From an uncultured Acidobacteriota bacterium (GTDB lineage: Bacteria; Acidobacteriota; Thermoanaerobaculia; Multivoradales; DATKCC01), in NCBI GenBank assembly GCA_963739795.1, contig CAVUBL010000004.1, positions 79,328 through 143,327 on the forward strand: a stretch of DNA of 64,000 nucleotides. The letters run 5' to 3'. Position 1 is the stretch's first letter; each line of letters begins with the position of its first letter. Under the pieces are notes generated by a model that saw nothing but the letters and a program-made list of their open reading frames with translations, was not told the DNA's origin and did no database searches. Both the position numbers and the translations under genes were made by a program. Below, in pieces: positions 1-64,000 of this stretch.

Positions 1-69
1 GTCCTGGGAGCCATCGAAGTCCTGGGCCGGCCCCGGAAGTTCGAGCTGCCGAAGTCGGTCGTGGTGTGA
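1..69 (+). CDS. cas2: Probable 3' end of CRISPR-associated endoribonuclease Cas2 (partial, runs off the window start)
   Basis: Frame 1 reads VLGAIEVLGRPRKFELPKSVVV*, resembling Cas2 C-termini (IExLG...VVV). It lies directly upstream of a CRISPR leader. Only 22 aa are visible. Confidence 0.6.
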   Translation, partial: VLGAIEVLGRPRKFELPKSVVV

Positions 70-290
70 GAGTCGGTATCATGAGGAGCATGACCAGGGT
101 GCGCACACGCCGCTGCGAGAGGTCCGGTGCCGCCGTTCCCGCCGGGGAGCGCTCGCGCCGGCTCTCCCCCGTAGCGAAGGGATCTTTGACAACGGAAGGA
201 CCGATGGCGGCCGGTTGGCAAGCCCGAACCACAGCACCGCTCGCAACCGCGCCCGGAAGCGCCCGCCTGGCGGGCCTCCGGGCGCGGAGT
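70..290 (+). promoter_or_regulatory. CRISPR leader
   Basis: 221-nt non-coding stretch between the cas2-like stop and the first exact repeat, containing GCGAG/CGCTCGC motifs and TCTTTGACAAC. The degenerate repeat is at the opposite end of the array. Confidence 0.75.
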
Positions 291-3094
291 GTTTCCACGT
301 CCACCAAGACGTGGCCCCATTGAAGCCGGTCGAGCGCCGATGCAGCGATCCGAGCTGCCAGCGAGCGTTTCCACGTCCACCAAGACGTGGCCCCATTGAA
401 GCGCGCCGCAGCCGGCTCGCGCCGGCTCCGGCGCCGCAGTTTCCACGTCCACCAAGACGTGGCCCCATTGAAGCGCGAGCTGCGCGGCTCGAGCGTCGAC
501 GCGACTCGCGTCGGTTTCCACGTCCACCAAGACGTGGCCCCATTGAAGCGCGGCGCCGAGCTCGCTCGCGCCGATCCGGCGACGCGGTTTCCACGTCCAC
601 CAAGACGTGGCCCCATTGAAGCGTCGACCGCGGATCGGCCGAGCTCGCAGCGTCGACGCCGTTTCCACGTCCACCAAGACGTGGCCCCATTGAAGCGTGG
701 CCGGCCGAGCTGACCGAGCACGCGCTCGCCGAGCGTTTCCACGTCCACCAAGACGTGGCCCCATTGAAGCGCGACTGCGAGCTCGCACGACGCCGCTCGA
801 CGCTCGCGTTTCCACGTCCACCAAGACGTGGCCCCATTGAAGCGCCGGTCGACGCTCGCACGTCGAGCGCTCGTGCGCCCGCGTTTCCACGTCCACCAAG
901 ACGTGGCCCCATTGAAGCCGGACCGCGACCGTGGCGACGCGCTCGAGCGCCGGTCGTTTCCACGTCCACCAAGACGTGGCCCCATTGAAGCCGAGCCGGC
1001 GTGGCAACGCGCTCGAGCTGCGACCTGCGGTTTCCACGTCCACCAAGACGTGGCCCCATTGAAGCGATTACCTGCAGCTCCTCGCGCGACCCCACCCGGG
1101 GTTTCCACGTCCACCAAGACGTGGCCCCATTGAAGCGAAGCGTCCGTCCCGCGGGTCGGTCACGATCAGTACGTTTCCACGTCCACCAAGACGTGGCCCC
1201 ATTGAAGCGTCTCGACGACGTGCGGGCAGGGCTCAGTAGCCATAGTCGTTTCCACGTCCACCAAGACGTGGCCCCATTGAAGCCGAGCTTGACGTGCTTT
1301 GGCCGCGTCTCCGCTCGTCGTTTCCACGTCCACCAAGACGTGGCCCCATTGAAGCCTAGTGTCTCCGCCGCTCCCGATCGTCAGTGCCCCGGTTTCCACG
1401 TCCACCAAGACGTGGCCCCATTGAAGCTGGACCTCGGCGGGCAGCTTCTCCAGCAAGTCGAAGTTTCCACGTCCACCAAGACGTGGCCCCATTGAAGCCG
1501 GGTCAGCGATCTTCCCCTGCCCGACAAGCTCGTCGTTTCCACGTCCACCAAGACGTGGCCCCATTGAAGCTCGAACCTCTCGGAGGTGACGCGGCACCGC
1601 AAAGAGCGTTTCCACGTCCACCAAGACGTGGCCCCATTGAAGCACGCAGGCGGACCTCGACGCGGCGTTCCCAGAGTCGTTTCCACGTCCACCAAGACGT
1701 GGCCCCATTGAAGCCAGCGCCACCTCTTGAGGCTCGCGCAAGCTCCCATCTCGTTTCCACGTCCACCAAGACGTGGCCCCATTGAAGCGCCGAGGGACTG
1801 CGAAAGGCGAGGGCGAACACGATCGTTTCCACGTCCACCAAGACGTGGCCCCATTGAAGCTCGTGCTCGACGAAGTACCTGGCGGCGTTCACCGGGGGTT
1901 TCCACGTCCACCAAGACGTGGCCCCATTGAAGCACCTGCACGCGCGACGCGGACCACGATCCACCGCATGTTTCCACGTCCACCAAGACGTGGCCCCATT
2001 GAAGCGGAGTCGGCGGAGCATCATCGGGGGCGGGTCGAGGCCGTTTCCACGTCCACCAAGACGTGGCCCCATTGAAGCGGGGAAGCTCAGCCGGAGCAGA
2101 AGTCGAAGATTGCGTTTCCACGTCCACCAAGACGTGGCCCCATTGAAGCGACGCCTTGCTCGAGGCGGCGGAGCGGTCCGGCGATGTTTCCACGTCCACC
2201 AAGACGTGGCCCCATTGAAGCCACCCGGGTAAAGACCCGCATCCCCAGCCGGACCGCCGTTTCCACGTCCACCAAGACGTGGCCCCATTGAAGCGTCCCC
2301 TCGGGGGTCGAGGGGCCGACTCGGGTTCCGGTTTCCACGTCCACCAAGACGTGGCCCCATTGAAGCAGATCATGAGCCCCGCGGCCTCGCCCCTCCTGTC
2401 GGTGTTTCCACGTCCACCAAGACGTGGCCCCATTGAAGCCGCCGTAGCGGGGCCTCGGCACTCACCATCGACGACGTTTCCACGTCCACCAAGACGTGGC
2501 CCCATTGAAGCTGCGAAGACTGCGCAGAGGCATGGCTCGCCGTGCTCGTTTCCACGTCCACCAAGACGTGGCCCCATTGAAGCTGGACGGTCTGCTTCTC
2601 CCACCCGCTGTACCAGCAGGTTTCCACGTCCACCAAGACGTGGCCCCATTGAAGCGTGGCCATGCGGGTCGCCTGGTCCTTGATGGCGTCCCGTTTCCAC
2701 GTCCACCAAGACGTGGCCCCATTGAAGCCGTAGACTGGAGCGTGTGGTCAAGGTGGGATAGTGCGTTTCCACGTCCACCAAGACGTGGCCCCATTGAAGC
2801 CTGGTGCCGGCGGAGCCGCCGGCGCGCAGATCGCCCGAGCGAGTTTCCACGTCCACCAAGACGTGGCCCCATTGAAGCAATGCCGCGTAGTCCAGGTGCA
2901 GGGGCTTCGATCCACGTTTCCACGTCCACCAAGACGTGGCCCCATTGAAGCATGGGCCGCCGCGCCTCGGTCTTCCGTCCGTCCAGGAGTTTCCACGTCC
3001 ACCAAGACGTGGCCCCATTGAAGCATTGACAACAACGCGGGTGCGGAGCTGCCGGGCGAGTTCCCACGTCCCCCAGACGTGGCCCCATTGCTGC
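291..3094 (+). CRISPR. CRISPR array, 36-nt repeat GTTTCCACGTCCACCAAGACGTGGCCCCATTGAAGC, 38 exact repeats plus 1 degenerate terminal repeat, 38 spacers of 35-42 nt; type I-G (I-U)-like repeat
   Basis: Exact repeats start at 291, 367, 439 ... 2916 and 2989. The degenerate copy GTTCCCACGTCCCCCAGACGTGGCCCCATTGCTGC is at 3060-3094. The repeat has a 7-bp stem CCACGTC/GACGTGG and ends in ATTGAAGC. The subtype is inferred from the repeat only. Confidence 0.98.
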
Positions 3095-3277
3095 GGGGAA
3101 CTCCGCGCTGGCGAGCCGTGGCACGGCTCGCTCGCTCCTCCCCGTCACGCCGGGCTCGGTGCCTCGTCACTCGCGGGCGGTCTCCCGCCCCTGTCTCGTT
3201 CTGTGAAACCTCTGCACATTAGTAAGTGTCCTAAGACTAAGACGTCTGATCACACCAAACCGCAGAGGAGAGACAGC

Positions 3278-5221
3278 ATGAGACGCAACCCTTCCACCCA
3301 CCGCCTTCTGATCGCCGCCCTGACGATCGGCGCCGCGGCCCTTCTGGTCGCCTTGCCCGCGAGCGCGACTTCGTCGGAGGGCTCCGTGCCCTCCAACCTC
3401 GAGACCCAGGCCCTGTCCATCGCGGCGGGGCAGGCGGGGGTCCCGGAGTCGGAGCTGACGATCGCGGCCGACTCGCCGGTGGTCTTCCCCGAGCAGGGGA
3501 TCACGGTCTACGACTTCAAGATCGTGGACGAGGCCGGCTCGGCGATGTACCAGGTGACCCTCGACGACTCCGGCGTCCAGCAGGACCTGGAGTCGCTGGC
3601 GACGGCGGAGGGCGACCTCTCCCGGGCGCGTTACGGCGCCCTGGACAAGGACTTCTTCGCCCGCCTCCAGGCGGCGCCGCCGGACCAGGTCTTCCCGGTC
3701 GACGTGTGGGTGGGCGAGCCCTTCCTCGATCCCGCGGTCCAGCGGCCGGACCCCGAGACGAACCCGTCCGAGGCCGAGGTCGACAACGCCGCGGCCAACA
3801 ACGACGCCGCCCAGCTCAGTACCGTGCAGAATGCCGTAGCGCCGGTCGTGAGTCAGCTCAAGGCGGACGGTTACACGGCCGTGAGCGACGACTCGGCGCC
3901 GATCGTGTCCACCCAGGTTCCCGCCCAGTACCTGCTCACCAACCTGTCCCGGTGGGCCGAGGTCCTGCAGATCGAGGACGACAGCCAGACCCTCGAGCCG
4001 AACCTGGAGATCCAGCTCCCGGCCTGCCAGACGAACGTCGTCCACAACCAGGGCATCACCGGGTCCGGCGTCCCCGTCGCCGAGGTCGAAGTCGGCGGGC
4101 GCATCAACACGAGCAATCCGTACCTGGCCGGCGTGACCCAAACGTACGGCTATAGCTGTGTCTCCTCCCATTCGGCGGCCGTCGCCGGCATCATCCGCAG
4201 CACCAACACGGCGCGGCTCGGCCACGCCTACAACAGCAACCTGTGGATCGGCGGCACCTGCGGCGGCGTCGTGAGCCAGGTCCTGACCGAGTCCACCAAT
4301 GCCCGCAACTGGGGGGCGCGCACCTTCAACCTCAGCTTCGGCGGCAACTTCGGTGGCGTGCCTTCGACCCTCGACCGCTACTACGACTCCCTGGTGCAGA
4401 CCTACTGGCGAACGGTGGTTCCGGCGGCCGGCAACGCGGGGATCTACGGCTTCGTGGACAGCCCGGGAACGGCCTACAACGTGGTGACGGTGGGCAGCTA
4501 CGACGACCAGAACACCACCTACTGGCCCGACGACGTCATGGCGAGCTACTCGAGCACCGTCAACCCGCTTTCCAACCACGGCGACCGGATCAAGCCGGAG
4601 GTGGCGGCGCCGGGCTCGAACATCAACAGCACCACCAACGCCTCGCCGTGGACCGGCGCGGTGGGCAGCGGCACGAGCTACGCGGCTCCGGCGGTGACCG
4701 GCATCACGGCCCTCCTCATGCAGCGCAACTACTCCCTCCGGGTGTGGCCGGAGGCGGTCAAGGCGATCCTCATGGCGAGCGCCGAGCACAACATCGAGGG
4801 GGCCACGCGGCTCAGCAACCGGGACGGCGCCGGCGGCGTGGTGGCGGACCGGGCGGACCGGGTCGCGCGCAAGGTGGCGAACGTCGGGAGCTGGCAGGGT
4901 CTCTACTACACCTGCTCCAACCCGTCCCTCCAGACTCTCACCACCGTCAACCTGGTGGCGGGCCAGCGGATCCGCTTCGCCATGATCTGGGACACGAACC
5001 CCAACTACTCCCTCTACACCTCGCGTCCGGGCGCCGACCTGGACCTCTGGGCGAGGACTCCGGGCGGCGGCTACGCGGCGTTCTCGACGAGTTGGGACAA
5101 CACCTACGAGATCGTGGACTTCACGGCCTCGGCGTCGGGGACGTACACCTTCCAGGCGTACAAGTACCGCTGTAACAGCAGCCCCTACTGGCTCGGCTGG
5201 GCCTGGCACATCGTGCCGTAG
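3278..5221 (+). CDS. Secreted S8 (subtilisin-like) serine peptidase
   Basis: GAGGAG RBS before ATG 3278; signal peptide; motifs SSHSAAVAGII, AAGN, KPEVAAPG, GSGTSYAAPAVTG; C-terminal beta-sandwich (DLDLW). Confidence 0.9.
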   Translation: MRRNPSTHRLLIAALTIGAAALLVALPASATSSEGSVPSNLETQALSIAAGQAGVPESELTIAADSPVVFPEQGITVYDFKIVDEAGSAMYQVTLDDSGVQQDLESLATAEGDLSRARYGALDKDFFARLQAAPPDQVFPVDVWVGEPFLDPAVQRPDPETNPSEAEVDNAAANNDAAQLSTVQNAVAPVVSQLKADGYTAVSDDSAPIVSTQVPAQYLLTNLSRWAEVLQIEDDSQTLEPNLEIQLPACQTNVVHNQGITGSGVPVAEVEVGGRINTSNPYLAGVTQTYGYSCVSSHSAAVAGIIRSTNTARLGHAYNSNLWIGGTCGGVVSQVLTESTNARNWGARTFNLSFGGNFGGVPSTLDRYYDSLVQTYWRTVVPAAGNAGIYGFVDSPGTAYNVVTVGSYDDQNTTYWPDDVMASYSSTVNPLSNHGDRIKPEVAAPGSNINSTTNASPWTGAVGSGTSYAAPAVTGITALLMQRNYSLRVWPEAVKAILMASAEHNIEGATRLSNRDGAGGVVADRADRVARKVANVGSWQGLYYTCSNPSLQTLTTVNLVAGQRIRFAMIWDTNPNYSLYTSRPGADLDLWARTPGGGYAAFSTSWDNTYEIVDFTASASGTYTFQAYKYRCNSSPYWLGWAWHIVP

Positions 5222-5243
5222 CGGTAGGACCGATCCCCGTCCT

Positions 5244-5284
5244 CTCCGCGCCGGCCCCGATCCCGATCCGGGGCCGGCGCGGAG
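5244..5284. terminator. GC-rich hairpin between convergent genes
   Basis: CTCCGCGCCGGCCCC ... GGGGCCGGCGCGGAG forms a 15-bp stem just after the peptidase stop. There is no U-tract. Confidence 0.5.
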
Positions 5285-5524
5285 GTCCTCGGGTTCAGGC
5301 GCGACCGGTTGGAGCCGGGCTGCTATGACCCCGCGCATGGATGTGTTTCGAAGGTGACTGTGCCGCAGACTGAGGCCTTGTCCTTGACCGCCTCGCTGGA
5401 GGCACCGGCCCTCCACGAGGTGGTCTTCGACGGCCCGAACGTCTTCGAGGGCTTTGCGCTGAGCTTGCGGGGGACGCCCGTCGAGGCCATCGAGGTGCGT
5501 GCCGGCGACCGGCGCGCTGCCCGC

Positions 5525-6205
5525 TCAGCTCACGCCGGGGGCTTGCTGGCGCTGGGTGGGGTGGCGGACGTCGCGGCCTTCGACGTAGTAGATGACGTCT
5601 TCGGCGATGTTCGTGGCGTGGTCGGCGATGCGCTCGAGGTTGCGGGCGATGAGCAGCAGGTGGAGGGCCCGGGTGACCGTCTGGGGATCCTCGATCATGA
5701 ACGTCAGCAGCTCGCGGAAGAGCTGGCGGTAGAGGGAGTCGACCTCGTCGTCGGCCTGGGTGACAGCGGTCGCCTGCGCCGAGTCGCGGCGCACGAAGGC
5801 GTCCAGGCTCTCGCGCACCATGCGCACCACCAGCTCCGACATCCGCGGCAGGTCGATGTAGGGCTTGAGGGGTGGCTCCTGGTTGAGCCGCTCGATCGAC
5901 TGGCAGATGTTGACCGCCGAATCCCCGATCCGCTCGAGGTCGGTGACGATCTTCATGACCGCGATCAAGAAACGCAGGTCGCCGGCCGCCGGCTGGTGAC
6001 GGACCATGATGCTGTAGCAGGCCTCGTCGATCTCCAGCTCGAGGCGGTCGATCTCCGTGTCCTCGTCGACCACCTCGCTGCACAGCGTCTGGGCCCGCGT
6101 GGTCAGGGCGTCGTTCGCCTTGCCGATCATCTCTTCGACCCGGCCGCCCATGGCCAGCAAGCGCTGGCGGACCCGGTCGAGCTCGTGTTCGAAATGCCGT
6201 TCCAT
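5525..6205 (-). CDS. phoU: Phosphate signalling/transport regulator PhoU
   Basis: MERHFEHEL...; QPAAGDLR, DLERIGD, RNLERIADHATNIAEDVIY motifs. Confidence 0.95.
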   Translation of the reverse strand: MERHFEHELDRVRQRLLAMGGRVEEMIGKANDALTTRAQTLCSEVVDEDTEIDRLELEIDEACYSIMVRHQPAAGDLRFLIAVMKIVTDLERIGDSAVNICQSIERLNQEPPLKPYIDLPRMSELVVRMVRESLDAFVRRDSAQATAVTQADDEVDSLYRQLFRELLTFMIEDPQTVTRALHLLLIARNLERIADHATNIAEDVIYYVEGRDVRHPTQRQQAPGVS

Positions 6206-6240
6206 GCGCTCTCCCAAGGGTGAGACTATCACCGCCCCGA

Positions 6241-6296
6241 AGGGTAGAAATCGCCGATGACGCGCCGGCGGCGCGGCCGTGACAGCGGTGCGACAA
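6241..6296 (-). promoter_or_regulatory. Pho-box-like promoter of phoU
   Basis: Minus strand TTGTCGC-N4-CTGTCAC (6296-6279) and GCGTCAT (6263-6257) are in 11-bp register. TACCCT (-10-like) follows 10 bp later. Confidence 0.55.
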
Positions 6297-6383
6297 CCGC
6301 TCACGCCGCCGTGGTAATGTAGCGCCGCTTCCCCCCTGGAGCGATTTTGGCGCGCCGACGCCCGACCCGCGTTCGACCCCGTC

Positions 6384-7679
6384 ATGGCGACTCCGTCCTC
6401 GGCTCCGTCCTTCCCACACTCGCGCGGGCTCGTCCGCGCCCTGGGCGCTGTCCTCTTCCTCGCCGCCCTGCTGTACGCGTTCTTCCTGGGCCTCGATCTC
6501 ATGGGCGTGGCCTTCAAGCTGTTCGGGAAGGACTTCGCGCGCATGCTCATCGAGCGCACGGCGAACCCGTTCGTCGGCCTGCTCGTGGGGATCGTGGCCA
6601 CCAGCGTCATCCAGAGCTCCTCGACCACCACCTCCATGACCGTCGGCCTGGTGGCCGCCGGGGCCCTGACCATCGACGGCGCCATCCCCATCATCATGGG
6701 CGCCAACATCGGCACCTCGGTCACCAACACCCTGGTCTCGCTGGCCCACGTGACCCGGCGCGAGGAGTTCCGGAGGGCCTTCGCCGGGGCCACGATCCAC
6801 GACTTCTTCAACCTGATGACGGTGGCGATCCTGTTCCCCCTGGAGCTCGCCTTTCACGTCCTGCGCCACGCGGCGAACGGCTTCGAGGCGGTGCTCGAGG
6901 GCAGCGGCGGCATCGAGCTCTTCGACCCCTTGAAGGCGATCGTGCGACCCTGCTCTCTGTGGATCAGCCACGCCCTCGGCTCGAGCGGCGGCCTGACCCT
7001 GGTGGTGGGCGTCGGCCTCCTGTTCGGGGCCCTCAAGCTCCTGGTCGACCTGCTCAGGTCCCTGGTTTCGGCCCGCGCCGAGCGCATCCTCGACCGCACG
7101 CTCTTCCGCTCCGCCCTGGCCGCCATCGGGGCGGGCACCCTGATCACCGTCATGGTGCAGTCGAGCTCCATCACCACCTCGGTCATGGTGCCCCTGGTGG
7201 GTGCCGGCGTGGTGACCCTCGAACAGCTCTTCCCCTTCACCATCGGGGCCAACCTGGGCACCACGGTGACCGCCCTGCTCGCGGCTCTCTCCACCGGAGC
7301 CCCGGCGGCCCTGAGCGTCGCCCTCTCCCATCTGCTGTTCAACCTGATGGGAGCCCTCATCATCTACCCCTTCCCGCCCATCCGGGCGATTCCGCTGGCG
7401 CTCGCGAGGGGGCTGGGCGCGGTCGCCAGCCGCAACCGGGCGGCGGCGATCGGGTACATCGCCCTGGTCTTCTACGGCCTGCCCATCGCCCTCCTCTTCG
7501 TCTCCGGGGCCTTCCACGGCGAAGCGCCCGCCGCGCCGGCGCCAGCGCCGGTCGAGGCCCCGGCGCCGCGGGCCGCACCGCGGCCTCCGTCCGCGCCCCG
7601 GACCGAGCTGCGGCGGCGCCCGTGGGAAGAGCCCCCGCCCGGCGGGCGGTTAGACGAACTGGAGGTTCACGATGCTTAG
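6384..7679 (+). CDS. Na+/phosphate cotransporter (NptA/NaPi-II family)
   Basis: Two repeats of the signature: QSSSTTTS/GANIGTSVT and QSSSITTS/GANLGTTVT; multiple TM helices. Confidence 0.93.
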   Translation: MATPSSAPSFPHSRGLVRALGAVLFLAALLYAFFLGLDLMGVAFKLFGKDFARMLIERTANPFVGLLVGIVATSVIQSSSTTTSMTVGLVAAGALTIDGAIPIIMGANIGTSVTNTLVSLAHVTRREEFRRAFAGATIHDFFNLMTVAILFPLELAFHVLRHAANGFEAVLEGSGGIELFDPLKAIVRPCSLWISHALGSSGGLTLVVGVGLLFGALKLLVDLLRSLVSARAERILDRTLFRSALAAIGAGTLITVMVQSSSITTSVMVPLVGAGVVTLEQLFPFTIGANLGTTVTALLAALSTGAPAALSVALSHLLFNLMGALIIYPFPPIRAIPLALARGLGAVASRNRAAAIGYIALVFYGLPIALLFVSGAFHGEAPAAPAPAPVEAPAPRAAPRPPSAPRTELRRRPWEEPPPGGRLDELEVHDA

Positions 7680-8325
7680 GGAGATCTTCGGTGGCGGCCA
7701 GCGCTCGCCCCTGATCGAGGCGGCGTTCGAGGATATTTCGGCGATGCTCCGGCAGTCGGCCAAGATGCTCGACCTGGCCCTCTCGGCCCTGCTCGACAAT
7801 CAGCCCCTCGACGCCGACCTCGACGAGCTCGACGACCCGGTCGACGAAGGCGAGCGGATGGTGCGCCGCAGCGTGCTCGAGCATCTCTCCTTCAACCCGA
7901 AGCAGGACCTGGTGGCGAGCCTGGTGCTGGTCTCCATGGTGCAGGACGCCGAGCGCATCGGGGATTTCGCCCGCGGTATCGGGGAGCTGGTGCCGCTGGC
8001 CAAGAGCCGCCGCGAGGGGCCGTTCGCCGATCGTCTCCGGGCTTGCGCCGAGAGGCTCCGGCCCCTGTTCGGGACCGCCGAGAGGGCGTTCCGGGAGGAC
8101 GATCCAGAGCTCGCGCGCACCGTCATGACCCGGACGGCCGAGCTCAAGCGCGAGCTCCAGAGGTTCACCGCCGACGTCACCGACAGCGACCTGACGGCCG
8201 ACATGGCGGTGGTCTACGCCAACGCCGCCCGCATCCTGCGGCGCATCGGCTCCCACCTCTCGAACATCGCCTCGTCGGTGGCGCAGCCGTATGACCGCAT
8301 CCGCCACGGCGACGAAGACGCCTGA
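7672..8325 (+). CDS. PhoU-domain protein associated with the Na/Pi transporter
   Basis: Helical protein with QDAERIGD and RRIGSHLSNIA PhoU-like motifs; overlaps the upstream stop. Confidence 0.8.
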   Translation: MLREIFGGGQRSPLIEAAFEDISAMLRQSAKMLDLALSALLDNQPLDADLDELDDPVDEGERMVRRSVLEHLSFNPKQDLVASLVLVSMVQDAERIGDFARGIGELVPLAKSRREGPFADRLRACAERLRPLFGTAERAFREDDPELARTVMTRTAELKRELQRFTADVTDSDLTADMAVVYANAARILRRIGSHLSNIASSVAQPYDRIRHGDEDA

Positions 8326-8464
8326 ACCGTGAGCCACCGAATCTCCGGCCGTCCTTGCTCGTCAGTTGCTCAACGGACGCACCCAGTCCGCCTCGCTCGT
8401 TCCTCGCTTGCGGGTGGCCCGATCTTCGGCACCTCACGGCCCAGGTGCCTCCGAGCTTCGGTCG

Positions 8465-10666
8465 ATGGCGGCTGACAGCTCGCACGGCTCCGAGCTCGCC
8501 GTCCTCTACCACGGCGAGCCCCAGCCGTTCTCCCGCGGGCTCCTCGCCCGGAGCATGCACGCCGCCGGGGTCGACCTCGACCGGGCCTATGCCCTGGTCT
8601 CGCGCCTCCAGGAGGAGCTCCTGGCCGCGGGCGGCGGCGTGGTCGACAGCGACGAGCTCGCTCGCCGCGTCGGCGACCTGCTCGAGCGCTCCGAGGGGTC
8701 CGAGGCGGCCTCCCGCTACCGCATGGTGCGGGGCATCCGGCGCCTGCCCCGGCCCCTGGTGATCTATCTCGGGGGTGCGACCGGCACCGGCAAGTCCACC
8801 CTCGCCCTCGACCTCGCCCCACTGCTACGCATCTACCGGATCAACGCCACCGACACCATCCGCCAGGTGATGCGCATGGTCTTCGCGCCGGCGATCCTGC
8901 CGGCGCTCCACCACTCGAGCTTCGAGCTGCCGCGCGAGGAGCGGGCGCGCAGGCTCCGTCCCGACGGCCGTCCGCCGGCGGGCGAGAGCTTCGACGAGCG
9001 GTTGCTCCGGGAGTTCGAGGAGCAGGCCACGCGGGTATGCGTGGGGGTTCGGGCGGTGGTGGAGCGGGCGGTGATGGAGAACCTGAGCGTCCTGGTGGAG
9101 GGTGTGCACCTGGTGGCGCCCCTGGTGCCGTTTCCCGACCTCGAGGGCTCCGCCTACCAGGTGTCGCTCCTCCTGACCACCCGGGACGAGGAGCTCCACC
9201 GCGCCCGCTTCGCCGCCCGCGGGCGGCGCGAGGGCAGGCCCGGAGAGCGGTACCTGGACCACTTCCACGCCATCCGGGCCCTCCAGGACCACCTGATCTC
9301 CCAGGCCGAGGCTCACGGGATTCCCCTCCTCGAGACCACCGACCGCGACACCACCCTGAGCCGGGCGATGCACCGGGTGACGGCGCTCCTCGAGGAGCAG
9401 ATCCCCCGCCTTCGGGCGGGCCCGCCGGAGGCCCGTCCCGGTCCCGTGCCCACTCTGCTGCTCTTCGTCGACGGCCTCGGCGACCGGCCGGTGCGCTCGC
9501 TCTCCGGGCGCACGCCCCTCGAGGCGGCCGCGCTGCCCACCTTCGACCGCCTCGCCCGGGAGGGCCGGACGGGCCTCGCCGATCCCATCGAGCCCGGCGC
9601 GGTGCCGGACACCGCGGCCGGCAGCCTGGCCCTCTTCGGGCAGTCGCCGCGGGCTCTGCGGCGGGGGCCGGTGGAGGCCCTGGGCGCGGGGATCGAGCTC
9701 GGGCCCGGCGACGTGGCGCTGCGGGGCAACCTCGCGACCCTGGACGAGGAGGGACGGATCGTCGACCGGCGGGCGGGCAGGATCCGGGAGGGGGCCGAAG
9801 AGCTCGCGGCGGCCCTCGACCGGCCGCCCCTGCCCGAGGAGTGGGCCGGCTTCACGATCCGTGTCCGCATGGGCACCGAGCACCGCCTGGCCGTGGTCCT
9901 CCAGGGCGACGGCCTGTCGCCGGCCGTGGCCGGGAGCGACCCCGGTGACGGCGCACCGCCCGGCCCGCCCCTGGTGCCCCGGGCCATCGACCCGGCCGAG
10001 GCCGCGGCGGTGCGCACCGCCCGGCTCCTCGCCCTGTTCGAGGAGCACGTCCGCCGCGTGCTGGCCCGACATCCGGTCAACCGGCGCCGAGTCGAGCTCG
10101 GGCTGCCGCCGGCCAACGCCGTGCTGACCCGGGGCGCCGGCCGGGTGCACCGGCTGCAGCGCCTCGAGCTCGCCGGCATGCCCCTGCGCATCGCCTGCAT
10201 CTCGGGGGACCGCACAGTGCTCGGCCTGGCGGCATGGCTCGGCGCGGAGACGGTGACCGGGCCCGAGATGACCGGCAACCTCGACACCGACCTGGACGCC
10301 AAGATCGGCGCGGCCTCCGAGGCCCTGCGGCGCAACGACCTGGTCCTGCTCCACCTCAAGGGGGCGGACATCGCGGCGCACGATTGCCGTCCGGACCTCA
10401 AGATGGAGTTTCTCGAGGCCGTGGACCGGCGGCTCGACGAGCTCCTGAAGGCCTGGCCGGGCCGGCCCCTGCGGGTGGCGGTGGCCTCCGACCACGCGAC
10501 CCTCTCGGAGTCCGGCCACCACTCGGCCGATCCGGTGCCGGTCCTGGTCTGGGGCGAGGGGATCGAGCCCGACGGGGTGGACAGCTTCACCGAGCGGGCG
10601 GTCGCCGAGGGCGCCCTCGGCCGCCTCCCGCTTCAGACCCTCCTCAACCGCCTGTTCGATCTGTGA
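8465..10666 (+). CDS. Fusion of 2-phosphoglycerate kinase (ATP-cone + P-loop) and ApgM-type cofactor-independent phosphoglycerate mutase
   Basis: N-half: PFSRGLLARS, GGATGTGKST, TDTIRQVMR, VEGVHL. C-half: DGLGDRP, TPLEAA, DRRAGRI, KGADIAAHD, SDHAT, HSADPVP. Single continuous ORF; the start is approximate. Confidence 0.85.
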   Translation: MAADSSHGSELAVLYHGEPQPFSRGLLARSMHAAGVDLDRAYALVSRLQEELLAAGGGVVDSDELARRVGDLLERSEGSEAASRYRMVRGIRRLPRPLVIYLGGATGTGKSTLALDLAPLLRIYRINATDTIRQVMRMVFAPAILPALHHSSFELPREERARRLRPDGRPPAGESFDERLLREFEEQATRVCVGVRAVVERAVMENLSVLVEGVHLVAPLVPFPDLEGSAYQVSLLLTTRDEELHRARFAARGRREGRPGERYLDHFHAIRALQDHLISQAEAHGIPLLETTDRDTTLSRAMHRVTALLEEQIPRLRAGPPEARPGPVPTLLLFVDGLGDRPVRSLSGRTPLEAAALPTFDRLAREGRTGLADPIEPGAVPDTAAGSLALFGQSPRALRRGPVEALGAGIELGPGDVALRGNLATLDEEGRIVDRRAGRIREGAEELAAALDRPPLPEEWAGFTIRVRMGTEHRLAVVLQGDGLSPAVAGSDPGDGAPPGPPLVPRAIDPAEAAAVRTARLLALFEEHVRRVLARHPVNRRRVELGLPPANAVLTRGAGRVHRLQRLELAGMPLRIACISGDRTVLGLAAWLGAETVTGPEMTGNLDTDLDAKIGAASEALRRNDLVLLHLKGADIAAHDCRPDLKMEFLEAVDRRLDELLKAWPGRPLRVAVASDHATLSESGHHSADPVPVLVWGEGIEPDGVDSFTERAVAEGALGRLPLQTLLNRLFDL

Positions 10667-12008
10667 GCGCGGCCCCGGGCCGCCCGGCAACCGGGATCAC
10701 CACCCGGATCGTGGTGCCCAGGCCGAGCTCGCTCGTCACCTCCACCTTGCCGCCGGCGCTCTGGGCGACGTGCTTGACGATTGCCAGGCCCAGGCCGGTG
10801 CCGCCCTCGGCCCGGGCGCGCCCCTTGTCCACGCGGTAGAAGCGCTCGAAGACCCGGGGCAGGGCGTCCTTGGGAATGCCGATGCCGGTGTCGGCGACCT
10901 CGATCGCCACGCACTCGCCGGCGTCGGTCGCTCGCCGCGAGATCCGCGCCGTCACCTTCCCGCCCTCGCGGTTGTACTTGATGGCGTTGTCCAGGAGGTT
11001 CTGGAGCAGGCGCTCGATGCCCTCCCGGTCCCCCAGGATCGGCGCCACGGGGCCGCCGGGCGTCTCCAGGACCACGTCGACCTTGCGGCTCCGGGCGCGC
11101 TCGGAGAGCAGCTCGATCGCCCGGCGCGCCACCGCCACCAGGTCGACCGGCGAGGGCTCGTGGCGTGGCTCCAGGCTTTCCAGGCGCGAGAGGGTGAGCA
11201 AGTCGTCCAGGAGGTCCTGGAGGCGGTAGCTCTGCTCGAGGACCCGCTCGACGAAGCGCTGGGCCGTGCCCCGGTCGTCGAGGGCGCCGTCGCGCAGCGT
11301 CTCGCCGTACGCCCGGATCGCCGAGAGCGGGGTCTTCAGCTCGTGGGAGACGTTGGCCACGAAGTCCCGGCGCATCTCGTCGAGGCGGGTCGCCTGTGTC
11401 GTGTCGCGGGCCACCACCACGGCGCCCTCGATCCGCGGACCTCCGGCGGCCGCCGGGCTCGTCCCGGGCGCCGGGCGCGCGGCCAGGACGGTGCTCGAGA
11501 GGGCGACGGTGCGGCGCTCGGGCGTCCGCAGGTCGGCGACCGCGCTCTGGCCCTCGCCGTGGGCCAGCGTGCCCTCGACCACTGCGGCGAGCTCGGGGAC
11601 GCGGGTGAGCTCCAGGGGCGCGCGTCCGGCGGCGTCGCCGGCGATGCCGAACAGGCGCCGGAACTCCGGGTTGATCAGGAGCGCCCGCCCCTTGCGGTCG
11701 GTCACCAGCACGCCGTCCGACATGCTGCGCACGATCGCCTCCAGATGGTCGCGCTCGGAGCGCACCTTGGCGATCTGCTCCTCGACCCGCCCGGCCAGGC
11801 GATTGAGGGTGGCGCCGAGGGCCGCCAGGTGGGGCTCCTCCGGCAGCGGCAGGCGGTGGGAGTAGTCGCCGGCCGCCAGCACACCGGCCCCTTCGGCGAG
11901 GCGGGTCAGGGGGCGGAACAGGCGGAGCGAGAGCCAGAGTGCGGCGGCTCCGGCGACGACCGCGAGGGCGGCGAGCACGACCAGGAGCCAGGCGCCGGTT
12001 TCGGCCAT
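10644..12008 (-). CDS. phoR: Phosphate regulon sensor histidine kinase (HAMP-PAS-HisKA-HATPase)
   Basis: RRDFVANVSHELKTPL, NLLDNAIKY, DTGIGI, FERFYRVD, GGTGLGLAIVKH. Confidence 0.88.
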   Translation of the reverse strand: MAETGAWLLVVLAALAVVAGAAALWLSLRLFRPLTRLAEGAGVLAAGDYSHRLPLPEEPHLAALGATLNRLAGRVEEQIAKVRSERDHLEAIVRSMSDGVLVTDRKGRALLINPEFRRLFGIAGDAAGRAPLELTRVPELAAVVEGTLAHGEGQSAVADLRTPERRTVALSSTVLAARPAPGTSPAAAGGPRIEGAVVVARDTTQATRLDEMRRDFVANVSHELKTPLSAIRAYGETLRDGALDDRGTAQRFVERVLEQSYRLQDLLDDLLTLSRLESLEPRHEPSPVDLVAVARRAIELLSERARSRKVDVVLETPGGPVAPILGDREGIERLLQNLLDNAIKYNREGGKVTARISRRATDAGECVAIEVADTGIGIPKDALPRVFERFYRVDKGRARAEGGTGLGLAIVKHVAQSAGGKVEVTSELGLGTTIRVVIPVAGRPGAALTDRTGG

Positions 12009-12021
12009 GGCAGGGATCGCC

Positions 12022-12705
12022 TCAGGCGCGCAGCCGGTAGCCGACTCCGATCACCGTCTCGATCCGCTCCGCCTCGTCGCCCAGCTTGCGGCGCAGGCGG
12101 CGGATGTGGGTGTCGACCGTGCGGCTGTCGATGTCCTCGGCGTAGCCCCAGACGTCAGAGAGGAGCTGGCCCCGGGTCTGGACCCGGCCCACCCGCTCCA
12201 TGAGGAGCTGGAGCAGGCGGAACTCGGTGGCGGTCAGGGTGACCTCCTGGCCGTCGACCTCCAGTCGGTGGGCGCCCCGGTCGAGGCGGAGAGGCCCGAC
12301 CTCGACCAGGTCGCCGACGGGTGCGGCGCCCCGCGCGCGGCGCAGCACCGCCTTGACCCGCAGCACGACCTCCCGCGGGCTGAAGGGCTTGGTGATGTAG
12401 TCGTCGGCGCCCAGCTCCAGGCCGACGATCCGGTCCACCTCCTCGCCGCGGGCGGTGAGCATGATCACCGGCAGCTCGGCGGTGACCGGATCGCGCTGCA
12501 GGATGCGGGCGACCTCGAGGCCGTCGAGACCCGGGAGCATGAGATCGAGGACCAACAGGTCCGGTCGCTCGGACCGGATGCGATCGAGGGCGGTGTCGCC
12601 CCGCTCTTCGGTCTCCACGTCGAAGCCCTCTTTGCCCAAGTTGTAGGCGAGGACCTCGGCGATGTCGGGCTCGTCTTCGACGAGCAGGATGCGACCCTGA
12701 GCCAT
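12022..12705 (-). CDS. phoB: OmpR/PhoB-family response regulator
   Basis: ILLVEDE, DLMLPG, GADDYITKPFS, RTVDTHIRRLRRKL; adjacent to phoR and phoU. Confidence 0.85.
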   Translation of the reverse strand: MAQGRILLVEDEPDIAEVLAYNLGKEGFDVETEERGDTALDRIRSERPDLLVLDLMLPGLDGLEVARILQRDPVTAELPVIMLTARGEEVDRIVGLELGADDYITKPFSPREVVLRVKAVLRRARGAAPVGDLVEVGPLRLDRGAHRLEVDGQEVTLTATEFRLLQLLMERVGRVQTRGQLLSDVWGYAEDIDSRTVDTHIRRLRRKLGDEAERIETVIGVGYRLRA

Positions 12706-12748
12706 GGAGGGGAGCTTAGCAGCCCGGTGCGCCGGGGCGACACGGGCC

Positions 12749-12941
12749 CCGTCCACAGAATCTGTGGAAAAGTCTGTGGAAAGCGGGTGGATGGGACGGC
12801 CAGAGTCCCTAGAATCCAGGGCTTGCTGCACATTGAACAGACTCTTGTGCATCTCGGCTAACCCTTTTAATTGCAGCGAGTTGAATGTGTCCATGGATCG
12901 CCCCCCTCGGATCGGCCTCCGGCGAGCCCACTTTTTCCACA
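12749..12941. promoter_or_regulatory. Cluster of DnaA-box-like 9-mers
   Basis: TGTGGAAAA at 12763-12771 and TTTTCCACA at 12933-12941 match TTWTNCACA. Near-matches are TGTGGAAAG (12775-12783) and CCGTCCACA (12749-12757), with a relatively AT-rich stretch in between. Confidence 0.5.
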
Positions 12942-12952
12942 GTTGGGCCGAA

Positions 12953-12992
12953 GTAACAAGGCGGTAACAGCCCCATGGCAGGCTCGTAACGT
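12953..12992 (-). promoter_or_regulatory. Four Pho-box-like direct repeats upstream of phoB-phoR
   Basis: Minus strand ACGTTAC-N4-CTGCCAT-N4-CTGTTAC-N4-TTGTTAC with an exact 11-bp period, similar to CTGTCAY. Confidence 0.6.
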
Positions 12993-13131
12993 ACTGAAAA
13001 ACGCTTGTCTTTCCGCGAGTTATCGAGACTCGCCGATCGATCTCGAGAAGGGGCGGGCCGGCCGGTGGAGAGGTCCGGGGCCGGGGTCGAAGAGGGCCTC
13101 CCAGGAGCCGACGCGCCCAGGCCGTGACGAC

Positions 13132-13314
13132 CTAGCCTGGACTATTCATGAGGCGCCGTAGCGAGAGGCGCAAGTGTGTGTGAGATCAGGGCGCACGTAG
13201 CGATGAGAGACGCAGGCGTACTGGACAGTACGTTGAGGAGCGAAGAGCGAGTACGCCCTGAGATCGCGTGCAATTGCGGCTCGTAGTAGGTGGCTCATGA
13301 ATAGTCCAGGCTAG
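13132..13314. mobile_element. MITE-like element, family A (183 bp)
   Basis: Perfect 21-bp terminal inverted repeats CTAGCCTGGACTATTCATGAG / CTCATGAATAGTCCAGGCTAG; no ORF; internal GACGCAGGCG-N12-CGTTGAGGAG core. Confidence 0.75.
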
Positions 13315-13411
13315 GAGTCTGCGCGGCTCTCGATGCGGGTCCGGTCGTAGGGGACGGGCCGGAGCCGAAACCGCCGGCCCCGGCCCGCGAGGAGGCACCT
13401 GGAGGAGGCTG

Positions 13412-13966
13412 CTAGCTACCCATGCTCATGGGGCCGCCGCCCTTGCCGCGGTGACGGGGACCGAAGGCCTGGCGCACCTCCTTGAGGATCGCCCAGCGGT
13501 CGGCCTGGGTCGCGGTCAGCAGCGCCGTGAACGACGTGTCGAAGGCGTCGCGGGCGCTCTTGATCTGATCGCGGACTCCTTGGATCTGGATCACCAGGGC
13601 GCCGACGGCGGCGGCGTCCGGGTTGTCGCTGTCCAGGAGGTCGGCGAGCTGCTTGTGGAGGGTCCCTTCCTGCTCATGGAGGGGCTGGACCGCGGTCTTG
13701 AGGTCGTCGAGGAGGGCCTGGGTCTGGGTTACCTGGTCGCTGGTGAGGTCGAGGAACCGGCTGACGGGCCCGAGGGGGAAGTGGCCCGCTTCGGCGCCCG
13801 GAGGGCCTCCGGGCCCCTGGCCGGCCGCACCCGGGGGCGGGCCGGGCGGCTGCGCGGCCAGCGGCAGCGCGGGGAGGGCGAGGAACACGGCCACGGCCAG
13901 GGGAGCGACGAGGGTGAGAGCCCGCGAGCGGGCCCTGCCGGGGGCGGTGGGTCGAGAGCGGTTCAT
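13412..13966 (-). CDS. Periplasmic Spy/CpxP-like (LTXXQ / heavy-metal sensor) helical protein
   Basis: AAGGAGA RBS, signal peptide, LDLTSDQ and LLTATQ motifs. Confidence 0.75.
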   Translation of the reverse strand: MNRSRPTAPGRARSRALTLVAPLAVAVFLALPALPLAAQPPGPPPGAAGQGPGGPPGAEAGHFPLGPVSRFLDLTSDQVTQTQALLDDLKTAVQPLHEQEGTLHKQLADLLDSDNPDAAAVGALVIQIQGVRDQIKSARDAFDTSFTALLTATQADRWAILKEVRQAFGPRHRGKGGGPMSMGS

Positions 13967-14132
13967 TCGGTGGGTCTCCTTGTCGAAGTCTCGGTGGGGC
14001 CGACGGTGCGTCGTCCCTTCGCCGGGTGAAACCCACGGAGCTCCGGTTTCTTGCGGAGATTCTTGGGCGGTTCGGCCGGCTGGTAGACTGCGGCTCCGAA
14101 TCGAAGATCCCACAGACGATGGGGAGCCGCCT

Positions 14133-15965
14133 GTGCTCAGAGTCCTCTACGACGACGCACCCCCCTCTCCGCCCGGCGGGACTCCGCGATTCCCGGAGTC
14201 GCCGGTGACCTTCGCCGCCGGCTTCCACCCGGAGGAGCGGGAGGACTCGGAGGCCTTCCGCTGGATGGGTCTCGAGGGACGCCTCGCCTTCCCCGCGGCC
14301 CCGCCGGGCGCGGCCCTCGAAGCCGGGGTCTTCTCGCCGTATTACGACCTGTCCCAGACCCTCTCCGTGGAGGTGGGCGGCGAGCACCACGAGCTGGAGC
14401 TGGTCCACGGTTGGGGCCTGGTGTCGGTCCCGGTGCCGGCCGGTGCCACCGAGGCGCGGCTCCGGGCGTCGAAGCCGTTGCCGGAGGCCCACCACCCGGG
14501 CGATCCCCGGGAGCTCGCCGTGCGCCTGCGCGCTCCCCGCCTCCACGCCGACCGGGCGCGCCGCGCGAGCGTCGAGCGCCAGCACGCCAACGCCGTCCTC
14601 AACCTGCGCGAGATGCTCGAGGGCCGCGGCGAGCTCTCCTCGACCCCCACCAGCCTGGGCATCGACCTCCACGGCGTGTGCAACGTCAAGCCGCCGTGCG
14701 TCTACTGCGACTGGGACGTCAGCAAGGCGCAGGAGGGCGATGCCGTCGACGTGCCCTTCACTCGCGAGACGCTGGACGAGTGGGGGGAGTTCTTCGAGAA
14801 CGCCGCCGGCCTGGTGAACTGCTCCATTGGCGAACCCTTCATGATGAAGGACCTCGACCGGGTGCTCGACGCCTTCGGCGAGCGGGGCAAGAGGCTGGAG
14901 ATGGCCACGAACGGCCAGATCCTCACCGACCGCAACATCCAGAAGCTTCTAGGCCGGCGGATCCACCTCTACATCTCCCTGGACGCCGCGACCGCCGACA
15001 CCTACGCCCGCCTGCGCAACGACAAGTTCGACCGCATCCTGGCCAACCTCCGGCGCCTCATCGCCGCCAAAGGCGGGCGAGACGGCCTGCCCAAGCTCCA
15101 CATGGTGTTCATGCCCATGCGCGCCAACCTCCACGAGCTCGAGCCGTTCGTGCGCCTGTGCGCCGAGCTCGGCGTGGACCGCATGGTGCTGCGACCCCTC
15201 AACTACAACGAGGCGACGGGCCTCGACTGGGTGAGGAACGGCTACCACTTCCGGTACGCCGAGGAGCTGCTGCCCTGGGACGAGCTGGTACGGGTGAGCG
15301 GCCGGGCTGCGGAGCTCGCCCGGCGCTACGGCGTGGAGCTCTCCGACCAGATGGACTTCGGCGGTCTGGGGCTGGAGACCGGCTTCGCCGCCGAGTACGA
15401 GCGGGGCCGGCGGGAGGCGGTGGGAGCCGAGGACGGCGAGGTTGCCGAGGTCTCGGCGGCGCCGGCCGAGCCTCTCGATCCGCTCGACTCCGCCGCGACG
15501 CCCGACGAGCCGGGCGCACCCGCGACCGCCGGCCCGGCCTCCGAGGCGTCGGCGGAAGCTCCGCCCTCGCTGGGCGAGGAGCGCCTGCCGATCTGCCTGG
15601 AGCCCTGGAAGAGCCTGTACATCCTGCGGCGCGGGGTGCTGCCCTGCTGCCACGGCTCGGCACCCCTGGCCTCCATGGACGAGTACAGGGAGACCTGGAG
15701 CTCTCCCACCCTCCAGGGCATCCGCACCGAGCTCGCCGCCGGCCGCTTCCACGAGTACTGCCTGAGCTCGGAGTCCTGCCCGATCGTGCGCAAGTGGCGG
15801 AACGCCGGGCCGCGGGGTCGCTCGGACCGCACCTTCCTGGCCTTGAAGCGCCTGTGGCACGGGGTGGATCGGCTGGGGTTCGGAGTGCCCAAGCGCCTCG
15901 CCCGGCCCCTGCGCGGACGGCTCCTCGCCCTCGCCCGCCGGGCCGCCGAGCTGGTCGGCGATTGA
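14133..15965 (+). CDS. Radical SAM/SPASM-domain protein with N-terminal beta-sandwich
   Basis: CNVKPPCVYC cluster motif, IGEPF, TNGQIL, ISLDAA, C-terminal CLEPW...PCC. The GTG start after GGGGAG is inferred. Confidence 0.8.
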   Translation: MLRVLYDDAPPSPPGGTPRFPESPVTFAAGFHPEEREDSEAFRWMGLEGRLAFPAAPPGAALEAGVFSPYYDLSQTLSVEVGGEHHELELVHGWGLVSVPVPAGATEARLRASKPLPEAHHPGDPRELAVRLRAPRLHADRARRASVERQHANAVLNLREMLEGRGELSSTPTSLGIDLHGVCNVKPPCVYCDWDVSKAQEGDAVDVPFTRETLDEWGEFFENAAGLVNCSIGEPFMMKDLDRVLDAFGERGKRLEMATNGQILTDRNIQKLLGRRIHLYISLDAATADTYARLRNDKFDRILANLRRLIAAKGGRDGLPKLHMVFMPMRANLHELEPFVRLCAELGVDRMVLRPLNYNEATGLDWVRNGYHFRYAEELLPWDELVRVSGRAAELARRYGVELSDQMDFGGLGLETGFAAEYERGRREAVGAEDGEVAEVSAAPAEPLDPLDSAATPDEPGAPATAGPASEASAEAPPSLGEERLPICLEPWKSLYILRRGVLPCCHGSAPLASMDEYRETWSSPTLQGIRTELAAGRFHEYCLSSESCPIVRKWRNAGPRGRSDRTFLALKRLWHGVDRLGFGVPKRLARPLRGRLLALARRAAELVGD

Positions 15966-16026
15966 CCGGGCCCTGTGATAGCTTTTCCTCGGCCCACGGC
16001 CCATCGCCGCGGGCTCTTCCACGACC

Positions 16027-17163
16027 ATGAGCGACTCTGAAACCACCCTACGCCGTACTCCGCTGTACGAACGCCACGTCGCCGCCGGGGGCAAGATCGT
16101 CCCCTTCGCCGGTTGGGAGATGCCGGTCCAGTACTCGGGCGTCATCGAGGAGCACCGGGCGGTGCGCGGCGCGGCCGGCCTCTTCGACGTCAGCCACATG
16201 GGCGAGATCCACGTGGCCGGGCCCGGGGCGGAGGCCTTCCTCCAGCGCCTGACGCCCAACGACGTCACCGCCCTCACCCCGGGCCGCGCCCACTACAGCG
16301 CCTTCCTGACCGAGGCGGGCACGTACATCGACGACCTGCTGGTCTACCGCCTCGGCGCCGAGGAGTTCCTGGTGGTGGTCAACGCAGCCAACGCCGCCAA
16401 GGACTTCGCCTGGGTCGAGAGCCACGCCGCCGGAGTCGAGGGCGTGGAGGTGGAGGACGTTTCGGAGCGCTACGCCCTTCTCGCCCTCCAGGGGCCCAAG
16501 GCGGCGGGGATCCTCCGGCCGCTGGCCCGGGTGGCGGACGCCGAGGGGAATCCGGGCGCCCTCGACGAGATCAAGGGCTACCGTTTCGCCCGCGGCACGG
16601 TCGACGGCGCGGCGGCGATCCTCTCGCGCACCGGCTACACAGGAGAGGACGGCTTCGAGCTCTACCTGGCCCCCGAGGACGCCCCCCGCATCTGGGACCG
16701 GCTGCTCGCGGCGGGCGTCGCCGACGGGCTGATCCCCGCCGGTCTGGGGGCCCGCGACACCCTCCGCCTGGAGTCGGGCATGGCCCTCTACGGGCACGAG
16801 ATCGACGACACCACGACCCCGTGGGAGGCCGACCTCGCCTGGACGGTCAAGCTCGAGGCCGGCGAGTTCATCGGCAAGGGCGCCATCGTCCGGCAGAAGG
16901 AGGCGGGTATCGAGCGACGGCTGGTGGGCTTCGAGGTCGAGGGGCGGGGCATCGCCCGCGACGGCCACCGGGTTCTGGACGGCGAGCACGAGGTCGGGCG
17001 GGTGACCAGCGGTACCTGGAGCCCCACGTTCGAGAAGGCCCTGGGGATGGCCTACGTTCCCATCGGCCTGGCCGAGCCCGGCAGCTCCGTGGCGATCGAC
17101 GTCCGCGGCCGGCGGCTCCCGGCCCGGGTCGTGAAGCTCCCGTTCTACCGCCGCCCGCGGTAA
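16027..17163 (+). CDS. gcvT: Glycine cleavage system T protein
   Basis: FAGWEMPVQY, LFDVSHMG, SRTGYTGEDGFE, GLGARDTLRLE. Confidence 0.97.
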   Translation: MSDSETTLRRTPLYERHVAAGGKIVPFAGWEMPVQYSGVIEEHRAVRGAAGLFDVSHMGEIHVAGPGAEAFLQRLTPNDVTALTPGRAHYSAFLTEAGTYIDDLLVYRLGAEEFLVVVNAANAAKDFAWVESHAAGVEGVEVEDVSERYALLALQGPKAAGILRPLARVADAEGNPGALDEIKGYRFARGTVDGAAAILSRTGYTGEDGFELYLAPEDAPRIWDRLLAAGVADGLIPAGLGARDTLRLESGMALYGHEIDDTTTPWEADLAWTVKLEAGEFIGKGAIVRQKEAGIERRLVGFEVEGRGIARDGHRVLDGEHEVGRVTSGTWSPTFEKALGMAYVPIGLAEPGSSVAIDVRGRRLPARVVKLPFYRRPR

Positions 17164-17286
17164 CGAGCCCCGGCCTCCGCCCACCCCGACGGTGGGGGCG
17201 GAGGCCTCCTGGGGCGATATGATCGGGATGGTCGCCGACGCCCCGGCAACTGGCAGCGGCCGAATCCCAACCGAGGAGGAGAGAGC

Positions 17287-17673
17287 ATGTATCCGAGCGA
17301 TTATCTCTACTCGCGCGATCACGAATGGGTCCGGGTCGAAGGCGAAACCTGCGTCCTCGGGATCACCGAGCACGCCCAGGAGGAGCTGGGCGAGATCGTG
17401 TTCGTCGAGCTGCCCGAGGTGGGCGACACGTTCAACGCCGCCGACGAGGTGGGCACGATCGAGTCGGTGAAGGCCGTGGCCGAGGTCTACACGCCGGTCT
17501 CGGGCGAGGTGGTCGAGGTCAACTCCGCCCTCACTGACGACCCGGAGCTGATCAACGACGACCCCCACGGAGAGGGCTGGCTGATCAAGCTGCAGATCGC
17601 CTCGAAGGCCCAGCTCGACGAGCTGATGAACGCCGAGAAGTACGAGGAGTACCTCGACAGTGGCGAAGAGTGA
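17287..17673 (+). CDS. gcvH: Glycine cleavage system H protein
   Basis: HEWV, lipoyl motif IESVKA, PELINDDP. Confidence 0.97.
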   Translation: MYPSDYLYSRDHEWVRVEGETCVLGITEHAQEELGEIVFVELPEVGDTFNAADEVGTIESVKAVAEVYTPVSGEVVEVNSALTDDPELINDDPHGEGWLIKLQIASKAQLDELMNAEKYEEYLDSGEE

Positions 17674-19051
17674 CCCCGCCCATCGCTACCTCTCCACTGG
17701 CGAGCTCGACCGCCGGGAGATGCTCGAGGCGATCGGCGTGTCCTCGGTCGACGAGCTCTTCGCGAGCCTCGGCGACCTGCTCCTCGAGGCGCCGATCGAG
17801 GTTCCCGGCCCCCTCTCCGACGGCGAGCTCCGGGAGTACTTCCACCGCCTGGAGGGCATGAACCGGGTCCCGGGCCGGGACCTGGTGAGCTTCCTGGGCG
17901 CCGGCGCCTACCGTCACCAGACGCCGGCCATCGTCGACCAGCTCCTGCTGCGCGGCGAGTTTCTGACCGTCTACACCCCGTACCAGCCCGAGATCAGCCA
18001 GGGCACCCTCCAGGCGATCTTCGAGTTCCAGACGTTCATCGCCATGCTGACCGGCCTCGACGTGTCCAACGCCTCGCTCTACGAGGGGGCGAGCGGCTTC
18101 GCCGAGGCCGTGCTCATGGCCGACCGGATCCAGCGCAAGCGGCGCAAGGTGGTGATCTCCCGGGGCGTCCACCCCCAGTATCGCCAGGTCTTCGCCTCCT
18201 ACGCCCGCAACCTCGACTTCGAGGTCGTGGAGGTGGGCTGGGACGCCACCGGGGCGACCGACCCCGCGGCCCTCGAGGCGGCGGTGGACGAGACCACGAT
18301 CTGCGTCGCCGTCCAGAGCCCGAACTACTTCGGCGTCGTCGAGCCCTGGGACCGGGCGAGCGGAATCGCCCACGGCGTGGGTGCCCTGTCGGTGGCGGTG
18401 GTCGCCGAGGCCCTGTCGCTGGCCCTGCTCCGGAGCCCCGGGGAGGGCGGCTGCGACATCGCGGTAGGGGAGGGGCAGTCCTTCGGCCTGCCGCTCTCGT
18501 TCGGCGGCCCGTACCTGGGGTTCCTGGCGACGCGAGACCAGCACAAACGCGCCATGCCCGGCCGGCTGGCCGGCGAGACCGTGGACTCCGCGGGCGAGCG
18601 CGCCTGGGTCCTGACCCTCTCGACCCGCGAGCAGCACATCCGGCGCGAGAAGGCGACCTCGAACATCTGCACGAACCAGGCGCTGTGCGCCCTGGGCGCC
18701 ACTCTCTACCTCTCGCTCCACGGCAAGACCGGGCTGCGACGCCTGGCCGAGCTCAACCTCCAGCGCGCGGCCTCGCTGAGGCGCCGGATCGAGGGGCTCG
18801 GAGAGGGCTTTGCCGTGCCCTTTGCCGGGCCCACCTTCAACGAGCTCACCGTCCGTTCGTCGCGGGCGGTGGCGCCGCTGCTCGCCGAGCTCGAGGCCGA
18901 AGGGCTCCTTGCCGGCGTGCCCCTGGCGCCGGACTATCCGGAGCTCGAGGACTGCTTCCTGGTGGCGGTGACCGAGGACAACCCGCCGGAAGATCTCGAC
19001 CGGCTGATGACGGCGCTGGGCTCCCGGGTCGGCGAGCCGGCCGGAGTGTGA
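17660..19051 (+). CDS. gcvPA: Glycine dehydrogenase subunit 1
   Basis: YTPYQPEISQG, REQHIRREKATSNICTN. Confidence 0.96.
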   Translation: MAKSDPAHRYLSTGELDRREMLEAIGVSSVDELFASLGDLLLEAPIEVPGPLSDGELREYFHRLEGMNRVPGRDLVSFLGAGAYRHQTPAIVDQLLLRGEFLTVYTPYQPEISQGTLQAIFEFQTFIAMLTGLDVSNASLYEGASGFAEAVLMADRIQRKRRKVVISRGVHPQYRQVFASYARNLDFEVVEVGWDATGATDPAALEAAVDETTICVAVQSPNYFGVVEPWDRASGIAHGVGALSVAVVAEALSLALLRSPGEGGCDIAVGEGQSFGLPLSFGGPYLGFLATRDQHKRAMPGRLAGETVDSAGERAWVLTLSTREQHIRREKATSNICTNQALCALGATLYLSLHGKTGLRRLAELNLQRAASLRRRIEGLGEGFAVPFAGPTFNELTVRSSRAVAPLLAELEAEGLLAGVPLAPDYPELEDCFLVAVTEDNPPEDLDRLMTALGSRVGEPAGV

Positions 19052-19080
19052 CAGAGGGAAGTGGACCGAGGAGGACCGCG

Positions 19081-20616
19081 ATGAGCGACGAGACCACGAG
19101 CCGGACCGACGCTGCCGGGCCGGACCGCCGCGTTCCCCAGGTGGCCTGGCGCAACGAGGGCCTGCTCTTCGAGCGCAGCCGCCCGGGCCGGGTCGGAGTG
19201 ACCCTGCCGGCGGCCGGCGTCGAGGAGACCCCCGCCGAGGAGCTTCTGCCGCCGGAGCTGGTGCGGGGCGAGATCGAGGGGATGCCGGAGCTTTCCGAGG
19301 TGGACGTGATGCGCCACTTCGCCCGCATCTCCCGGAAGAACTACTCCCTGGACCTGGGGCTTTACCCGCTGGGGAGCTGCACCATGAAGTACAACCCCCG
19401 GATCAACGAGGAGGTGGCCCGCCTGCCCGGCTTCGCCGGCAGTCACCCGCGTCAGCCCGCCTCGACGGTCCAGGGCAACCTGGCCGTCTTCTGGGCCCTC
19501 GAGCGGGCCCTCATCGCCCTGACCGGGCTCTCCCGCGTCTCGCTCCATCCGGCCGCCGGGGCCCACGGCGAGTTCTCTGGGATCCTGATGGTCCGGGCGG
19601 CCCTCGACCGCCGGGGGGAGCGGCGCAAGTACGTGCTCATCCCCGACTCGGCCCACGGCACCAACCCGGCCTCGGCCCACTTCGCGGGCTTCGAGGTCAA
19701 GGAGCTCCTCTCGAACCCCCAGGGCACCCTCGACCTGGGCGACCTCGAGCGGGCCATGACCGACGAGGTCGCGGCCCTGATGCTCACCGTGCCCAACACC
19801 CTGGGCGTGTTCGAGAACCACATCCGGGAGATCGCCGAGATCGTCCATGGCAAGGGCGGCTACCTGTACTGCGACGGCGCCAACTTCAACGCCTTCGTCG
19901 GCAAGGCCCGTCCCGGCGACATGGGGATCGACGTCCTTCACCTGAACCTCCACAAGACCTTCACCACGCCCCACGGCGGCGGGGGACCGGGCGCGGGGCC
20001 GGTGGGGGTCGCCGAAGAGCTGGTGCCGTTCCTCCCCATGCCCACCGTAGAGCGCGGGGAGGAGGGCTTCTACCTGGACCACGACCGCCCGCTCTCGATC
20101 GGCCGCATCCGCTCCTTCCACGGGCAGTTCGGCATGCTGGTCCGGGCGCTCTGCTACGTCATGGCCATGGGGGGCGAGGGGCTCGCCCGAGTGGCCGAGA
20201 ACGCGGTGCTCAACGCCAACTACCTGAGGAAGCGCCTCGAGGGCTCCTACCACCTGCCCTACTCTTCGCCCTCGATGCACGAGGTCGTCTTCTCCGACAA
20301 GCACCAGCACGAGCTCGGGGTCTCGACCCTCGACATCGCCAAGCGGCTGATGGACTACGGGTTCCACCCGCCGACCATCTACTTCCCGCTGATCGTTTCG
20401 GGCGCCCTGATGATCGAGCCCACGGAGACGGCGGGCAAGGAGGAGCTCGACGCCTTCGCCGAGGCGATGCTCGCCATCGCTCGGGAGGCGGAGGAGGACC
20501 CGGACCTGGTGCACGGCGCACCGTACACGACGCCGGTGGGCCGCTGCGACGAGGCCCGGGCCGCCCGCCACCCGATCCTGCGCTGGCGCCCCGGCTCCGA
20601 GGCCGAGACCGAGTAG
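19081..20616 (+). CDS. gcvPB: Glycine dehydrogenase subunit 2
   Basis: YPLGSCTMKYNP, PLP motif HLNLHKTF, PHGGGGPG. Confidence 0.96.
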   Translation: MSDETTSRTDAAGPDRRVPQVAWRNEGLLFERSRPGRVGVTLPAAGVEETPAEELLPPELVRGEIEGMPELSEVDVMRHFARISRKNYSLDLGLYPLGSCTMKYNPRINEEVARLPGFAGSHPRQPASTVQGNLAVFWALERALIALTGLSRVSLHPAAGAHGEFSGILMVRAALDRRGERRKYVLIPDSAHGTNPASAHFAGFEVKELLSNPQGTLDLGDLERAMTDEVAALMLTVPNTLGVFENHIREIAEIVHGKGGYLYCDGANFNAFVGKARPGDMGIDVLHLNLHKTFTTPHGGGGPGAGPVGVAEELVPFLPMPTVERGEEGFYLDHDRPLSIGRIRSFHGQFGMLVRALCYVMAMGGEGLARVAENAVLNANYLRKRLEGSYHLPYSSPSMHEVVFSDKHQHELGVSTLDIAKRLMDYGFHPPTIYFPLIVSGALMIEPTETAGKEELDAFAEAMLAIAREAEEDPDLVHGAPYTTPVGRCDEARAARHPILRWRPGSEAETE

Positions 20617-20659
20617 GACGAGGATCGACGGTGAGAACGGGCAGGCGTGAGGCCGAGGG

Positions 20660-20719
20660 GGGTGGGGGCGTCCCTCTCCCCCTTTGGGGGTGGGAGAGGG
20701 ACCGAGGGTGAGGAGGGGG
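20660..20719 (-). repeat. REP-like palindromic element, family P (~60 bp)
   Basis: Reverse copy of CCCTCACCCTCGGTCCCTCTCCC...GGGGAGAGGGACGCCCCCACCC; 8 copies in the window. Confidence 0.8.
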
Positions 20720-20852
20720 ATCCACCGGGTCTCTGCGACCTGGCAGGCTCGTGCCGGTGGGGTCTCGTCGGGTCGTTCGCCGCGGGCGGGGGCCGGCACG
20801 ACTGAGAGCGCCACCTCTCGTCGAATCGGAGGCTCGCTGCCGAGGGTTCCAC

Positions 20853-21230
20853 TTGAGCCATCTTGAAGTCCCTTTCTTCGGCCTCTTCTTCGCCTGCTGG
20901 ATCGCCGTCGTGGCCCACGGGCTGGGCCTCATCTCCCTCGCCGCCGGGGCCGACCTCTCCCTCTACCAGCTCTACTCGGTGGCGGCGGTGGTGGGCTGGA
21001 TCTCGGGCAACGTCTACGTGCACCGCCGGAGGCACCTGCCGCCGACCCTCGGCCGCCGCGTCGCCGCCCTCTGGCTGATCGGGCCTCAGGGCATTCCCGC
21101 CCTGATCCGGGCCATGGCGCCCATCGAGGCCCAGGCCGCGGCCCCCGCCGTCCCCCTCTACTCCTTGGCGGTGGGGGCGATCTTCTTCTGCGTTCCGCTG
21201 GTCTTCGGCAAGCGCCCGGGCCCGGGCTGA
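20853..21230 (+). CDS. Small hypothetical membrane protein (about 4 TM)
   Basis: Hydrophobic segments with coding-like GC3; the TTG start is uncertain. Confidence 0.6.
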   Translation: MSHLEVPFFGLFFACWIAVVAHGLGLISLAAGADLSLYQLYSVAAVVGWISGNVYVHRRRHLPPTLGRRVAALWLIGPQGIPALIRAMAPIEAQAAAPAVPLYSLAVGAIFFCVPLVFGKRPGPG

Positions 21231-21272
21231 AGTTCGCTGAGGTCTGTCGAAGGGGCGAGGGCCTGCCCCGGT

Positions 21273-23651
21273 CTACCCTCCGACCACAGCCTTCAGGATC
21301 CTCTGCACTTCGGCGGGGTTGGCCTTCCCCCGGCTCTCCCGCATCACCTGCCCCACGAAGTAGCCCAGGAGCTTCGCCTCTCCGGCGCGGAGGCGCTCGG
21401 CTTCCTCCGGGTGCTCGGCGAGGACTCGGGCGACCAGGGGATCCAGGGCCGAAGCGTCGCTCACCTGCTCGAGGCCCCGCTCGCGGGCGATCGCCCGCGG
21501 GCTGCCGCCCGCCTCGACGAGACGTGCGAAGACCTCCCGGGCCAGCGGCGTCGAAAGGGTGCCGTCGTCGACCAGCGCCACCAGCTCGGCCAGCTCGGCG
21601 CCGCCGAAGGGGAGCTCGGCGAGGGGGCGCTCCTTGGCCTCGCGGAGGAGGTCGTTGACGATCCAGTTGGCGATGGCGCGGGCGTTGTCGTGGCGCGCGA
21701 GCGCCTCCTCGAAGAGCTCCGCACGGGCCGGATCTTCAGCCAGGAGGCGGGCGTCCTGGGCGTCGAGGCCGCGCTCGCCGCGGAAGCGCTCGAAGCGCTC
21801 CAGAGCCTGGGGATCGAGGCCCTGCCGCGGGTCGGGAGGTGGAGAGGGGCGGCCGGATTTCCCTGCGTCGGGCTCGGCGACCCCGGTGGGCTCGGGCCCC
21901 GTGGCGGCGGCCGGTGCGGGCTCGCGGCTCTCCTGCCGGACCCAGCCGTCGCGCAGGGTCACGATCCGGTTGAACACCGGCGCGCCCTCGGCCGACGCCT
22001 TGGGATCGAGAAAGAAGAAGCCCTGGCGCTCGAACTGGAAGCGGCTCCCCGGCGCGGCGGAGGCGACGCTCGGCTCGATCCGGGCGCCGCGGGCCACCAC
22101 CAGGGACTCGGGGTTCAGGTAGGTCCGGTAGTCTTCGGCTCCGGCCGCCGGCCGGGAGACCGTGAACAGACGGTCGTAGAGCCGGACCTCGGCCTCGAGG
22201 GCGCTGCCGGCCGACACCCAGTGGATCGTCCCCCGGACCTTCCGGCCGTCGGGGGCCGAGCCGCCGCGGGTCGCCGGGTCGTAGGTGCAGCGGACCTCGG
22301 TCACCCGGCCCGTGGCCTCGTCCTTGACCACTCCGGTACAGCGGATGAAATAGCCGTAGCGCAGGCGCACCTCGCGGCCCGGCGCCAAGCGGTGGTAGCC
22401 CTTGGGCGGGTCCTCGGAGAAGTCGTCGCGCTCGATCCAGAGCTCGCGGGAGAAAGGGAGCGCCCGCGAGCCCGGCTTGCCCACGTCCCGGGGGAAGTAG
22501 GGCGCCTCGAGCTCCTCGGCTTGCCCCGCAGGGCTCTCCGGGTAGTTCTCGATCACCACCTTGAGCGGGTCGAGAACCGCCAGCACCCGTGGCGCCTCGG
22601 TGTTGAGGGCGTCGCGGATCGAGTGCTCGAGCAGGGCGTAGTCCACCACGTTGTCGGCCCGGGCGACGCCCACCCGCTCGCTGAAGTCACGGATCGCCGC
22701 CGACGGCACCCCGCGCCGGCGCAGGCCCGAGAGGGTCGGCATCCGGGGGTCGTCCCAGCCCTCGACGTGTCCCTCCCGGACCAGCTCCAGGAGCCGCCGC
22801 TTCGAGAGCACCGTGTAGGAGAGGTTGAGGCGGGCGAACTCGATCTGGCGCGGGTGGGGCTCCGGCTCGCCCACGGCGTCGAGGATCCAGTCGTAGATCT
22901 CCCGGTTGTTCTCGAACTCCAGGGTGCAGAACGAATGGGTGATGCGCTCCAGGGAGTCAGAGAGGCAGTGGGTGAAGTCGTAGAGCGGGTAGACCGACCA
23001 CGCTGAGCCCCGCCGGTAGTGCTCCGCGTGGCGGATCCGGTAGAGGAGCGGGTCGCGCATCTTCATGTTGGGCGCAGCCATGTCGATCTTGGCCCGCAGC
23101 ACGGCGGCGCCGTCCGGAAGCTCGCCGGCGCGCATGCGGCGGAACAGCTCCAGGTTCTCCTCGACCGAGCGGCTGCGGTACGGGCTCTCGCGGCCCGGCT
23201 CGGTCACCGTGCCACGGTAGGCGCGGATCTCGTCCTCCGAGAGGCTGTCGACGTAGGCCAGGCCCTTCTCGATCAGGGTCTCGGCCCGGTCGTAGAGGGC
23301 CTCGAAGTAGTCCGACGCGAAGTGCAGACCGTCCCACTCGAAGCCGAGCCAGCGGATGTCTTTCTGGATCGACTCGACGTACTCCATCTCCTCGGTCTCG
23401 GGGTTGGAGTCGTCGAAGCGCAGGTTGCAGGTGCCGCCATTCTCCCCGGCGACACCGAAGTTGAGGCAGATCGACTTGGCGTGGCCGATGTGGAGGTAGC
23501 CGTTGGGCTCGGGGGGGAATCGGGTCGCGATCCGGCTGTGCTTGCCGGAGGCGAGGTCCGCGGCGACGATCGCCCGGATGAAGTCCCGGGGCTCGGCTTC
23601 CGAAGGGGCCTCGGTGGCGGCGGTCAGGGTGTCTGTGCTCGAGTCGGTCAT
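21273..23651 (-). CDS. glnS: Glutamine--tRNA ligase with C-terminal GatB/YqeY domain
   Basis: RFPPEPNGYLHIGH, LSKR, WDDPRMPT, FQFERQG; C-terminal GYFVGQVMRESRGKANP. Confidence 0.95.
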   Translation of the reverse strand: MTDSSTDTLTAATEAPSEAEPRDFIRAIVAADLASGKHSRIATRFPPEPNGYLHIGHAKSICLNFGVAGENGGTCNLRFDDSNPETEEMEYVESIQKDIRWLGFEWDGLHFASDYFEALYDRAETLIEKGLAYVDSLSEDEIRAYRGTVTEPGRESPYRSRSVEENLELFRRMRAGELPDGAAVLRAKIDMAAPNMKMRDPLLYRIRHAEHYRRGSAWSVYPLYDFTHCLSDSLERITHSFCTLEFENNREIYDWILDAVGEPEPHPRQIEFARLNLSYTVLSKRRLLELVREGHVEGWDDPRMPTLSGLRRRGVPSAAIRDFSERVGVARADNVVDYALLEHSIRDALNTEAPRVLAVLDPLKVVIENYPESPAGQAEELEAPYFPRDVGKPGSRALPFSRELWIERDDFSEDPPKGYHRLAPGREVRLRYGYFIRCTGVVKDEATGRVTEVRCTYDPATRGGSAPDGRKVRGTIHWVSAGSALEAEVRLYDRLFTVSRPAAGAEDYRTYLNPESLVVARGARIEPSVASAAPGSRFQFERQGFFFLDPKASAEGAPVFNRIVTLRDGWVRQESREPAPAAATGPEPTGVAEPDAGKSGRPSPPPDPRQGLDPQALERFERFRGERGLDAQDARLLAEDPARAELFEEALARHDNARAIANWIVNDLLREAKERPLAELPFGGAELAELVALVDDGTLSTPLAREVFARLVEAGGSPRAIARERGLEQVSDASALDPLVARVLAEHPEEAERLRAGEAKLLGYFVGQVMRESRGKANPAEVQRILKAVVGG

Positions 23652-23717
23652 GGCGCGCTCCCGTGGAGCCCTGAAGCGTACTGGAAGGCGGCGGGCAAAT
23701 GAAGGGGAGAAACCCCG

Positions 23718-23781
23718 GATCCCCCGCCACCCCCCGATCCCCTTCCCGCTCCCGAGGGGCAAGGGGGGGACGCCCCCACCC
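23718..23781 (+). repeat. REP-like palindromic element, family P
   Basis: CCCCGATCCCCTTCCC...GGGGGGACGCCCCCACCC. Confidence 0.7.
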
Positions 23782-23790
23782 GATCTACCG

Positions 23791-24873
23791 TCAGGAGCCT
23801 TCGTGGCGCTCGGCGAGCATGGCGTCGCCGTAGGAGTAGAAGCGGTAGCCGCGCTCGACCGCCTCACGGTAGGCGGCGAGCACCCGCTCGCGGCCCGCGA
23901 AGGCCGAGACCAGCATGAGGAGGGTCGAGCGGGGGAGGTGGAAATTGGTGAGGAGCACGTCCACCGCTCGAAAGCGGTAGCCGGGGTAGATGAAGAGCTC
24001 CGTGCGTCCGGAGCCCGAGGGCACCGAGCCGTCCGGACGGGCGGCGCTCTCCAGGGTGCGCACCACGGTGGTGCCGACCGCCACGACCCGGCCCCCACGG
24101 GCCCGGGCGGCGGCCAGGGCCTCCTCCGCCGCCTCGGGCACCTCCCAGCGCTCGGCGTCCATGGCGTGCTCGTGGACCAGGTCTGCGGTCACCGGCTTGA
24201 AGGTGCCGATGCCCACGTGCAGGGTCACCTCGGTCCGCTCGACGCCGCGCTTGGAGAGGCGCTCGAGGAGCTCGGAGGAGAAGTGCAGGCCGGCGGTCGG
24301 CGCGGCGATGGCGCCGGCCCGCCGGGCGAAGACCGTCTGATATCGCTCCCGGTCCTCGGGCCGATCGGGCCGCTTGATATAGGGCGGCAACGGCACGTGG
24401 CCGAGGCTCTCGAGGTGGGGCTCCACGGGCTCGGAGAACCGGACGAGGTGGCGGCCGTCGCCGCGCGCCCCCAGCGCCTCGACCTCGAGGCCGTCTTGGA
24501 AGCGGATCCGGGCTCCCGACCGGAGCTTGCGCCCGGGCCGGGCGAGGACCTCCCACTCGAGGGACTCGCCACCCGGCGCCTCGTCGCCTTCAGCCGGAGC
24601 GCCTCCCCGGGGCTCGACGAGCAGGAGCTCGACCCGGCCTCCGAGCTCGCCCCCCTCGAGGACCCGACGGCCATAGAGGCGGGCGGGGATCACCCGGGTG
24701 TCGTTGACCACCAGGAGGTCACCGGGCCGGAGGAGCTCGGAAAGGTCGGCCACCCGGCGGTGACGAGCCTCGCCCCGGGCGTCGAGCACCAGGAGGCGGC
24801 TCGCGCCGCGGGGAGCGGGCTCCTGGGCGATCCGGTCGTGGGGGAGGTTGAAGTCGAAGTCTCGGACGAGCAT
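23791..24873 (-). CDS. queA: S-adenosylmethionine:tRNA ribosyltransferase-isomerase
   Basis: NDTRVIPARL, PLPPYI, AAPTAGLHF, TNFHLP, YSYGDAM. Confidence 0.97.
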   Translation of the reverse strand: MLVRDFDFNLPHDRIAQEPAPRGASRLLVLDARGEARHRRVADLSELLRPGDLLVVNDTRVIPARLYGRRVLEGGELGGRVELLLVEPRGGAPAEGDEAPGGESLEWEVLARPGRKLRSGARIRFQDGLEVEALGARGDGRHLVRFSEPVEPHLESLGHVPLPPYIKRPDRPEDRERYQTVFARRAGAIAAPTAGLHFSSELLERLSKRGVERTEVTLHVGIGTFKPVTADLVHEHAMDAERWEVPEAAEEALAAARARGGRVVAVGTTVVRTLESAARPDGSVPSGSGRTELFIYPGYRFRAVDVLLTNFHLPRSTLLMLVSAFAGRERVLAAYREAVERGYRFYSYGDAMLAERHEGS

Positions 24874-24915
24874 TCCGCTAGGCCCGCCCGCAGTCCAGGA
24901 CCCGAGCCGGCAAGG

Positions 24916-25070
24916 TCTCGCGCAGAGGCGCAGAGTCGCAGACGCGCGGTTCAGTAGAAAGGCTCATCGACGAGACGGGTGACGCCATCTTCGAGCCGAT
25001 GGGCGCCGAGACTCTCCTCGATTCCAGCCATCGATCGCCCTCCTCTGCGTCTCTGCGCCTCTGCGCGAGA
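24916..25070. repeat. 155-bp element bounded by 27-bp inverted repeats (CGCAGAG-type)
   Basis: TCTCGCGCAGAGGCGCAGAGTCGCAGA (24916-24942) and TCTGCGTCTCTGCGCCTCTGCGCGAGA (25044-25070) are complementary at 26 of 27 positions. Confidence 0.75.
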
Positions 25071-25110
25071 ACATGACCTGCATGGCTCGAGATGTGGGAC
25101 ACGGGAAGCG

Positions 25111-26319
25111 TTAGCCGGTGCGGACCTGGCGGAGGACTGGGACCGCCACCGCCAGGGCGATGGCCATCAATCCGGCGGCCGACCAGAAGGGCCAGGCCGG
25201 TCCGATGCGGGCGAAGACCCAGCCGCCCCAGATGGGACCGACTCCGCGGGCGAGGGCGCCGAGGGAGCGGGTCACGCCGAGGGTGCCGCCCTGGCGGTGC
25301 TCCTCGGTCATGCGGCTGATCAGCCCGAGGGTGGAGGGGTTGTGGAGACCCATCCCCACGGCGAGGAGGGCGGTGGTCCCGCCGAGCAGGACGAGCCGCG
25401 CCCCCACCGGCAAGAAGAACAGGCCCAGGGCCATGAGGGCTATGCCGGCGAGGACCAGGCGGGGCTCCCCGAAGCGTTTGACCAGCCGGCCCAGGAGCCC
25501 GCCCTGCACGACCACCATCACCACCCCGAGAAACGCGAAGAGCCAGGCGGTGGCGAAGAAGCCGAAGGAGTAGCGCTTCTCGACGAACAGGCCGAGGGTC
25601 GCCTCCATGTTGGAGAAGGCGAAGATGACCAGGAAGTAAAGGAGCATCAGGCCGGCGACCGGGCGGTTGGCGGTGGCGCCGCGCAGCGACTCACGGCTCA
25701 ACCAGCGCGCGTCGGGGCGGCGCCTCTTCTCGGGGGGCAGGGACTCGGGCAGGAGGAAGAACGCCAGCCCGAAGTTGACCACGGCCAGCGCGCCGGCCGC
25801 GGCGGGCACGGCGGCGTAGCCGAGCTGGCCCATGACGCCGCCGAGGACCGGGCCGAGGACGAAGCCCAGGCCAAAGGCGGCGCCCAGCAGGCCCATGCCC
25901 TTGGCCCGCTCTTCGGGGCGCGTGATGTCGGCGATATAGGCCTGGGCGATGGAGTAGTTGGCGGCGGCCACGCCGGAGGCGGTGCGGGCGATGAGCAGGA
26001 TGGTGAAGGAGTGGGCGAAGGCGAAGAGGGCGTAGGCGCCGACGGCGCCGACGATGGAGACGAGGAGAACGGGGCGCCGGCCGACGCGGTCGGAGAGGCG
26101 GCCCCACAAGGGGGCGAAGAGGAACTGGGCGAGGCTGAAGGAAGCGAACAGCATGGCGACGCCGAAGGGGTGGGCGCCGAACTCCTGGGCGTAGAAGGGT
26201 AAGAGGGGCAGGACCATGCCGAAGCCCAGGAGGTCCAGGAGGACGGTGAAGAAGACCACCAGCAAGGGGCCATGGCGGCGGGGAGAGCGCGGGGCGGAGG
26301 AGGGCTCGGAGTCGGGCAT
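25111..26319 (-). CDS. MFS transporter (TetA/DHA1-like)
   Basis: WGRLSDRVGRRPV motif A, AYIADIT, GLGFVLGPVLGG; about 12 TM. Confidence 0.93.
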   Translation of the reverse strand: MPDSEPSSAPRSPRRHGPLLVVFFTVLLDLLGFGMVLPLLPFYAQEFGAHPFGVAMLFASFSLAQFLFAPLWGRLSDRVGRRPVLLVSIVGAVGAYALFAFAHSFTILLIARTASGVAAANYSIAQAYIADITRPEERAKGMGLLGAAFGLGFVLGPVLGGVMGQLGYAAVPAAAGALAVVNFGLAFFLLPESLPPEKRRRPDARWLSRESLRGATANRPVAGLMLLYFLVIFAFSNMEATLGLFVEKRYSFGFFATAWLFAFLGVVMVVVQGGLLGRLVKRFGEPRLVLAGIALMALGLFFLPVGARLVLLGGTTALLAVGMGLHNPSTLGLISRMTEEHRQGGTLGVTRSLGALARGVGPIWGGWVFARIGPAWPFWSAAGLMAIALAVAVPVLRQVRTG

Positions 26320-26420
26320 CAGGAGACGGAGTGTAGCAAGGGGGGGAGGGTGCGTGGGCCGGGGCGGAGCGGGGCTCCCGCTCGGGGGAACGGCGCGCGC
26401 TGCTCGGACGGTGGGGCGTC

Positions 26421-27024
26421 GGCGCGCGCCTCGGCTTCACCCCGTGTCGGCGCGCTTGTGGACTCCAGCCGGGGTCGGGCTCACGGGGCTCAGACGCCCC
26501 CCGGGCGGGAGCCCCGCTCCGCCCCTGCGTCCGGTGGTTGTTGGGAGGCTCCCCCGCCCGCGCTTGGTGGGGAGAGTGGGGGATCTACGGGGTGGGCGGT
26601 TGTGGTGTGGTGGCGCGCGCCTCGGCTTCACCCCGTGTCGGCGCGCTTGTGGACTCCAGCCGGGGTCGGGCTCACGGGGCTCAGACGCCCCCCGGGCGGG
26701 AGCCCCGCTCCGCCCCTGCGTCCGGTGGTTGTTGGGAGGCTCCCCCGCCCGCGCTTGGTGGGGAGAGTGGGGGATCTACGGGGTGGGCGGTTGTGGTGTG
26801 GTGGCGCGCGCCTCGGCTTCACCCCGTGTCGGCGCGCTTGTGGACTCCAGTCGGGGTCGGGCTCACGGGGCTCAGACGCCCCCCGGGCGGGAGCCCCGCT
26901 CCGCCCCTGCGTCCGGTGGTTGTTGGGAGGCTCCCCCGCCCGCGCTTGGTGGGGAGAGTGGGGGATCTACGGGGTGGGCGGTTGTGGTGTGGTGGCGCGC
27001 GCGGCTGGGGTTCACCCGTGTCGG
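26421..27024. repeat. Tandem repeat: three 191-bp units plus a partial degenerate fourth
   Basis: Units start at 26421, 26612 and 26803 and appear identical except C>T at 26851. An inverted copy of an internal 28-mer lies at 26361-26388. Confidence 0.92.
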
Positions 27025-27068
27025 TCGGGTGGGCGCTTCGGCCTGCGCCTTGCGCCTCCCGGCCCCTC

Positions 27069-28118
27069 CTACGCCCCGGTCTTCGGATCCCAGAGGTCTC
27101 TGAGGTGGTCGCCCAGGAGGTTGAAGGCGAGGACCGCCAGGACGATGGCGAGGCCGGGGAAGGTGGCGACCCACCAGGCGGTGGTGAGGACTCCGCGGCC
27201 GTCGGCCACGATGTTGCCCCAACTCGGGGTCGGGGGCTGGACGCCGAGCCCGAGGAAGGAGAGGGCCGACTCGGCGAGGATGACGTTGCCCACCGCCAGC
27301 GTCGCTTGGACCATCACCGGGTTGAGGGCGTTGGGCAGCAGGTGCCGGAGGAGGACGCGGGCCGGGTGCATCCCCAAGCCCCGGGCCGCGAGCACGAACT
27401 CCCTCGTCTGGAGGCCCAGGATCTCGGCGCGGACCAGGCGGCTGACGGGCATCCAGGAGGTGGCGGCGAGCACCAAGATGACCAGGGCCGTCGAGGGCCG
27501 GAAGAGGGCCGTGAGGGTGAGGACCAGGAACAGCCAAGGGAACGCCAGCAGGGCGTCGACCCCGCGCATCAGGACCGCATCCAGCAGCCGCGGCCCGGTG
27601 GCGGCGACGGAGCCCACGAGGAGCCCCACGGTCATGGCCAGGCCCACGGTGAGCAGGGAGATGGCCAGGGAGATCCGCGCGCCGTAGACGATGCGCGAGG
27701 CGAGATCGCGTCCGAAGCCGTCGCTGCCCAGGAGGAAGAACCTGTGGTCGGCGACGCCGTCCGGAGTCAGGTTGGTGATCTCGGCGGCGGGATAGAAGGT
27801 CTCCTTGCCGAGGCGCTCGACCCACAGGCCGTCCGAGGTCCGGCGCACCCGGTCGGCCAGCAGCCCGCGGCCCTCGGTGAGCTTCACCGCCGCCAGGTTC
27901 GTGCCCGGCGGGCGGTACTGGCCGGCGGCGGCATCGAATTGCTGGTCGGGATCGTAGGGAGCGATCCAGGGCGCGGCGAGGGCGACCGCCGCCAGCACCG
28001 CCACGAGCAGCCCGCCCGCAGAGCGCGCCGCCCGCCGCCAGGCTCCGGGTCGGCTCGTCGATCCGCCGTCGGCCCGCCGCCGGCTCGCTCGGGCTTTCCG
28101 GGTCTCAGTCGCGAGCAT
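27069..28118 (-). CDS. Peptide/nickel ABC transporter permease (DppC/OppC-like)
   Basis: LGSDGFGRD, RHLLPN, ESALSFLGLG, PSWG. Confidence 0.92.
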   Translation of the reverse strand: MLATETRKARASRRRADGGSTSRPGAWRRAARSAGGLLVAVLAAVALAAPWIAPYDPDQQFDAAAGQYRPPGTNLAAVKLTEGRGLLADRVRRTSDGLWVERLGKETFYPAAEITNLTPDGVADHRFFLLGSDGFGRDLASRIVYGARISLAISLLTVGLAMTVGLLVGSVAATGPRLLDAVLMRGVDALLAFPWLFLVLTLTALFRPSTALVILVLAATSWMPVSRLVRAEILGLQTREFVLAARGLGMHPARVLLRHLLPNALNPVMVQATLAVGNVILAESALSFLGLGVQPPTPSWGNIVADGRGVLTTAWWVATFPGLAIVLAVLAFNLLGDHLRDLWDPKTGA

Positions 28119-29079
28119 CGCGCACCCGCGGGTCGGCCGCCGCGTGCAGCACGTCGGCCAGGAAGTTGCCCGCCACCACCAGGGCGGCGGTGAGAGCCGT
28201 GACCGCGAGGATCACGGGGTAGTCGCGAGCCAGGATGGCCTGGTAGGCCGTCCGCCCCAGGCCGGGCCAGGAGAACACCACCTCGAGGACCAGGGAGCCG
28301 TTGAGTAGAAAGGGCAGGGAGAGCCCCAGGAGCTGGATCACGGGGACGAGGGCGTTGCGCAGGGCGTGCACCCATACCACCCGCCGCTCGGAGAGGCCCT
28401 TGGCCCGCGCGGTCCGGATGTAGTCCCCCTCGAGCGCTTCGATCATCCGGTTGCGCACGAAGCGTACCGTGGCCCCGGCCGAGGCCAGGCCGAGGACCAG
28501 CGCCGGCAGCACGAGGTGGCGAAGCAGGTCCAGGAACGAGGCCCAGGGGCCGAGGGTTTCCGAGGCCACCGAGTGGATGTGGCTCGCCGGCAGGATCGGC
28601 CAGGTGAAGGCGAAGAGGAGGATCGCCATCAGCCCGAGCCAGAAGAGGGGCATGGAGAAGAAGAGCAGGCTGCCGATCCGAAGGACGGCGTCGAGTGGGC
28701 CTCCCCGCCGCCGCGCGGCGACCACGCCCAGCGGCACGCCGACCAGGTACTGGACCCCGAGGGCTCCTGCCGTGAGGATCAGCGTGGGCCCCAGCGCCTG
28801 GCCCAGGATCCGGGTCACCGGTCGTCCCTGGGAGATGGAGATCCCCCAGTCCCAGGAGAGGACGACGGCCTTGAGCCAGAGCAGGTACTGGACGACGAGG
28901 GGCCGGTCGAGACCGTAGACCTGGCGCAGCCGGCGGATGCTGGCGGCCGTCGCCCGCTCGCCGGACAACATGATGGCCGGGTCGCCGGGGAACAGATGGA
29001 TCAGGAAGAAGGTGAGGGTGAGGATGAGCAGCAGCAGGAGGATCGCCGCGGCCAGGCGGCGGATGAGCAGCTTCCCCAT
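28105..29079 (-). CDS. Peptide/nickel ABC transporter permease (DppB/OppB-like)
   Basis: PGDPA, GLDRPL, YIRTARAKGL, HALRNAL, RDYPV. Confidence 0.93.
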   Translation of the reverse strand: MGKLLIRRLAAAILLLLLILTLTFFLIHLFPGDPAIMLSGERATAASIRRLRQVYGLDRPLVVQYLLWLKAVVLSWDWGISISQGRPVTRILGQALGPTLILTAGALGVQYLVGVPLGVVAARRRGGPLDAVLRIGSLLFFSMPLFWLGLMAILLFAFTWPILPASHIHSVASETLGPWASFLDLLRHLVLPALVLGLASAGATVRFVRNRMIEALEGDYIRTARAKGLSERRVVWVHALRNALVPVIQLLGLSLPFLLNGSLVLEVVFSWPGLGRTAYQAILARDYPVILAVTALTAALVVAGNFLADVLHAAADPRVRDARD

Positions 29080-29094
29080 GGGGTCTCGGTCGGC

Positions 29095-30885
29095 CTAGCT
29101 CGGCGGCTCGAGCCACCACAAGCGCAGGTACCAGAAGGCGCTGAGGAGGTTCGGGTGGGTGCCGTGGAGCCGCCGGCTGACCCCGTTGACGCGCTTCGAC
29201 TCCCACATGAAGGTCATGGGCTGGTCGCGGTGGATGATCTGCTGGAGCCGGAGCAGGATCGGCTTGGCGTCCGCCAGGTCGGAGAGGGCCTCCATCCGGT
29301 CGATCAGCCGGTCTACCTCGGGGTCCGAGTAGGCGGAGAAGTTCTCGCCCCCGTCGCCGATCTCGCTGGTGTCGAAGGCGTAGCGCATGTCGAGGCTGGT
29401 GGGCATGCCCCAGGCGGTGAGGACCGCATCGAAGTGCTGGTTCTGGACCAGGTTGGTCATGGAGTTGAACTCGACGATCCGCGGCCGGGCCTGGATGCCC
29501 ACCTTCTTGAGCTGCGCCTGGATCATCACTACGGCGTTGATCCGCTCCTGGTTGCCCTGGTTGGTCATCAGCTCGAAGGCGAAGGGCTGGCCGTCCTTGT
29601 CGATCACCCCGTCGCCGTCGTGGTCGGTCCAACCGGCTTCGGCGAGCAGCTTGCGAGCCCGCTCGGGGTCGTAGGGCCAAGCCTTGAGCGAGGTGTCGTG
29701 CGCCCAGTTGTTGGCGACGATGGGCGAGGTGGCGAGCCGGGCCCAAGGGCCCCACAGGGCGTCGATGATTCCCTGGCGGTCGATGGCCATGGTGAGGGCC
29801 TGGCGCACCCGGCGGTCGGCGAAGAGCGGGCGCTTGATGTTCCAAGCGATGAAGGAGTAGAGGCGGTGCCAATACGCCTCGACGCGCAGAAGCTTGGAGG
29901 CCTCGACGCGAGGAATGTCCTGGATCGGGAGCTGCTCGACGAACTGGAGGTCGCCGGCCAGGAGCTGGTTGACCTGGTTGCTCTTCTCGGGGATCAAACG
30001 GTAGACCACCCGGTCGAGCCGCGGGAGCTCGGGGTCGAAGTAGTGCTCGTTGCGGACCAGGACGAGCTCCTGCTGCGGGGTCCAGTGCTCCAGCTTGAAG
30101 GGACCGTCGACCACCATGGTGCGGAGGAACTCGTCGGAGCTCTGGCGCCACCGGGAGAACGGGATCTTCCCCCAGGTGTGCTTGGGCAGGATGAGTCCCT
30201 CGCAGGTCGTGTTGAACTGGCTGGGGCTGACCTTCGTGTAGTGGAACCGGACGGTCAAGGGGTCCACGACCTCCACGTCCTGGATCGAGTCCTTGAGGTA
30301 GGCGGCGGGCCAGGCGACGCTGGGGTCGGTCTGCGCCTGCCAGGAGAAGCGCACGTCGTCGGCGGTGACCGGCACGCCGTCGCTCCACTCGACGTCGTCG
30401 CGCAGGTGGAAGGTGAGGGTCAGGTGGTCGTCCGACCAATCCCAGGCGCGTGCGAGCTCCGGGTCCCAGGTGGGGGGGTGGTCCTCGGAGTTCGGATTCT
30501 CTTCCGCCAGGTGCAGGAACATCTGGAAGAGGACGTCGGTGAGGCCTCGGGTGTTGGTGGCCGTCAGCTCGTTGACACCGTCGATGTCGCTGATCGTGCC
30601 GACCACCACCGTGCCGCCGCGGACGGGTGTGGTGGGAGTGGCGGGTGCCGCCGGCGCGGCGTGCTCCGCGACGGGGGTGGCGGACGGAGGCGATTCGGAG
30701 CTGGGGCCGCACCCAGCGAATGCGGCGAGGAGGGGGAGGGCGAGGCCCAGGGCGAGGGCACGAAGGGCGCGGCTCCTCGCTCCTCGCCCCGCCTTTGCCG
30801 TCTCGACCCCGGGATCCACCCCGCGAGCCCCTTGCGCGCGCCGGCCTCGTACGGCCGCGCGGACTCCTAGCTCGTCTCCTGTCAT
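29095..30885 (-). CDS. ABC transporter substrate-binding lipoprotein (family 5)
   Basis: Lipobox-like FAGC; WSDGVPVTADDV, VRQALTMAIDR; the start may be further downstream. Confidence 0.9.
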   Translation of the reverse strand: MTGDELGVRAAVRGRRAQGARGVDPGVETAKAGRGARSRALRALALGLALPLLAAFAGCGPSSESPPSATPVAEHAAPAAPATPTTPVRGGTVVVGTISDIDGVNELTATNTRGLTDVLFQMFLHLAEENPNSEDHPPTWDPELARAWDWSDDHLTLTFHLRDDVEWSDGVPVTADDVRFSWQAQTDPSVAWPAAYLKDSIQDVEVVDPLTVRFHYTKVSPSQFNTTCEGLILPKHTWGKIPFSRWRQSSDEFLRTMVVDGPFKLEHWTPQQELVLVRNEHYFDPELPRLDRVVYRLIPEKSNQVNQLLAGDLQFVEQLPIQDIPRVEASKLLRVEAYWHRLYSFIAWNIKRPLFADRRVRQALTMAIDRQGIIDALWGPWARLATSPIVANNWAHDTSLKAWPYDPERARKLLAEAGWTDHDGDGVIDKDGQPFAFELMTNQGNQERINAVVMIQAQLKKVGIQARPRIVEFNSMTNLVQNQHFDAVLTAWGMPTSLDMRYAFDTSEIGDGGENFSAYSDPEVDRLIDRMEALSDLADAKPILLRLQQIIHRDQPMTFMWESKRVNGVSRRLHGTHPNLLSAFWYLRLWWLEPPS

Positions 30886-31049
30886 GTGGGATCCCGCACG
30901 AATCGTACCCGGCGGGGAGCGGGCCGGTCAACCGCGGCGAAGGGGCACCGGCCGCCGGTCGGCCCGAGACCAGGGCGCCCCGCTCCCTTTCCGGAAGCGG
31001 GGCGCCTTCAGTCCCGAGACGTGGCGAGCGCCGGGAGCGCTCGGGCCGG

Positions 31050-31499
31050 TCAGGAGATCTCGATCTTGCGCGGCTTCGCCTCCTCGACCTTGGGCACGTC
31101 GATGCGCAGGACGCCGTCGGCAAACGTGGCCTTGACGCCGTCAGGCCGGACGTTGGCCGGCAGATGGAAGGAGCGGTGGAACGCGCCGTAGGCGCGCTCG
31201 AGCCGGTGGTAGCTCTCGCGGGACTCCTCGTCGGCGAAGAGGCGCTCGCCTCGGATCGTCAGCACGTTGTCCTCCAGCGTGATCTCCACGTCCTTCTTCG
31301 ACAGGCCGGGCAGCTCCGCATAGAGCACCAGCCCGTCGGCGTTCTCGGCGATGTCGACAGGCGGCATCCAGCGCCGGCTCGACACCTCTTCGCCCTGCTC
31401 GGACCCGACCAGGTCGCCGAGGGCCTGGTCGATCAGGCGGTTGACGCGGTGGTGCAGCACGTCGCCTGCGGGGCTCCAGCGGGTGACTCCTCTGCTCAT
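31050..31499 (-). CDS. Small heat shock protein (Hsp20/alpha-crystallin)
   Basis: PPVDIAE, AELPGL, ERAYGAFHRSFHLP, DGVLRI; GGAGGAG RBS. Confidence 0.95.
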   Translation of the reverse strand: MSRGVTRWSPAGDVLHHRVNRLIDQALGDLVGSEQGEEVSSRRWMPPVDIAENADGLVLYAELPGLSKKDVEITLEDNVLTIRGERLFADEESRESYHRLERAYGAFHRSFHLPANVRPDGVKATFADGVLRIDVPKVEEAKPRKIEIS

Positions 31500-31683
31500 G
31501 TCTCTCTCCTCCTTCGCGGTTCCGGTGAGTGGGACGGGCCGTTCGCTCGGACCGTCGATGTCCCAAGCATGAGGACACAACGCTAAGATATTAGGTCAAA
31601 TTCCCCGAGTATCCACGAAACTTAGTTGAACTGACTCATATCGAGAGGCGCTGGTCACCTCGGCCCGGTGCTATTCTCGTGAC

Positions 31684-33225
31684 GTGCTCCGCTCGTCTCG
31701 AAAGCCCTCCAAGACCACGGCACGCCGCCTGATCGTGCCTCTGGTCCTGCTCGGGCTGATCGTGGTCCTGGACCTGGTGCTCTTCGGGTGGCTCATCTTC
31801 CGTTCTCTCTCCCAGCGGGAGATCGAGCAGGTGCTCTTCGAAACCCGCCAGGAGGCGGAGGACATCGCGGGCCGGATCGCCAATCGCGCCTCGACCGAGG
31901 GGGCCGACCTCTACACCGTGATCGCCGTCGAGCGCGACACCCGGACCTACATCAGCTCGGTCCTCCGCCAGCGCGGGATCGTCAGCTCGGTGAAGGTGTT
32001 CGACAAGGACGGCACACTGGTCTACGAGGCCACCGGCGAGCTGAAGAAGCCCGTCGACGGCGGGCCGGTCGTGGACCTCGACCGCCCCAGGGAGTTCCCG
32101 GGCGAGATCCACACCGACGAGGAGACGGTCAAGAGCTCCAAGTACCAGGTCGAGGAGCCCATCGGAAAGTTCGGGGTGGTGCGCATCGGGATCAGCGAGG
32201 AGGACCTCCAGGCCCGGATCGGGGAGCTGCGCCGAGACCTGATCGGCCAGACCGCGACCCTGGGAGTGGTGACCATGCTGCTCCTGACCGGCGCCTTTCT
32301 CCTCATCTGGGCCCTGATGCGGCGCAGCCAGCGCCTCGAGGAGCAGGCCGCCGAGGCTGAGCGCATGGCCTACATCGGGACCCTCGCCTCGGGCCTGGCA
32401 CACGAGATCCGTAACCCCCTCAACTCCCTCAACCTCAATATGCAGATGCTCGAGGAAGAGATCGACACGGGAGGCGGCGCGGCACCGCCCTCGGGCGGCC
32501 GGCTCCTGGGCATCACGCGGCGGGAGATCGCCCGCCTCGAGCGCCTGGTGACCGACTTCCTCTCCTACGCCCGGCCGCGGCCCTTGGATCTCGAGGAGGT
32601 GCCGGCCGCGGGGCTCCTCGAGCAGGTCCACGAGCTGCTCGCCGGCGAGGCGGCCAGCCGAAGGGTCGCCCTGGCGGTGGAGGACCGCAGCGGCGGGGCC
32701 TCCGTCCGGGCCGATTCGGGCCAGATGCGCCAGCTTTTGCTCAACCTGGCCCAGAACGCGCTCACCGCCGCCGAAGAGGTGAGGCGGGGCGACGGCGGGC
32801 GGCGGCCGCGGGTGGTGCTGGCAGCGGAGCGTCGCGGAGGCTGGGTGGACCTGCTCGTCGAGGACGACGGCCGAGGGATTCCGCCGGAGGATCTGGACCG
32901 GATCTTCGACATCTTCTTCTCGACGCAAAAGGGGGGCACCGGGCTGGGCCTCGCCATCGTCGACCGCATCGCCCGCAACCACGGCGGCACCGTGGAGGTG
33001 ACCAGCGAGGTGGGAGTGGGAACGACGGTGCGGGTGTCGCTGCCGGCGGCCGGTGAGGCGGTGCGCGAGGGCGAGCCGGAGGAAGCCGAGGAGACCGAGG
33101 TCCGGAGCTGGCTCGAGACGCGCCGGGGAGGGCGGCTGCGGGCGGAAGCCCGAAACGAAGAGCCCCGCCCGGGAAGGCGGGGCTCTCGAACCGCGCCCAA
33201 GAGCCTGCACGGCGGAAACACGTAG
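31684..33225 (+). CDS. Membrane-bound sensor histidine kinase (no adjacent response regulator)
   Basis: Two TM helices, LAHEIRNPL, NLAQNA, DDGRGI, GTGLGL. Confidence 0.9.
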   Translation: MLRSSRKPSKTTARRLIVPLVLLGLIVVLDLVLFGWLIFRSLSQREIEQVLFETRQEAEDIAGRIANRASTEGADLYTVIAVERDTRTYISSVLRQRGIVSSVKVFDKDGTLVYEATGELKKPVDGGPVVDLDRPREFPGEIHTDEETVKSSKYQVEEPIGKFGVVRIGISEEDLQARIGELRRDLIGQTATLGVVTMLLLTGAFLLIWALMRRSQRLEEQAAEAERMAYIGTLASGLAHEIRNPLNSLNLNMQMLEEEIDTGGGAAPPSGGRLLGITRREIARLERLVTDFLSYARPRPLDLEEVPAAGLLEQVHELLAGEAASRRVALAVEDRSGGASVRADSGQMRQLLLNLAQNALTAAEEVRRGDGGRRPRVVLAAERRGGWVDLLVEDDGRGIPPEDLDRIFDIFFSTQKGGTGLGLAIVDRIARNHGGTVEVTSEVGVGTTVRVSLPAAGEAVREGEPEEAEETEVRSWLETRRGGRLRAEARNEEPRPGRRGSRTAPKSLHGGNT

Positions 33226-33261
33226 TCGCGCGCTACCGCGGCGCAGGCTCTGGCGAGCTCG

Positions 33262-33711
33262 TCAGTTGATGGCGATCTTGCGCGGCTTGGCTTCCTCGGC
33301 CTTCGGTACCTCCACCGTCAGGATGCCGTCCTTGAAGGACGCCTTGACCCCCTCGGCGTTGACCTGGCTCGGCAGCGAGAAGGTGCGCAGGAACGTTCCG
33401 TACGACCGCTCGATGCGGTGGTAGTTCTCCTCCTTGGCGTCCTTCTCGAACCGCCTCTCACCGGACAGCTTGAGGAGGTTGTTCTCGAGGGTGATCTCGA
33501 TGTCCTTCTTGGTCAGGCCGGACAGCTCCGCCTCGACGAAGAACGCCCCATCCGTCTCGCGGATGTTGACCAGGGGCATCCAGGCGCGGTTCGACACGTC
33601 CTCGCTCGGCTGCAGCGCCTCGCCGAGGAACGTGTCCATGAAGCGGGTGAAGGGGTCGCGGGTGGTGAACAGGGTGGTTGCTGGGTTCCAGCGGGTCAGG
33701 GCGGTGCGCAT
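33262..33711 (-). CDS. Small heat shock protein (Hsp20), second paralogue
   Basis: PLVNIRE, ERSYGTFLRTFSLP, DGILTV. Confidence 0.95.
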   Translation of the reverse strand: MRTALTRWNPATTLFTTRDPFTRFMDTFLGEALQPSEDVSNRAWMPLVNIRETDGAFFVEAELSGLTKKDIEITLENNLLKLSGERRFEKDAKEENYHRIERSYGTFLRTFSLPSQVNAEGVKASFKDGILTVEVPKAEEAKPRKIAIN

Positions 33712-33856
33712 CGTAGTCTCCTTGGTTTCGTGGTGTCCTGCGAACGATCCTCGCTATTGAGCTGGCGTCGAATCATCGCGGCCCCGGAGCCTCCTCCGGG
33801 GCCTCGGTCAGCGGAGGGGGTCGTCTCGGCGGGCACCGCCCTTCGCTGACGTTTTT

Positions 33857-33885
33857 ATTATAAGACACGACTCAGATGTTGTCAA
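33857..33885 (-). promoter_or_regulatory. Perfect consensus sigma70 promoter for the second hsp20
   Basis: Minus strand TTGACA-N17-TATAAT. Confidence 0.85.
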
Positions 33886-33981
33886 GGCTCTCCCTGGCCG
33901 AGGGTCCATGATCTGAGTGAATCAAGCTAAGGTGCTCTCGATGATATCGTCCGGGGCGAGGGAACGCTGGGGAACCGATCG

Positions 33982-34146
33982 ATGGACATTCCCGACTACG
34001 TGATCTGCCTCAACTGCGAGACCCCGACCTACATCTTCGAGTGGCGCGACGGGAAGGTCCTCGAGGCCCTCTGCGAGGTCTGCGGCAACGATGACCCGGA
34101 GGAGTTCCTGTCGCCGTCGGAGCTGGACGAGCTCTCGGGAGACTGA
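33982..34146 (+). CDS. 54-aa CxxC...CxxC zinc-ribbon microprotein (absent from the ORF track)
   Basis: MDIPDYVICLNCETPTYIFEWRDGKVLEALCEVCGNDDPEEFLSPSELDELSGD*; strong GC3 bias; ends 3 nt before the next gene. Confidence 0.8.
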   Translation: MDIPDYVICLNCETPTYIFEWRDGKVLEALCEVCGNDDPEEFLSPSELDELSGD

Positions 34147-34149
34147 GCC

Positions 34150-34782
34150 GTGACCCCCACCGAAGGCATCAGCGCCCCGCGCCCGCGGCTCCACGTCGGC
34201 TGCGGCCGGGCTCGTCTCGAGGGCTGGGTCAACATCGACGCCCAGGACCTGCCCGGCGTCGACGTAGTGGCCGACGTGACCGGCGGCCTCGACTTCCGAG
34301 ACTGCGAGGCCGTCTACGCCGAGCACTTCCTCGAGCACCTGCGGATCGACAGTGCTCTGGACTTCCTGGCCGAGTCCCGGCGGGTGCTCGGGGACGGCGG
34401 CCTGCTCCGGCTTTCGACCCCCAACCTCGACTGGGTCTGGACCACCCACTACGGCGTCGGCGGAGCGCCGGAGCTGAAGTGCGAGATGGCGATCCAGCTC
34501 AACCGGGCCTTTCACGGCTGGGAGCATCAGTTTCTGTGGAATCGCGAGCTCCTCACCGAGGCCCTCGGGGCCGCCGGCTTCACGGATCTCGAGTGGTGCC
34601 GGTACCGGGAGAGTCGCCACGAGCTGTTTCGCGGGATCGAGCGCCACGAGACCTATCCCGACAACGACGACCTGCCCCATGTGCTGGTCGTCGAGGCGAC
34701 CCGCGGTCCCGAGCAACCGGAGCTCCTCGTCGCCCTGCGCGCCCGCGTCGACCGGGACTTCCTCGCCCACATGAAGGGTTGA
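34150..34782 (+). CDS. SAM-dependent methyltransferase-like protein
   Basis: LHVGCG, GWVNID, AEHFLEH, RLSTPN. Confidence 0.85.
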   Translation: MTPTEGISAPRPRLHVGCGRARLEGWVNIDAQDLPGVDVVADVTGGLDFRDCEAVYAEHFLEHLRIDSALDFLAESRRVLGDGGLLRLSTPNLDWVWTTHYGVGGAPELKCEMAIQLNRAFHGWEHQFLWNRELLTEALGAAGFTDLEWCRYRESRHELFRGIERHETYPDNDDLPHVLVVEATRGPEQPELLVALRARVDRDFLAHMKG

Positions 34783-34807
34783 CTCCGCGGGTGGGCAGTG
34801 TTAGCTT
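34779..34807 (+). promoter_or_regulatory. sigma70-like promoter for the rplU operon
   Basis: TTGACT-N17-TAGCTT with an extended TG. Confidence 0.55.
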
Positions 34808-34871
34808 TGGCGGTCCGCGCCCGGCGCGGTCCCTCGATCTTCCGACACGGCAATCCCAGGAGTGTGCTGAT

Positions 34872-35183
34872 ATGCAGGCGGTCATCGAAACGGGTGGAAA
34901 ACAGTACCGGGTCGCACCCGGCGACGTGATCGACGTCGAGCTTCTCGGCGACCCCGCGGAGGGCTCCGAGGTCACCTTCGACCGGGTCCTCCTCGTCCAC
35001 GGCGACGACGGGGTGAAGACCGGCGAGGCGCTCTCCGGGGCCAAGGTCCAGGGCGTGCTCGTCGGCGAGGTCGCCGGACCGAAGGTGCGAGTCTTCAAGT
35101 TCAAGCGCCGCAAGGGCTATCGCCGCACCACCGGCCACCGGCAGGGCTACCACCGCGTCCGCATCGAGGACATCGCGGTCTGA
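34872..35183 (+). CDS. rplU: 50S ribosomal protein L21
   Basis: MQAVIETGGKQYRV...KRRKGYRRTTGHRQ. Confidence 0.97.
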   Translation: MQAVIETGGKQYRVAPGDVIDVELLGDPAEGSEVTFDRVLLVHGDDGVKTGEALSGAKVQGVLVGEVAGPKVRVFKFKRRKGYRRTTGHRQGYHRVRIEDIAV

Positions 35184-35243
35184 ATTCGAACCCGAATCCT
35201 GGCGGGGGGCTCCGGCCCTCGACCAGAGCGAGGAAGCGACGTC

Positions 35244-35501
35244 ATGGCTCACAAGAAAGGACAGGGCTCCAGCCGCAACGGCCGCGACTCCAACCCGCAG
35301 CACCTCGGGGTCAAGGCTTTCGGAGGCCAGAGCGTCTCCGGCGGGGCGATCATCGTCCGCCAGCGCGGCACGAAGTTCTTCCCCGGCGACAACGTCGGCC
35401 GGGGCAAGGACGACACCCTCTTCGCCAAGACCGACGGCACGGTGCAGTTCCGCAACCGGGGCCGCCGCGGCACCTTCATCAACGTCATTCCCGCCGAGTA
35501 G
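35244..35501 (+). CDS. rpmA: 50S ribosomal protein L27
   Basis: [16 protein letters not shown]...IVRQRGT. Confidence 0.98.
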
Positions 35502-35552
35502 GCTCGGCGGGCTCCCCGAGGGTGGGATCGCTCCCGCCTGCCGAGAGGCCCC

Positions 35553-36701
35553 GTGCACTTCCTGGATGAATCGGTGATCCACGTCCAGGGCGGTGGCGGC
35601 GGGAACGGCTGCCTGGCCTTCCGGCGGGAGAAGTACGTTCCTCGGGGCGGTCCGTCCGGCGGCGACGGCGGTCACGGCGGCGCCGTCTGGCTGGTCGGCG
35701 ACAGTTCCCTCAACACCCTTTTCCACCTGCGCTTCCGCCAGCTCTACGCGGCCGAGCGCGGGCGCCACGGCGAAGGCTCGAACCGCACCGGCCGGAGCGG
35801 GCAGGACCTGGAGATCCCGGTGCCTCTGGGCACCCAGGTCTACGACGCCGAGGGGGACGCGTTCCTGGGGGAGACCCTGGAGGAGGGCGCCCGGCTCCAG
35901 GTGGCCGCCGGCGGGTTGGGCGGCCGGGGCAATAGCCGCTTCAAGAGCTCGACCAACCAGGCGCCGCGCCGGTTCGAGCTGGGCGGGGAGGGCGAGGAGC
36001 GCCACCTGCGCCTCGAGCTCAAGCTGCTCGCCGACGTCGGCCTGGTCGGGCTGCCCAACGCCGGGAAGTCGACCCTGATCAGCAGGGTCTCCGCGGCTCG
36101 GCCGAAGATCGCCGACTATCCGTTCACGACGCTGGTGCCCCAACTCGGAGTGGTGGACCGGGGGCCCGCCGAGCGGCCCTTCGTGATCGCCGACCTGCCG
36201 GGCCTGATCGCCGGTGCCGCCAAGGGCGCGGGGCTGGGCCACCAGTTCCTGCGCCACGTAGAGCGCTGCCGGGTGCTGGTGCACCTGGTGGACCTCTCGG
36301 CCGAGGGCGACGCGGGAGCGGACTTGGAGACGGTGGAGGACGAGCTCGAGGCCTTCGACCCGGACCTGCTGACGCGGGAGCGGCTGGTGGTGGGGAGCAA
36401 GCTCGACGCGGCGCGGGGCGAGCGGCGCGAGGCGCTCACGGCCGCGGCCGAGCGCCGCGGCCTGCCGTACCTCGAGGTGAGCGCGGTCGCGGGAGCCGGC
36501 CTGCCGGAGCTGCTGGGCCGCGTCGGCGCCGCCCTCGACGCCCTCCGCGCGGCCGAGACCCCGCCCCCGGCCCCCGACGACGACACCCCCTGGCACCACC
36601 GCGGCTTGACTGGATCCCCCCCGCAACCCCTCGATCCCCTTCCCTCCCCCGAGGGGGGAAGGGGACGCCTCCACCCCGATCCTCGTCGGAGGGGCAGGCC
36701 C
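35553..36701 (+). CDS. obgE: GTPase ObgE (no in-frame stop; reads into nadD as assembled)
   Basis: [35 protein letters not shown]. The Obg-like sequence ends near 36600. Confidence 0.93.
36613..36677 (+). repeat. REP-like palindromic element, family P, in the obgE-nadD junction
   Basis: CCCCTCGATCCCCTTCCC...GGGGAAGGGGACGCCTCCACCCC. Confidence 0.75.
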
Positions 36702-37337
36702 GTGGAGGGGGAACGCCTCGGCATCTTCGGTGGGAGCTTCGACCCGATCCACCGTGGCCATGTGCGTCCCGTTCAAGAGGCCCGCCGCCGCTTCGGCCTC
36801 GACCGGGTGATCTACCTCCCGACCGCCAACCCACCCCACAAGCAAGAGCCCGAGACCGCTCCCCTGGCGCCCGCCGCGGCGCGCTACGCCATGGTCGAGC
36901 TGGCCCTGCTCGAGGAAGAGGGTCTCTACGTTTCGGACTACGAGCTGCGTCCCGGCCGCCCGAGCTACACGGTGGAGACCCTGGAGCACTTCGCCGCCCG
37001 GGACCCGGCGGCGGAGCTGTTCCTCCTCGTGGGCTCCGACGCCCTGGCGCAGCTCCACACCTGGCGCCGCTGGCGGGACCTCCTGGAGCTCGCCCACCTG
37101 GTAGTCCTGACCCGCCCGGGTAACGAGATCGCCCGGCTCCGGCCCGACCTGTTGCCGGAGCTCCGGGAGCGCCTCGACCGGGGCGCCATCGACGTCATCG
37201 AGGACGTGCTGGTCGACGTCTCCTCGACCGGCATCCGGACCCGCCTGGCCGAAGGCGAGAGAGACGAGGCCTGGATGGAGCACTGGATGCCTTCCCTGGT
37301 GGTACACTACATCGAGAAATACGCCTTCTATAGATGA
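36702..37337 (+). CDS. nadD: Nicotinate-nucleotide adenylyltransferase
   Basis: [28 protein letters not shown]; own GGAGG and GTG start. Confidence 0.93.
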
Positions 37338-37717
37338 ACTCCGCGACCCCAGCGAGTCAACCCGCCGTCGACACCGCTGCCCGCGTCCGGGTGGCCGTGG
37401 CCGCGGCCCTCGATCGCAAGGCCCAGGACCTCAAGGTCCTCAACCTCGGGCCCGTGAGCGACTTCACCGATTACTTTCTGATCGCGAGCGGTACCAGCGA
37501 GCGCCAGGCGCAGGCCATCGCCGAGGGGATTCAGGAGGCCCTGGCGGCCGAGGGGGTGCGCCCGCTCCACGTCGAGGGACAGCGCGGTGGCCACTGGGTG
37601 CTCCTCGACTACGGTGACCTGGTGGCGCACGTCTTCCAGCCCGAGCCGAGGGAGTTCTACGCCCTCGAGCGCCTGTGGTCGGACGCCGAGGACGAGACCC
37701 GGCAGTTCACCGTTTGA
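37334..37717 (+). CDS. rsfS: Ribosome silencing factor
   Basis: [26 protein letters not shown]. Confidence 0.95.
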
Positions 37718-38673
37718 TCCCCAAAGAGGCAGCGGCCCCGGACGCCGGCCCTGACACCAGTAAGATCGCCGGCCCGCTCGCCCGCGCCCTCGCCGGCCAA
37801 CCCGGTCTCCGCTCCCGCCTCGGAGCCTTCGAGCGCGCGGCGGCGAGCGACGCCCCGGTTCTGATCGTGGGCGAGCCCGGGTCGGGCCGCTCCACCCTCG
37901 CCCGGGCCCTGCACGCGGCGAGCGCCCGGGCGAGCGGACCCCTGGTGGAGGTCGATCCCGGGTCGCTGCCCACGACCCTCTTCGAGAGCGAGCTCTTCGG
38001 CTACCGCCGCGGCGCCTTCACCGGCGCCGAGGCGCCGCGTGCCGGTCGGGTGGAGCGGGCCGCGGGGGGCACGCTTCTCCTCGATCACGTCGAGGAGCTG
38101 CCGCTCGCGAGCCAGGCCAAGCTCCTGCGCCTGGTGGCGGAGGGCGTCTACGCGCCCCTGGGCGGTCGCGAAGAGCGGGCCGACGTGCGGTTTCTCGCGG
38201 TGGGCTCGGAGGACCTTCCCAGGAGGGTCGCCAGCGGGGCGTTTCGGGAGGACCTCTTCTATCGCCTGGAGGTGCTGGCCTTCCGGGTCCCTCCCCTGCG
38301 CGAGCGGTCCGAGGACCTGCCCGGGCTGATCGATCGCCTCCTCGCCGACCTGAGCGAACGTTTCGGCCGGCCCGGTCTCGCCCTCGCCCCCGGCGCCCGC
38401 GAGTGGATGACCCGGCACCCATGGCCGGGCAACGCCCGTCAGGTGCGCAACACCCTGGAGCGCGCCCTGGTCCTGGCGAGCGGGCGATCCCCCCTGGACC
38501 CCGATCCCCCCGCCGGCGCCGAGGAGCGCCCCCGTTCCCTGGACGAGGTGGAGGCGACAGAGATCCGCCGCGCCCTCGCCTACACCCGAGGCCACCAGGC
38601 CGAAGCCGCCCGCCTCCTGGGAATCAGCCGCAAAGCCCTCTGGGCCAAAAGAAAGCGCCACGGGATCCCGTAG
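37714..38673 (+). CDS. Sigma54 enhancer-binding-like protein (AAA+ and Fis HTH, no regulatory domain, altered Walker motifs)
   Basis: ESELFGY, GAFTGA, FREDLFYRL, WPGN, AARLLGI; TTG start overlaps the rsfS stop. Confidence 0.85.
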   Translation: MIPKEAAAPDAGPDTSKIAGPLARALAGQPGLRSRLGAFERAAASDAPVLIVGEPGSGRSTLARALHAASARASGPLVEVDPGSLPTTLFESELFGYRRGAFTGAEAPRAGRVERAAGGTLLLDHVEELPLASQAKLLRLVAEGVYAPLGGREERADVRFLAVGSEDLPRRVASGAFREDLFYRLEVLAFRVPPLRERSEDLPGLIDRLLADLSERFGRPGLALAPGAREWMTRHPWPGNARQVRNTLERALVLASGRSPLDPDPPAGAEERPRSLDEVEATEIRRALAYTRGHQAEAARLLGISRKALWAKRKRHGIP

Positions 38674-38840
38674 CGCGGCCATCGGAGTCTGCGGGTACGG
38701 AGCGAACCGTTCGCCGGGCCGAGATGGAGCTCGGCCGCTTCAGGGGTACCTGCGAGCTTCGATCAGGGTGCTGCATCTGTTCCAAAGTCCGACTCCGCCG
38801 ATCCACCTCTCACACCCCACACGGCGGGAGCTGTTTCAAC

Positions 38841-38909
38841 CACCGAGGGGGCAGCTCGTGGAGCTGCGTGGTTTCTCGCCGGCGCAGTTTGCCGCCGAGA
38901 AAGCCACCA
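38841..38909. repeat. Hairpin element, family H, copy 1
   Basis: CCACCGAGGGGGCAGC...GTGGTTTCTCGCCGGCGCAGTTTGCCGCCGAGAAAGCCACC, repeated at ~42396-42464. Confidence 0.75.
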
Positions 38910-38951
38910 GCCCGCGAGCGTGTGTGCTGCCCCCACCTTCCAACTCGTCTT

Positions 38952-39014
38952 GGGTGGGGGCGTCCCTCGCCCCCCGCGAGGGCGGGAGAGGGACCGAGGG
39001 TGAGGGGGGAGATC
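38952..39014 (-). repeat. REP-like palindromic element, family P
   Basis: GGGTGGGGGCGTCCCTCGCCC...GGGAGAGGGACCGAGGGTGAGGGGG. Confidence 0.8.
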
Positions 39015-39018
39015 TGAT

Positions 39019-40830
39019 CTACCGCCGGAACGCCTCGCCGGCCATGGGCATCTCGGTGAGGGCGTCGGGGATGCGCACCTTGAGGTCCAGCCGCTCCGAG
39101 CGCTCCCGCAGGTGCCGGAGCACCACCTCCGGGAGCCGCAGAAACGCCTCCACCACCTCCGGGTCGAGCTGCGTCCCCGCCACCCGGCACAGCTCCGTCA
39201 CCGCCTCCCCGTGGCTGCGGGCTCGGCGGTACGGACGGTCCGACGTGATCGAGTCGTACGTATCCACCACCGCGAAGATCCGGGCCGCCAGCGGGATCTC
39301 CTCCCGCGCCAGCCCCCGCGGATACCCGCCACCGTCCCACCGTTCGTGGTGGCTGTAGACGATCTCCAGCGCCGGGTCCAGGAACTTCACGTCCGCCAAC
39401 ATCTCGAACCCCCAGTTCGGGTGCTGGCGCATGACGTGCCACTCCTCCTCCGTGAGGCGCCCCGTCTTGCGCAGGATGGCGTCCGGGACCGCGATCTTCC
39501 CCACGTCGTGGAGCAGCGAGCCCCATTCGATGGCCCGGAGCCGATCGCCCTCGACGTCCAGAGCCCGGGCCAGGGCCAAGGCGTAGTGGGCGACGCGGAA
39601 CGAGTGGCCCGTCGTCTCGTGGTCGCGGGCGTCGATGGCCGCCACCACGGCGCCCACCGCCTCCACGTAGGACCGCTCGCGGTCGCGCAGGCTCTCCTCC
39701 AGAGTGCTCATCAGGCTCGAGAAGGCCGTGCGCAGCGCGTCCACCTCTGAGCTGACCCAGCGCACCGGACGATCCTCCAGCAGGCCGCGGTCGAGCTCGC
39801 CCGTGGATGCCGTCTTCGCCATGGCGTCGGTGAGCTCACCCAGGGCCTGCTCGTGACGTCGCGAGCTGAGCCAGAGCAGCGGGATCATCACCAACAGGCC
39901 GGAGAGGCTCACGAGCGAGACGTCGCGGACCAAGAGGCCGTCGACCGGCTGGGACGCCACCGGCCTCAACATCAGCACGCCGGCCTCGCCGCCCGGCGGC
40001 TTCAGCCCGCTTGCCGGATCGGCGGCCGGGAGCGGGTCGAGGCGAGCGAGGAACGACTTGCCGGCGAGGGTGACGGTTCGAACCTCGCCAGGAGAGAGAT
40101 CGCGCCCGAACCGGCCGGCCTCGGCGACGCTGCCCAGGGGCAGGCTGCTGGCCACCGGCAATCCCCCGGCCACGAACACGATCTCGGCCCCGGTGAGGTG
40201 GGAGAGGCGTCCGGCCTCCGCCGCGTCGAGCTCTTCGCCGAGGGTGACGGTGCCGAGCAGCGTGCCGTCCGCCGAGTCGCGAACCGGCCGCATGGCGAAT
40301 CGGAAGAGGTGCCGCCGCGCCAGGACGATGCCCTTGCGCCACGGGGATCGGGGCCCGAGGGGCTGGCTGCCGCCGAGGTCGGTGCCGGCCACCGCCAGGG
40401 AGTTTCCGGCGGCGTCGGCCAGTTCCAGGTAGTCGATCCCGGGATGGCTGGTGGTGAAGCGCTCGAGGACCGCCGCGGCAGCGGCGCCGTCGCCTCGGCG
40501 GGCTAGCTCGTCGAGATGGAGGGCTGCGATCAGGAGGCTCGCCTGGGCGCCCAGGTGGTCGATCCGCTCGTCGCCGAGCTGATGCGCGGTCTCCACCGCC
40601 GCGTCGAGCCGTTCGCCGGCCCAGCGCCGGGCCGTCGTCTCCTGGTGTCGGGCCACCACGAGGGTGATCGCCACCGCGACGCCCAGCAGGACGACGGTGG
40701 TGAGCAGGATGATGCGCGTTCGCAGATTCAACGCCGAGAGCTCCCACCCCCGGCCCACTCCCGCCGACGCACGACCCGGACGGGGCCCGGGCGTCGGTCG
40801 TCGGTGAGAGGCCGAGGGGATGCGTAGCAA
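39019..40830 (-). CDS. Membrane-anchored HD-GYP cyclic-dinucleotide phosphodiesterase
   Basis: TGHSFRV, LLHDVGKI, HHERWDGGGYP, DRPYR; two TM helices flank a periplasmic sensor; start uncertain. Confidence 0.9.
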   Translation of the reverse strand: MLRIPSASHRRPTPGPRPGRASAGVGRGWELSALNLRTRIILLTTVVLLGVAVAITLVVARHQETTARRWAGERLDAAVETAHQLGDERIDHLGAQASLLIAALHLDELARRGDGAAAAAVLERFTTSHPGIDYLELADAAGNSLAVAGTDLGGSQPLGPRSPWRKGIVLARRHLFRFAMRPVRDSADGTLLGTVTLGEELDAAEAGRLSHLTGAEIVFVAGGLPVASSLPLGSVAEAGRFGRDLSPGEVRTVTLAGKSFLARLDPLPAADPASGLKPPGGEAGVLMLRPVASQPVDGLLVRDVSLVSLSGLLVMIPLLWLSSRRHEQALGELTDAMAKTASTGELDRGLLEDRPVRWVSSEVDALRTAFSSLMSTLEESLRDRERSYVEAVGAVVAAIDARDHETTGHSFRVAHYALALARALDVEGDRLRAIEWGSLLHDVGKIAVPDAILRKTGRLTEEEWHVMRQHPNWGFEMLADVKFLDPALEIVYSHHERWDGGGYPRGLAREEIPLAARIFAVVDTYDSITSDRPYRRARSHGEAVTELCRVAGTQLDPEVVEAFLRLPEVVLRHLRERSERLDLKVRIPDALTEMPMAGEAFRR

Positions 40831-41122
40831 AGTATAAGCGAACTCATGGCGCTCTGCACAAGAGGAGGATCGAGATCGGTCCGAGCCCCGATGTGCGAAC
40901 CCTTCCCCACGTTGTAGTGCCGGAAGGGCCGTGGGGCGGGACCTGCGACATCTCGTGAATCGTCCAGGTTAAGTACGCTGCCGATCCGAGCTCGGATTGA
41001 AGACGGCCGGTGACGGAGGCGGGGTGGGGTAGACTCTCTTCCGCTCGCTGCCGCCGCTTCCGGCTTCCGCCGGTGGCGATCTCCCGGCGCTCGTCGCCGA
41101 CCCCCGCCCCCGGGAGGACCCC

Positions 41123-42103
41123 ATGAGCAGTCTCCGCGCATTTCTCGATCGGCACTACCTGCACTTCAACGCTCGCGAGACCGTCGCCGCGGCCCGCGCC
41201 TACGAGGACCACCTGGCGGCTGGCGGCAAGATGCTGGTCAGCCTGGCCGGCGCCATGTCGACGGCCGAGCTCGGGATCATCCTGGCGCGCATGATCCGGG
41301 GCGGGAAGGTCCACGCCGTCTCTTGCACCGGGGCCAACCTCGAGGAGGACGTCTTCAACCTCGTGGCCCACGACGAGTACGAGCTGGTGCCCGAGTGGCG
41401 GGGGCTCTCGGCCCAGGACGAGAAGCGGCTCTACGAGCGCGGCTTGAACCGGGTGACGGACACCTGCATCCCCGAGCAGGTGATGCGCCACGTCGAGGCG
41501 CGCCTCATCGCGGGTTGGGCCCGAGCTGCCGAGGCCGGCGAGCGCAAGCTTCCCTCGGAGTTCCTCTTCGACATCCTGGGAAGCGGCGAGATCGAGGAGC
41601 ACTACCAGAGCGACCCGGCCGACTCCTGGCTGATCGCCGCGATGGAGATGGGCGTCCCGGTCTACACCCCGGGCTGGGAGGACTCGACCACCGGCAACAT
41701 GATGACCGCCGCCGTGATTCGCGGCGAGGTCCCCCACCACCAGTGCGTCAAGACCGGCACCGAGCAGTTCCAGCAGCTCATGGAGTGGTACGAGGCGAGC
41801 TGCGGCAAGGAGACCGGAGAGCCGTCCGTGGGCTTCTTCCAGATCGGAGGCGGCATCGCCGGCGACTTCGCCATCTGCTCCGTCCCCTGCCTGATCCAGG
41901 ACCTCAAACGGGAGGACACCCCGTTCTGGGGCTACTTCGCCCAGATCTCCGACGCCCCCGCCTCCTACGGCGGCTACTCGGGAGCGGTGGCCAACGAGAA
42001 GATCACCTGGGGCAAGCTGGACGTCGACACGCCCAAGTTCATGATCCAGAGCGACGCCACGATCGTCGCGCCGCTTGTGTTTGGATACGTGCTCGGTGAC
42101 TGA
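41123..42103 (+). CDS. Deoxyhypusine synthase-like (homospermidine synthesis family) protein
   Basis: GAMSTAELG, TGANLEED, IGGGI, YGGYSGA, EKITWGK, SDATIV. Confidence 0.9.
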   Translation: MSSLRAFLDRHYLHFNARETVAAARAYEDHLAAGGKMLVSLAGAMSTAELGIILARMIRGGKVHAVSCTGANLEEDVFNLVAHDEYELVPEWRGLSAQDEKRLYERGLNRVTDTCIPEQVMRHVEARLIAGWARAAEAGERKLPSEFLFDILGSGEIEEHYQSDPADSWLIAAMEMGVPVYTPGWEDSTTGNMMTAAVIRGEVPHHQCVKTGTEQFQQLMEWYEASCGKETGEPSVGFFQIGGGIAGDFAICSVPCLIQDLKREDTPFWGYFAQISDAPASYGGYSGAVANEKITWGKLDVDTPKFMIQSDATIVAPLVFGYVLGD

Positions 42104-42208
42104 GGCGGGATAGTGCTGGCGTGACAAGGGCCTCTCCCCCTCCCGCGGTCACCTTCGAGCCAAGACCTGGCCGGCCCGGGCCTTCACCCACGCAGAGAGC
42201 GAGTGGGC

Positions 42209-42268
42209 CACCCCCCTCACCCTCGATCCCTCTCCCACCCTCAAGGTGGGCGAGGGACGCCCCCGCCC
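42209..42268 (+). repeat. REP-like palindromic element, family P
   Basis: CCCCCTCACCCTCGATCCCTCTCCCACCC...GGGCGAGGGACGCCCC. Confidence 0.8.
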
Positions 42269-42395
42269 AAGCTCGGCCGCTTCACTCAGAGATTGCGGTG
42301 GCGGAGACACTGAGACGGTTGAAGCCGGCGGTTCGGAGTCCGACGAACGCCGATTCACCCCCAACCCACCCCCGAAGCGGAGGACGTCGGTTCAC

Positions 42396-42464
42396 CCACC
42401 GAGGGGGCAGCGGGTGGGCCGCGGTGGTTTCTCGCCGGCGCAGTTTGCCGCCGAGAAAGCCACC
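42396..42464. repeat. Hairpin element, family H, copy 2
   Basis: Shares an identical core of about 41 nt with the copy at 38841-38909. Confidence 0.75.
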
Positions 42465-42544
42465 CGGCCCGCCCGCGCGGGCTCCCGCCTGCGCCTCAGC
42501 GACCTCGAGCTCCTCCCTCCGCCCGCCGCCGACACCTGCCGCTT

Positions 42545-43321
42545 CTACCGCCCCTTCCACTCCGCCTTCCGCTTCCCCAGAAACGCCGCCACCCCCTCCG
42601 CCTTGTCCTCCGTAGAGAAGCAGAGACAGAACAGGTCCCGCTCGTACAAGATCCCCTCCTCGATCGCCAGCCGCTCGCTCGCCCGCAGCGCCTCCTTCGC
42701 CACCCGCACCGTCAGCGGGCTCATCGAGGCGATCTTCCCGGCCAGCTCCAGAGTCTTGGCCCGCAGCTCGCCGGCCGGAGCCACCAGCTCCACCAAGCCG
42801 ATCTCCTTCGCCTCCGTCGCCCGGATCCGGTCGCCGGTCAAGATCAGGCGCATGGCGTGGCCCAATCCCACCAGGCGGGGCATTCTCTGCGTGCCGCCTC
42901 CCCCGGGAATCAGGCCCAGATTGATCTCCGGCTGACCGAAGCTCGCCGTCTCCGAGGCGACCCGCAAGTCGCACGACATGGCGAGCTCGCAGCCGCCGCC
43001 CAGGCAGTAGCCGTTGATCATGGCGATCACCGGTTTGGGGAAGCTCGACATCACGTCGTAGATCCGCGGGCTCGCCATCGCCTCGCGCTGGTCGAAGGGG
43101 CTCCGCCCCTCGAACTCCGCGATGTCGGCCCCGGCGATGAACGCCTTGTCGCCGGCGCCGGTCACGACCACGGCGCCGATGCCGTCGTCGTTCTCGATCG
43201 CCGCCAGGTGCTCCAGCATCTCGTCGCGCACCTGCTGGTTCAGGGCGTTCATCTTGTCCGGACGGTTGATGGTGAGGACCGCGACCCGGCCCTCGTCGTT
43301 TCGCAGCACGACCTGGCTCAT
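42545..43321 (-). CDS. Enoyl-CoA hydratase/isomerase
   Basis: NRPDKMNAL, AGADI, GGGCEL, QPEINLG. Confidence 0.93.
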   Translation of the reverse strand: MSQVVLRNDEGRVAVLTINRPDKMNALNQQVRDEMLEHLAAIENDDGIGAVVVTGAGDKAFIAGADIAEFEGRSPFDQREAMASPRIYDVMSSFPKPVIAMINGYCLGGGCELAMSCDLRVASETASFGQPEINLGLIPGGGGTQRMPRLVGLGHAMRLILTGDRIRATEAKEIGLVELVAPAGELRAKTLELAGKIASMSPLTVRVAKEALRASERLAIEEGILYERDLFCLCFSTEDKAEGVAAFLGKRKAEWKGR

Positions 43322-43323
43322 AG

Positions 43324-44070
43324 CTACCTTGCCCTTCCGGCGGGCCTGGGCCCGCTCCGTGGTTGGTCTGGGAAGCCCAGCGCTTCGGCGAACGCGCGCC
43401 ATAGCGCCCGCTGCTGGGCCATGGGGGTGAGGTTTTCCGGATGCCACTGGACCGCCCGCAGCCACCAGCCCGGCGCGTCCAGGGAGACGGCCTCCACCAG
43501 GCCGTCGGTGGCCCGGGCCGTGGCGACGAGGCCGCGGCCCAGGTCCCGAGCGCCCTGGTGATGCCGGCTGTTGACCCACGGCACCTCCTCGACGAACAGC
43601 CGCCCGAGGGTCCAGTGCGGATCGTCCACGGTCACGGAGTGGACCAGGGCGTCCTTCGGTTCCGAGAGATCGTGGGGCACCGCCGTGGGGAGCTGGAGGG
43701 GGAGATCCTGCCAGAGCGTGCCGCCCAGGAACACGTTGATCACCTGGAGGCCGCGGCAAATTCCCCAGGTGGGCACCGCCGCCTCCCGGGCCCCGGCGAG
43801 GAGCGCGAGCTCCATGGCGTCGCGCTCGGCGAAGACGGTGACCCCGGCTTCGGGGATCGTGGACTCGCCGAAGAGCGCGGGATCGACGTCCTCGCCGCCG
43901 GCGAGGACCAGGCCCAGGGCCTCGGCGGCCAGGGCGTGGTCGTCGCGCCCCGCCTCCGGCTGGATCACCCGGATCCGCTCGGCCGGCACGCCGACGAGCT
44001 CCAGGGCGGCCCGGTAGTTGGGCGCGTGGTCGCGCTCGGGCGAGCCCACCGCGATCAGCACGTCCCTCAT
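43324..44070 (-). CDS. Class I glutamine amidotransferase / peptidase C26 (PuuD-like)
   Basis: GGEDVDP, GICRGLQ, NSRHHQ, VQWHPE. Confidence 0.9.
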   Translation of the reverse strand: MRDVLIAVGSPERDHAPNYRAALELVGVPAERIRVIQPEAGRDDHALAAEALGLVLAGGEDVDPALFGESTIPEAGVTVFAERDAMELALLAGAREAAVPTWGICRGLQVINVFLGGTLWQDLPLQLPTAVPHDLSEPKDALVHSVTVDDPHWTLGRLFVEEVPWVNSRHHQGARDLGRGLVATARATDGLVEAVSLDAPGWWLRAVQWHPENLTPMAQQRALWRAFAEALGFPDQPRSGPRPAGRAR

Positions 44071-44130
44071 CGGCGGGCCTCCGGCAACCTTCCGCGCTGC
44101 CCCGGAGCGGCCATGGGTCCCCGGGGGCCC

Positions 44131-45330
44131 TCAGACGGTCTCGACCAGCGCCGCGGCGCCCATCCCGCCGGAGACGCAGAGCGTCGCGATCCCGCGCCGG
44201 CCGCCAGAACGCGCGAGGCCGTGGAGCAGGGTGACCAGGATGCGGGCCCCGGTGCAGCCGATGGGGTGGCCCAGGGCGATGGCACCGCCGTCCGGGTTCA
44301 CCCGCTCGCGGTCGAAGGCGAGGCCGAGCTCGTCGAGTGCGTCGAGGCAGGCCACCACCTGAGTGGCGAAGGCCTCGTTGAGCTCCACGGAGTCGACGGC
44401 GTCCGCCGCCAGCCCGGTGCGCCCGAGCAGGGCCTCGACCGCCGGCACCGGCCCGATCCCCATGATCCGCGGATCGACGCCGACCACCTGCCAGTCGACG
44501 AGCCGTGCGACCACCGGCAGGTCGAGCTCGGCCGCGGCCTCCTCGGAGGCCACGATCAAGGCGGCCGCACCGTCGGTGATACCCGAGGCGTTTCCCGGCG
44601 TCACGGTCCCGCCTTCGCGGAAGACGGTCGGCAGCTTGGCGAGCTGCTCCGGGGTGACCCCGTCGCGGGGGTGCCCGTCCTCACTCACCACCGTCGGGCC
44701 CTTGCGCCCCGGCACCTCGACCGGCACGATCTCGCCGGCGAAGCGGCCGGCCCGGCGGGCCCGCTCGCAGCGGCGCTGGCTCTCGAGGGCGTAGGCATCG
44801 GCCTGGGCCCGGGTGATTCCGCGCTCGGCGGCCAGCTCTTCGGCGGTCTCGCCCATCACCAGCCCAGAGAGGGGGTCGTCGAAGCCGTCGCGGTACATGC
44901 CGTCGACGATCTGGTCGTGGCCCAGGCGGTAGCCCCAGCGCCCGCGAGGAAGCATGTACGGCGTGTTCGACATGCTCTCCGTGCCGCCGGCGAGGACCAC
45001 CCGGGCCTCGCCCAGGAGGATCGCCCGGGCCCCGGCCAGGACCGACTGCAGCCCGGAGGCGCAGGCCTGGTTGATGGTGAAGGCCGGGCGCTCCACCGGC
45101 ACGCCCGCCCGGAAGGAGATCTGGCGGGCGGTATTGGGTCCGCCGCCCGCCTGGCGGCCGTGGCCGAAGATCGTCTGGTCGACCGACTCGGGGGCAAGAC
45201 CGGCCCGGTCCAGGCAGGCGCGCGCCGCGGCGGTGCCCAGGTCCGCCGCCGACAGCGGGGCGAGAGCCCCGCCGAACTTCCCGATCGGCGTGCGGACCGG
45301 AGCAGCGAGGACGATCCCCACGCGGCTCAT
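44131..45330 (-). CDS. Acetyl-CoA acyltransferase (thiolase)
   Basis: NQACASG, ELNEAFA, GHPIG, CVSGGMG. Confidence 0.95.
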   Translation of the reverse strand: MSRVGIVLAAPVRTPIGKFGGALAPLSAADLGTAAARACLDRAGLAPESVDQTIFGHGRQAGGGPNTARQISFRAGVPVERPAFTINQACASGLQSVLAGARAILLGEARVVLAGGTESMSNTPYMLPRGRWGYRLGHDQIVDGMYRDGFDDPLSGLVMGETAEELAAERGITRAQADAYALESQRRCERARRAGRFAGEIVPVEVPGRKGPTVVSEDGHPRDGVTPEQLAKLPTVFREGGTVTPGNASGITDGAAALIVASEEAAAELDLPVVARLVDWQVVGVDPRIMGIGPVPAVEALLGRTGLAADAVDSVELNEAFATQVVACLDALDELGLAFDRERVNPDGGAIALGHPIGCTGARILVTLLHGLARSGGRRGIATLCVSGGMGAAALVETV

Positions 45331-46133
45331 CGGCCGGAAAACTGCGGCTTCCGCTTCTCGACGTAGGCGGCCAGGCCCTCCTTGGCGTCGCCGCTCTCGA
45401 AGAGCTGCTGCTGGAGCTCGCGCTCGATGGCGAGGCCGCTCTCGAAGGGCACCTCCCAGCCGGACTGGACGGAGCGCTTGATCCGGCCGACGGCCTTGGA
45501 AGCCCGGTTGGGCGGGCAGAACTGGCGGGCGAAGTCGTGGACCTGGGCCTCGAAGTTCTCTGCGTCGAAGATCCTGTTGATCAGCCCGAGCTCTTCGGCG
45601 CGCTCGAAAGAGATCAGCTCGCCGGTGACCATCAGGTCGATGGCCCGCGACTTGCCGACGATCCGCGACAGGCGCTGGGTGCCGCCGGTTCCGGGGAGCA
45701 CGCCCAGGTTGATCTCGGGCAGGCCGACCTTGCCCCCGCCGCGCTTGGCGATCCGCAGGTCCGCGGCCATGGCGATCTCGAGGCCGCCGCCCACGGTGTG
45801 GCCGTTGAGGGCGGAGATCACCAGCTTCGGGGTCTGCTCCAGGCGGTTCAGCGTCTCGTTGGCGTGGAGGCAGAAGTAGTACTTGAAGCGAGGCTCCGCG
45901 TTGGTGAGCATCTGGATGTCGGCGCCGGCGCAGAAGAACTTCTGTCCCTGGCCTCTGAGCACCAGCACGTAGACGTCGTTGTCGAAGCGCCCGGTCAGGA
46001 TCGCCTCGTCGAGCTGGCGCATCATCTGGTAGGTGTAGGTGTTGGCGGGCGGGTCGTCGAGGGTGATGTAGGCGACGCCGTCCCGCGCCTCGTAGTGCAC
46101 GAGAGTCTTCTCGGAAGCGATCGGTTCAGCCAC
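45327..46133 (-). CDS. Enoyl-CoA hydratase/isomerase family protein
   Basis: FCAGADI, GGGLEI, LPEINLG. Confidence 0.92.
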   Translation of the reverse strand: MAEPIASEKTLVHYEARDGVAYITLDDPPANTYTYQMMRQLDEAILTGRFDNDVYVLVLRGQGQKFFCAGADIQMLTNAEPRFKYYFCLHANETLNRLEQTPKLVISALNGHTVGGGLEIAMAADLRIAKRGGGKVGLPEINLGVLPGTGGTQRLSRIVGKSRAIDLMVTGELISFERAEELGLINRIFDAENFEAQVHDFARQFCPPNRASKAVGRIKRSVQSGWEVPFESGLAIERELQQQLFESGDAKEGLAAYVEKRKPQFSGR

Positions 46134-46287
46134 TGTGTCTCCTCCGTGGATAGATTGCTGGATTGGTCCCCGAACGAGGCTCGGCGTGGAGAGATTCGGG
46201 TCGGAGCGAGCGGCCCAAGGACCGGGCCCGCTCGGGGCTCATTGTTGCACGACGGGCCGGAGCGGGCAAGGAATCGGAGCTCGATCC

Positions 46288-46316
46288 TTGACCCGGGACA
46301 GGGGCCTTTCTAGAAT
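46288..46316 (+). promoter_or_regulatory. sigma70-like promoter
   Basis: TTGACC-N17-TAGAAT. Confidence 0.6.
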
Positions 46317-46378
46317 TGGTGGGTTACACTTCCTTCGATGCTTGGCCGGGTGCGGCGCTCCCGATCCTCCGATCCTCG

Positions 46379-47095
46379 ATGATCACGGGCTACAACACCG
46401 ACGTACGTCATCAGGACGTGGTCTTCCACGTTCAGACCGAGGACAAGGGGACCGACAACCCCTTCATCGAGAGCCTCGTCTACGTCGGCGGCCAGGTGCT
46501 GGCCGCCAAGCGTGCCGGCTATGCCGACCTCCTGGCCGAGGGCCGGGGGGACCGGGCGATCGTGGAGCTCATGGAGCGCCAGCACCGCACGGTGATCGCG
46601 GCGATCAAGAACGGCCGGTTCGACGCCAAGCTCGAGTCCCTCCTCGAGGCGCGCAAGGCGACCGCCGGGACGGCCGGCGTCGTGGGCACCGCGGTCGCTC
46701 CCGCGCCGGCGGCGGCGAAGCCGAAGGTGAGCGCGGCGCCGGCGCCCGAGCGCACGCTGGACCAGGTGATCCTCGAGTACCTCACCAACGAGGCCGACCA
46801 GGAGCAGCTCCTGCTCACGGTCGACGGCGACGGCGACCTGACGCTGGGGTCCGGGGCGGCCCTGACCCTGCGCACGACCTCCTCGAAGAGCGGCCGGCCG
46901 GTGGCGGGGGCCCAGGTGCAGGTGCGGATGATCTCCACCGTCGCCGATCCGCGGATCCTGGCGACCGGTGAGACGGACGGCGACGGGCGGCTCGCCATCG
47001 AGTTCGACATCCCGCGCCTCGAGAGGGGCACGGCGGCGTTGATCATCTCTGCCGCCTCGGCCCTGGGGCACGCGGAGATCAAGCATTTGTTGTAG
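46379..47095 (+). CDS. Hypothetical protein (GYNTD...HVQTED N-domain and Ig-like C-domain)
   Basis: Coding-like GC3, upstream promoter, two domains separated by an Ala/Pro linker. Confidence 0.75.
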   Translation: MITGYNTDVRHQDVVFHVQTEDKGTDNPFIESLVYVGGQVLAAKRAGYADLLAEGRGDRAIVELMERQHRTVIAAIKNGRFDAKLESLLEARKATAGTAGVVGTAVAPAPAAAKPKVSAAPAPERTLDQVILEYLTNEADQEQLLLTVDGDGDLTLGSGAALTLRTTSSKSGRPVAGAQVQVRMISTVADPRILATGETDGDGRLAIEFDIPRLERGTAALIISAASALGHAEIKHLL

Positions 47096-47223
47096 AGAGC
47101 CTCGGAGCCGGCAGAGTGATGCCACCGATGGAGACTCCGCTCCCCGGGAGCTCCCCCTCCCGCGCCCCGCGAGTGCGGCGAGACCGCGAGGGCCCGGGCC
47201 TTCCCCGGCGCAGAGATCGATCG

Positions 47224-47350
47224 GATCACCCCCCTCACCCTCGTTCCCTCTCCCACCCTCGCGGGGGGAGAGGGACGCCGATCGACTGGATCACCCCCCT
47301 CACCCTCGTTCCCTCTCCCACCCTCGCGGGGGGAGAGGGACGCCCACGCC
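47224..47350 (+). repeat. Two tandem REP-like elements, family P
   Basis: GGATCACCCCC(C)TCACCCTCGTTCCCTCTCCCACCCTCGCGGGGGGAGAGGGACGCC occurs twice, about 66 nt apart. Confidence 0.85.
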
Positions 47351-47387
47351 CGGCTCGTGAGTCGGTAGATTGGCGGCGATGCATTCG

Positions 47388-47591
47388 ATGCCTTCCATCC
47401 TGTTGAACGGGGAGAGTCGCGAGGTGGGGGCGGGGACGACGGTCCTCGACCTCCTCACCGAGATGGGACGCCACCCTCGGACCGTCGCCGTGGAGCACAA
47501 CGGCGACATCCTGCCCCGGGACCGCTACCCGGCGACGGTGCTCCGGGACGGCGACCGCCTGGAGGTCGTGGGGTTCGTCCAGGGTGGCTGA
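47388..47591 (+). CDS. thiS: Sulfur carrier protein ThiS
   Basis: LNGE, VAVEHNG, GDRLEVV, C-terminal GG. Confidence 0.9.
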   Translation: MPSILLNGESREVGAGTTVLDLLTEMGRHPRTVAVEHNGDILPRDRYPATVLRDGDRLEVVGFVQGG

Positions 47592-47702
47592 GAGGGGACT
47601 CTGCGCGGCCGGGCTCCGCCGCGGACAGGGCGCGCGCGCCACCAGGCCCCTCGGGGAATTCGGGCTCGGTCGGCGCCGTTTACCCCGGTGCCGACTCGAG
47701 CC

Positions 47703-47731
47703 TTGTCACCGCCGGGCCGGTCGGGTATATT
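47703..47731 (+). promoter_or_regulatory. Promoter of the tRNA cluster
   Basis: TTGTCA-N17-TATATT, 13 nt upstream of tRNA-Lys. Confidence 0.65.
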
Positions 47732-47744
47732 TCTCTTTCGCCGT

Positions 47745-47820
47745 GGGCCGCTAGCTCAACTGGCAGAGCAGCAGACTCTTAATCTGCGGGTTCGGGGTTC
47801 GATTCCCTGGCGGCTCACCA
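47745..47820 (+). tRNA. tRNA-Lys (CTT)
   Basis: 76 nt; anticodon arm GCAGA-CTCTTAA-TCTGC; GTTCGATTC T-loop; encoded CCA. Confidence 0.96.
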
Positions 47821-47944
47821 CTCATTCTCCTCTTCCGCCTCGCCTCGAGAGACACACCGCCCGGCGGCGCCGGGAACCATCCGATAGACTTCCGGGCAGA
47901 GTTCCGAGCCAGAGCGGTCCGCCGCGGCCGCCGCCGGAGACGAT

Positions 47945-48030
47945 GCGAAAGTGGCGGAACTGGTATACGCGCTAGACTTAGGATCTAGTCCCGAGTGATC
48001 GGGTTGGGGGTTCGAGTCCCCCCTTTCGCA
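47945..48030 (+). tRNA. tRNA-Leu (TAG)
   Basis: Anticodon arm CTAGA-CTTAGGA-TCTAG; long variable arm; GTTCGAGTC; CCA not encoded. Confidence 0.95.
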
Positions 48031-48065
48031 CAACGCCTTTCACCTTCCCCGAGTCGATTCCCACG

Positions 48066-49412
48066 ATGAGCGTCGTTCAATCGATCCAAGACGTGGGCCC
48101 CTGCCGCAAGGAGCTGCGGATCGAGGTGCCCGCCCCCGCCGTCGAGGCGGAGACCCTACGTGTGACCCAGGAGTACGGCCGCCGCGTCAAGATCCCCGGC
48201 TTCCGCCCGGGCAAGGTGCCGGCCAAGGTGGTGCGCCAGCGCTTCCACCAGGAGATCGATCAGGAGGTGATCGACCGGCTGGTGCCCCGGTACTGGAAGA
48301 ACGCCGAGTCCGAAAGCGGCATCGAGCCCCTCACCTCGCCCGAGCTGGCCGGGGTCGAGGACCGGGAGGCCGGCGAGCCCCTGGTGTTCACCGCCCGGGT
48401 CGAGGTGCGGCCCGAGATCTCCCTGGGCGACATCACCGAGTTCGACCTGCCCGACCCGCCGGCCGAGCCCACCGACGAGGACGTCGACGCGGCCCTCGAG
48501 GAGCTTCGCCGGCGTGCCGGCGACTGGAAGCCGGTCGAGCGGTCGGCGGGGCAGGGCGACCTGGTGACCGTGGCGATCCGCGAGGTCGGCGAGGAGGGCG
48601 AGGAGGGCGAGCCCGACACCCTCGACCTCGAGGTCGGCTCGCCCCAGGTCTGGGAAGAGCTCTCCGTCGCCGTTTCGGGCCTCACCGAGGGGCAGAAGGG
48701 CGAGTTCTCCCGCATGGACGAGCAGGAGGGGCAGGTGCGCGACCGCAAGTTCCGCTTCGAGGTGCGGGCGGTCAAGGAGCGCGACCTGCCCGACCTCGAC
48801 GACGAGCTCGCCAAGGACCTGGGAGACTTCGAGACCCTGGCGGAGATGCGCGACGCGGTGCAGCACCGGCTGAGCCACGAGAAGCGGGCCGAGCGCAGCG
48901 AGCTGCGCGAGCGGGCCCTCCTCGACCAGCTACGGGAGCGCCACCCCATCGCCCTGCCCCAGGGCCTGGTCGACGAGGAGATCGAGAAGCTGGTCCGCGA
49001 GTACGCCGAGAGCGTGGCGCGCCAGGGTGTCGACCTGGAGCACGCCGAGATCGACTGGCGAGCGATGGCGGATCAGGCTCGGCCGAGCGCCGAGAAGCGG
49101 GTGCACGCCCGGCTCCTCCTGGACGCCGTCGCTCGGCAGGAGGACCTGACGGTGGAGGAGGCCGAGCTCGAGCGCACCCTTTCGGAGCTCGCGCGGGTCC
49201 AGCGCACGACGAGCGTGGCGGTGCGCCGCGCCCTCGACCAGGACGGGCGGCTGGGGCGGCTCCGGGCCCAGCTCCTGCGCTCGAAGACCCTGCGCCACCT
49301 TCTGGGCGAGGAGCCCGCGGCGCCGGAGGAAGCCGCCGCGGAAGCCGCCGAGGCGTCCGGGAAGGCAAACCCACCGGCACCGGAAGACGTAGAATCCGAA
49401 ACAGGTGAATGA
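48066..49412 (+). CDS. tig: Trigger factor
   Basis: [10 protein letters not shown]; canonical position upstream of clpPX. Confidence 0.93.
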
Positions 49413-49450
49413 TCGCCGCTCTCGCGAGCGGTAGGGAGGTTCCAAGGGAC

Positions 49451-50038
49451 ATGCTGATCCCGATGGTGGTGGAGCAGTCGAGCCGGGGCGAGCGCGCATA
49501 CGACATCTACTCGCGCCTGCTCAAGGACAACATCATCTTCCTCGGCCGGCCGATCGACGACGACCTGTCGAGCCTGATCATCGCCCAGATGCTCTTCCTC
49601 GAGGCCGAGAACCCTGAGAAGGACATCGCCCTCTACGTCAACTCGCCGGGCGGATCGGTGACCGCGGGCCTCGCGGTCTACGACACCATGCAGTACATCA
49701 AGCCGGACGTGGCCACCTACTGCGTCGGCCAGGCGGCGTCCATGGCGGCGGTGCTGTTCTCGGCCGGCTCCAAGGGCAAGCGGGTCATCCTGCCCAACAG
49801 CCGGATCCTCATCCACCAGCCCTGGGCCTCGGGCCTGGGGGGGCAGCAGACAGACATCGAGATCCACGCCCGGGACCTCCTGAAGATGCGCGACCGCCTC
49901 GACGAGATCCTCGCTTTCCACACCGGCAAGAGCAAGGAGGAGATCCACGAGGACACCGAGCGCGACCGCATTCTCTCGGCCGACGAGGCGGTCACCTACG
50001 GCGTCGCCGACCGGGTGATGTCCCAGCGTCGCTCCTGA
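49451..50038 (+). CDS. clpP: ATP-dependent Clp protease proteolytic subunit
   Basis: [23 protein letters not shown]. Confidence 0.97.
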
Positions 50039-50114
50039 CCGGCACCGGGGTCGTAGCGGCGCGTCCCAGAGGAATAGGCGGATCGCGCCGGCCTGTTAGG
50101 TGAGGATGGTAAGG

Positions 50115-50144
50115 TTGACAGCGAATCGGCTTGCTCCCTAGCAT
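50115..50144 (+). promoter_or_regulatory. Internal promoter for clpX
   Basis: TTGACA-N18-TAGCAT. Confidence 0.55.
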
Positions 50145-50183
50145 CCCGGGCGAACCGGTACAGATTCGCGAACCGGAGGTCAG

Positions 50184-51422
<1,239 letters not shown>

Positions 51423-51592
51423 GGCCGGCCGCGGTTCGAGGCCCCGACCCGGGCGCTCCGGCGGCCGGACTGCTGCGCCGGACGGTTCTCGGGCCCGGCG
51501 AGGCCGGACCTCAGAATCGATCCCGGACGCGATTCCAACCCCGAATCCCGACCTGAATCCTGACCCGAACCCAGATTGGACACGCCCTCAAG

Positions 51593-54013
51593 ATGAGCTC
51601 CAGCTTCGTTGCCAAGACGCGTGAGACCCTGCCCCTCGTCCCGCTGCGGGACATGGTGGTCTTCCCTCACATGATGGCCCCGTTCATCGTCGGCCGAGAG
51701 AGCTCGGTCCGGGCGCTGGAGCAGACGCTGGCGACCCCGGACAAGCGGATCTTCCTGGTGGCCCAGAAGGATCCGAAGATCGACGAGCCACTGCGCGCGG
51801 ACGTCTACGACATGGGGGTGGTGGCGACGGTCATCCAGAACCTGAAGCTCCCCAACGGGAACGTCAAGGTGATGGTCGAGGGGGTCCAGCGGGGCCTGGT
51901 GGTCGACGTCGACGAGGTCGACGGGGCCATGAGCGCCGAGGTCGACGTGCTCGGGGTCGACTTCCCCATGAGCGAGGAGCTCCAGGTGTACATGTCGAAG
52001 GTCCTCTCGATCTTCGAGCAGTACGCCAAGATGTCCCACCACCTGGCCTTCGAGGGCCTGATGTCCACCCTGAAAGTGGACGACCCGGATCGTTTCGCGG
52101 ACATCCTGGCCGCCCACCTCATGGTGTCCACGGCGGACAAGCAGGGTCTGCTCGAGCTGACCAACCCCTACGAGCGTCTCCAGCGGCTTCAGGACCTGAT
52201 CGACGTCGAGGTCGAGAAGATCAACATCGACAAGCGGATCAACGTCAAGGTCAAGAAGCAGATGGAGAAGGCCCAGAAGGAGTACTACCTCAACGAGAAG
52301 ATCAAGGCCATCCACCAGGAGCTGGGCCGCAAGGACGATCGCTCCGACGAGGTGGCCGAGCTCAAGGAGCGCATCGAGGAGGCGGGCCTCCCCGAAGAGG
52401 TCAAGGAGAAGGCCGAGCAGGAGCTCAAGCGCCTGGAAGCCATGCCGCCGGTCTCGGCCGAGGCCACGGTGTCGCGCAACTACATCGACTGGCTGGTTTC
52501 GGTGCCCTGGCAGAAGGCGAGCGAGGAGCAGACCGACCTCGGCCAGGCCGAGGAGATCCTGAACGCCGATCACTACGGTCTCGAGAAGATCAAGGAGCGG
52601 ATCCTCGAGTTCCTCGCCGTGCGCCAGCTCGTGGGCCAGACCCGCAGCTCGATCATCTGCTTCGTCGGCCCCCCCGGCGTGGGCAAGTCCTCCCTCGCCA
52701 AGTCCATCGCCCGGGCCACGGGGCGCGAGTTCGTCCGCCTGTCGCTGGGCGGCGTGCGCGACGAGGCCGAGATCCGGGGCCACCGGCGCACCTACATCGG
52801 CGCCTTCCCCGGCCAGATCATCCAGATGATGAAGAAGGCCGGCACCGTCAACCCGGTCTTCCTCCTCGACGAGGTCGACAAGATGTCCATGGACTTCCGG
52901 GGCGACCCCTCGTCGGCCCTGCTCGAGGTCCTCGATCCGGAGCAGAACGACTCCTTCGTCGACCACTACCTCGACGTCGAGTACGACCTCTCGAAGGTCA
53001 TGTTCATCGCCACCGCCAACGTGGCCCACACCATTCCGCCGCCGCTCCGGGACCGGATGGAGACCATCGAGCTCTCCGGCTACACGCCCAACGAGAAGCT
53101 GGCCATCGCCCGGCAGTTCCTGGTCCTCAAGCAGCTTGAGAAGCACGGCCTGACCGCCGACAAGGTCACTTTCGAGGACGAGGGCCTCCGGGTGCTCATC
53201 GACCACTACACCCGGGAGGCCGGGGTGCGGAACCTGGAGCGCGAGATCGCCTCCATCGCCCGCAAGGTGGTCCGCCGAGTGGTGACCGAGCACGACGAAG
53301 ACCTGGACCTGTCGGTCGGTCCCGACACGGTCGTGGAGCTCCTCGGCAAGCACAAGTTCCGCAAGCGCCTCAAGAACGAGACCTCGGAGGTCGGGCTCGC
53401 CACCGGCATGGCCTGGACCGAAGCCGGCGGCGAGCTGCTGGAGACCGAGGTCGGCCTGATGAAGGGCAAGGGCAAGCTGACCCTCACCGGCAAGCTCGGC
53501 GAGGTGATGCAGGAGTCGGCTCGCGCGGCGGTCTCGTACCTCCGGAGCCGCGCCGAGCTCCTGGGCGTGGATCCGGAGTTCAACGACGAGATCGACCTGC
53601 ACATCCACGTGCCCGAGGGGGCCATCCCGAAGGACGGTCCCTCGGCGGGGATCACCATGGCCACGGCGCTGGTCTCGGCGCTCACCGGCGTGCCGGTGCG
53701 CAAGGACGTGTCCATGACCGGCGAGATCACTTTGCGCGGCAAGGTGTTGCCGGTAGGCGGAATCAAGGATAAGGTGCTGGCGGCCTTCCGGGCCGGTATC
53801 ACCGAGGTCATCCTCCCCCGGGAAAACGAGAAGGATCTGGAGGACATCCCCGAAGAAGTGCGCGACGCGCTGGAGATCCATCTGATCGAATCGATGGACG
53901 ACGTTCTGCGCCTCGCCCTCGACGGGGAGAGCACTCCTCTACCCAAGGGGGGAGCGAAGTTCAAGGAGGCTCCACCGGAGCCTCCGGTCGGGCCGGATTC
54001 CCTGGCCCATTGA
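51593..54013 (+). CDS. lon: Lon protease
   Basis: [22 protein letters not shown]. Confidence 0.98.
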
Positions 54014-54323
54014 GCGCGCGTGAACGAGTCTCCGACCTGGCCGGAGATCCCTTCACGCGCCCTGAACCCCGGCCGCTCCGGCGGTCCCGGCCTTCGCGGG
54101 GCGGGATCGCGGAACGGCCACGCGGCCGCCGGCACTCTCGGGCGGTCGCCGGGAGCCCCGCAGCCGCAGCTCGCGCGCGGGGCCGATTCCGAGCCGATCT
54201 GAACAGATCGGGGGCCTCTAGCTAGACAGTCAAGCTGGTAGGTCGCTCGCTCGGGGAGCGCTCCGGCCGCTTTCGGCCGGGCACTCCGGAGGGAGCGCCG
54301 AATCGCCGGAGGGCCCTGGAGCG

Positions 54324-54939
54324 GTGAAGATCGAAACAGCCGAGCACGTTCGGGCGGCCCACATCGAGGCCCAGCTCATCCGGGACGACCGGCCGCAGGT
54401 GGCCTTCGTCGGACGCTCGAACGTCGGCAAGTCCAGCCTGATGAACCGGCTGTTGGGGCGCAAGGGCCTGGCGCGAACCAGCTCGACGCCCGGAAGGACC
54501 CGGGCGGTCCACTACTTTTTGGTGAACCGCCGGGCGTACTTCGTCGACCTGCCGGGCTATGGCTACGCCAAGGTTTCGGCGGGGGCGCGCAAAGAATGGG
54601 CGGCGCTGGTGGAGCGGTATTTCTTCCTCCGGGCGCCGTCGCCGCCCCTGGTCGTGTTGATCGTCGACGCCAAGGTCGGCGCTACGCCCCTCGACGAGGA
54701 AGCGTGGAGCTACCTGGCCGCTCTCGGCATTCCGATTGTGGTGGCGGCGACCAAGGTGGATCGTCTGTCCCGGAACAAGGCGGCCGCCGCTCTCGCGGCG
54801 GTTCGCCGGACCCTCGGGACGGACGACGGCGTACCGATCGTCCCCGTTTCGGCGCGAACCGGCGAGGGGATCAAGGAGCTGTGGAAGGAGATCGCTGGAC
54901 ATCTCCGGGCCGGTCCCGGAACAGCAGATGAGGAACACA

Positions 54940-54947
<8 letters not shown>
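54324..54947 (+). CDS. engB: Ribosome biogenesis GTPase YihA/YsxC
   Basis: [26 protein letters not shown]. Confidence 0.95.
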
Positions 54948-56337
<1,390 letters not shown>

Positions 56338-56358
56338 CCTCGAGGCCCGGGGGGAAAA

Positions 56359-57168
56359 CTGCCCAAGCTCCGCGTCGGCATCGCTGACATTCTCGACACC
56401 CGGCCGCTCGCCTGGGGCTTCCTCAAGGGTCACCACGCCGACCTGTTCTCCCCCGTCTGCCACCCCTTGAACCTGGTCGGGCGACTCCTCGTCCAGGGGG
56501 GGCTGGATGTCGCCCTGGTTCCGGCCATCGAGGTCGCGACCTCGCCGGAGCTGCGCGTCCTGCCCGACCTGTGCGTGGCCTTTCCGGGGGAGTCGCGGGG
56601 AGTCCTGCTGGTGTCGTCGGGGCCGGTCGAGGAGCTGCGCCGCGTGGTCCTGGAACGGGACTCCCGCACCGCGGCGGCGGTGGCGCGCATCGTCCTGGAG
56701 GACGCCTACGGTCTCGAGCCCGAGTACGTCGAGGCCGAGGCCGCCACCCGCGTCTCCGGTCCCGAGCGGATCGAGCCCGGCGAGGGCTGGCTCGTCATCG
56801 GTACCGCCGCCCTGGCCGGGCGCCGGGAGGGCCACCGGGTGCTCGACCTGGGCCTCGCCTGGCGCGAGCTCACCGGCCTGCCGCTGGTGGTAGGGGTCTG
56901 GGCGGTGCGGCCGGGGATCGACCTGCCGGACCTGCCCTTCTACTTCAAGAGCAGCCTGCGCTTCGGGCTCTCGGCCCTCGACGCCATCGCCCGCGAGGCC
57001 GCCGCCGAGTTGGGCGTCGGCTCGACGGTCCTCGAGGGCTACCTGCGGGAGAACCTCTCGTACTTCCTGCGCGAGCCCGAGGTCGAGGGCCTCGGGGAGC
57101 TCTTTCGGCGCGCCGCCCGCCTGGGCCTGGCCCCCGCCGGGGCGGCGGTCGAGAGCTGGCCCGGATAA
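56359..57168 (+). CDS. MqnA/MqnD-fold (chorismate dehydratase-like) protein; probable CTG start
   Basis: KLRVGI...RPLAWG, LDVALVP, DLGLAWRELTGLPLVVGVW. Family similarity extends upstream of the ORF-track start at 56467. Confidence 0.75.
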   Translation: MPKLRVGIADILDTRPLAWGFLKGHHADLFSPVCHPLNLVGRLLVQGGLDVALVPAIEVATSPELRVLPDLCVAFPGESRGVLLVSSGPVEELRRVVLERDSRTAAAVARIVLEDAYGLEPEYVEAEAATRVSGPERIEPGEGWLVIGTAALAGRREGHRVLDLGLAWRELTGLPLVVGVWAVRPGIDLPDLPFYFKSSLRFGLSALDAIAREAAAELGVGSTVLEGYLRENLSYFLREPEVEGLGELFRRAARLGLAPAGAAVESWPG

Positions 57169-57178
57169 GCTCCGGCCC

Positions 57179-58573
57179 ATGCCGAGCCGCGAGCCTTCTC
57201 TCTCGGGCTGGGGCCGCCTGGCGGCTCCGGGCCGCGAGGTGTGCTCCGAGGACTTGCCGGACCTCGTCCGCGGCGCCGTCCTGACCCGGGGCCTGGGCCG
57301 TTCCTACGGCGACTCGGCCCTGCCGCCTCCGGGCACCCTGGAGGTCGCCGGCTCGCGCCTCGCCGACCGGATCCTCTCCTTCGAGCCCCTCCCGGGAGGA
57401 GAGACCGCCCGGCTGCGCGCCGAGGCGGGTCTGTCCCTCGACGATCTGGTCCGCGTGTTCCTGCCCCGGGGCTGGTTCGTGCCGGTCACCCCGGGCACGC
57501 GCTTCGTCACCCTCGGCGGGATGGTGGCGGCCGACGTCCACGGCAAGAACCATCACCGTGCCGGGACCTTCGGCCGCCACGTCACGCGTCTGACTCTGCG
57601 CCTGGCGTCGGGCGATCGCGTGGAGTGCTCGCGGGAAGAAGAACCGGACCTCTTCCGGGCGACCCTGGGGGGCATGGGGCTGACCGGCCACATCCTCGAG
57701 GTGGAGGTCCCCCTGGTTCGCGTGCCGTCGCCCTGGATCTGGGCCGAGAGCTTTCCCGTGCCGGACGTGGAGCGCTTCACCGAGGCCCTCAAGGCGTCCG
57801 GCGCCGAGTGGCCTTTCACCGTCGGGTGGATCGACTGTCTCTCCCGGGATCGCGGCGGGCGCTCGGGTGGACCGGGTGGGCTGGGAAGGGGGATCGTCAC
57901 CCGCGGACGCTGGGCGACGCCTGAGGAAGCGCCGCCGGAGCCGCCCCGGATGCGCCGGCGGCTCACGGTCCCGTTCGTCACTCCCGGCTGGCTTCTCAAC
58001 CGCCTCTCGGTGGGCGCCTTCAACGCCCTGTACTACGGCCGCACCCGCTTCTGGGGGCGGGAGCGGACTCGCCGGGGGATCGCCCATCCAGAGCCCTTCT
58101 TCTACCCCCTCGATGCCATCGGCCACTGGAACCGCCTCTACGGACCGCGGGGCTTCACCCAGTACCAGTGCGTCCTGCCCGAGGAGGCCGAGGGCGGTCC
58201 CGCCGCCGCCGCCCGGCGCTTCCTGGACCTGCTCACCCGGGCCGGGCGTCGGGCGGGCGGCGCGTCGTTCCTGTGCGTGATCAAGGACTGCGGCGCCGAG
58301 GGCGAGGGCGTGCTCTCGTTCCCCCGGCCGGGCATCTCCATCGCCGTCGACCTGGCGGTGCGCGACGGCACCGAGGAGCTGGTCGCCACACTCAATCGGC
58401 AGGTGGTGAAGGAGGGCGGGCGCGTCTACCTGGCCAAGGACGCCTTCACGCGCCCCGAGCACTTCCGGGCCATGGAGGGCGGGCGCCTGGCGGAGTTCGA
58501 ACGCCTCCGGGCGCGCTACGATCCCGAAAACCGCCTGGCGAGCGCCCAGTCCGTCCGCCTGATGGGAAGATAG
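57179..58573 (+). CDS. FAD-linked oxidoreductase, DprE1-like
   Basis: RGLGRSYGD, PVTPGT, DVHGKNHH, GGMGLTG, YLAKD. Confidence 0.9.
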   Translation: MPSREPSLSGWGRLAAPGREVCSEDLPDLVRGAVLTRGLGRSYGDSALPPPGTLEVAGSRLADRILSFEPLPGGETARLRAEAGLSLDDLVRVFLPRGWFVPVTPGTRFVTLGGMVAADVHGKNHHRAGTFGRHVTRLTLRLASGDRVECSREEEPDLFRATLGGMGLTGHILEVEVPLVRVPSPWIWAESFPVPDVERFTEALKASGAEWPFTVGWIDCLSRDRGGRSGGPGGLGRGIVTRGRWATPEEAPPEPPRMRRRLTVPFVTPGWLLNRLSVGAFNALYYGRTRFWGRERTRRGIAHPEPFFYPLDAIGHWNRLYGPRGFTQYQCVLPEEAEGGPAAAARRFLDLLTRAGRRAGGASFLCVIKDCGAEGEGVLSFPRPGISIAVDLAVRDGTEELVATLNRQVVKEGGRVYLAKDAFTRPEHFRAMEGGRLAEFERLRARYDPENRLASAQSVRLMGR

Positions 58574-58601
58574 GACCCGAAGCTCAGACGAGGCACCTCT
58601 C

Positions 58602-58662
58602 GGGAGGGGGCGTTCCCTTCCCCCTTGGGAGTGGGAAGGGGATCGAGGGGTTGTGGGTGGGA
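58602..58662 (-). repeat. REP-like palindromic element, family P
   Basis: GGGGGCGTTCCCTTCCCC...GGGAAGGGGATCGAGGGGTTG. Confidence 0.7.
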
Positions 58663-58683
58663 TACGAAGGGGGGAGGTGAGGC

Positions 58684-59439
58684 ATGAGAGTCGCGATCCT
58701 GGGAGGCACCAAAGGCATGGGCCGGGCCCTGGCTCGGCGGATGGCGGCGCGGGGCGACGCCCTCTTCCTCCTCGGCCGCGACCCGGCGGATCTCGAACGG
58801 AGCGCCCGGGACCTGGAGGCGCGGTCCGGGGCCGCCGCCGGGAGCGTGGGGACGGCCCCCTGCGACCTGGAGCGCCCGGAGACCTTCGCCCCGGCCCTGG
58901 CCGCGGCCGAAGCGGCCCTGGGTGGCCTGGACGCCGTCGTCCTCTCCGCCGCCGACTTCGCCACCCAGGAGGCTCTCGAAGCCGACCGGGAGCGGCTCCG
59001 GCGCCTGCTGACGGTCGATTTCGCCTCCGCGGTGCTGTTCTGCGAGGAGGCCCGGGAGCGCCTGCTCCGGAGCGTCGCGGAAGGGGGCCGGGGCCTCCTG
59101 TGCGCCTTCGGCTCGGTGGCCGGGGATCGAGGGCGCAAGCCGGTGGTGCTCTACGGCGCTGCCAAGGCGGGCCTCTCTCACTACCTCGAGGGGCTGGATC
59201 ACCGCTTCCACGGCCAGGGACTGCGGGTGGTCACGGTCAAGCCGGGCTTCGTCAAGACTTCCATGACCGAGGGGCTCCGGCCGCCGCCCTTCGCCGGCGA
59301 GCCGGAGCGCGTGGCCCGCGACGTGCTCCGCGCCCTCGACCGGGGCCGGCCGGTGGTCTACACGCCGCCGCCCTGGCGCTGGGTGATGCTGGTGATCCGC
59401 AACCTGCCGCGCGCCGTCATGCGCCGCGTCGGGTTCTGA
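58684..59439 (+). CDS. SDR oxidoreductase, DprE2-like
   Basis: GGTKGMG, SVAGDRGR, YGAAK, KPGFVKT. Confidence 0.88.
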   Translation: MRVAILGGTKGMGRALARRMAARGDALFLLGRDPADLERSARDLEARSGAAAGSVGTAPCDLERPETFAPALAAAEAALGGLDAVVLSAADFATQEALEADRERLRRLLTVDFASAVLFCEEARERLLRSVAEGGRGLLCAFGSVAGDRGRKPVVLYGAAKAGLSHYLEGLDHRFHGQGLRVVTVKPGFVKTSMTEGLRPPPFAGEPERVARDVLRALDRGRPVVYTPPPWRWVMLVIRNLPRAVMRRVGF

Positions 59440-59463
59440 GGTTCCCCTGAGCGCTCCCTGGAG

Positions 59464-59766
59464 CTAGGAGTCTGCGCGGCAGAAACGCGCAGTCGCGTTG
59501 CGAGCGCCGTGGGGCCGGATACGAGGCACCGCGACGCAGGCGATGCCGAGCGATCGTCGAGGAGCGGGAACGAAGTAGACGGCTCCACACCGCCGCAACG
59601 GGCACCGACTCCCGGAGGGAGTTGGTCGGGGCGCAAGGGGGTTACGGGGTGTCTCTGGCGTTGCTCGTCGTCTACGATGTCCCCGCATCGCCTCCTCCTC
59701 GCGCCTTGGATCCACCCCGTAAGACCCTTGCGCGCGGCTACGTGTTTCTGCCGCGCAGACTCCTAG
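59464..59766. mobile_element. MITE-like element, family B, copy 1 (303 bp)
   Basis: 23-bp TIRs CTAGGAGTCTGCGCGGCAGAAAC / GTTTCTGCCGCGCAGACTCCTAG; near-identical inverted copy at 62017-62295. Confidence 0.85.
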
Positions 59767-61202
59767 TTCACCACCTGCGTGCATCTCGGAACCACCTGCC
59801 AGTGCACGACGCCGGGTCGGCGGGTGCAGGTCGATCCCGTCGCCCCCACGGCCACGCCGCACCCGCCCGCCGGACAGAGCCAGGTCGCCTGGCCGTGGCC
59901 TCAGGGGGCAGTGGGTGCCGGGGACGGGGCAGTCGACGTAGAGCGTGTCGTCGATGTCGAACGGGCAGGAGCCGATCAGGCCGGCGACCCGATACTCGCA
60001 GGTGGGAGCGTCGGAGGCGGCCGAGGCCTGGAGATACAGCTTCTTCGGCTCCGCGCACGGAGTGTCCACCGCGACGGCCTCGCTGCCCACGGAATAGCGT
60101 CCTTCGGCCGAGAGAACGGCGACGACCGCCGCCTGGGCCTTGGTCCCGTCGCCGTGGGCGAGGTCGTTGGAGGGGTCGACGTAGGCGAAGTCTCCCCACA
60201 GCGCGTTGTCCATGGTGAGCTCGGAGGGGTCGAAGAGGGCCGCCGCGTTCTCGTAGGCGGCGACCGTCGGTGGGAAGGCGCACCGGCGCACGGTGTCCAC
60301 GGTGATGTAGCCCCGGGCCACGTCGTCGCCCCGGTCGATGGCGGAGCACAGGCCCGTGGCCGGGTCCGGTGCCCCCGCGTGATCGCCGGCCAGACCCGGC
60401 ACGCCCGGAAGCTTGCGCGAGGCCAGGTCCTCGGGGCGGCAGGGGTCGAAATCGAGGACCGGCCGCTCGGGATCGGAGAGGACCGCCGAAGTGTCGGGGA
60501 GCTTTCCCTGGAGGAGATCCCGCACGTTCAAGGTCTGGACGTCGGAAGGGGAGAGGTAGACCCAGAAGGCCAGGGTCGGGACGCCCAGGTCGGTCCAGAG
60601 CGTGACCCGCGCCAGCACGAAGCCCGCGCTCTGGTTGACGACGGCGAAGAGCGTGGTGAGGCCGGCCGGGTCCTGGAGATTGACCTCGAAGTAGGGGATC
60701 AGCAGGGTCGCCGCGGGTACCGGCCCGTCCGGGCAGGCGCTGGCTTCGGTGTCGAGGAAATGGAGCGAGAGCCCTCCGATCGCTCCCGCGGCCTCACCGT
60801 CGGCCACGAGCTAAGCCGCCGCGCCCGCGGGAGACGCCAGGATCGCGTCCAGGGGCGGGAAGCTGAAGATCCCCGAGCCCGAGAGCGAGAGCGGCGCGTT
60901 CGTTCGGGCCGCCGGCGGGCATGGCGGAGCCTGGGTCTGGAGCACGAGCTCCTGGGCCAGGAGCCTCCCCGTCACGCCCCCGGAGCCGAGGTCGGAGGTC
61001 CAGGTCGGAGGCTCGGTCTCTTCGTAGCGGAGCTCCAGAGGCCCGAACACGGAGGAGACACTCCGCAGGTCCATACGACCGTGCATCCCGAGGCGACCTG
61101 GCAGCAACCGTCCGAGTCGCGGGCTTGCTGAGCGGCCGCGAGGGCCGTGGAGGCGAGGGTGAAGACGAGAGGGAGGAGGAACAGAAGGCCGTGAGGACGC
61201 AT
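59763..61202 (-). pseudogene. Disrupted secreted Cys-rich protein gene (PAATLLIPYFEV family)
   Basis: GGAGGTG RBS, ATG 61202 and signal peptide. Apparent frameshift near 61100, in-frame TAG at 60813-60811, and a second frameshift near 59905. Confidence 0.6.
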
Positions 61203-61347
61203 GTCACCTCCAGAGTCGCGCCAGGGGAGGTGGCATTCGACAAAAATGGAAACTGAGAGTACCACATGGCGTCGCGGGCCGCCGGTCGGCGGCTGGTCGG
61301 TCGGGTGCGCCGCGGGCCGCCGGACCGTGGCGTAGAATGTCTCTCGA

Positions 61348-61767
61348 ATGCCCCGATCCCGCAATTCCAAGAAGGGCCCGGCCTCGCCCGCCTCCGGCCA
61401 GCGCTTCTACTTCGGGCGCCAGGGGCTGCGCCTGGCGGGGGCGATCTTCGTTTTTCTCGGCGTTCTGGCGCTGGGGGTGACGCCCTTCATGCTCGGCCGC
61501 CTCCAGGGGCTGCTCTCCGGCCTGCTGGCGGTCTGGGGGCTCTCCAACCTGCTCCTCGCCGCCGGCCTCTGGTGGCTGCGGCCCTGGAGCGTCCGCGCCT
61601 TCACCGGCTGGGCGGTGGCGGCGGTCGCCTTCCAGATCGCGTACCAGGCGGCGGTGCGGTTCCTGCCGTGGGGAGTGTTCGCGGTGACCGAGACCGGTTT
61701 CGCCGTGGTCCTGTTCCAGATCGGCCGCTACCTGGCCCACGATCTGGCGGCACTGAGGGTGCGCTGA
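61348..61767 (+). CDS. Small hypothetical membrane protein (4 TM)
   Basis: Four hydrophobic segments; coding-like GC3. Confidence 0.65.
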   Translation: MPRSRNSKKGPASPASGQRFYFGRQGLRLAGAIFVFLGVLALGVTPFMLGRLQGLLSGLLAVWGLSNLLLAAGLWWLRPWSVRAFTGWAVAAVAFQIAYQAAVRFLPWGVFAVTETGFAVVLFQIGRYLAHDLAALRVR

Positions 61768-61856
61768 CCCCGCCGCCGAGAAAGCCACCCGCCCGCGGGC
61801 GTGAGCGCTGGAGCCCGGTCCGACTTCCAGCCGTTTCCGGGCGGCCCGGAAGCTCA

Positions 61857-62016
61857 GAGCTTGTGAATGAATCGCCGGCCGTCACGAGGGCGTTCCCGGG
61901 CGCCCCTCGCAAGGCGGGCCGACGCAGGCGTAGCGGGGACTACGTCGAGGAGGCGTAACGTCGCGAGGGGTGATTCGGGGGCGCCCGCAGTAGGTCGGCG
62001 ATTCATTCACAAGCTC
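61857..62016. mobile_element. MITE-like element, family C (160 bp)
   Basis: 21-bp TIRs GAGCTTGTGAATGAATCGCCG / CGGCGATTCATTCACAAGCTC; abuts family B copy 2. Confidence 0.75.
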
Positions 62017-62291
62017 CTAGGAGTCTGCGCGGCAGAAACACGTAGCCGCGCGCAAGGGTCTGACGGGGTGGATCCAAGGCGCGAGGAGGAGGCGATGCGG
62101 GGACATCGTAGACGACGAGCAACGCCGGAGACACCCCGTAACCCCCTTGCGCCCGAAGGGTTGCGGCGGCGTGGGGCCGTCTACTTCGTTCCCGCTCCTC
62201 GACGATGGCTCGGTATCGCCTGCGTCGCGGTGCCTCGTATCCGACCCCACGGCGCTCGCAACGCGACCGCGCGTTTCTGCCGCGCAGACTC

Positions 62292-62295
<4 letters not shown>
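62017..62295. mobile_element. MITE-like element, family B, copy 2 (279 bp, inverted)
   Basis: Same 23-bp TIRs; 24 bp shorter internally than copy 1. Confidence 0.85.
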
Positions 62296-63050
<755 letters not shown>

Positions 63051-63066
63051 CTCGGTTCCTCGGCCT

Positions 63067-63396
63067 TCATTCCCACGGGATGTCGGGCATGCGGAGCCGC
63101 TCGACGACGGCTCCGCCCCCGACCACGGTGGTCTCCAGGATCTCGTCCACGTCGTCCAGCGTGACGGCCGAGTACCAGACGTTGTGGGGCTGGACCGCCA
63201 CCGTGATGCCGCGGCTGCAGTGCTTGAGGCAGCCGGTGCGGGTGACGATCACCCGGTCGCGCAGACCCAGGGCCCGGACCCGGTCCTTGAACCGGCGATA
63301 GACCTCCAGTCCACCGCGCGGTGCGCAGCTCGGCTTGGCGGCCTCCGGTGGCCGTTCGTTGGTGCAGACCAGGATCTGCGCTTCCGGGGTTGGCAT
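63067..63396 (-). CDS. Thioredoxin-like [2Fe-2S] ferredoxin
   Basis: VCTNER...SC...TGCLKHC, VWY. Confidence 0.88.
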   Translation of the reverse strand: MPTPEAQILVCTNERPPEAAKPSCAPRGGLEVYRRFKDRVRALGLRDRVIVTRTGCLKHCSRGITVAVQPHNVWYSAVTLDDVDEILETTVVGGGAVVERLRMPDIPWE

Positions 63397-63405
63397 GCCT
63401 GTCCG

Positions 63406-64000
63406 CTAGCCGGAGACGTCGAACTCGACGCCCTGGGCGAGCGGCAGGTCCGCGCCCCAGTTGATGGTGTTCGTCTGGCGCCGCATGTAGATCTTCCAGG
63501 CGTCCGAGCCGGCTTCGCGCCCGCCCCCGGTCTCCTTCTCGCCGCCGAACGCCCCGCCGATCTCGGCTCCCGAGGTGGCGATGTTGACGTTGGCGATGCC
63601 GCAGTCGCTGCCGGTGGCGGCGAGGAAGCGCTCCGCCTCCCGGAGATCGAGGGTGAAGATGGCCGAGGAGAGGCCCTGGGGTACGGAGTTGTGGACCTCG
63701 ATCGCCTCGTCGAGGTCGTCGAACTCGAAGACGTAGAGGATCGGGGCGAAGGTTTCCTCGCAGGTGATGGGCATGTGGGGCGTCGCGGCGACCACCGTCG
63801 GCTCCACGTAGAAGCCGGGCCGATCGATCCGGCCGCCGCCGGTGAGGACCTCGCCGCCCTGCTCCTTCAGGGTCTCGATCGCCGCCATCATGTCGTCGAC
63901 CGCCCGCTGGTTGACCAGGGGGCCCATGAGCACGCCGTCCTCCATCGGATCGCCGACGGGGATCGAGCGCGCGGCCTGGATCAGGCGCTCCTTCATCGGT
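63406..64000 (-). CDS. Aldehyde dehydrogenase (ALDH7/antiquitin-like), 5' end outside the window
   Basis: [36 protein letters not shown]. Confidence 0.93.

Follow-up and report, generated by a model that had tools for sequence, protein, structure and literature searches.

The locus located between phoU and a PhoR/PhoB-like gene pair in DNA of an uncultured Acidobacteriota bacterium raises the question of what is made by a protein in which a 2-phosphoglycerate kinase (2PGK)-like half is joined to an ApgM-type phosphoglycerate mutase-like half, and why this protein is encoded next to a phosphate transporter. A preliminary description of this DNA had proposed that the protein stores phosphate as 2,3-diphosphoglycerate or its cyclic form (cDPG), as an alternative to polyphosphate. 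The whole stretch of DNA analysed (64,000 nucleotides) is termed the window. The open reading frames are found at the positions given in the preliminary description, and the gene order is Na/Pi transporter, PhoU-like gene and fusion gene. The features of the locus are as follows.

5525-6205, minus strand: phoU, 226 residues, transcribed away from the Na/Pi operon (TIGR02135, 237.5 bits; cut-off 130.25)
6279-6296, minus strand: Pho-box-like direct repeat TTGTCGC-N4-CTGTCAC with 2 mismatches, in the phoU/NaPi intergenic region
6384-7679, plus strand: Na/Pi cotransporter, 431 residues (PF02690, E 8.5e-42; NF037997, 132 bits against a cut-off of 50)
7672-8325, plus strand: PhoU-domain protein, 217 residues (PF01895, E 3.8e-18; TIGR02135, 70.5 bits, below the cut-off of 130)
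8465-10666, plus strand: fusion protein, 733 residues, with an ATP-cone, a 2PGK-like P-loop kinase and an ApgM-type mutase
8513-8743, plus strand: ATP-cone-like domain of the fusion, residues 17-93, single copy (PF03477, 21.2 bits)
8744-9403, plus strand: P-loop kinase domain of the fusion, residues 94-313 (NF003259, NF008994), with Walker A GGATGTGKST at residues 103-111 (nucleotides 8771-8797)
9452-10663, plus strand: ApgM-type metalloenzyme domain of the fusion, residues 330-733 (TIGR00306), with Thr383 (nucleotides 9611-9613) at the nucleophile position
10644-12008, minus strand: PhoR/PnpS-like sensor histidine kinase (Pfam HAMP, PAS, HisKA and HATPase_c)
12022-12705, minus strand: PhoB-like response regulator, 227 residues (best NCBIfam match TIGR02154 PhoB, 269.5 bits, below the cut-off of 296.2)
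12953-12981, minus strand: three Pho-box-like heptamers with 11-bp spacing upstream of phoB, giving two overlapping matches with 2 and 3 mismatches

The start of the PhoU-domain gene (7672) overlaps the end of the Na/Pi transporter gene (7679) by 8 nucleotides, and the sensor kinase gene is convergent with the fusion gene, their 3' ends overlapping by 23 nucleotides. The flanking phoU passes its cut-off. The flanking phoBR-like genes have PnpS/PhoR and PhoB as their best matches, but both remain below the equivalog cut-offs, the sensor kinase scoring 339.8 bits for PnpS (cut-off 400) and 274 bits for PhoR (cut-off 334). The E. coli-type Pho box has the pattern CTGTCAY-N4-CTGTCAY. This pattern is not enriched when the whole window is scanned (7 matches against 9.7 expected), but both of its 2-mismatch matches (6279-6296 and 12964-12981) fall in the two promoter regions for which Pho-box-like repeats had been described. 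It is also present in the equivalent phoU/NaPi intergenic region of four relatives (loci L054, L066, L098 and L107), and a similar match is located upstream of phoB at L050, so that the repeats amount to five loci for the phoU/NaPi promoter and two for the region upstream of phoB. The fusion locus thus adjoins phoU and phoBR-like genes and has a PhoB-type repeat in its promoter, as is typical of the Pho regulon, and the fusion gene is probably co-transcribed with the Na/Pi transporter and PhoU-like genes from a divergent promoter that would be controlled by PhoB. The low scores of the PhoR- and PhoB-like proteins and the lack of enrichment of the pattern across the window weaken this assignment.

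The fusion frame starts with ATG, and an upstream TTG at 8366 would extend it to 766 residues. No stop codon is present inside the match. HMM searches with the two halves assign the N-terminal half to 2PGK-family models and the C-terminal half to ApgM models, in agreement with the preliminary description. Residues 17-313 match NF008994 with 263.5 bits (cut-off 603) and NF003259 with 242.6 bits (cut-off 343), and therefore reach neither 2PGK equivalog cut-off; a Deinobacterium protein passes both. The layout is that of the 2PGK family: an ATP-cone at the N-terminus, then a P-loop kinase that has Walker A and the invariant residues. The ATP-cone of the window protein is weak, its PF03477 score being below the cut-off of 25.8, but that of the relative at L031 is above it (41.9 bits). 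According to the alignment, most relatives have a second ATP-cone-like domain further upstream, whereas the window protein has one. All residues that do not vary among 52 aligned family members, one of which passes both 2PGK cut-offs, are retained in the kinase half (P21, S23, G104, G107, G109, D130, R133, P146, H149, S151, Q187, R201, E205, G213, H215 and R252), and the AlphaFold2 model of the kinase domain (pLDDT 91.2) has an adenylate/NMP-kinase-like fold. The model for mevalonate-3-phosphate 5-kinase (NF008996) is also matched, indicating that the family holds a kinase of another substrate.

The kinase half resembles the archaeal 2PGK of Methanothermus fervidus (NF003259 / PRK04220) in that an ATP-cone precedes the P-loop kinase, in that it covers model positions 15-294 of 306, and in that all family-invariant residues are kept. 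It differs from this enzyme in its score, in being joined to a mutase, in its occurrence in mesophile-type bacterial MAGs, in its phosphate and polyphosphate gene context, and in that an indirect screen finds no partner cDPG synthetase. The best match of the kinase half is the bacterial 492-position model NF008994 / PRK12337 (Deinococcus-Thermus type), which has the same kinase core and tandem ATP-cone-like repeats, but is longer by about 180 positions at the N-terminus and lacks a mutase domain.

The mutase half (residues 330-732) marginally exceeds the ApgM subfamily cut-off (TIGR00306, 323.3 bits against 320), also matches PF10143 and PF01676, and is below the cut-off of the equivalog model NF003104 (350.6 against 489). 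It matches archaeal-type cofactor-independent mutases over the full length of the domain (PDB entries 3IDD, 3KD8 and 2ZKT, E 1.6e-67 to 5.1e-65). The binuclear-metal ligands, the DRRAGR cap motif and the NxxR insertion of ApgM are kept. When 77 fusions are compared, the cap motif and the metal motif KGxDxAxHD are conserved in all 77, and D-T at the nucleophile position is conserved in 76. However, Thr takes the place of the nucleophile Ser of ApgM, and the His that follows this Ser by four residues is missing: this region is PDTAAGS in the fusion, PGSGPGH in the housekeeping copies and CGSDTSH in the T. acidophilum structure. Thr is present in the kinase-associated ApgMs, both split and fused, whereas Ser is present in the housekeeping and archaeal ones, and the loss of the His is a feature of the fused form. 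The mutase half may therefore be something other than a plain mutase.

The fusion is real and conserved rather than an artefact. Database proteins that match it at E ≤ 0.001 number 1246, and relatives are encoded in 180 species-level genomes, 80 of which were kept, all of them Acidobacteriota-type MAGs. A full-length match is detected in 19 of the 121 genomes of the same class, and only a stand-alone ApgM-type match in another 29. Across the phylum, the kinase lies within an open frame of 777-938 residues in 30 of the 301 genomes. Elsewhere in the Acidobacteriota, separate neighbouring genes encode the two halves, and an ApgM gene adjoins a stand-alone kinase gene or is one gene off at four of the eight such loci examined. 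Separate halves in relatives had been named beforehand as evidence against the proposal; such pairs do exist, but their adjacency favours functional coupling of the halves. A literature search found no paper describing the kinase-mutase fusion.

The linkage to phosphate genes is also borne out, and is wider than first noted, extending over pst, Na/Pi-PhoU, phoBR, PPK1/PPK2/CHAD and Ppx. A core phosphate gene (pst, Na/Pi-PhoU or the polyphosphate genes PPK1, PPK2 and CHAD) is located within 7 kb of the fusion at 38 of the 81 loci, and at 26 of the 44 loci that have 5 kb or more of sequence on each side. Among the neighbour clusters, PPK1 is the most frequent (14 loci), followed by SixA-like His_Phos_1 (12), CHAD (11), and Na/Pi, PstC/A and PhoU-like (10 each). 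The protein tree requires at least six separate placements of the pst context, and at least five each of the polyphosphate and Na/Pi contexts, indicating that the phosphate contexts of the fusion arose several separate times. Stand-alone kinases of other classes are found in the gene rows Ppx-ApgM-CBS-kinase, Ppx-SixA-PPK1-kinase and NaPi-PhoU-Ppx-kinase. At the remaining 43 of the 81 loci, among them those of the whole nqr-linked genus, a core phosphate gene is lacking within this distance, which weakens a role in phosphate homeostasis; many of these contigs, however, are short.

The genome encodes a separate housekeeping mutase, a stand-alone ApgM on C15 that passes the equivalog cut-off of NF003160 (487.5 against 468), and the mutase of the fusion is thus a dedicated paralogue. 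The genome is 97.3% complete, and neither a TIGR01258 match to GpmA (E ≤ 0.001) nor a GpmI at or above its cut-off is detected in it. The genome also encodes PPK1 and two PPK2, and the fusion is located inside polyphosphate gene clusters at 16 of the 81 loci. These results indicate that the fusion is neither the glycolytic mutase nor, contrary to the preliminary description, a substitute for polyphosphate.

The reading that best explains these results, with a probability of roughly 0.45, is that the 733-residue protein is a bifunctional enzyme for ATP-driven conversion of 3-phosphoglycerate to 2-phosphoglycerate and then to 2,3-bisphosphoglycerate, within a phosphate/polyphosphate-homeostasis module of Acidobacteriota. 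The ApgM-type domain most likely converts 3-phosphoglycerate to 2-phosphoglycerate, which the kinase would phosphorylate with ATP under the control of the ATP-cone. The product would act beside polyphosphate, either buffering phosphate in a soluble organic form or having a regulatory role as a bisphosphate, and in many relatives it may be hydrolysed by the SixA-like histidine phosphatase whose gene is located directly upstream. This is the simplest reading of the chemistry, from which we infer substrates, product, regulation and physiological role. The sub-cut-off scores of the kinase half, the altered nucleophile region of the mutase half and the presence of a housekeeping mutase that already gives 2-phosphoglycerate are arguments against it, the last because a second mutase is then explained only by channelling.

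It is possible, with odds clearly below even, that the role in phosphate homeostasis is the same but the chemistry is different, in such a way that the Thr-type domain is a phosphotransferase or phosphatase, or that the kinase acts on another phospho-hydroxy acid, and the product is not 2,3-bisphosphoglycerate. The Thr of kinase-associated ApgMs, the loss of the His, the kinase scores and the mevalonate-3-phosphate 5-kinase within the family are consistent with this possibility, as is the rice homologue LPA1, for which an inositol-monophosphate kinase activity is proposed in the available text of PMC4844318. In contrast, the cap motif and all metal ligands common to the solved ApgM mutases are kept in every fusion compared, the best NCBIfam matches of the C-terminal half are mutase models rather than PhpG or the proposed homoserine kinase, and the pairing of a 2-phosphoglycerate-forming enzyme with the 2PGK family is most simply matched by bisphosphoglycerate formation.

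ATP-cones are allosteric nucleotide sensors. The protein could therefore be a regulated glycolytic mutase, in which the ATP-cone and kinase-like half only sense nucleotides and tune a domain that passes the ApgM subfamily cut-off. This is improbable, because the stand-alone ApgM passes an equivalog cut-off, the fusion is sparsely distributed within the class, the kinase retains all of its catalytic-type residues, and the neighbours are phosphate genes rather than glycolysis genes.

It is more improbable still that the fusion catalyses the first step of a cDPG pathway as in thermophilic methanogens, where cDPG would be a thermo- or osmoprotectant and a phosphate store. The cDPG precursor is a product of 2PGK in Methanothermus according to the available texts (PMC10690619; bioRxiv 10.1101/2025.02.21.639460), and the stretch is present in metagenome runs labelled salt marsh, which makes an osmolyte role conceivable. 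However, cDPG is restricted to hyperthermophilic methanogens according to the available text of PMC10690619, and no P-loop gene of about 460 residues recurs near the fusion at the 81 loci. An indirect screen of the genome (97% complete) gives 35 open frames in which 250-370 residues follow a Walker A. The 20 of these frames with up to 620 residues were inspected: 17 belong to other families and the other three have no PDB sequence match to cDPG synthetase at E ≤ 1. The cyclic form named in the preliminary description is thus unsupported, no cDPG-synthetase-like gene being detected in the conserved neighbourhoods or among these frames. Cofactor-dependent mutases require 2,3-bisphosphoglycerate, but it is scarcely conceivable that the fusion supplies it to prime GpmA, as this role is contradicted for the genome studied by the absence of a TIGR01258 match.

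The bisphosphoglycerate reading can be extended to a proposal that is doubtful as a whole, namely a previously unrecognised small-molecule arm of acidobacterial phosphate homeostasis. In this arm, the ATP-cone-gated kinase-mutase would make 2,3-bisphosphoglycerate or a close relative, a co-operonic SixA-like phosphatase would remove it, and the compound, in the role of a signal or a fast phosphate buffer, would coordinate uptake through Pst or Na/Pi with the synthesis and breakdown of polyphosphate. If it exists, this arm would have a parallel in plants, where the 2PGK homologue LPA1 (OsPGK1) has a role in phytate storage. According to the available text of PMC4844318, rice LPA1 is needed for phytic acid, and it resembles the fusion, by description, as a 2PGK-family kinase genetically tied to the phosphate store of the cell, but it is eukaryotic, has no mutase fusion and has inositol monophosphate as its proposed substrate. 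Polyphosphate and Pho-regulon biology rests on few enzymes (PPK1, PPK2, PPX, Pst and PhoU), and the fusion is a concrete new candidate, conserved and repeatedly present in phosphate clusters of a large, mostly uncultured phylum of soil and sediment. If the bisphosphoglycerate reading is true, it gives a testable function to the widespread, uncharacterised bacterial '2-phosphoglycerate kinase' family and extends the use of 2,3-bisphosphoglycerate beyond red cells and methanogens. The assay for the predicted product is simple, because the fusion is a single soluble polypeptide and the candidate substrates are sold commercially. In 6-phosphofructo-2-kinase / fructose-2,6-bisphosphatase, a P-loop kinase and a histidine-phosphatase-fold enzyme make and remove a regulatory bisphosphate. 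The analogy with this system is one of logic only, the phosphatase near the fusion being encoded by a separate gene, the SixA-like His_Phos_1 gene directly upstream of the fusion gene at 12 of the 81 loci.

The Na/Pi cotransporter gene, the PhoU-domain gene and the fusion are present in the window as three co-oriented genes at the coordinates first proposed for them. They are flanked by phosphate regulatory genes as listed below.

Genes of the pho locus (window positions)
5525-6205, upstream and divergent: true phoU (TIGR02135, 237.5 bits, cut-off 130)
6384-7679, co-oriented with the PhoU-domain gene and the fusion: Na/Pi cotransporter
7672-8325, co-oriented: PhoU-domain protein, its start overlapping the end of the transporter gene by 8 nt
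8465-10666, (+): fusion ORF, 733 aa, following the PhoU-domain gene after a 139-nt gap
10644-12008, downstream and convergent: sensor kinase (best NCBIfam matches PnpS/PhoR, below the equivalog cut-offs)
12022-12705, downstream and convergent: response regulator (best NCBIfam match PhoB, below the equivalog cut-off)

The locus is flanked on one side by an open frame of 761 aa that contains a subtilase S8 domain (2936-5221, +) and on the other by one of 780 aa that contains a radical-SAM domain (13623-15965, +). The G+C content of the window is about 70%, the closest database proteins bear the names Thermoanaerobaculia or Acidobacteriota, and the public runs with the best matches to this stretch, the top one of which may be its source, are labelled salt marsh and soil metagenomes. 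Rfam gives no match in positions 1-20000, and a simple promoter and terminator scan finds none in positions 6100-10800. Upstream of the phoB promoter region, positions 13131-13315 form an element of about 185 bp that is bounded by inverted terminal repeats of 27 nt. With blastn, dozens of copies (82-100% identical) are detected, spread over most of the genome's contigs, and the element looks like a MITE.

Pho boxes were searched for with an E. coli-type pattern. The preliminary description placed Pho-box-like repeats in both promoter regions. Of the two best matches in the window, one is indeed in the phoU/NaPi intergenic region and the other upstream of phoB, but the pattern is not enriched window-wide (7 matches against 9.7 expected). 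Related loci (1.31 Mb) contain 18 matches with two mismatches or fewer: 7 just upstream of the Na/Pi gene (5 loci), 2 upstream of phoB, 1 between PPK1 and a gene for a SixA-like phosphatase, 1 directly upstream of a fusion, and 7 elsewhere. It is plausible that the operon is controlled by PhoB, because Pho-box-like matches sit in the phoU/NaPi and phoB upstream regions both in the window and in its relatives. A CCACAGA sequence with two TCTGTGG repeats after it, spaced by 12 nt (12753-12783), lies 50-80 bp upstream of the phoB start (12705) and could be an operator separate from the Pho-box-like matches.

The fusion is real and widely distributed. Full-length matches, all with the same domain order, are found in 19 of the 121 genomes of the same class, and the ApgM half alone is matched in a further 29. 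Among one-genome-per-species contigs, 180 stretches encode a relative; the 80 retained are without exception fusions, either complete or cut by a contig end. The database proteins that match the fusion at E ≤ 0.001 number 1246, and the 120 listed among them are mostly fusions. Most relatives (790-865 aa) have a second ATP-cone-like repeat in front, which the window protein and the relatives closest to it (729-745 aa) do not have. Two fusion copies occur in one metagenome-assembled genome (L105 and L118, on two contigs), one directly after pstS-phoU-pstCAB and the other without phosphate neighbours.

The kinase is encoded in 45 of the 301 genomes of the phylum (a tally that includes the unpublished genome G166, on which no other claim rests), as an open frame of 777-938 aa in 30, of 350-461 aa in 14 and contig-cut in 1. 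The short form was inspected at 8 of its 14 loci, leaving out G166, G139, G191 and three genomes congeneric with an inspected one. An ApgM gene is adjacent in 4 of these 8 loci, directly downstream of the kinase in 3 and within a Ppx-ApgM-CBS-kinase row in 1. The finding of separate genes in relatives had been named as evidence against the fusion. Split pairs do exist, but the adjacency of the separate halves in distant relatives supports the idea that they would form a functional pair, which fused later. In three other Acidobacteriota (L148, L149 and L151) the split pair follows a STAS (anti-sigma antagonist) gene, and an RsbW-like HATPase_c_2 gene is also present in 2 of these 3 loci, a hint that a stress module of the partner-switching type may regulate it.

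Residues 17-313 of the fusion match two NCBIfam 2-phosphoglycerate kinase (2PGK) models with E-values of 1e-72 to 1e-79, both below cut-off. A Deinobacterium protein, one sequence of the kinase-family alignment A2, passes both 2PGK cut-offs, and all residues that are invariant among 52 family members are kept in the kinase half. A PDB sequence search gives no solved structure that matches this half. AlphaFold2 models residues 1-325 with confidence (pLDDT 91.2), and among solved structures the fold comes closest to those of adenylate/UMP-CMP kinases, gluconokinase and uridine kinase, with identities of 11-22%. The modelled fold of the kinase half is that of a small-molecule P-loop kinase.

Residues 330-732 match ApgM barely above the subfamily cut-off, and this half matches the solved archaeal ApgM structures 3IDD, 3KD8 and 2ZKT with E-values of 1.6e-67 to 5.1e-65. 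To compare the nucleophile site, fused, split-partner and housekeeping ApgMs were aligned and then set against the PDB alignment. Housekeeping and archaeal ApgMs have Ser at the nucleophile position, which we take to be the counterpart of the phospho-serine nucleophile of Bacillus iPGM, and His four residues on. In contrast, every kinase-associated ApgM aligned has Thr at this position, in the context G-T-D-V-G-H when encoded beside a stand-alone kinase and P-D-T-A-A-G-(S/T/N) when fused; the fused ones also lack the His. Of the 77 fusions, 76 have the D-T pair, and all 77 keep both the DRRAGR cap motif and the KGxDxAxHD metal motif. The mutase half therefore looks catalytically competent, but it may be something other than a plain mutase.

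The proposed link to phosphate genes is conserved. At 81 loci (80 relatives and the window), ORFs were called, neighbours were clustered and cluster representatives were named with Pfam. The commonest clusters within 7 kb are PPK1 (14), SixA-like His_Phos_1 (12), CHAD (11), ABC ATPase (11), Na/Pi transporter, PstC/A, PhoB-like regulator and PhoU-like (10 each), PhoR-like histidine kinase (9), PstS and PhoU (7 each) and PPK2 (6), all of which are lower bounds because the ORF picker misses some genes, the transporter of the window, set by hand, being one of them. A core phosphate gene (pst, Na/Pi-PhoU or polyphosphate) is present within 7 kb in 38 of the 81 loci, and in 26 of the 44 that extend for 5 kb or more to each side, counts that are likewise lower bounds. 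As a rough yardstick, panel phosphate genes occupy four places in this genome, and we estimate that a position chosen at random would have a chance of about 1-2% of being within 7 kb of one. Because kin share contexts, independence is measured by tree placements instead of raw counts. When contexts are mapped on a FastTree of the 77 fusions, pst requires at least 6 placements, and polyphosphate and Na/Pi require at least 5 each. Stand-alone kinases in other classes repeat the link in Ppx-SixA-PPK1-kinase and NaPi-PhoU-Ppx-kinase rows; 2 of the 8 stand-alone kinase loci have neither ApgM nor a phosphate gene nearby. This phosphate/polyphosphate context is new and well supported.

The other 43 loci include 7 beside a cNMP-binding/TPR gene, 4 behind an nqr-apbE operon, 2 with a regulator or kinase only, and 30 of other kinds, many on short contigs. 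One context without phosphate genes (L075, L076, L090, L093, L104, L109 and L116) has a 615-aa TPR and double cNMP-binding protein, divergent from a 220-aa protein that directly precedes the fusion and has weak TPR matches only. A conserved supercluster, CHAD - ParA-like ATPase - PPK2 - PPK1 <> SixA-like - fusion - CNNM/CBS (CorC-like) - CxxCxxCC protein, is found in L057, L058, L065 and L086, and also in L031, with two copies of PPK2, one of them unlabelled in L086. It looks like a polyphosphate-granule locus, possibly with a link to Mg.

Cyclic 2,3-diphosphoglycerate (DPG) had been considered as the stored compound. The solved cyclic DPG synthetase (cDPGS) is 460 residues long, and its P-loop Lys and Thr occupy positions 149-150 (PMC10690619). 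The genome was screened indirectly, by a Walker A motif preceded by at least 110 residues and followed by 250-370, and 35 open frames fit. The outcome covers the 20 of these 35 frames that are of up to 620 aa: 17 belong to other well-known families and 3 have no PDB sequence match to cDPGS (E ≤ 1). No cDPGS-like gene recurs near the fusion among the neighbour clusters of the 81 loci either, and cyclic DPG is thus not supported within this scope. At C9:163393-165024 and C1:61015-65258, the Walker-A screen also shows that the window's own genome encodes, in addition to the standard atpA/atpD pair, the alpha subunit of an alternate (N-type) F1F0 ATPase.

Two readings in which a bisphosphoglycerate would feed polyphosphate synthesis, one with 2,3-bisphosphoglycerate as the phosphoryl donor and one based on the orphan activity 1,3-bisphosphoglycerate:polyphosphate phosphotransferase, are set aside on thermodynamic grounds, because a phosphoester cannot drive anhydride formation. 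The suggestion that the fusion provides an alternative to polyphosphate is not supported, because the genome has PPK1, which adjoins a PstC/A-like match (30% identity), and two PPK2. The fusion is not a cofactor supplier for the cofactor-dependent mutase, because the genome has no match to GpmA, nor is it the housekeeping mutase: the check for a separate one finds a stand-alone ApgM above an equivalog cut-off, GpmI (none over cut-off) and GpmA being rejected for this role.

The two characterised members of the 2PGK family phosphorylate the primary hydroxyl group of a carboxylic acid already bearing a phosphate ester, namely 2-phosphoglycerate (2-PG) and mevalonate-3-phosphate. Most simply, the product of the fusion would be 2,3-bisphosphoglycerate: the mutase half would convert 3-phosphoglycerate, the more abundant, to 2-PG, and the fused kinase would phosphorylate it, with channelling of this scarce intermediate. 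The SixA-like His_Phos_1 gene, which is co-directional and a median of 95 nt upstream of the fusion in 12 of the 81 loci, suggests that this histidine phosphatase and the fusion are a make-and-break pair. Such logic resembles that of PFK-2/FBPase-2 and would fit a bisphosphate that acts as a signal as well as one that buffers phosphate by rapid exchange.

Database names for the protein are phosphoglycerate mutase, ATP-cone protein or hypothetical, and a full-text literature search of main texts finds no paper on the fusion, its context or a bacterial 2PGK linked to phosphate genes. What is new is the joining of two known families and the biological context, the product being predicted from sequence. 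In plants, too, a 2PGK homologue, LPA1, is linked to a store of phosphate (PMC4844318).
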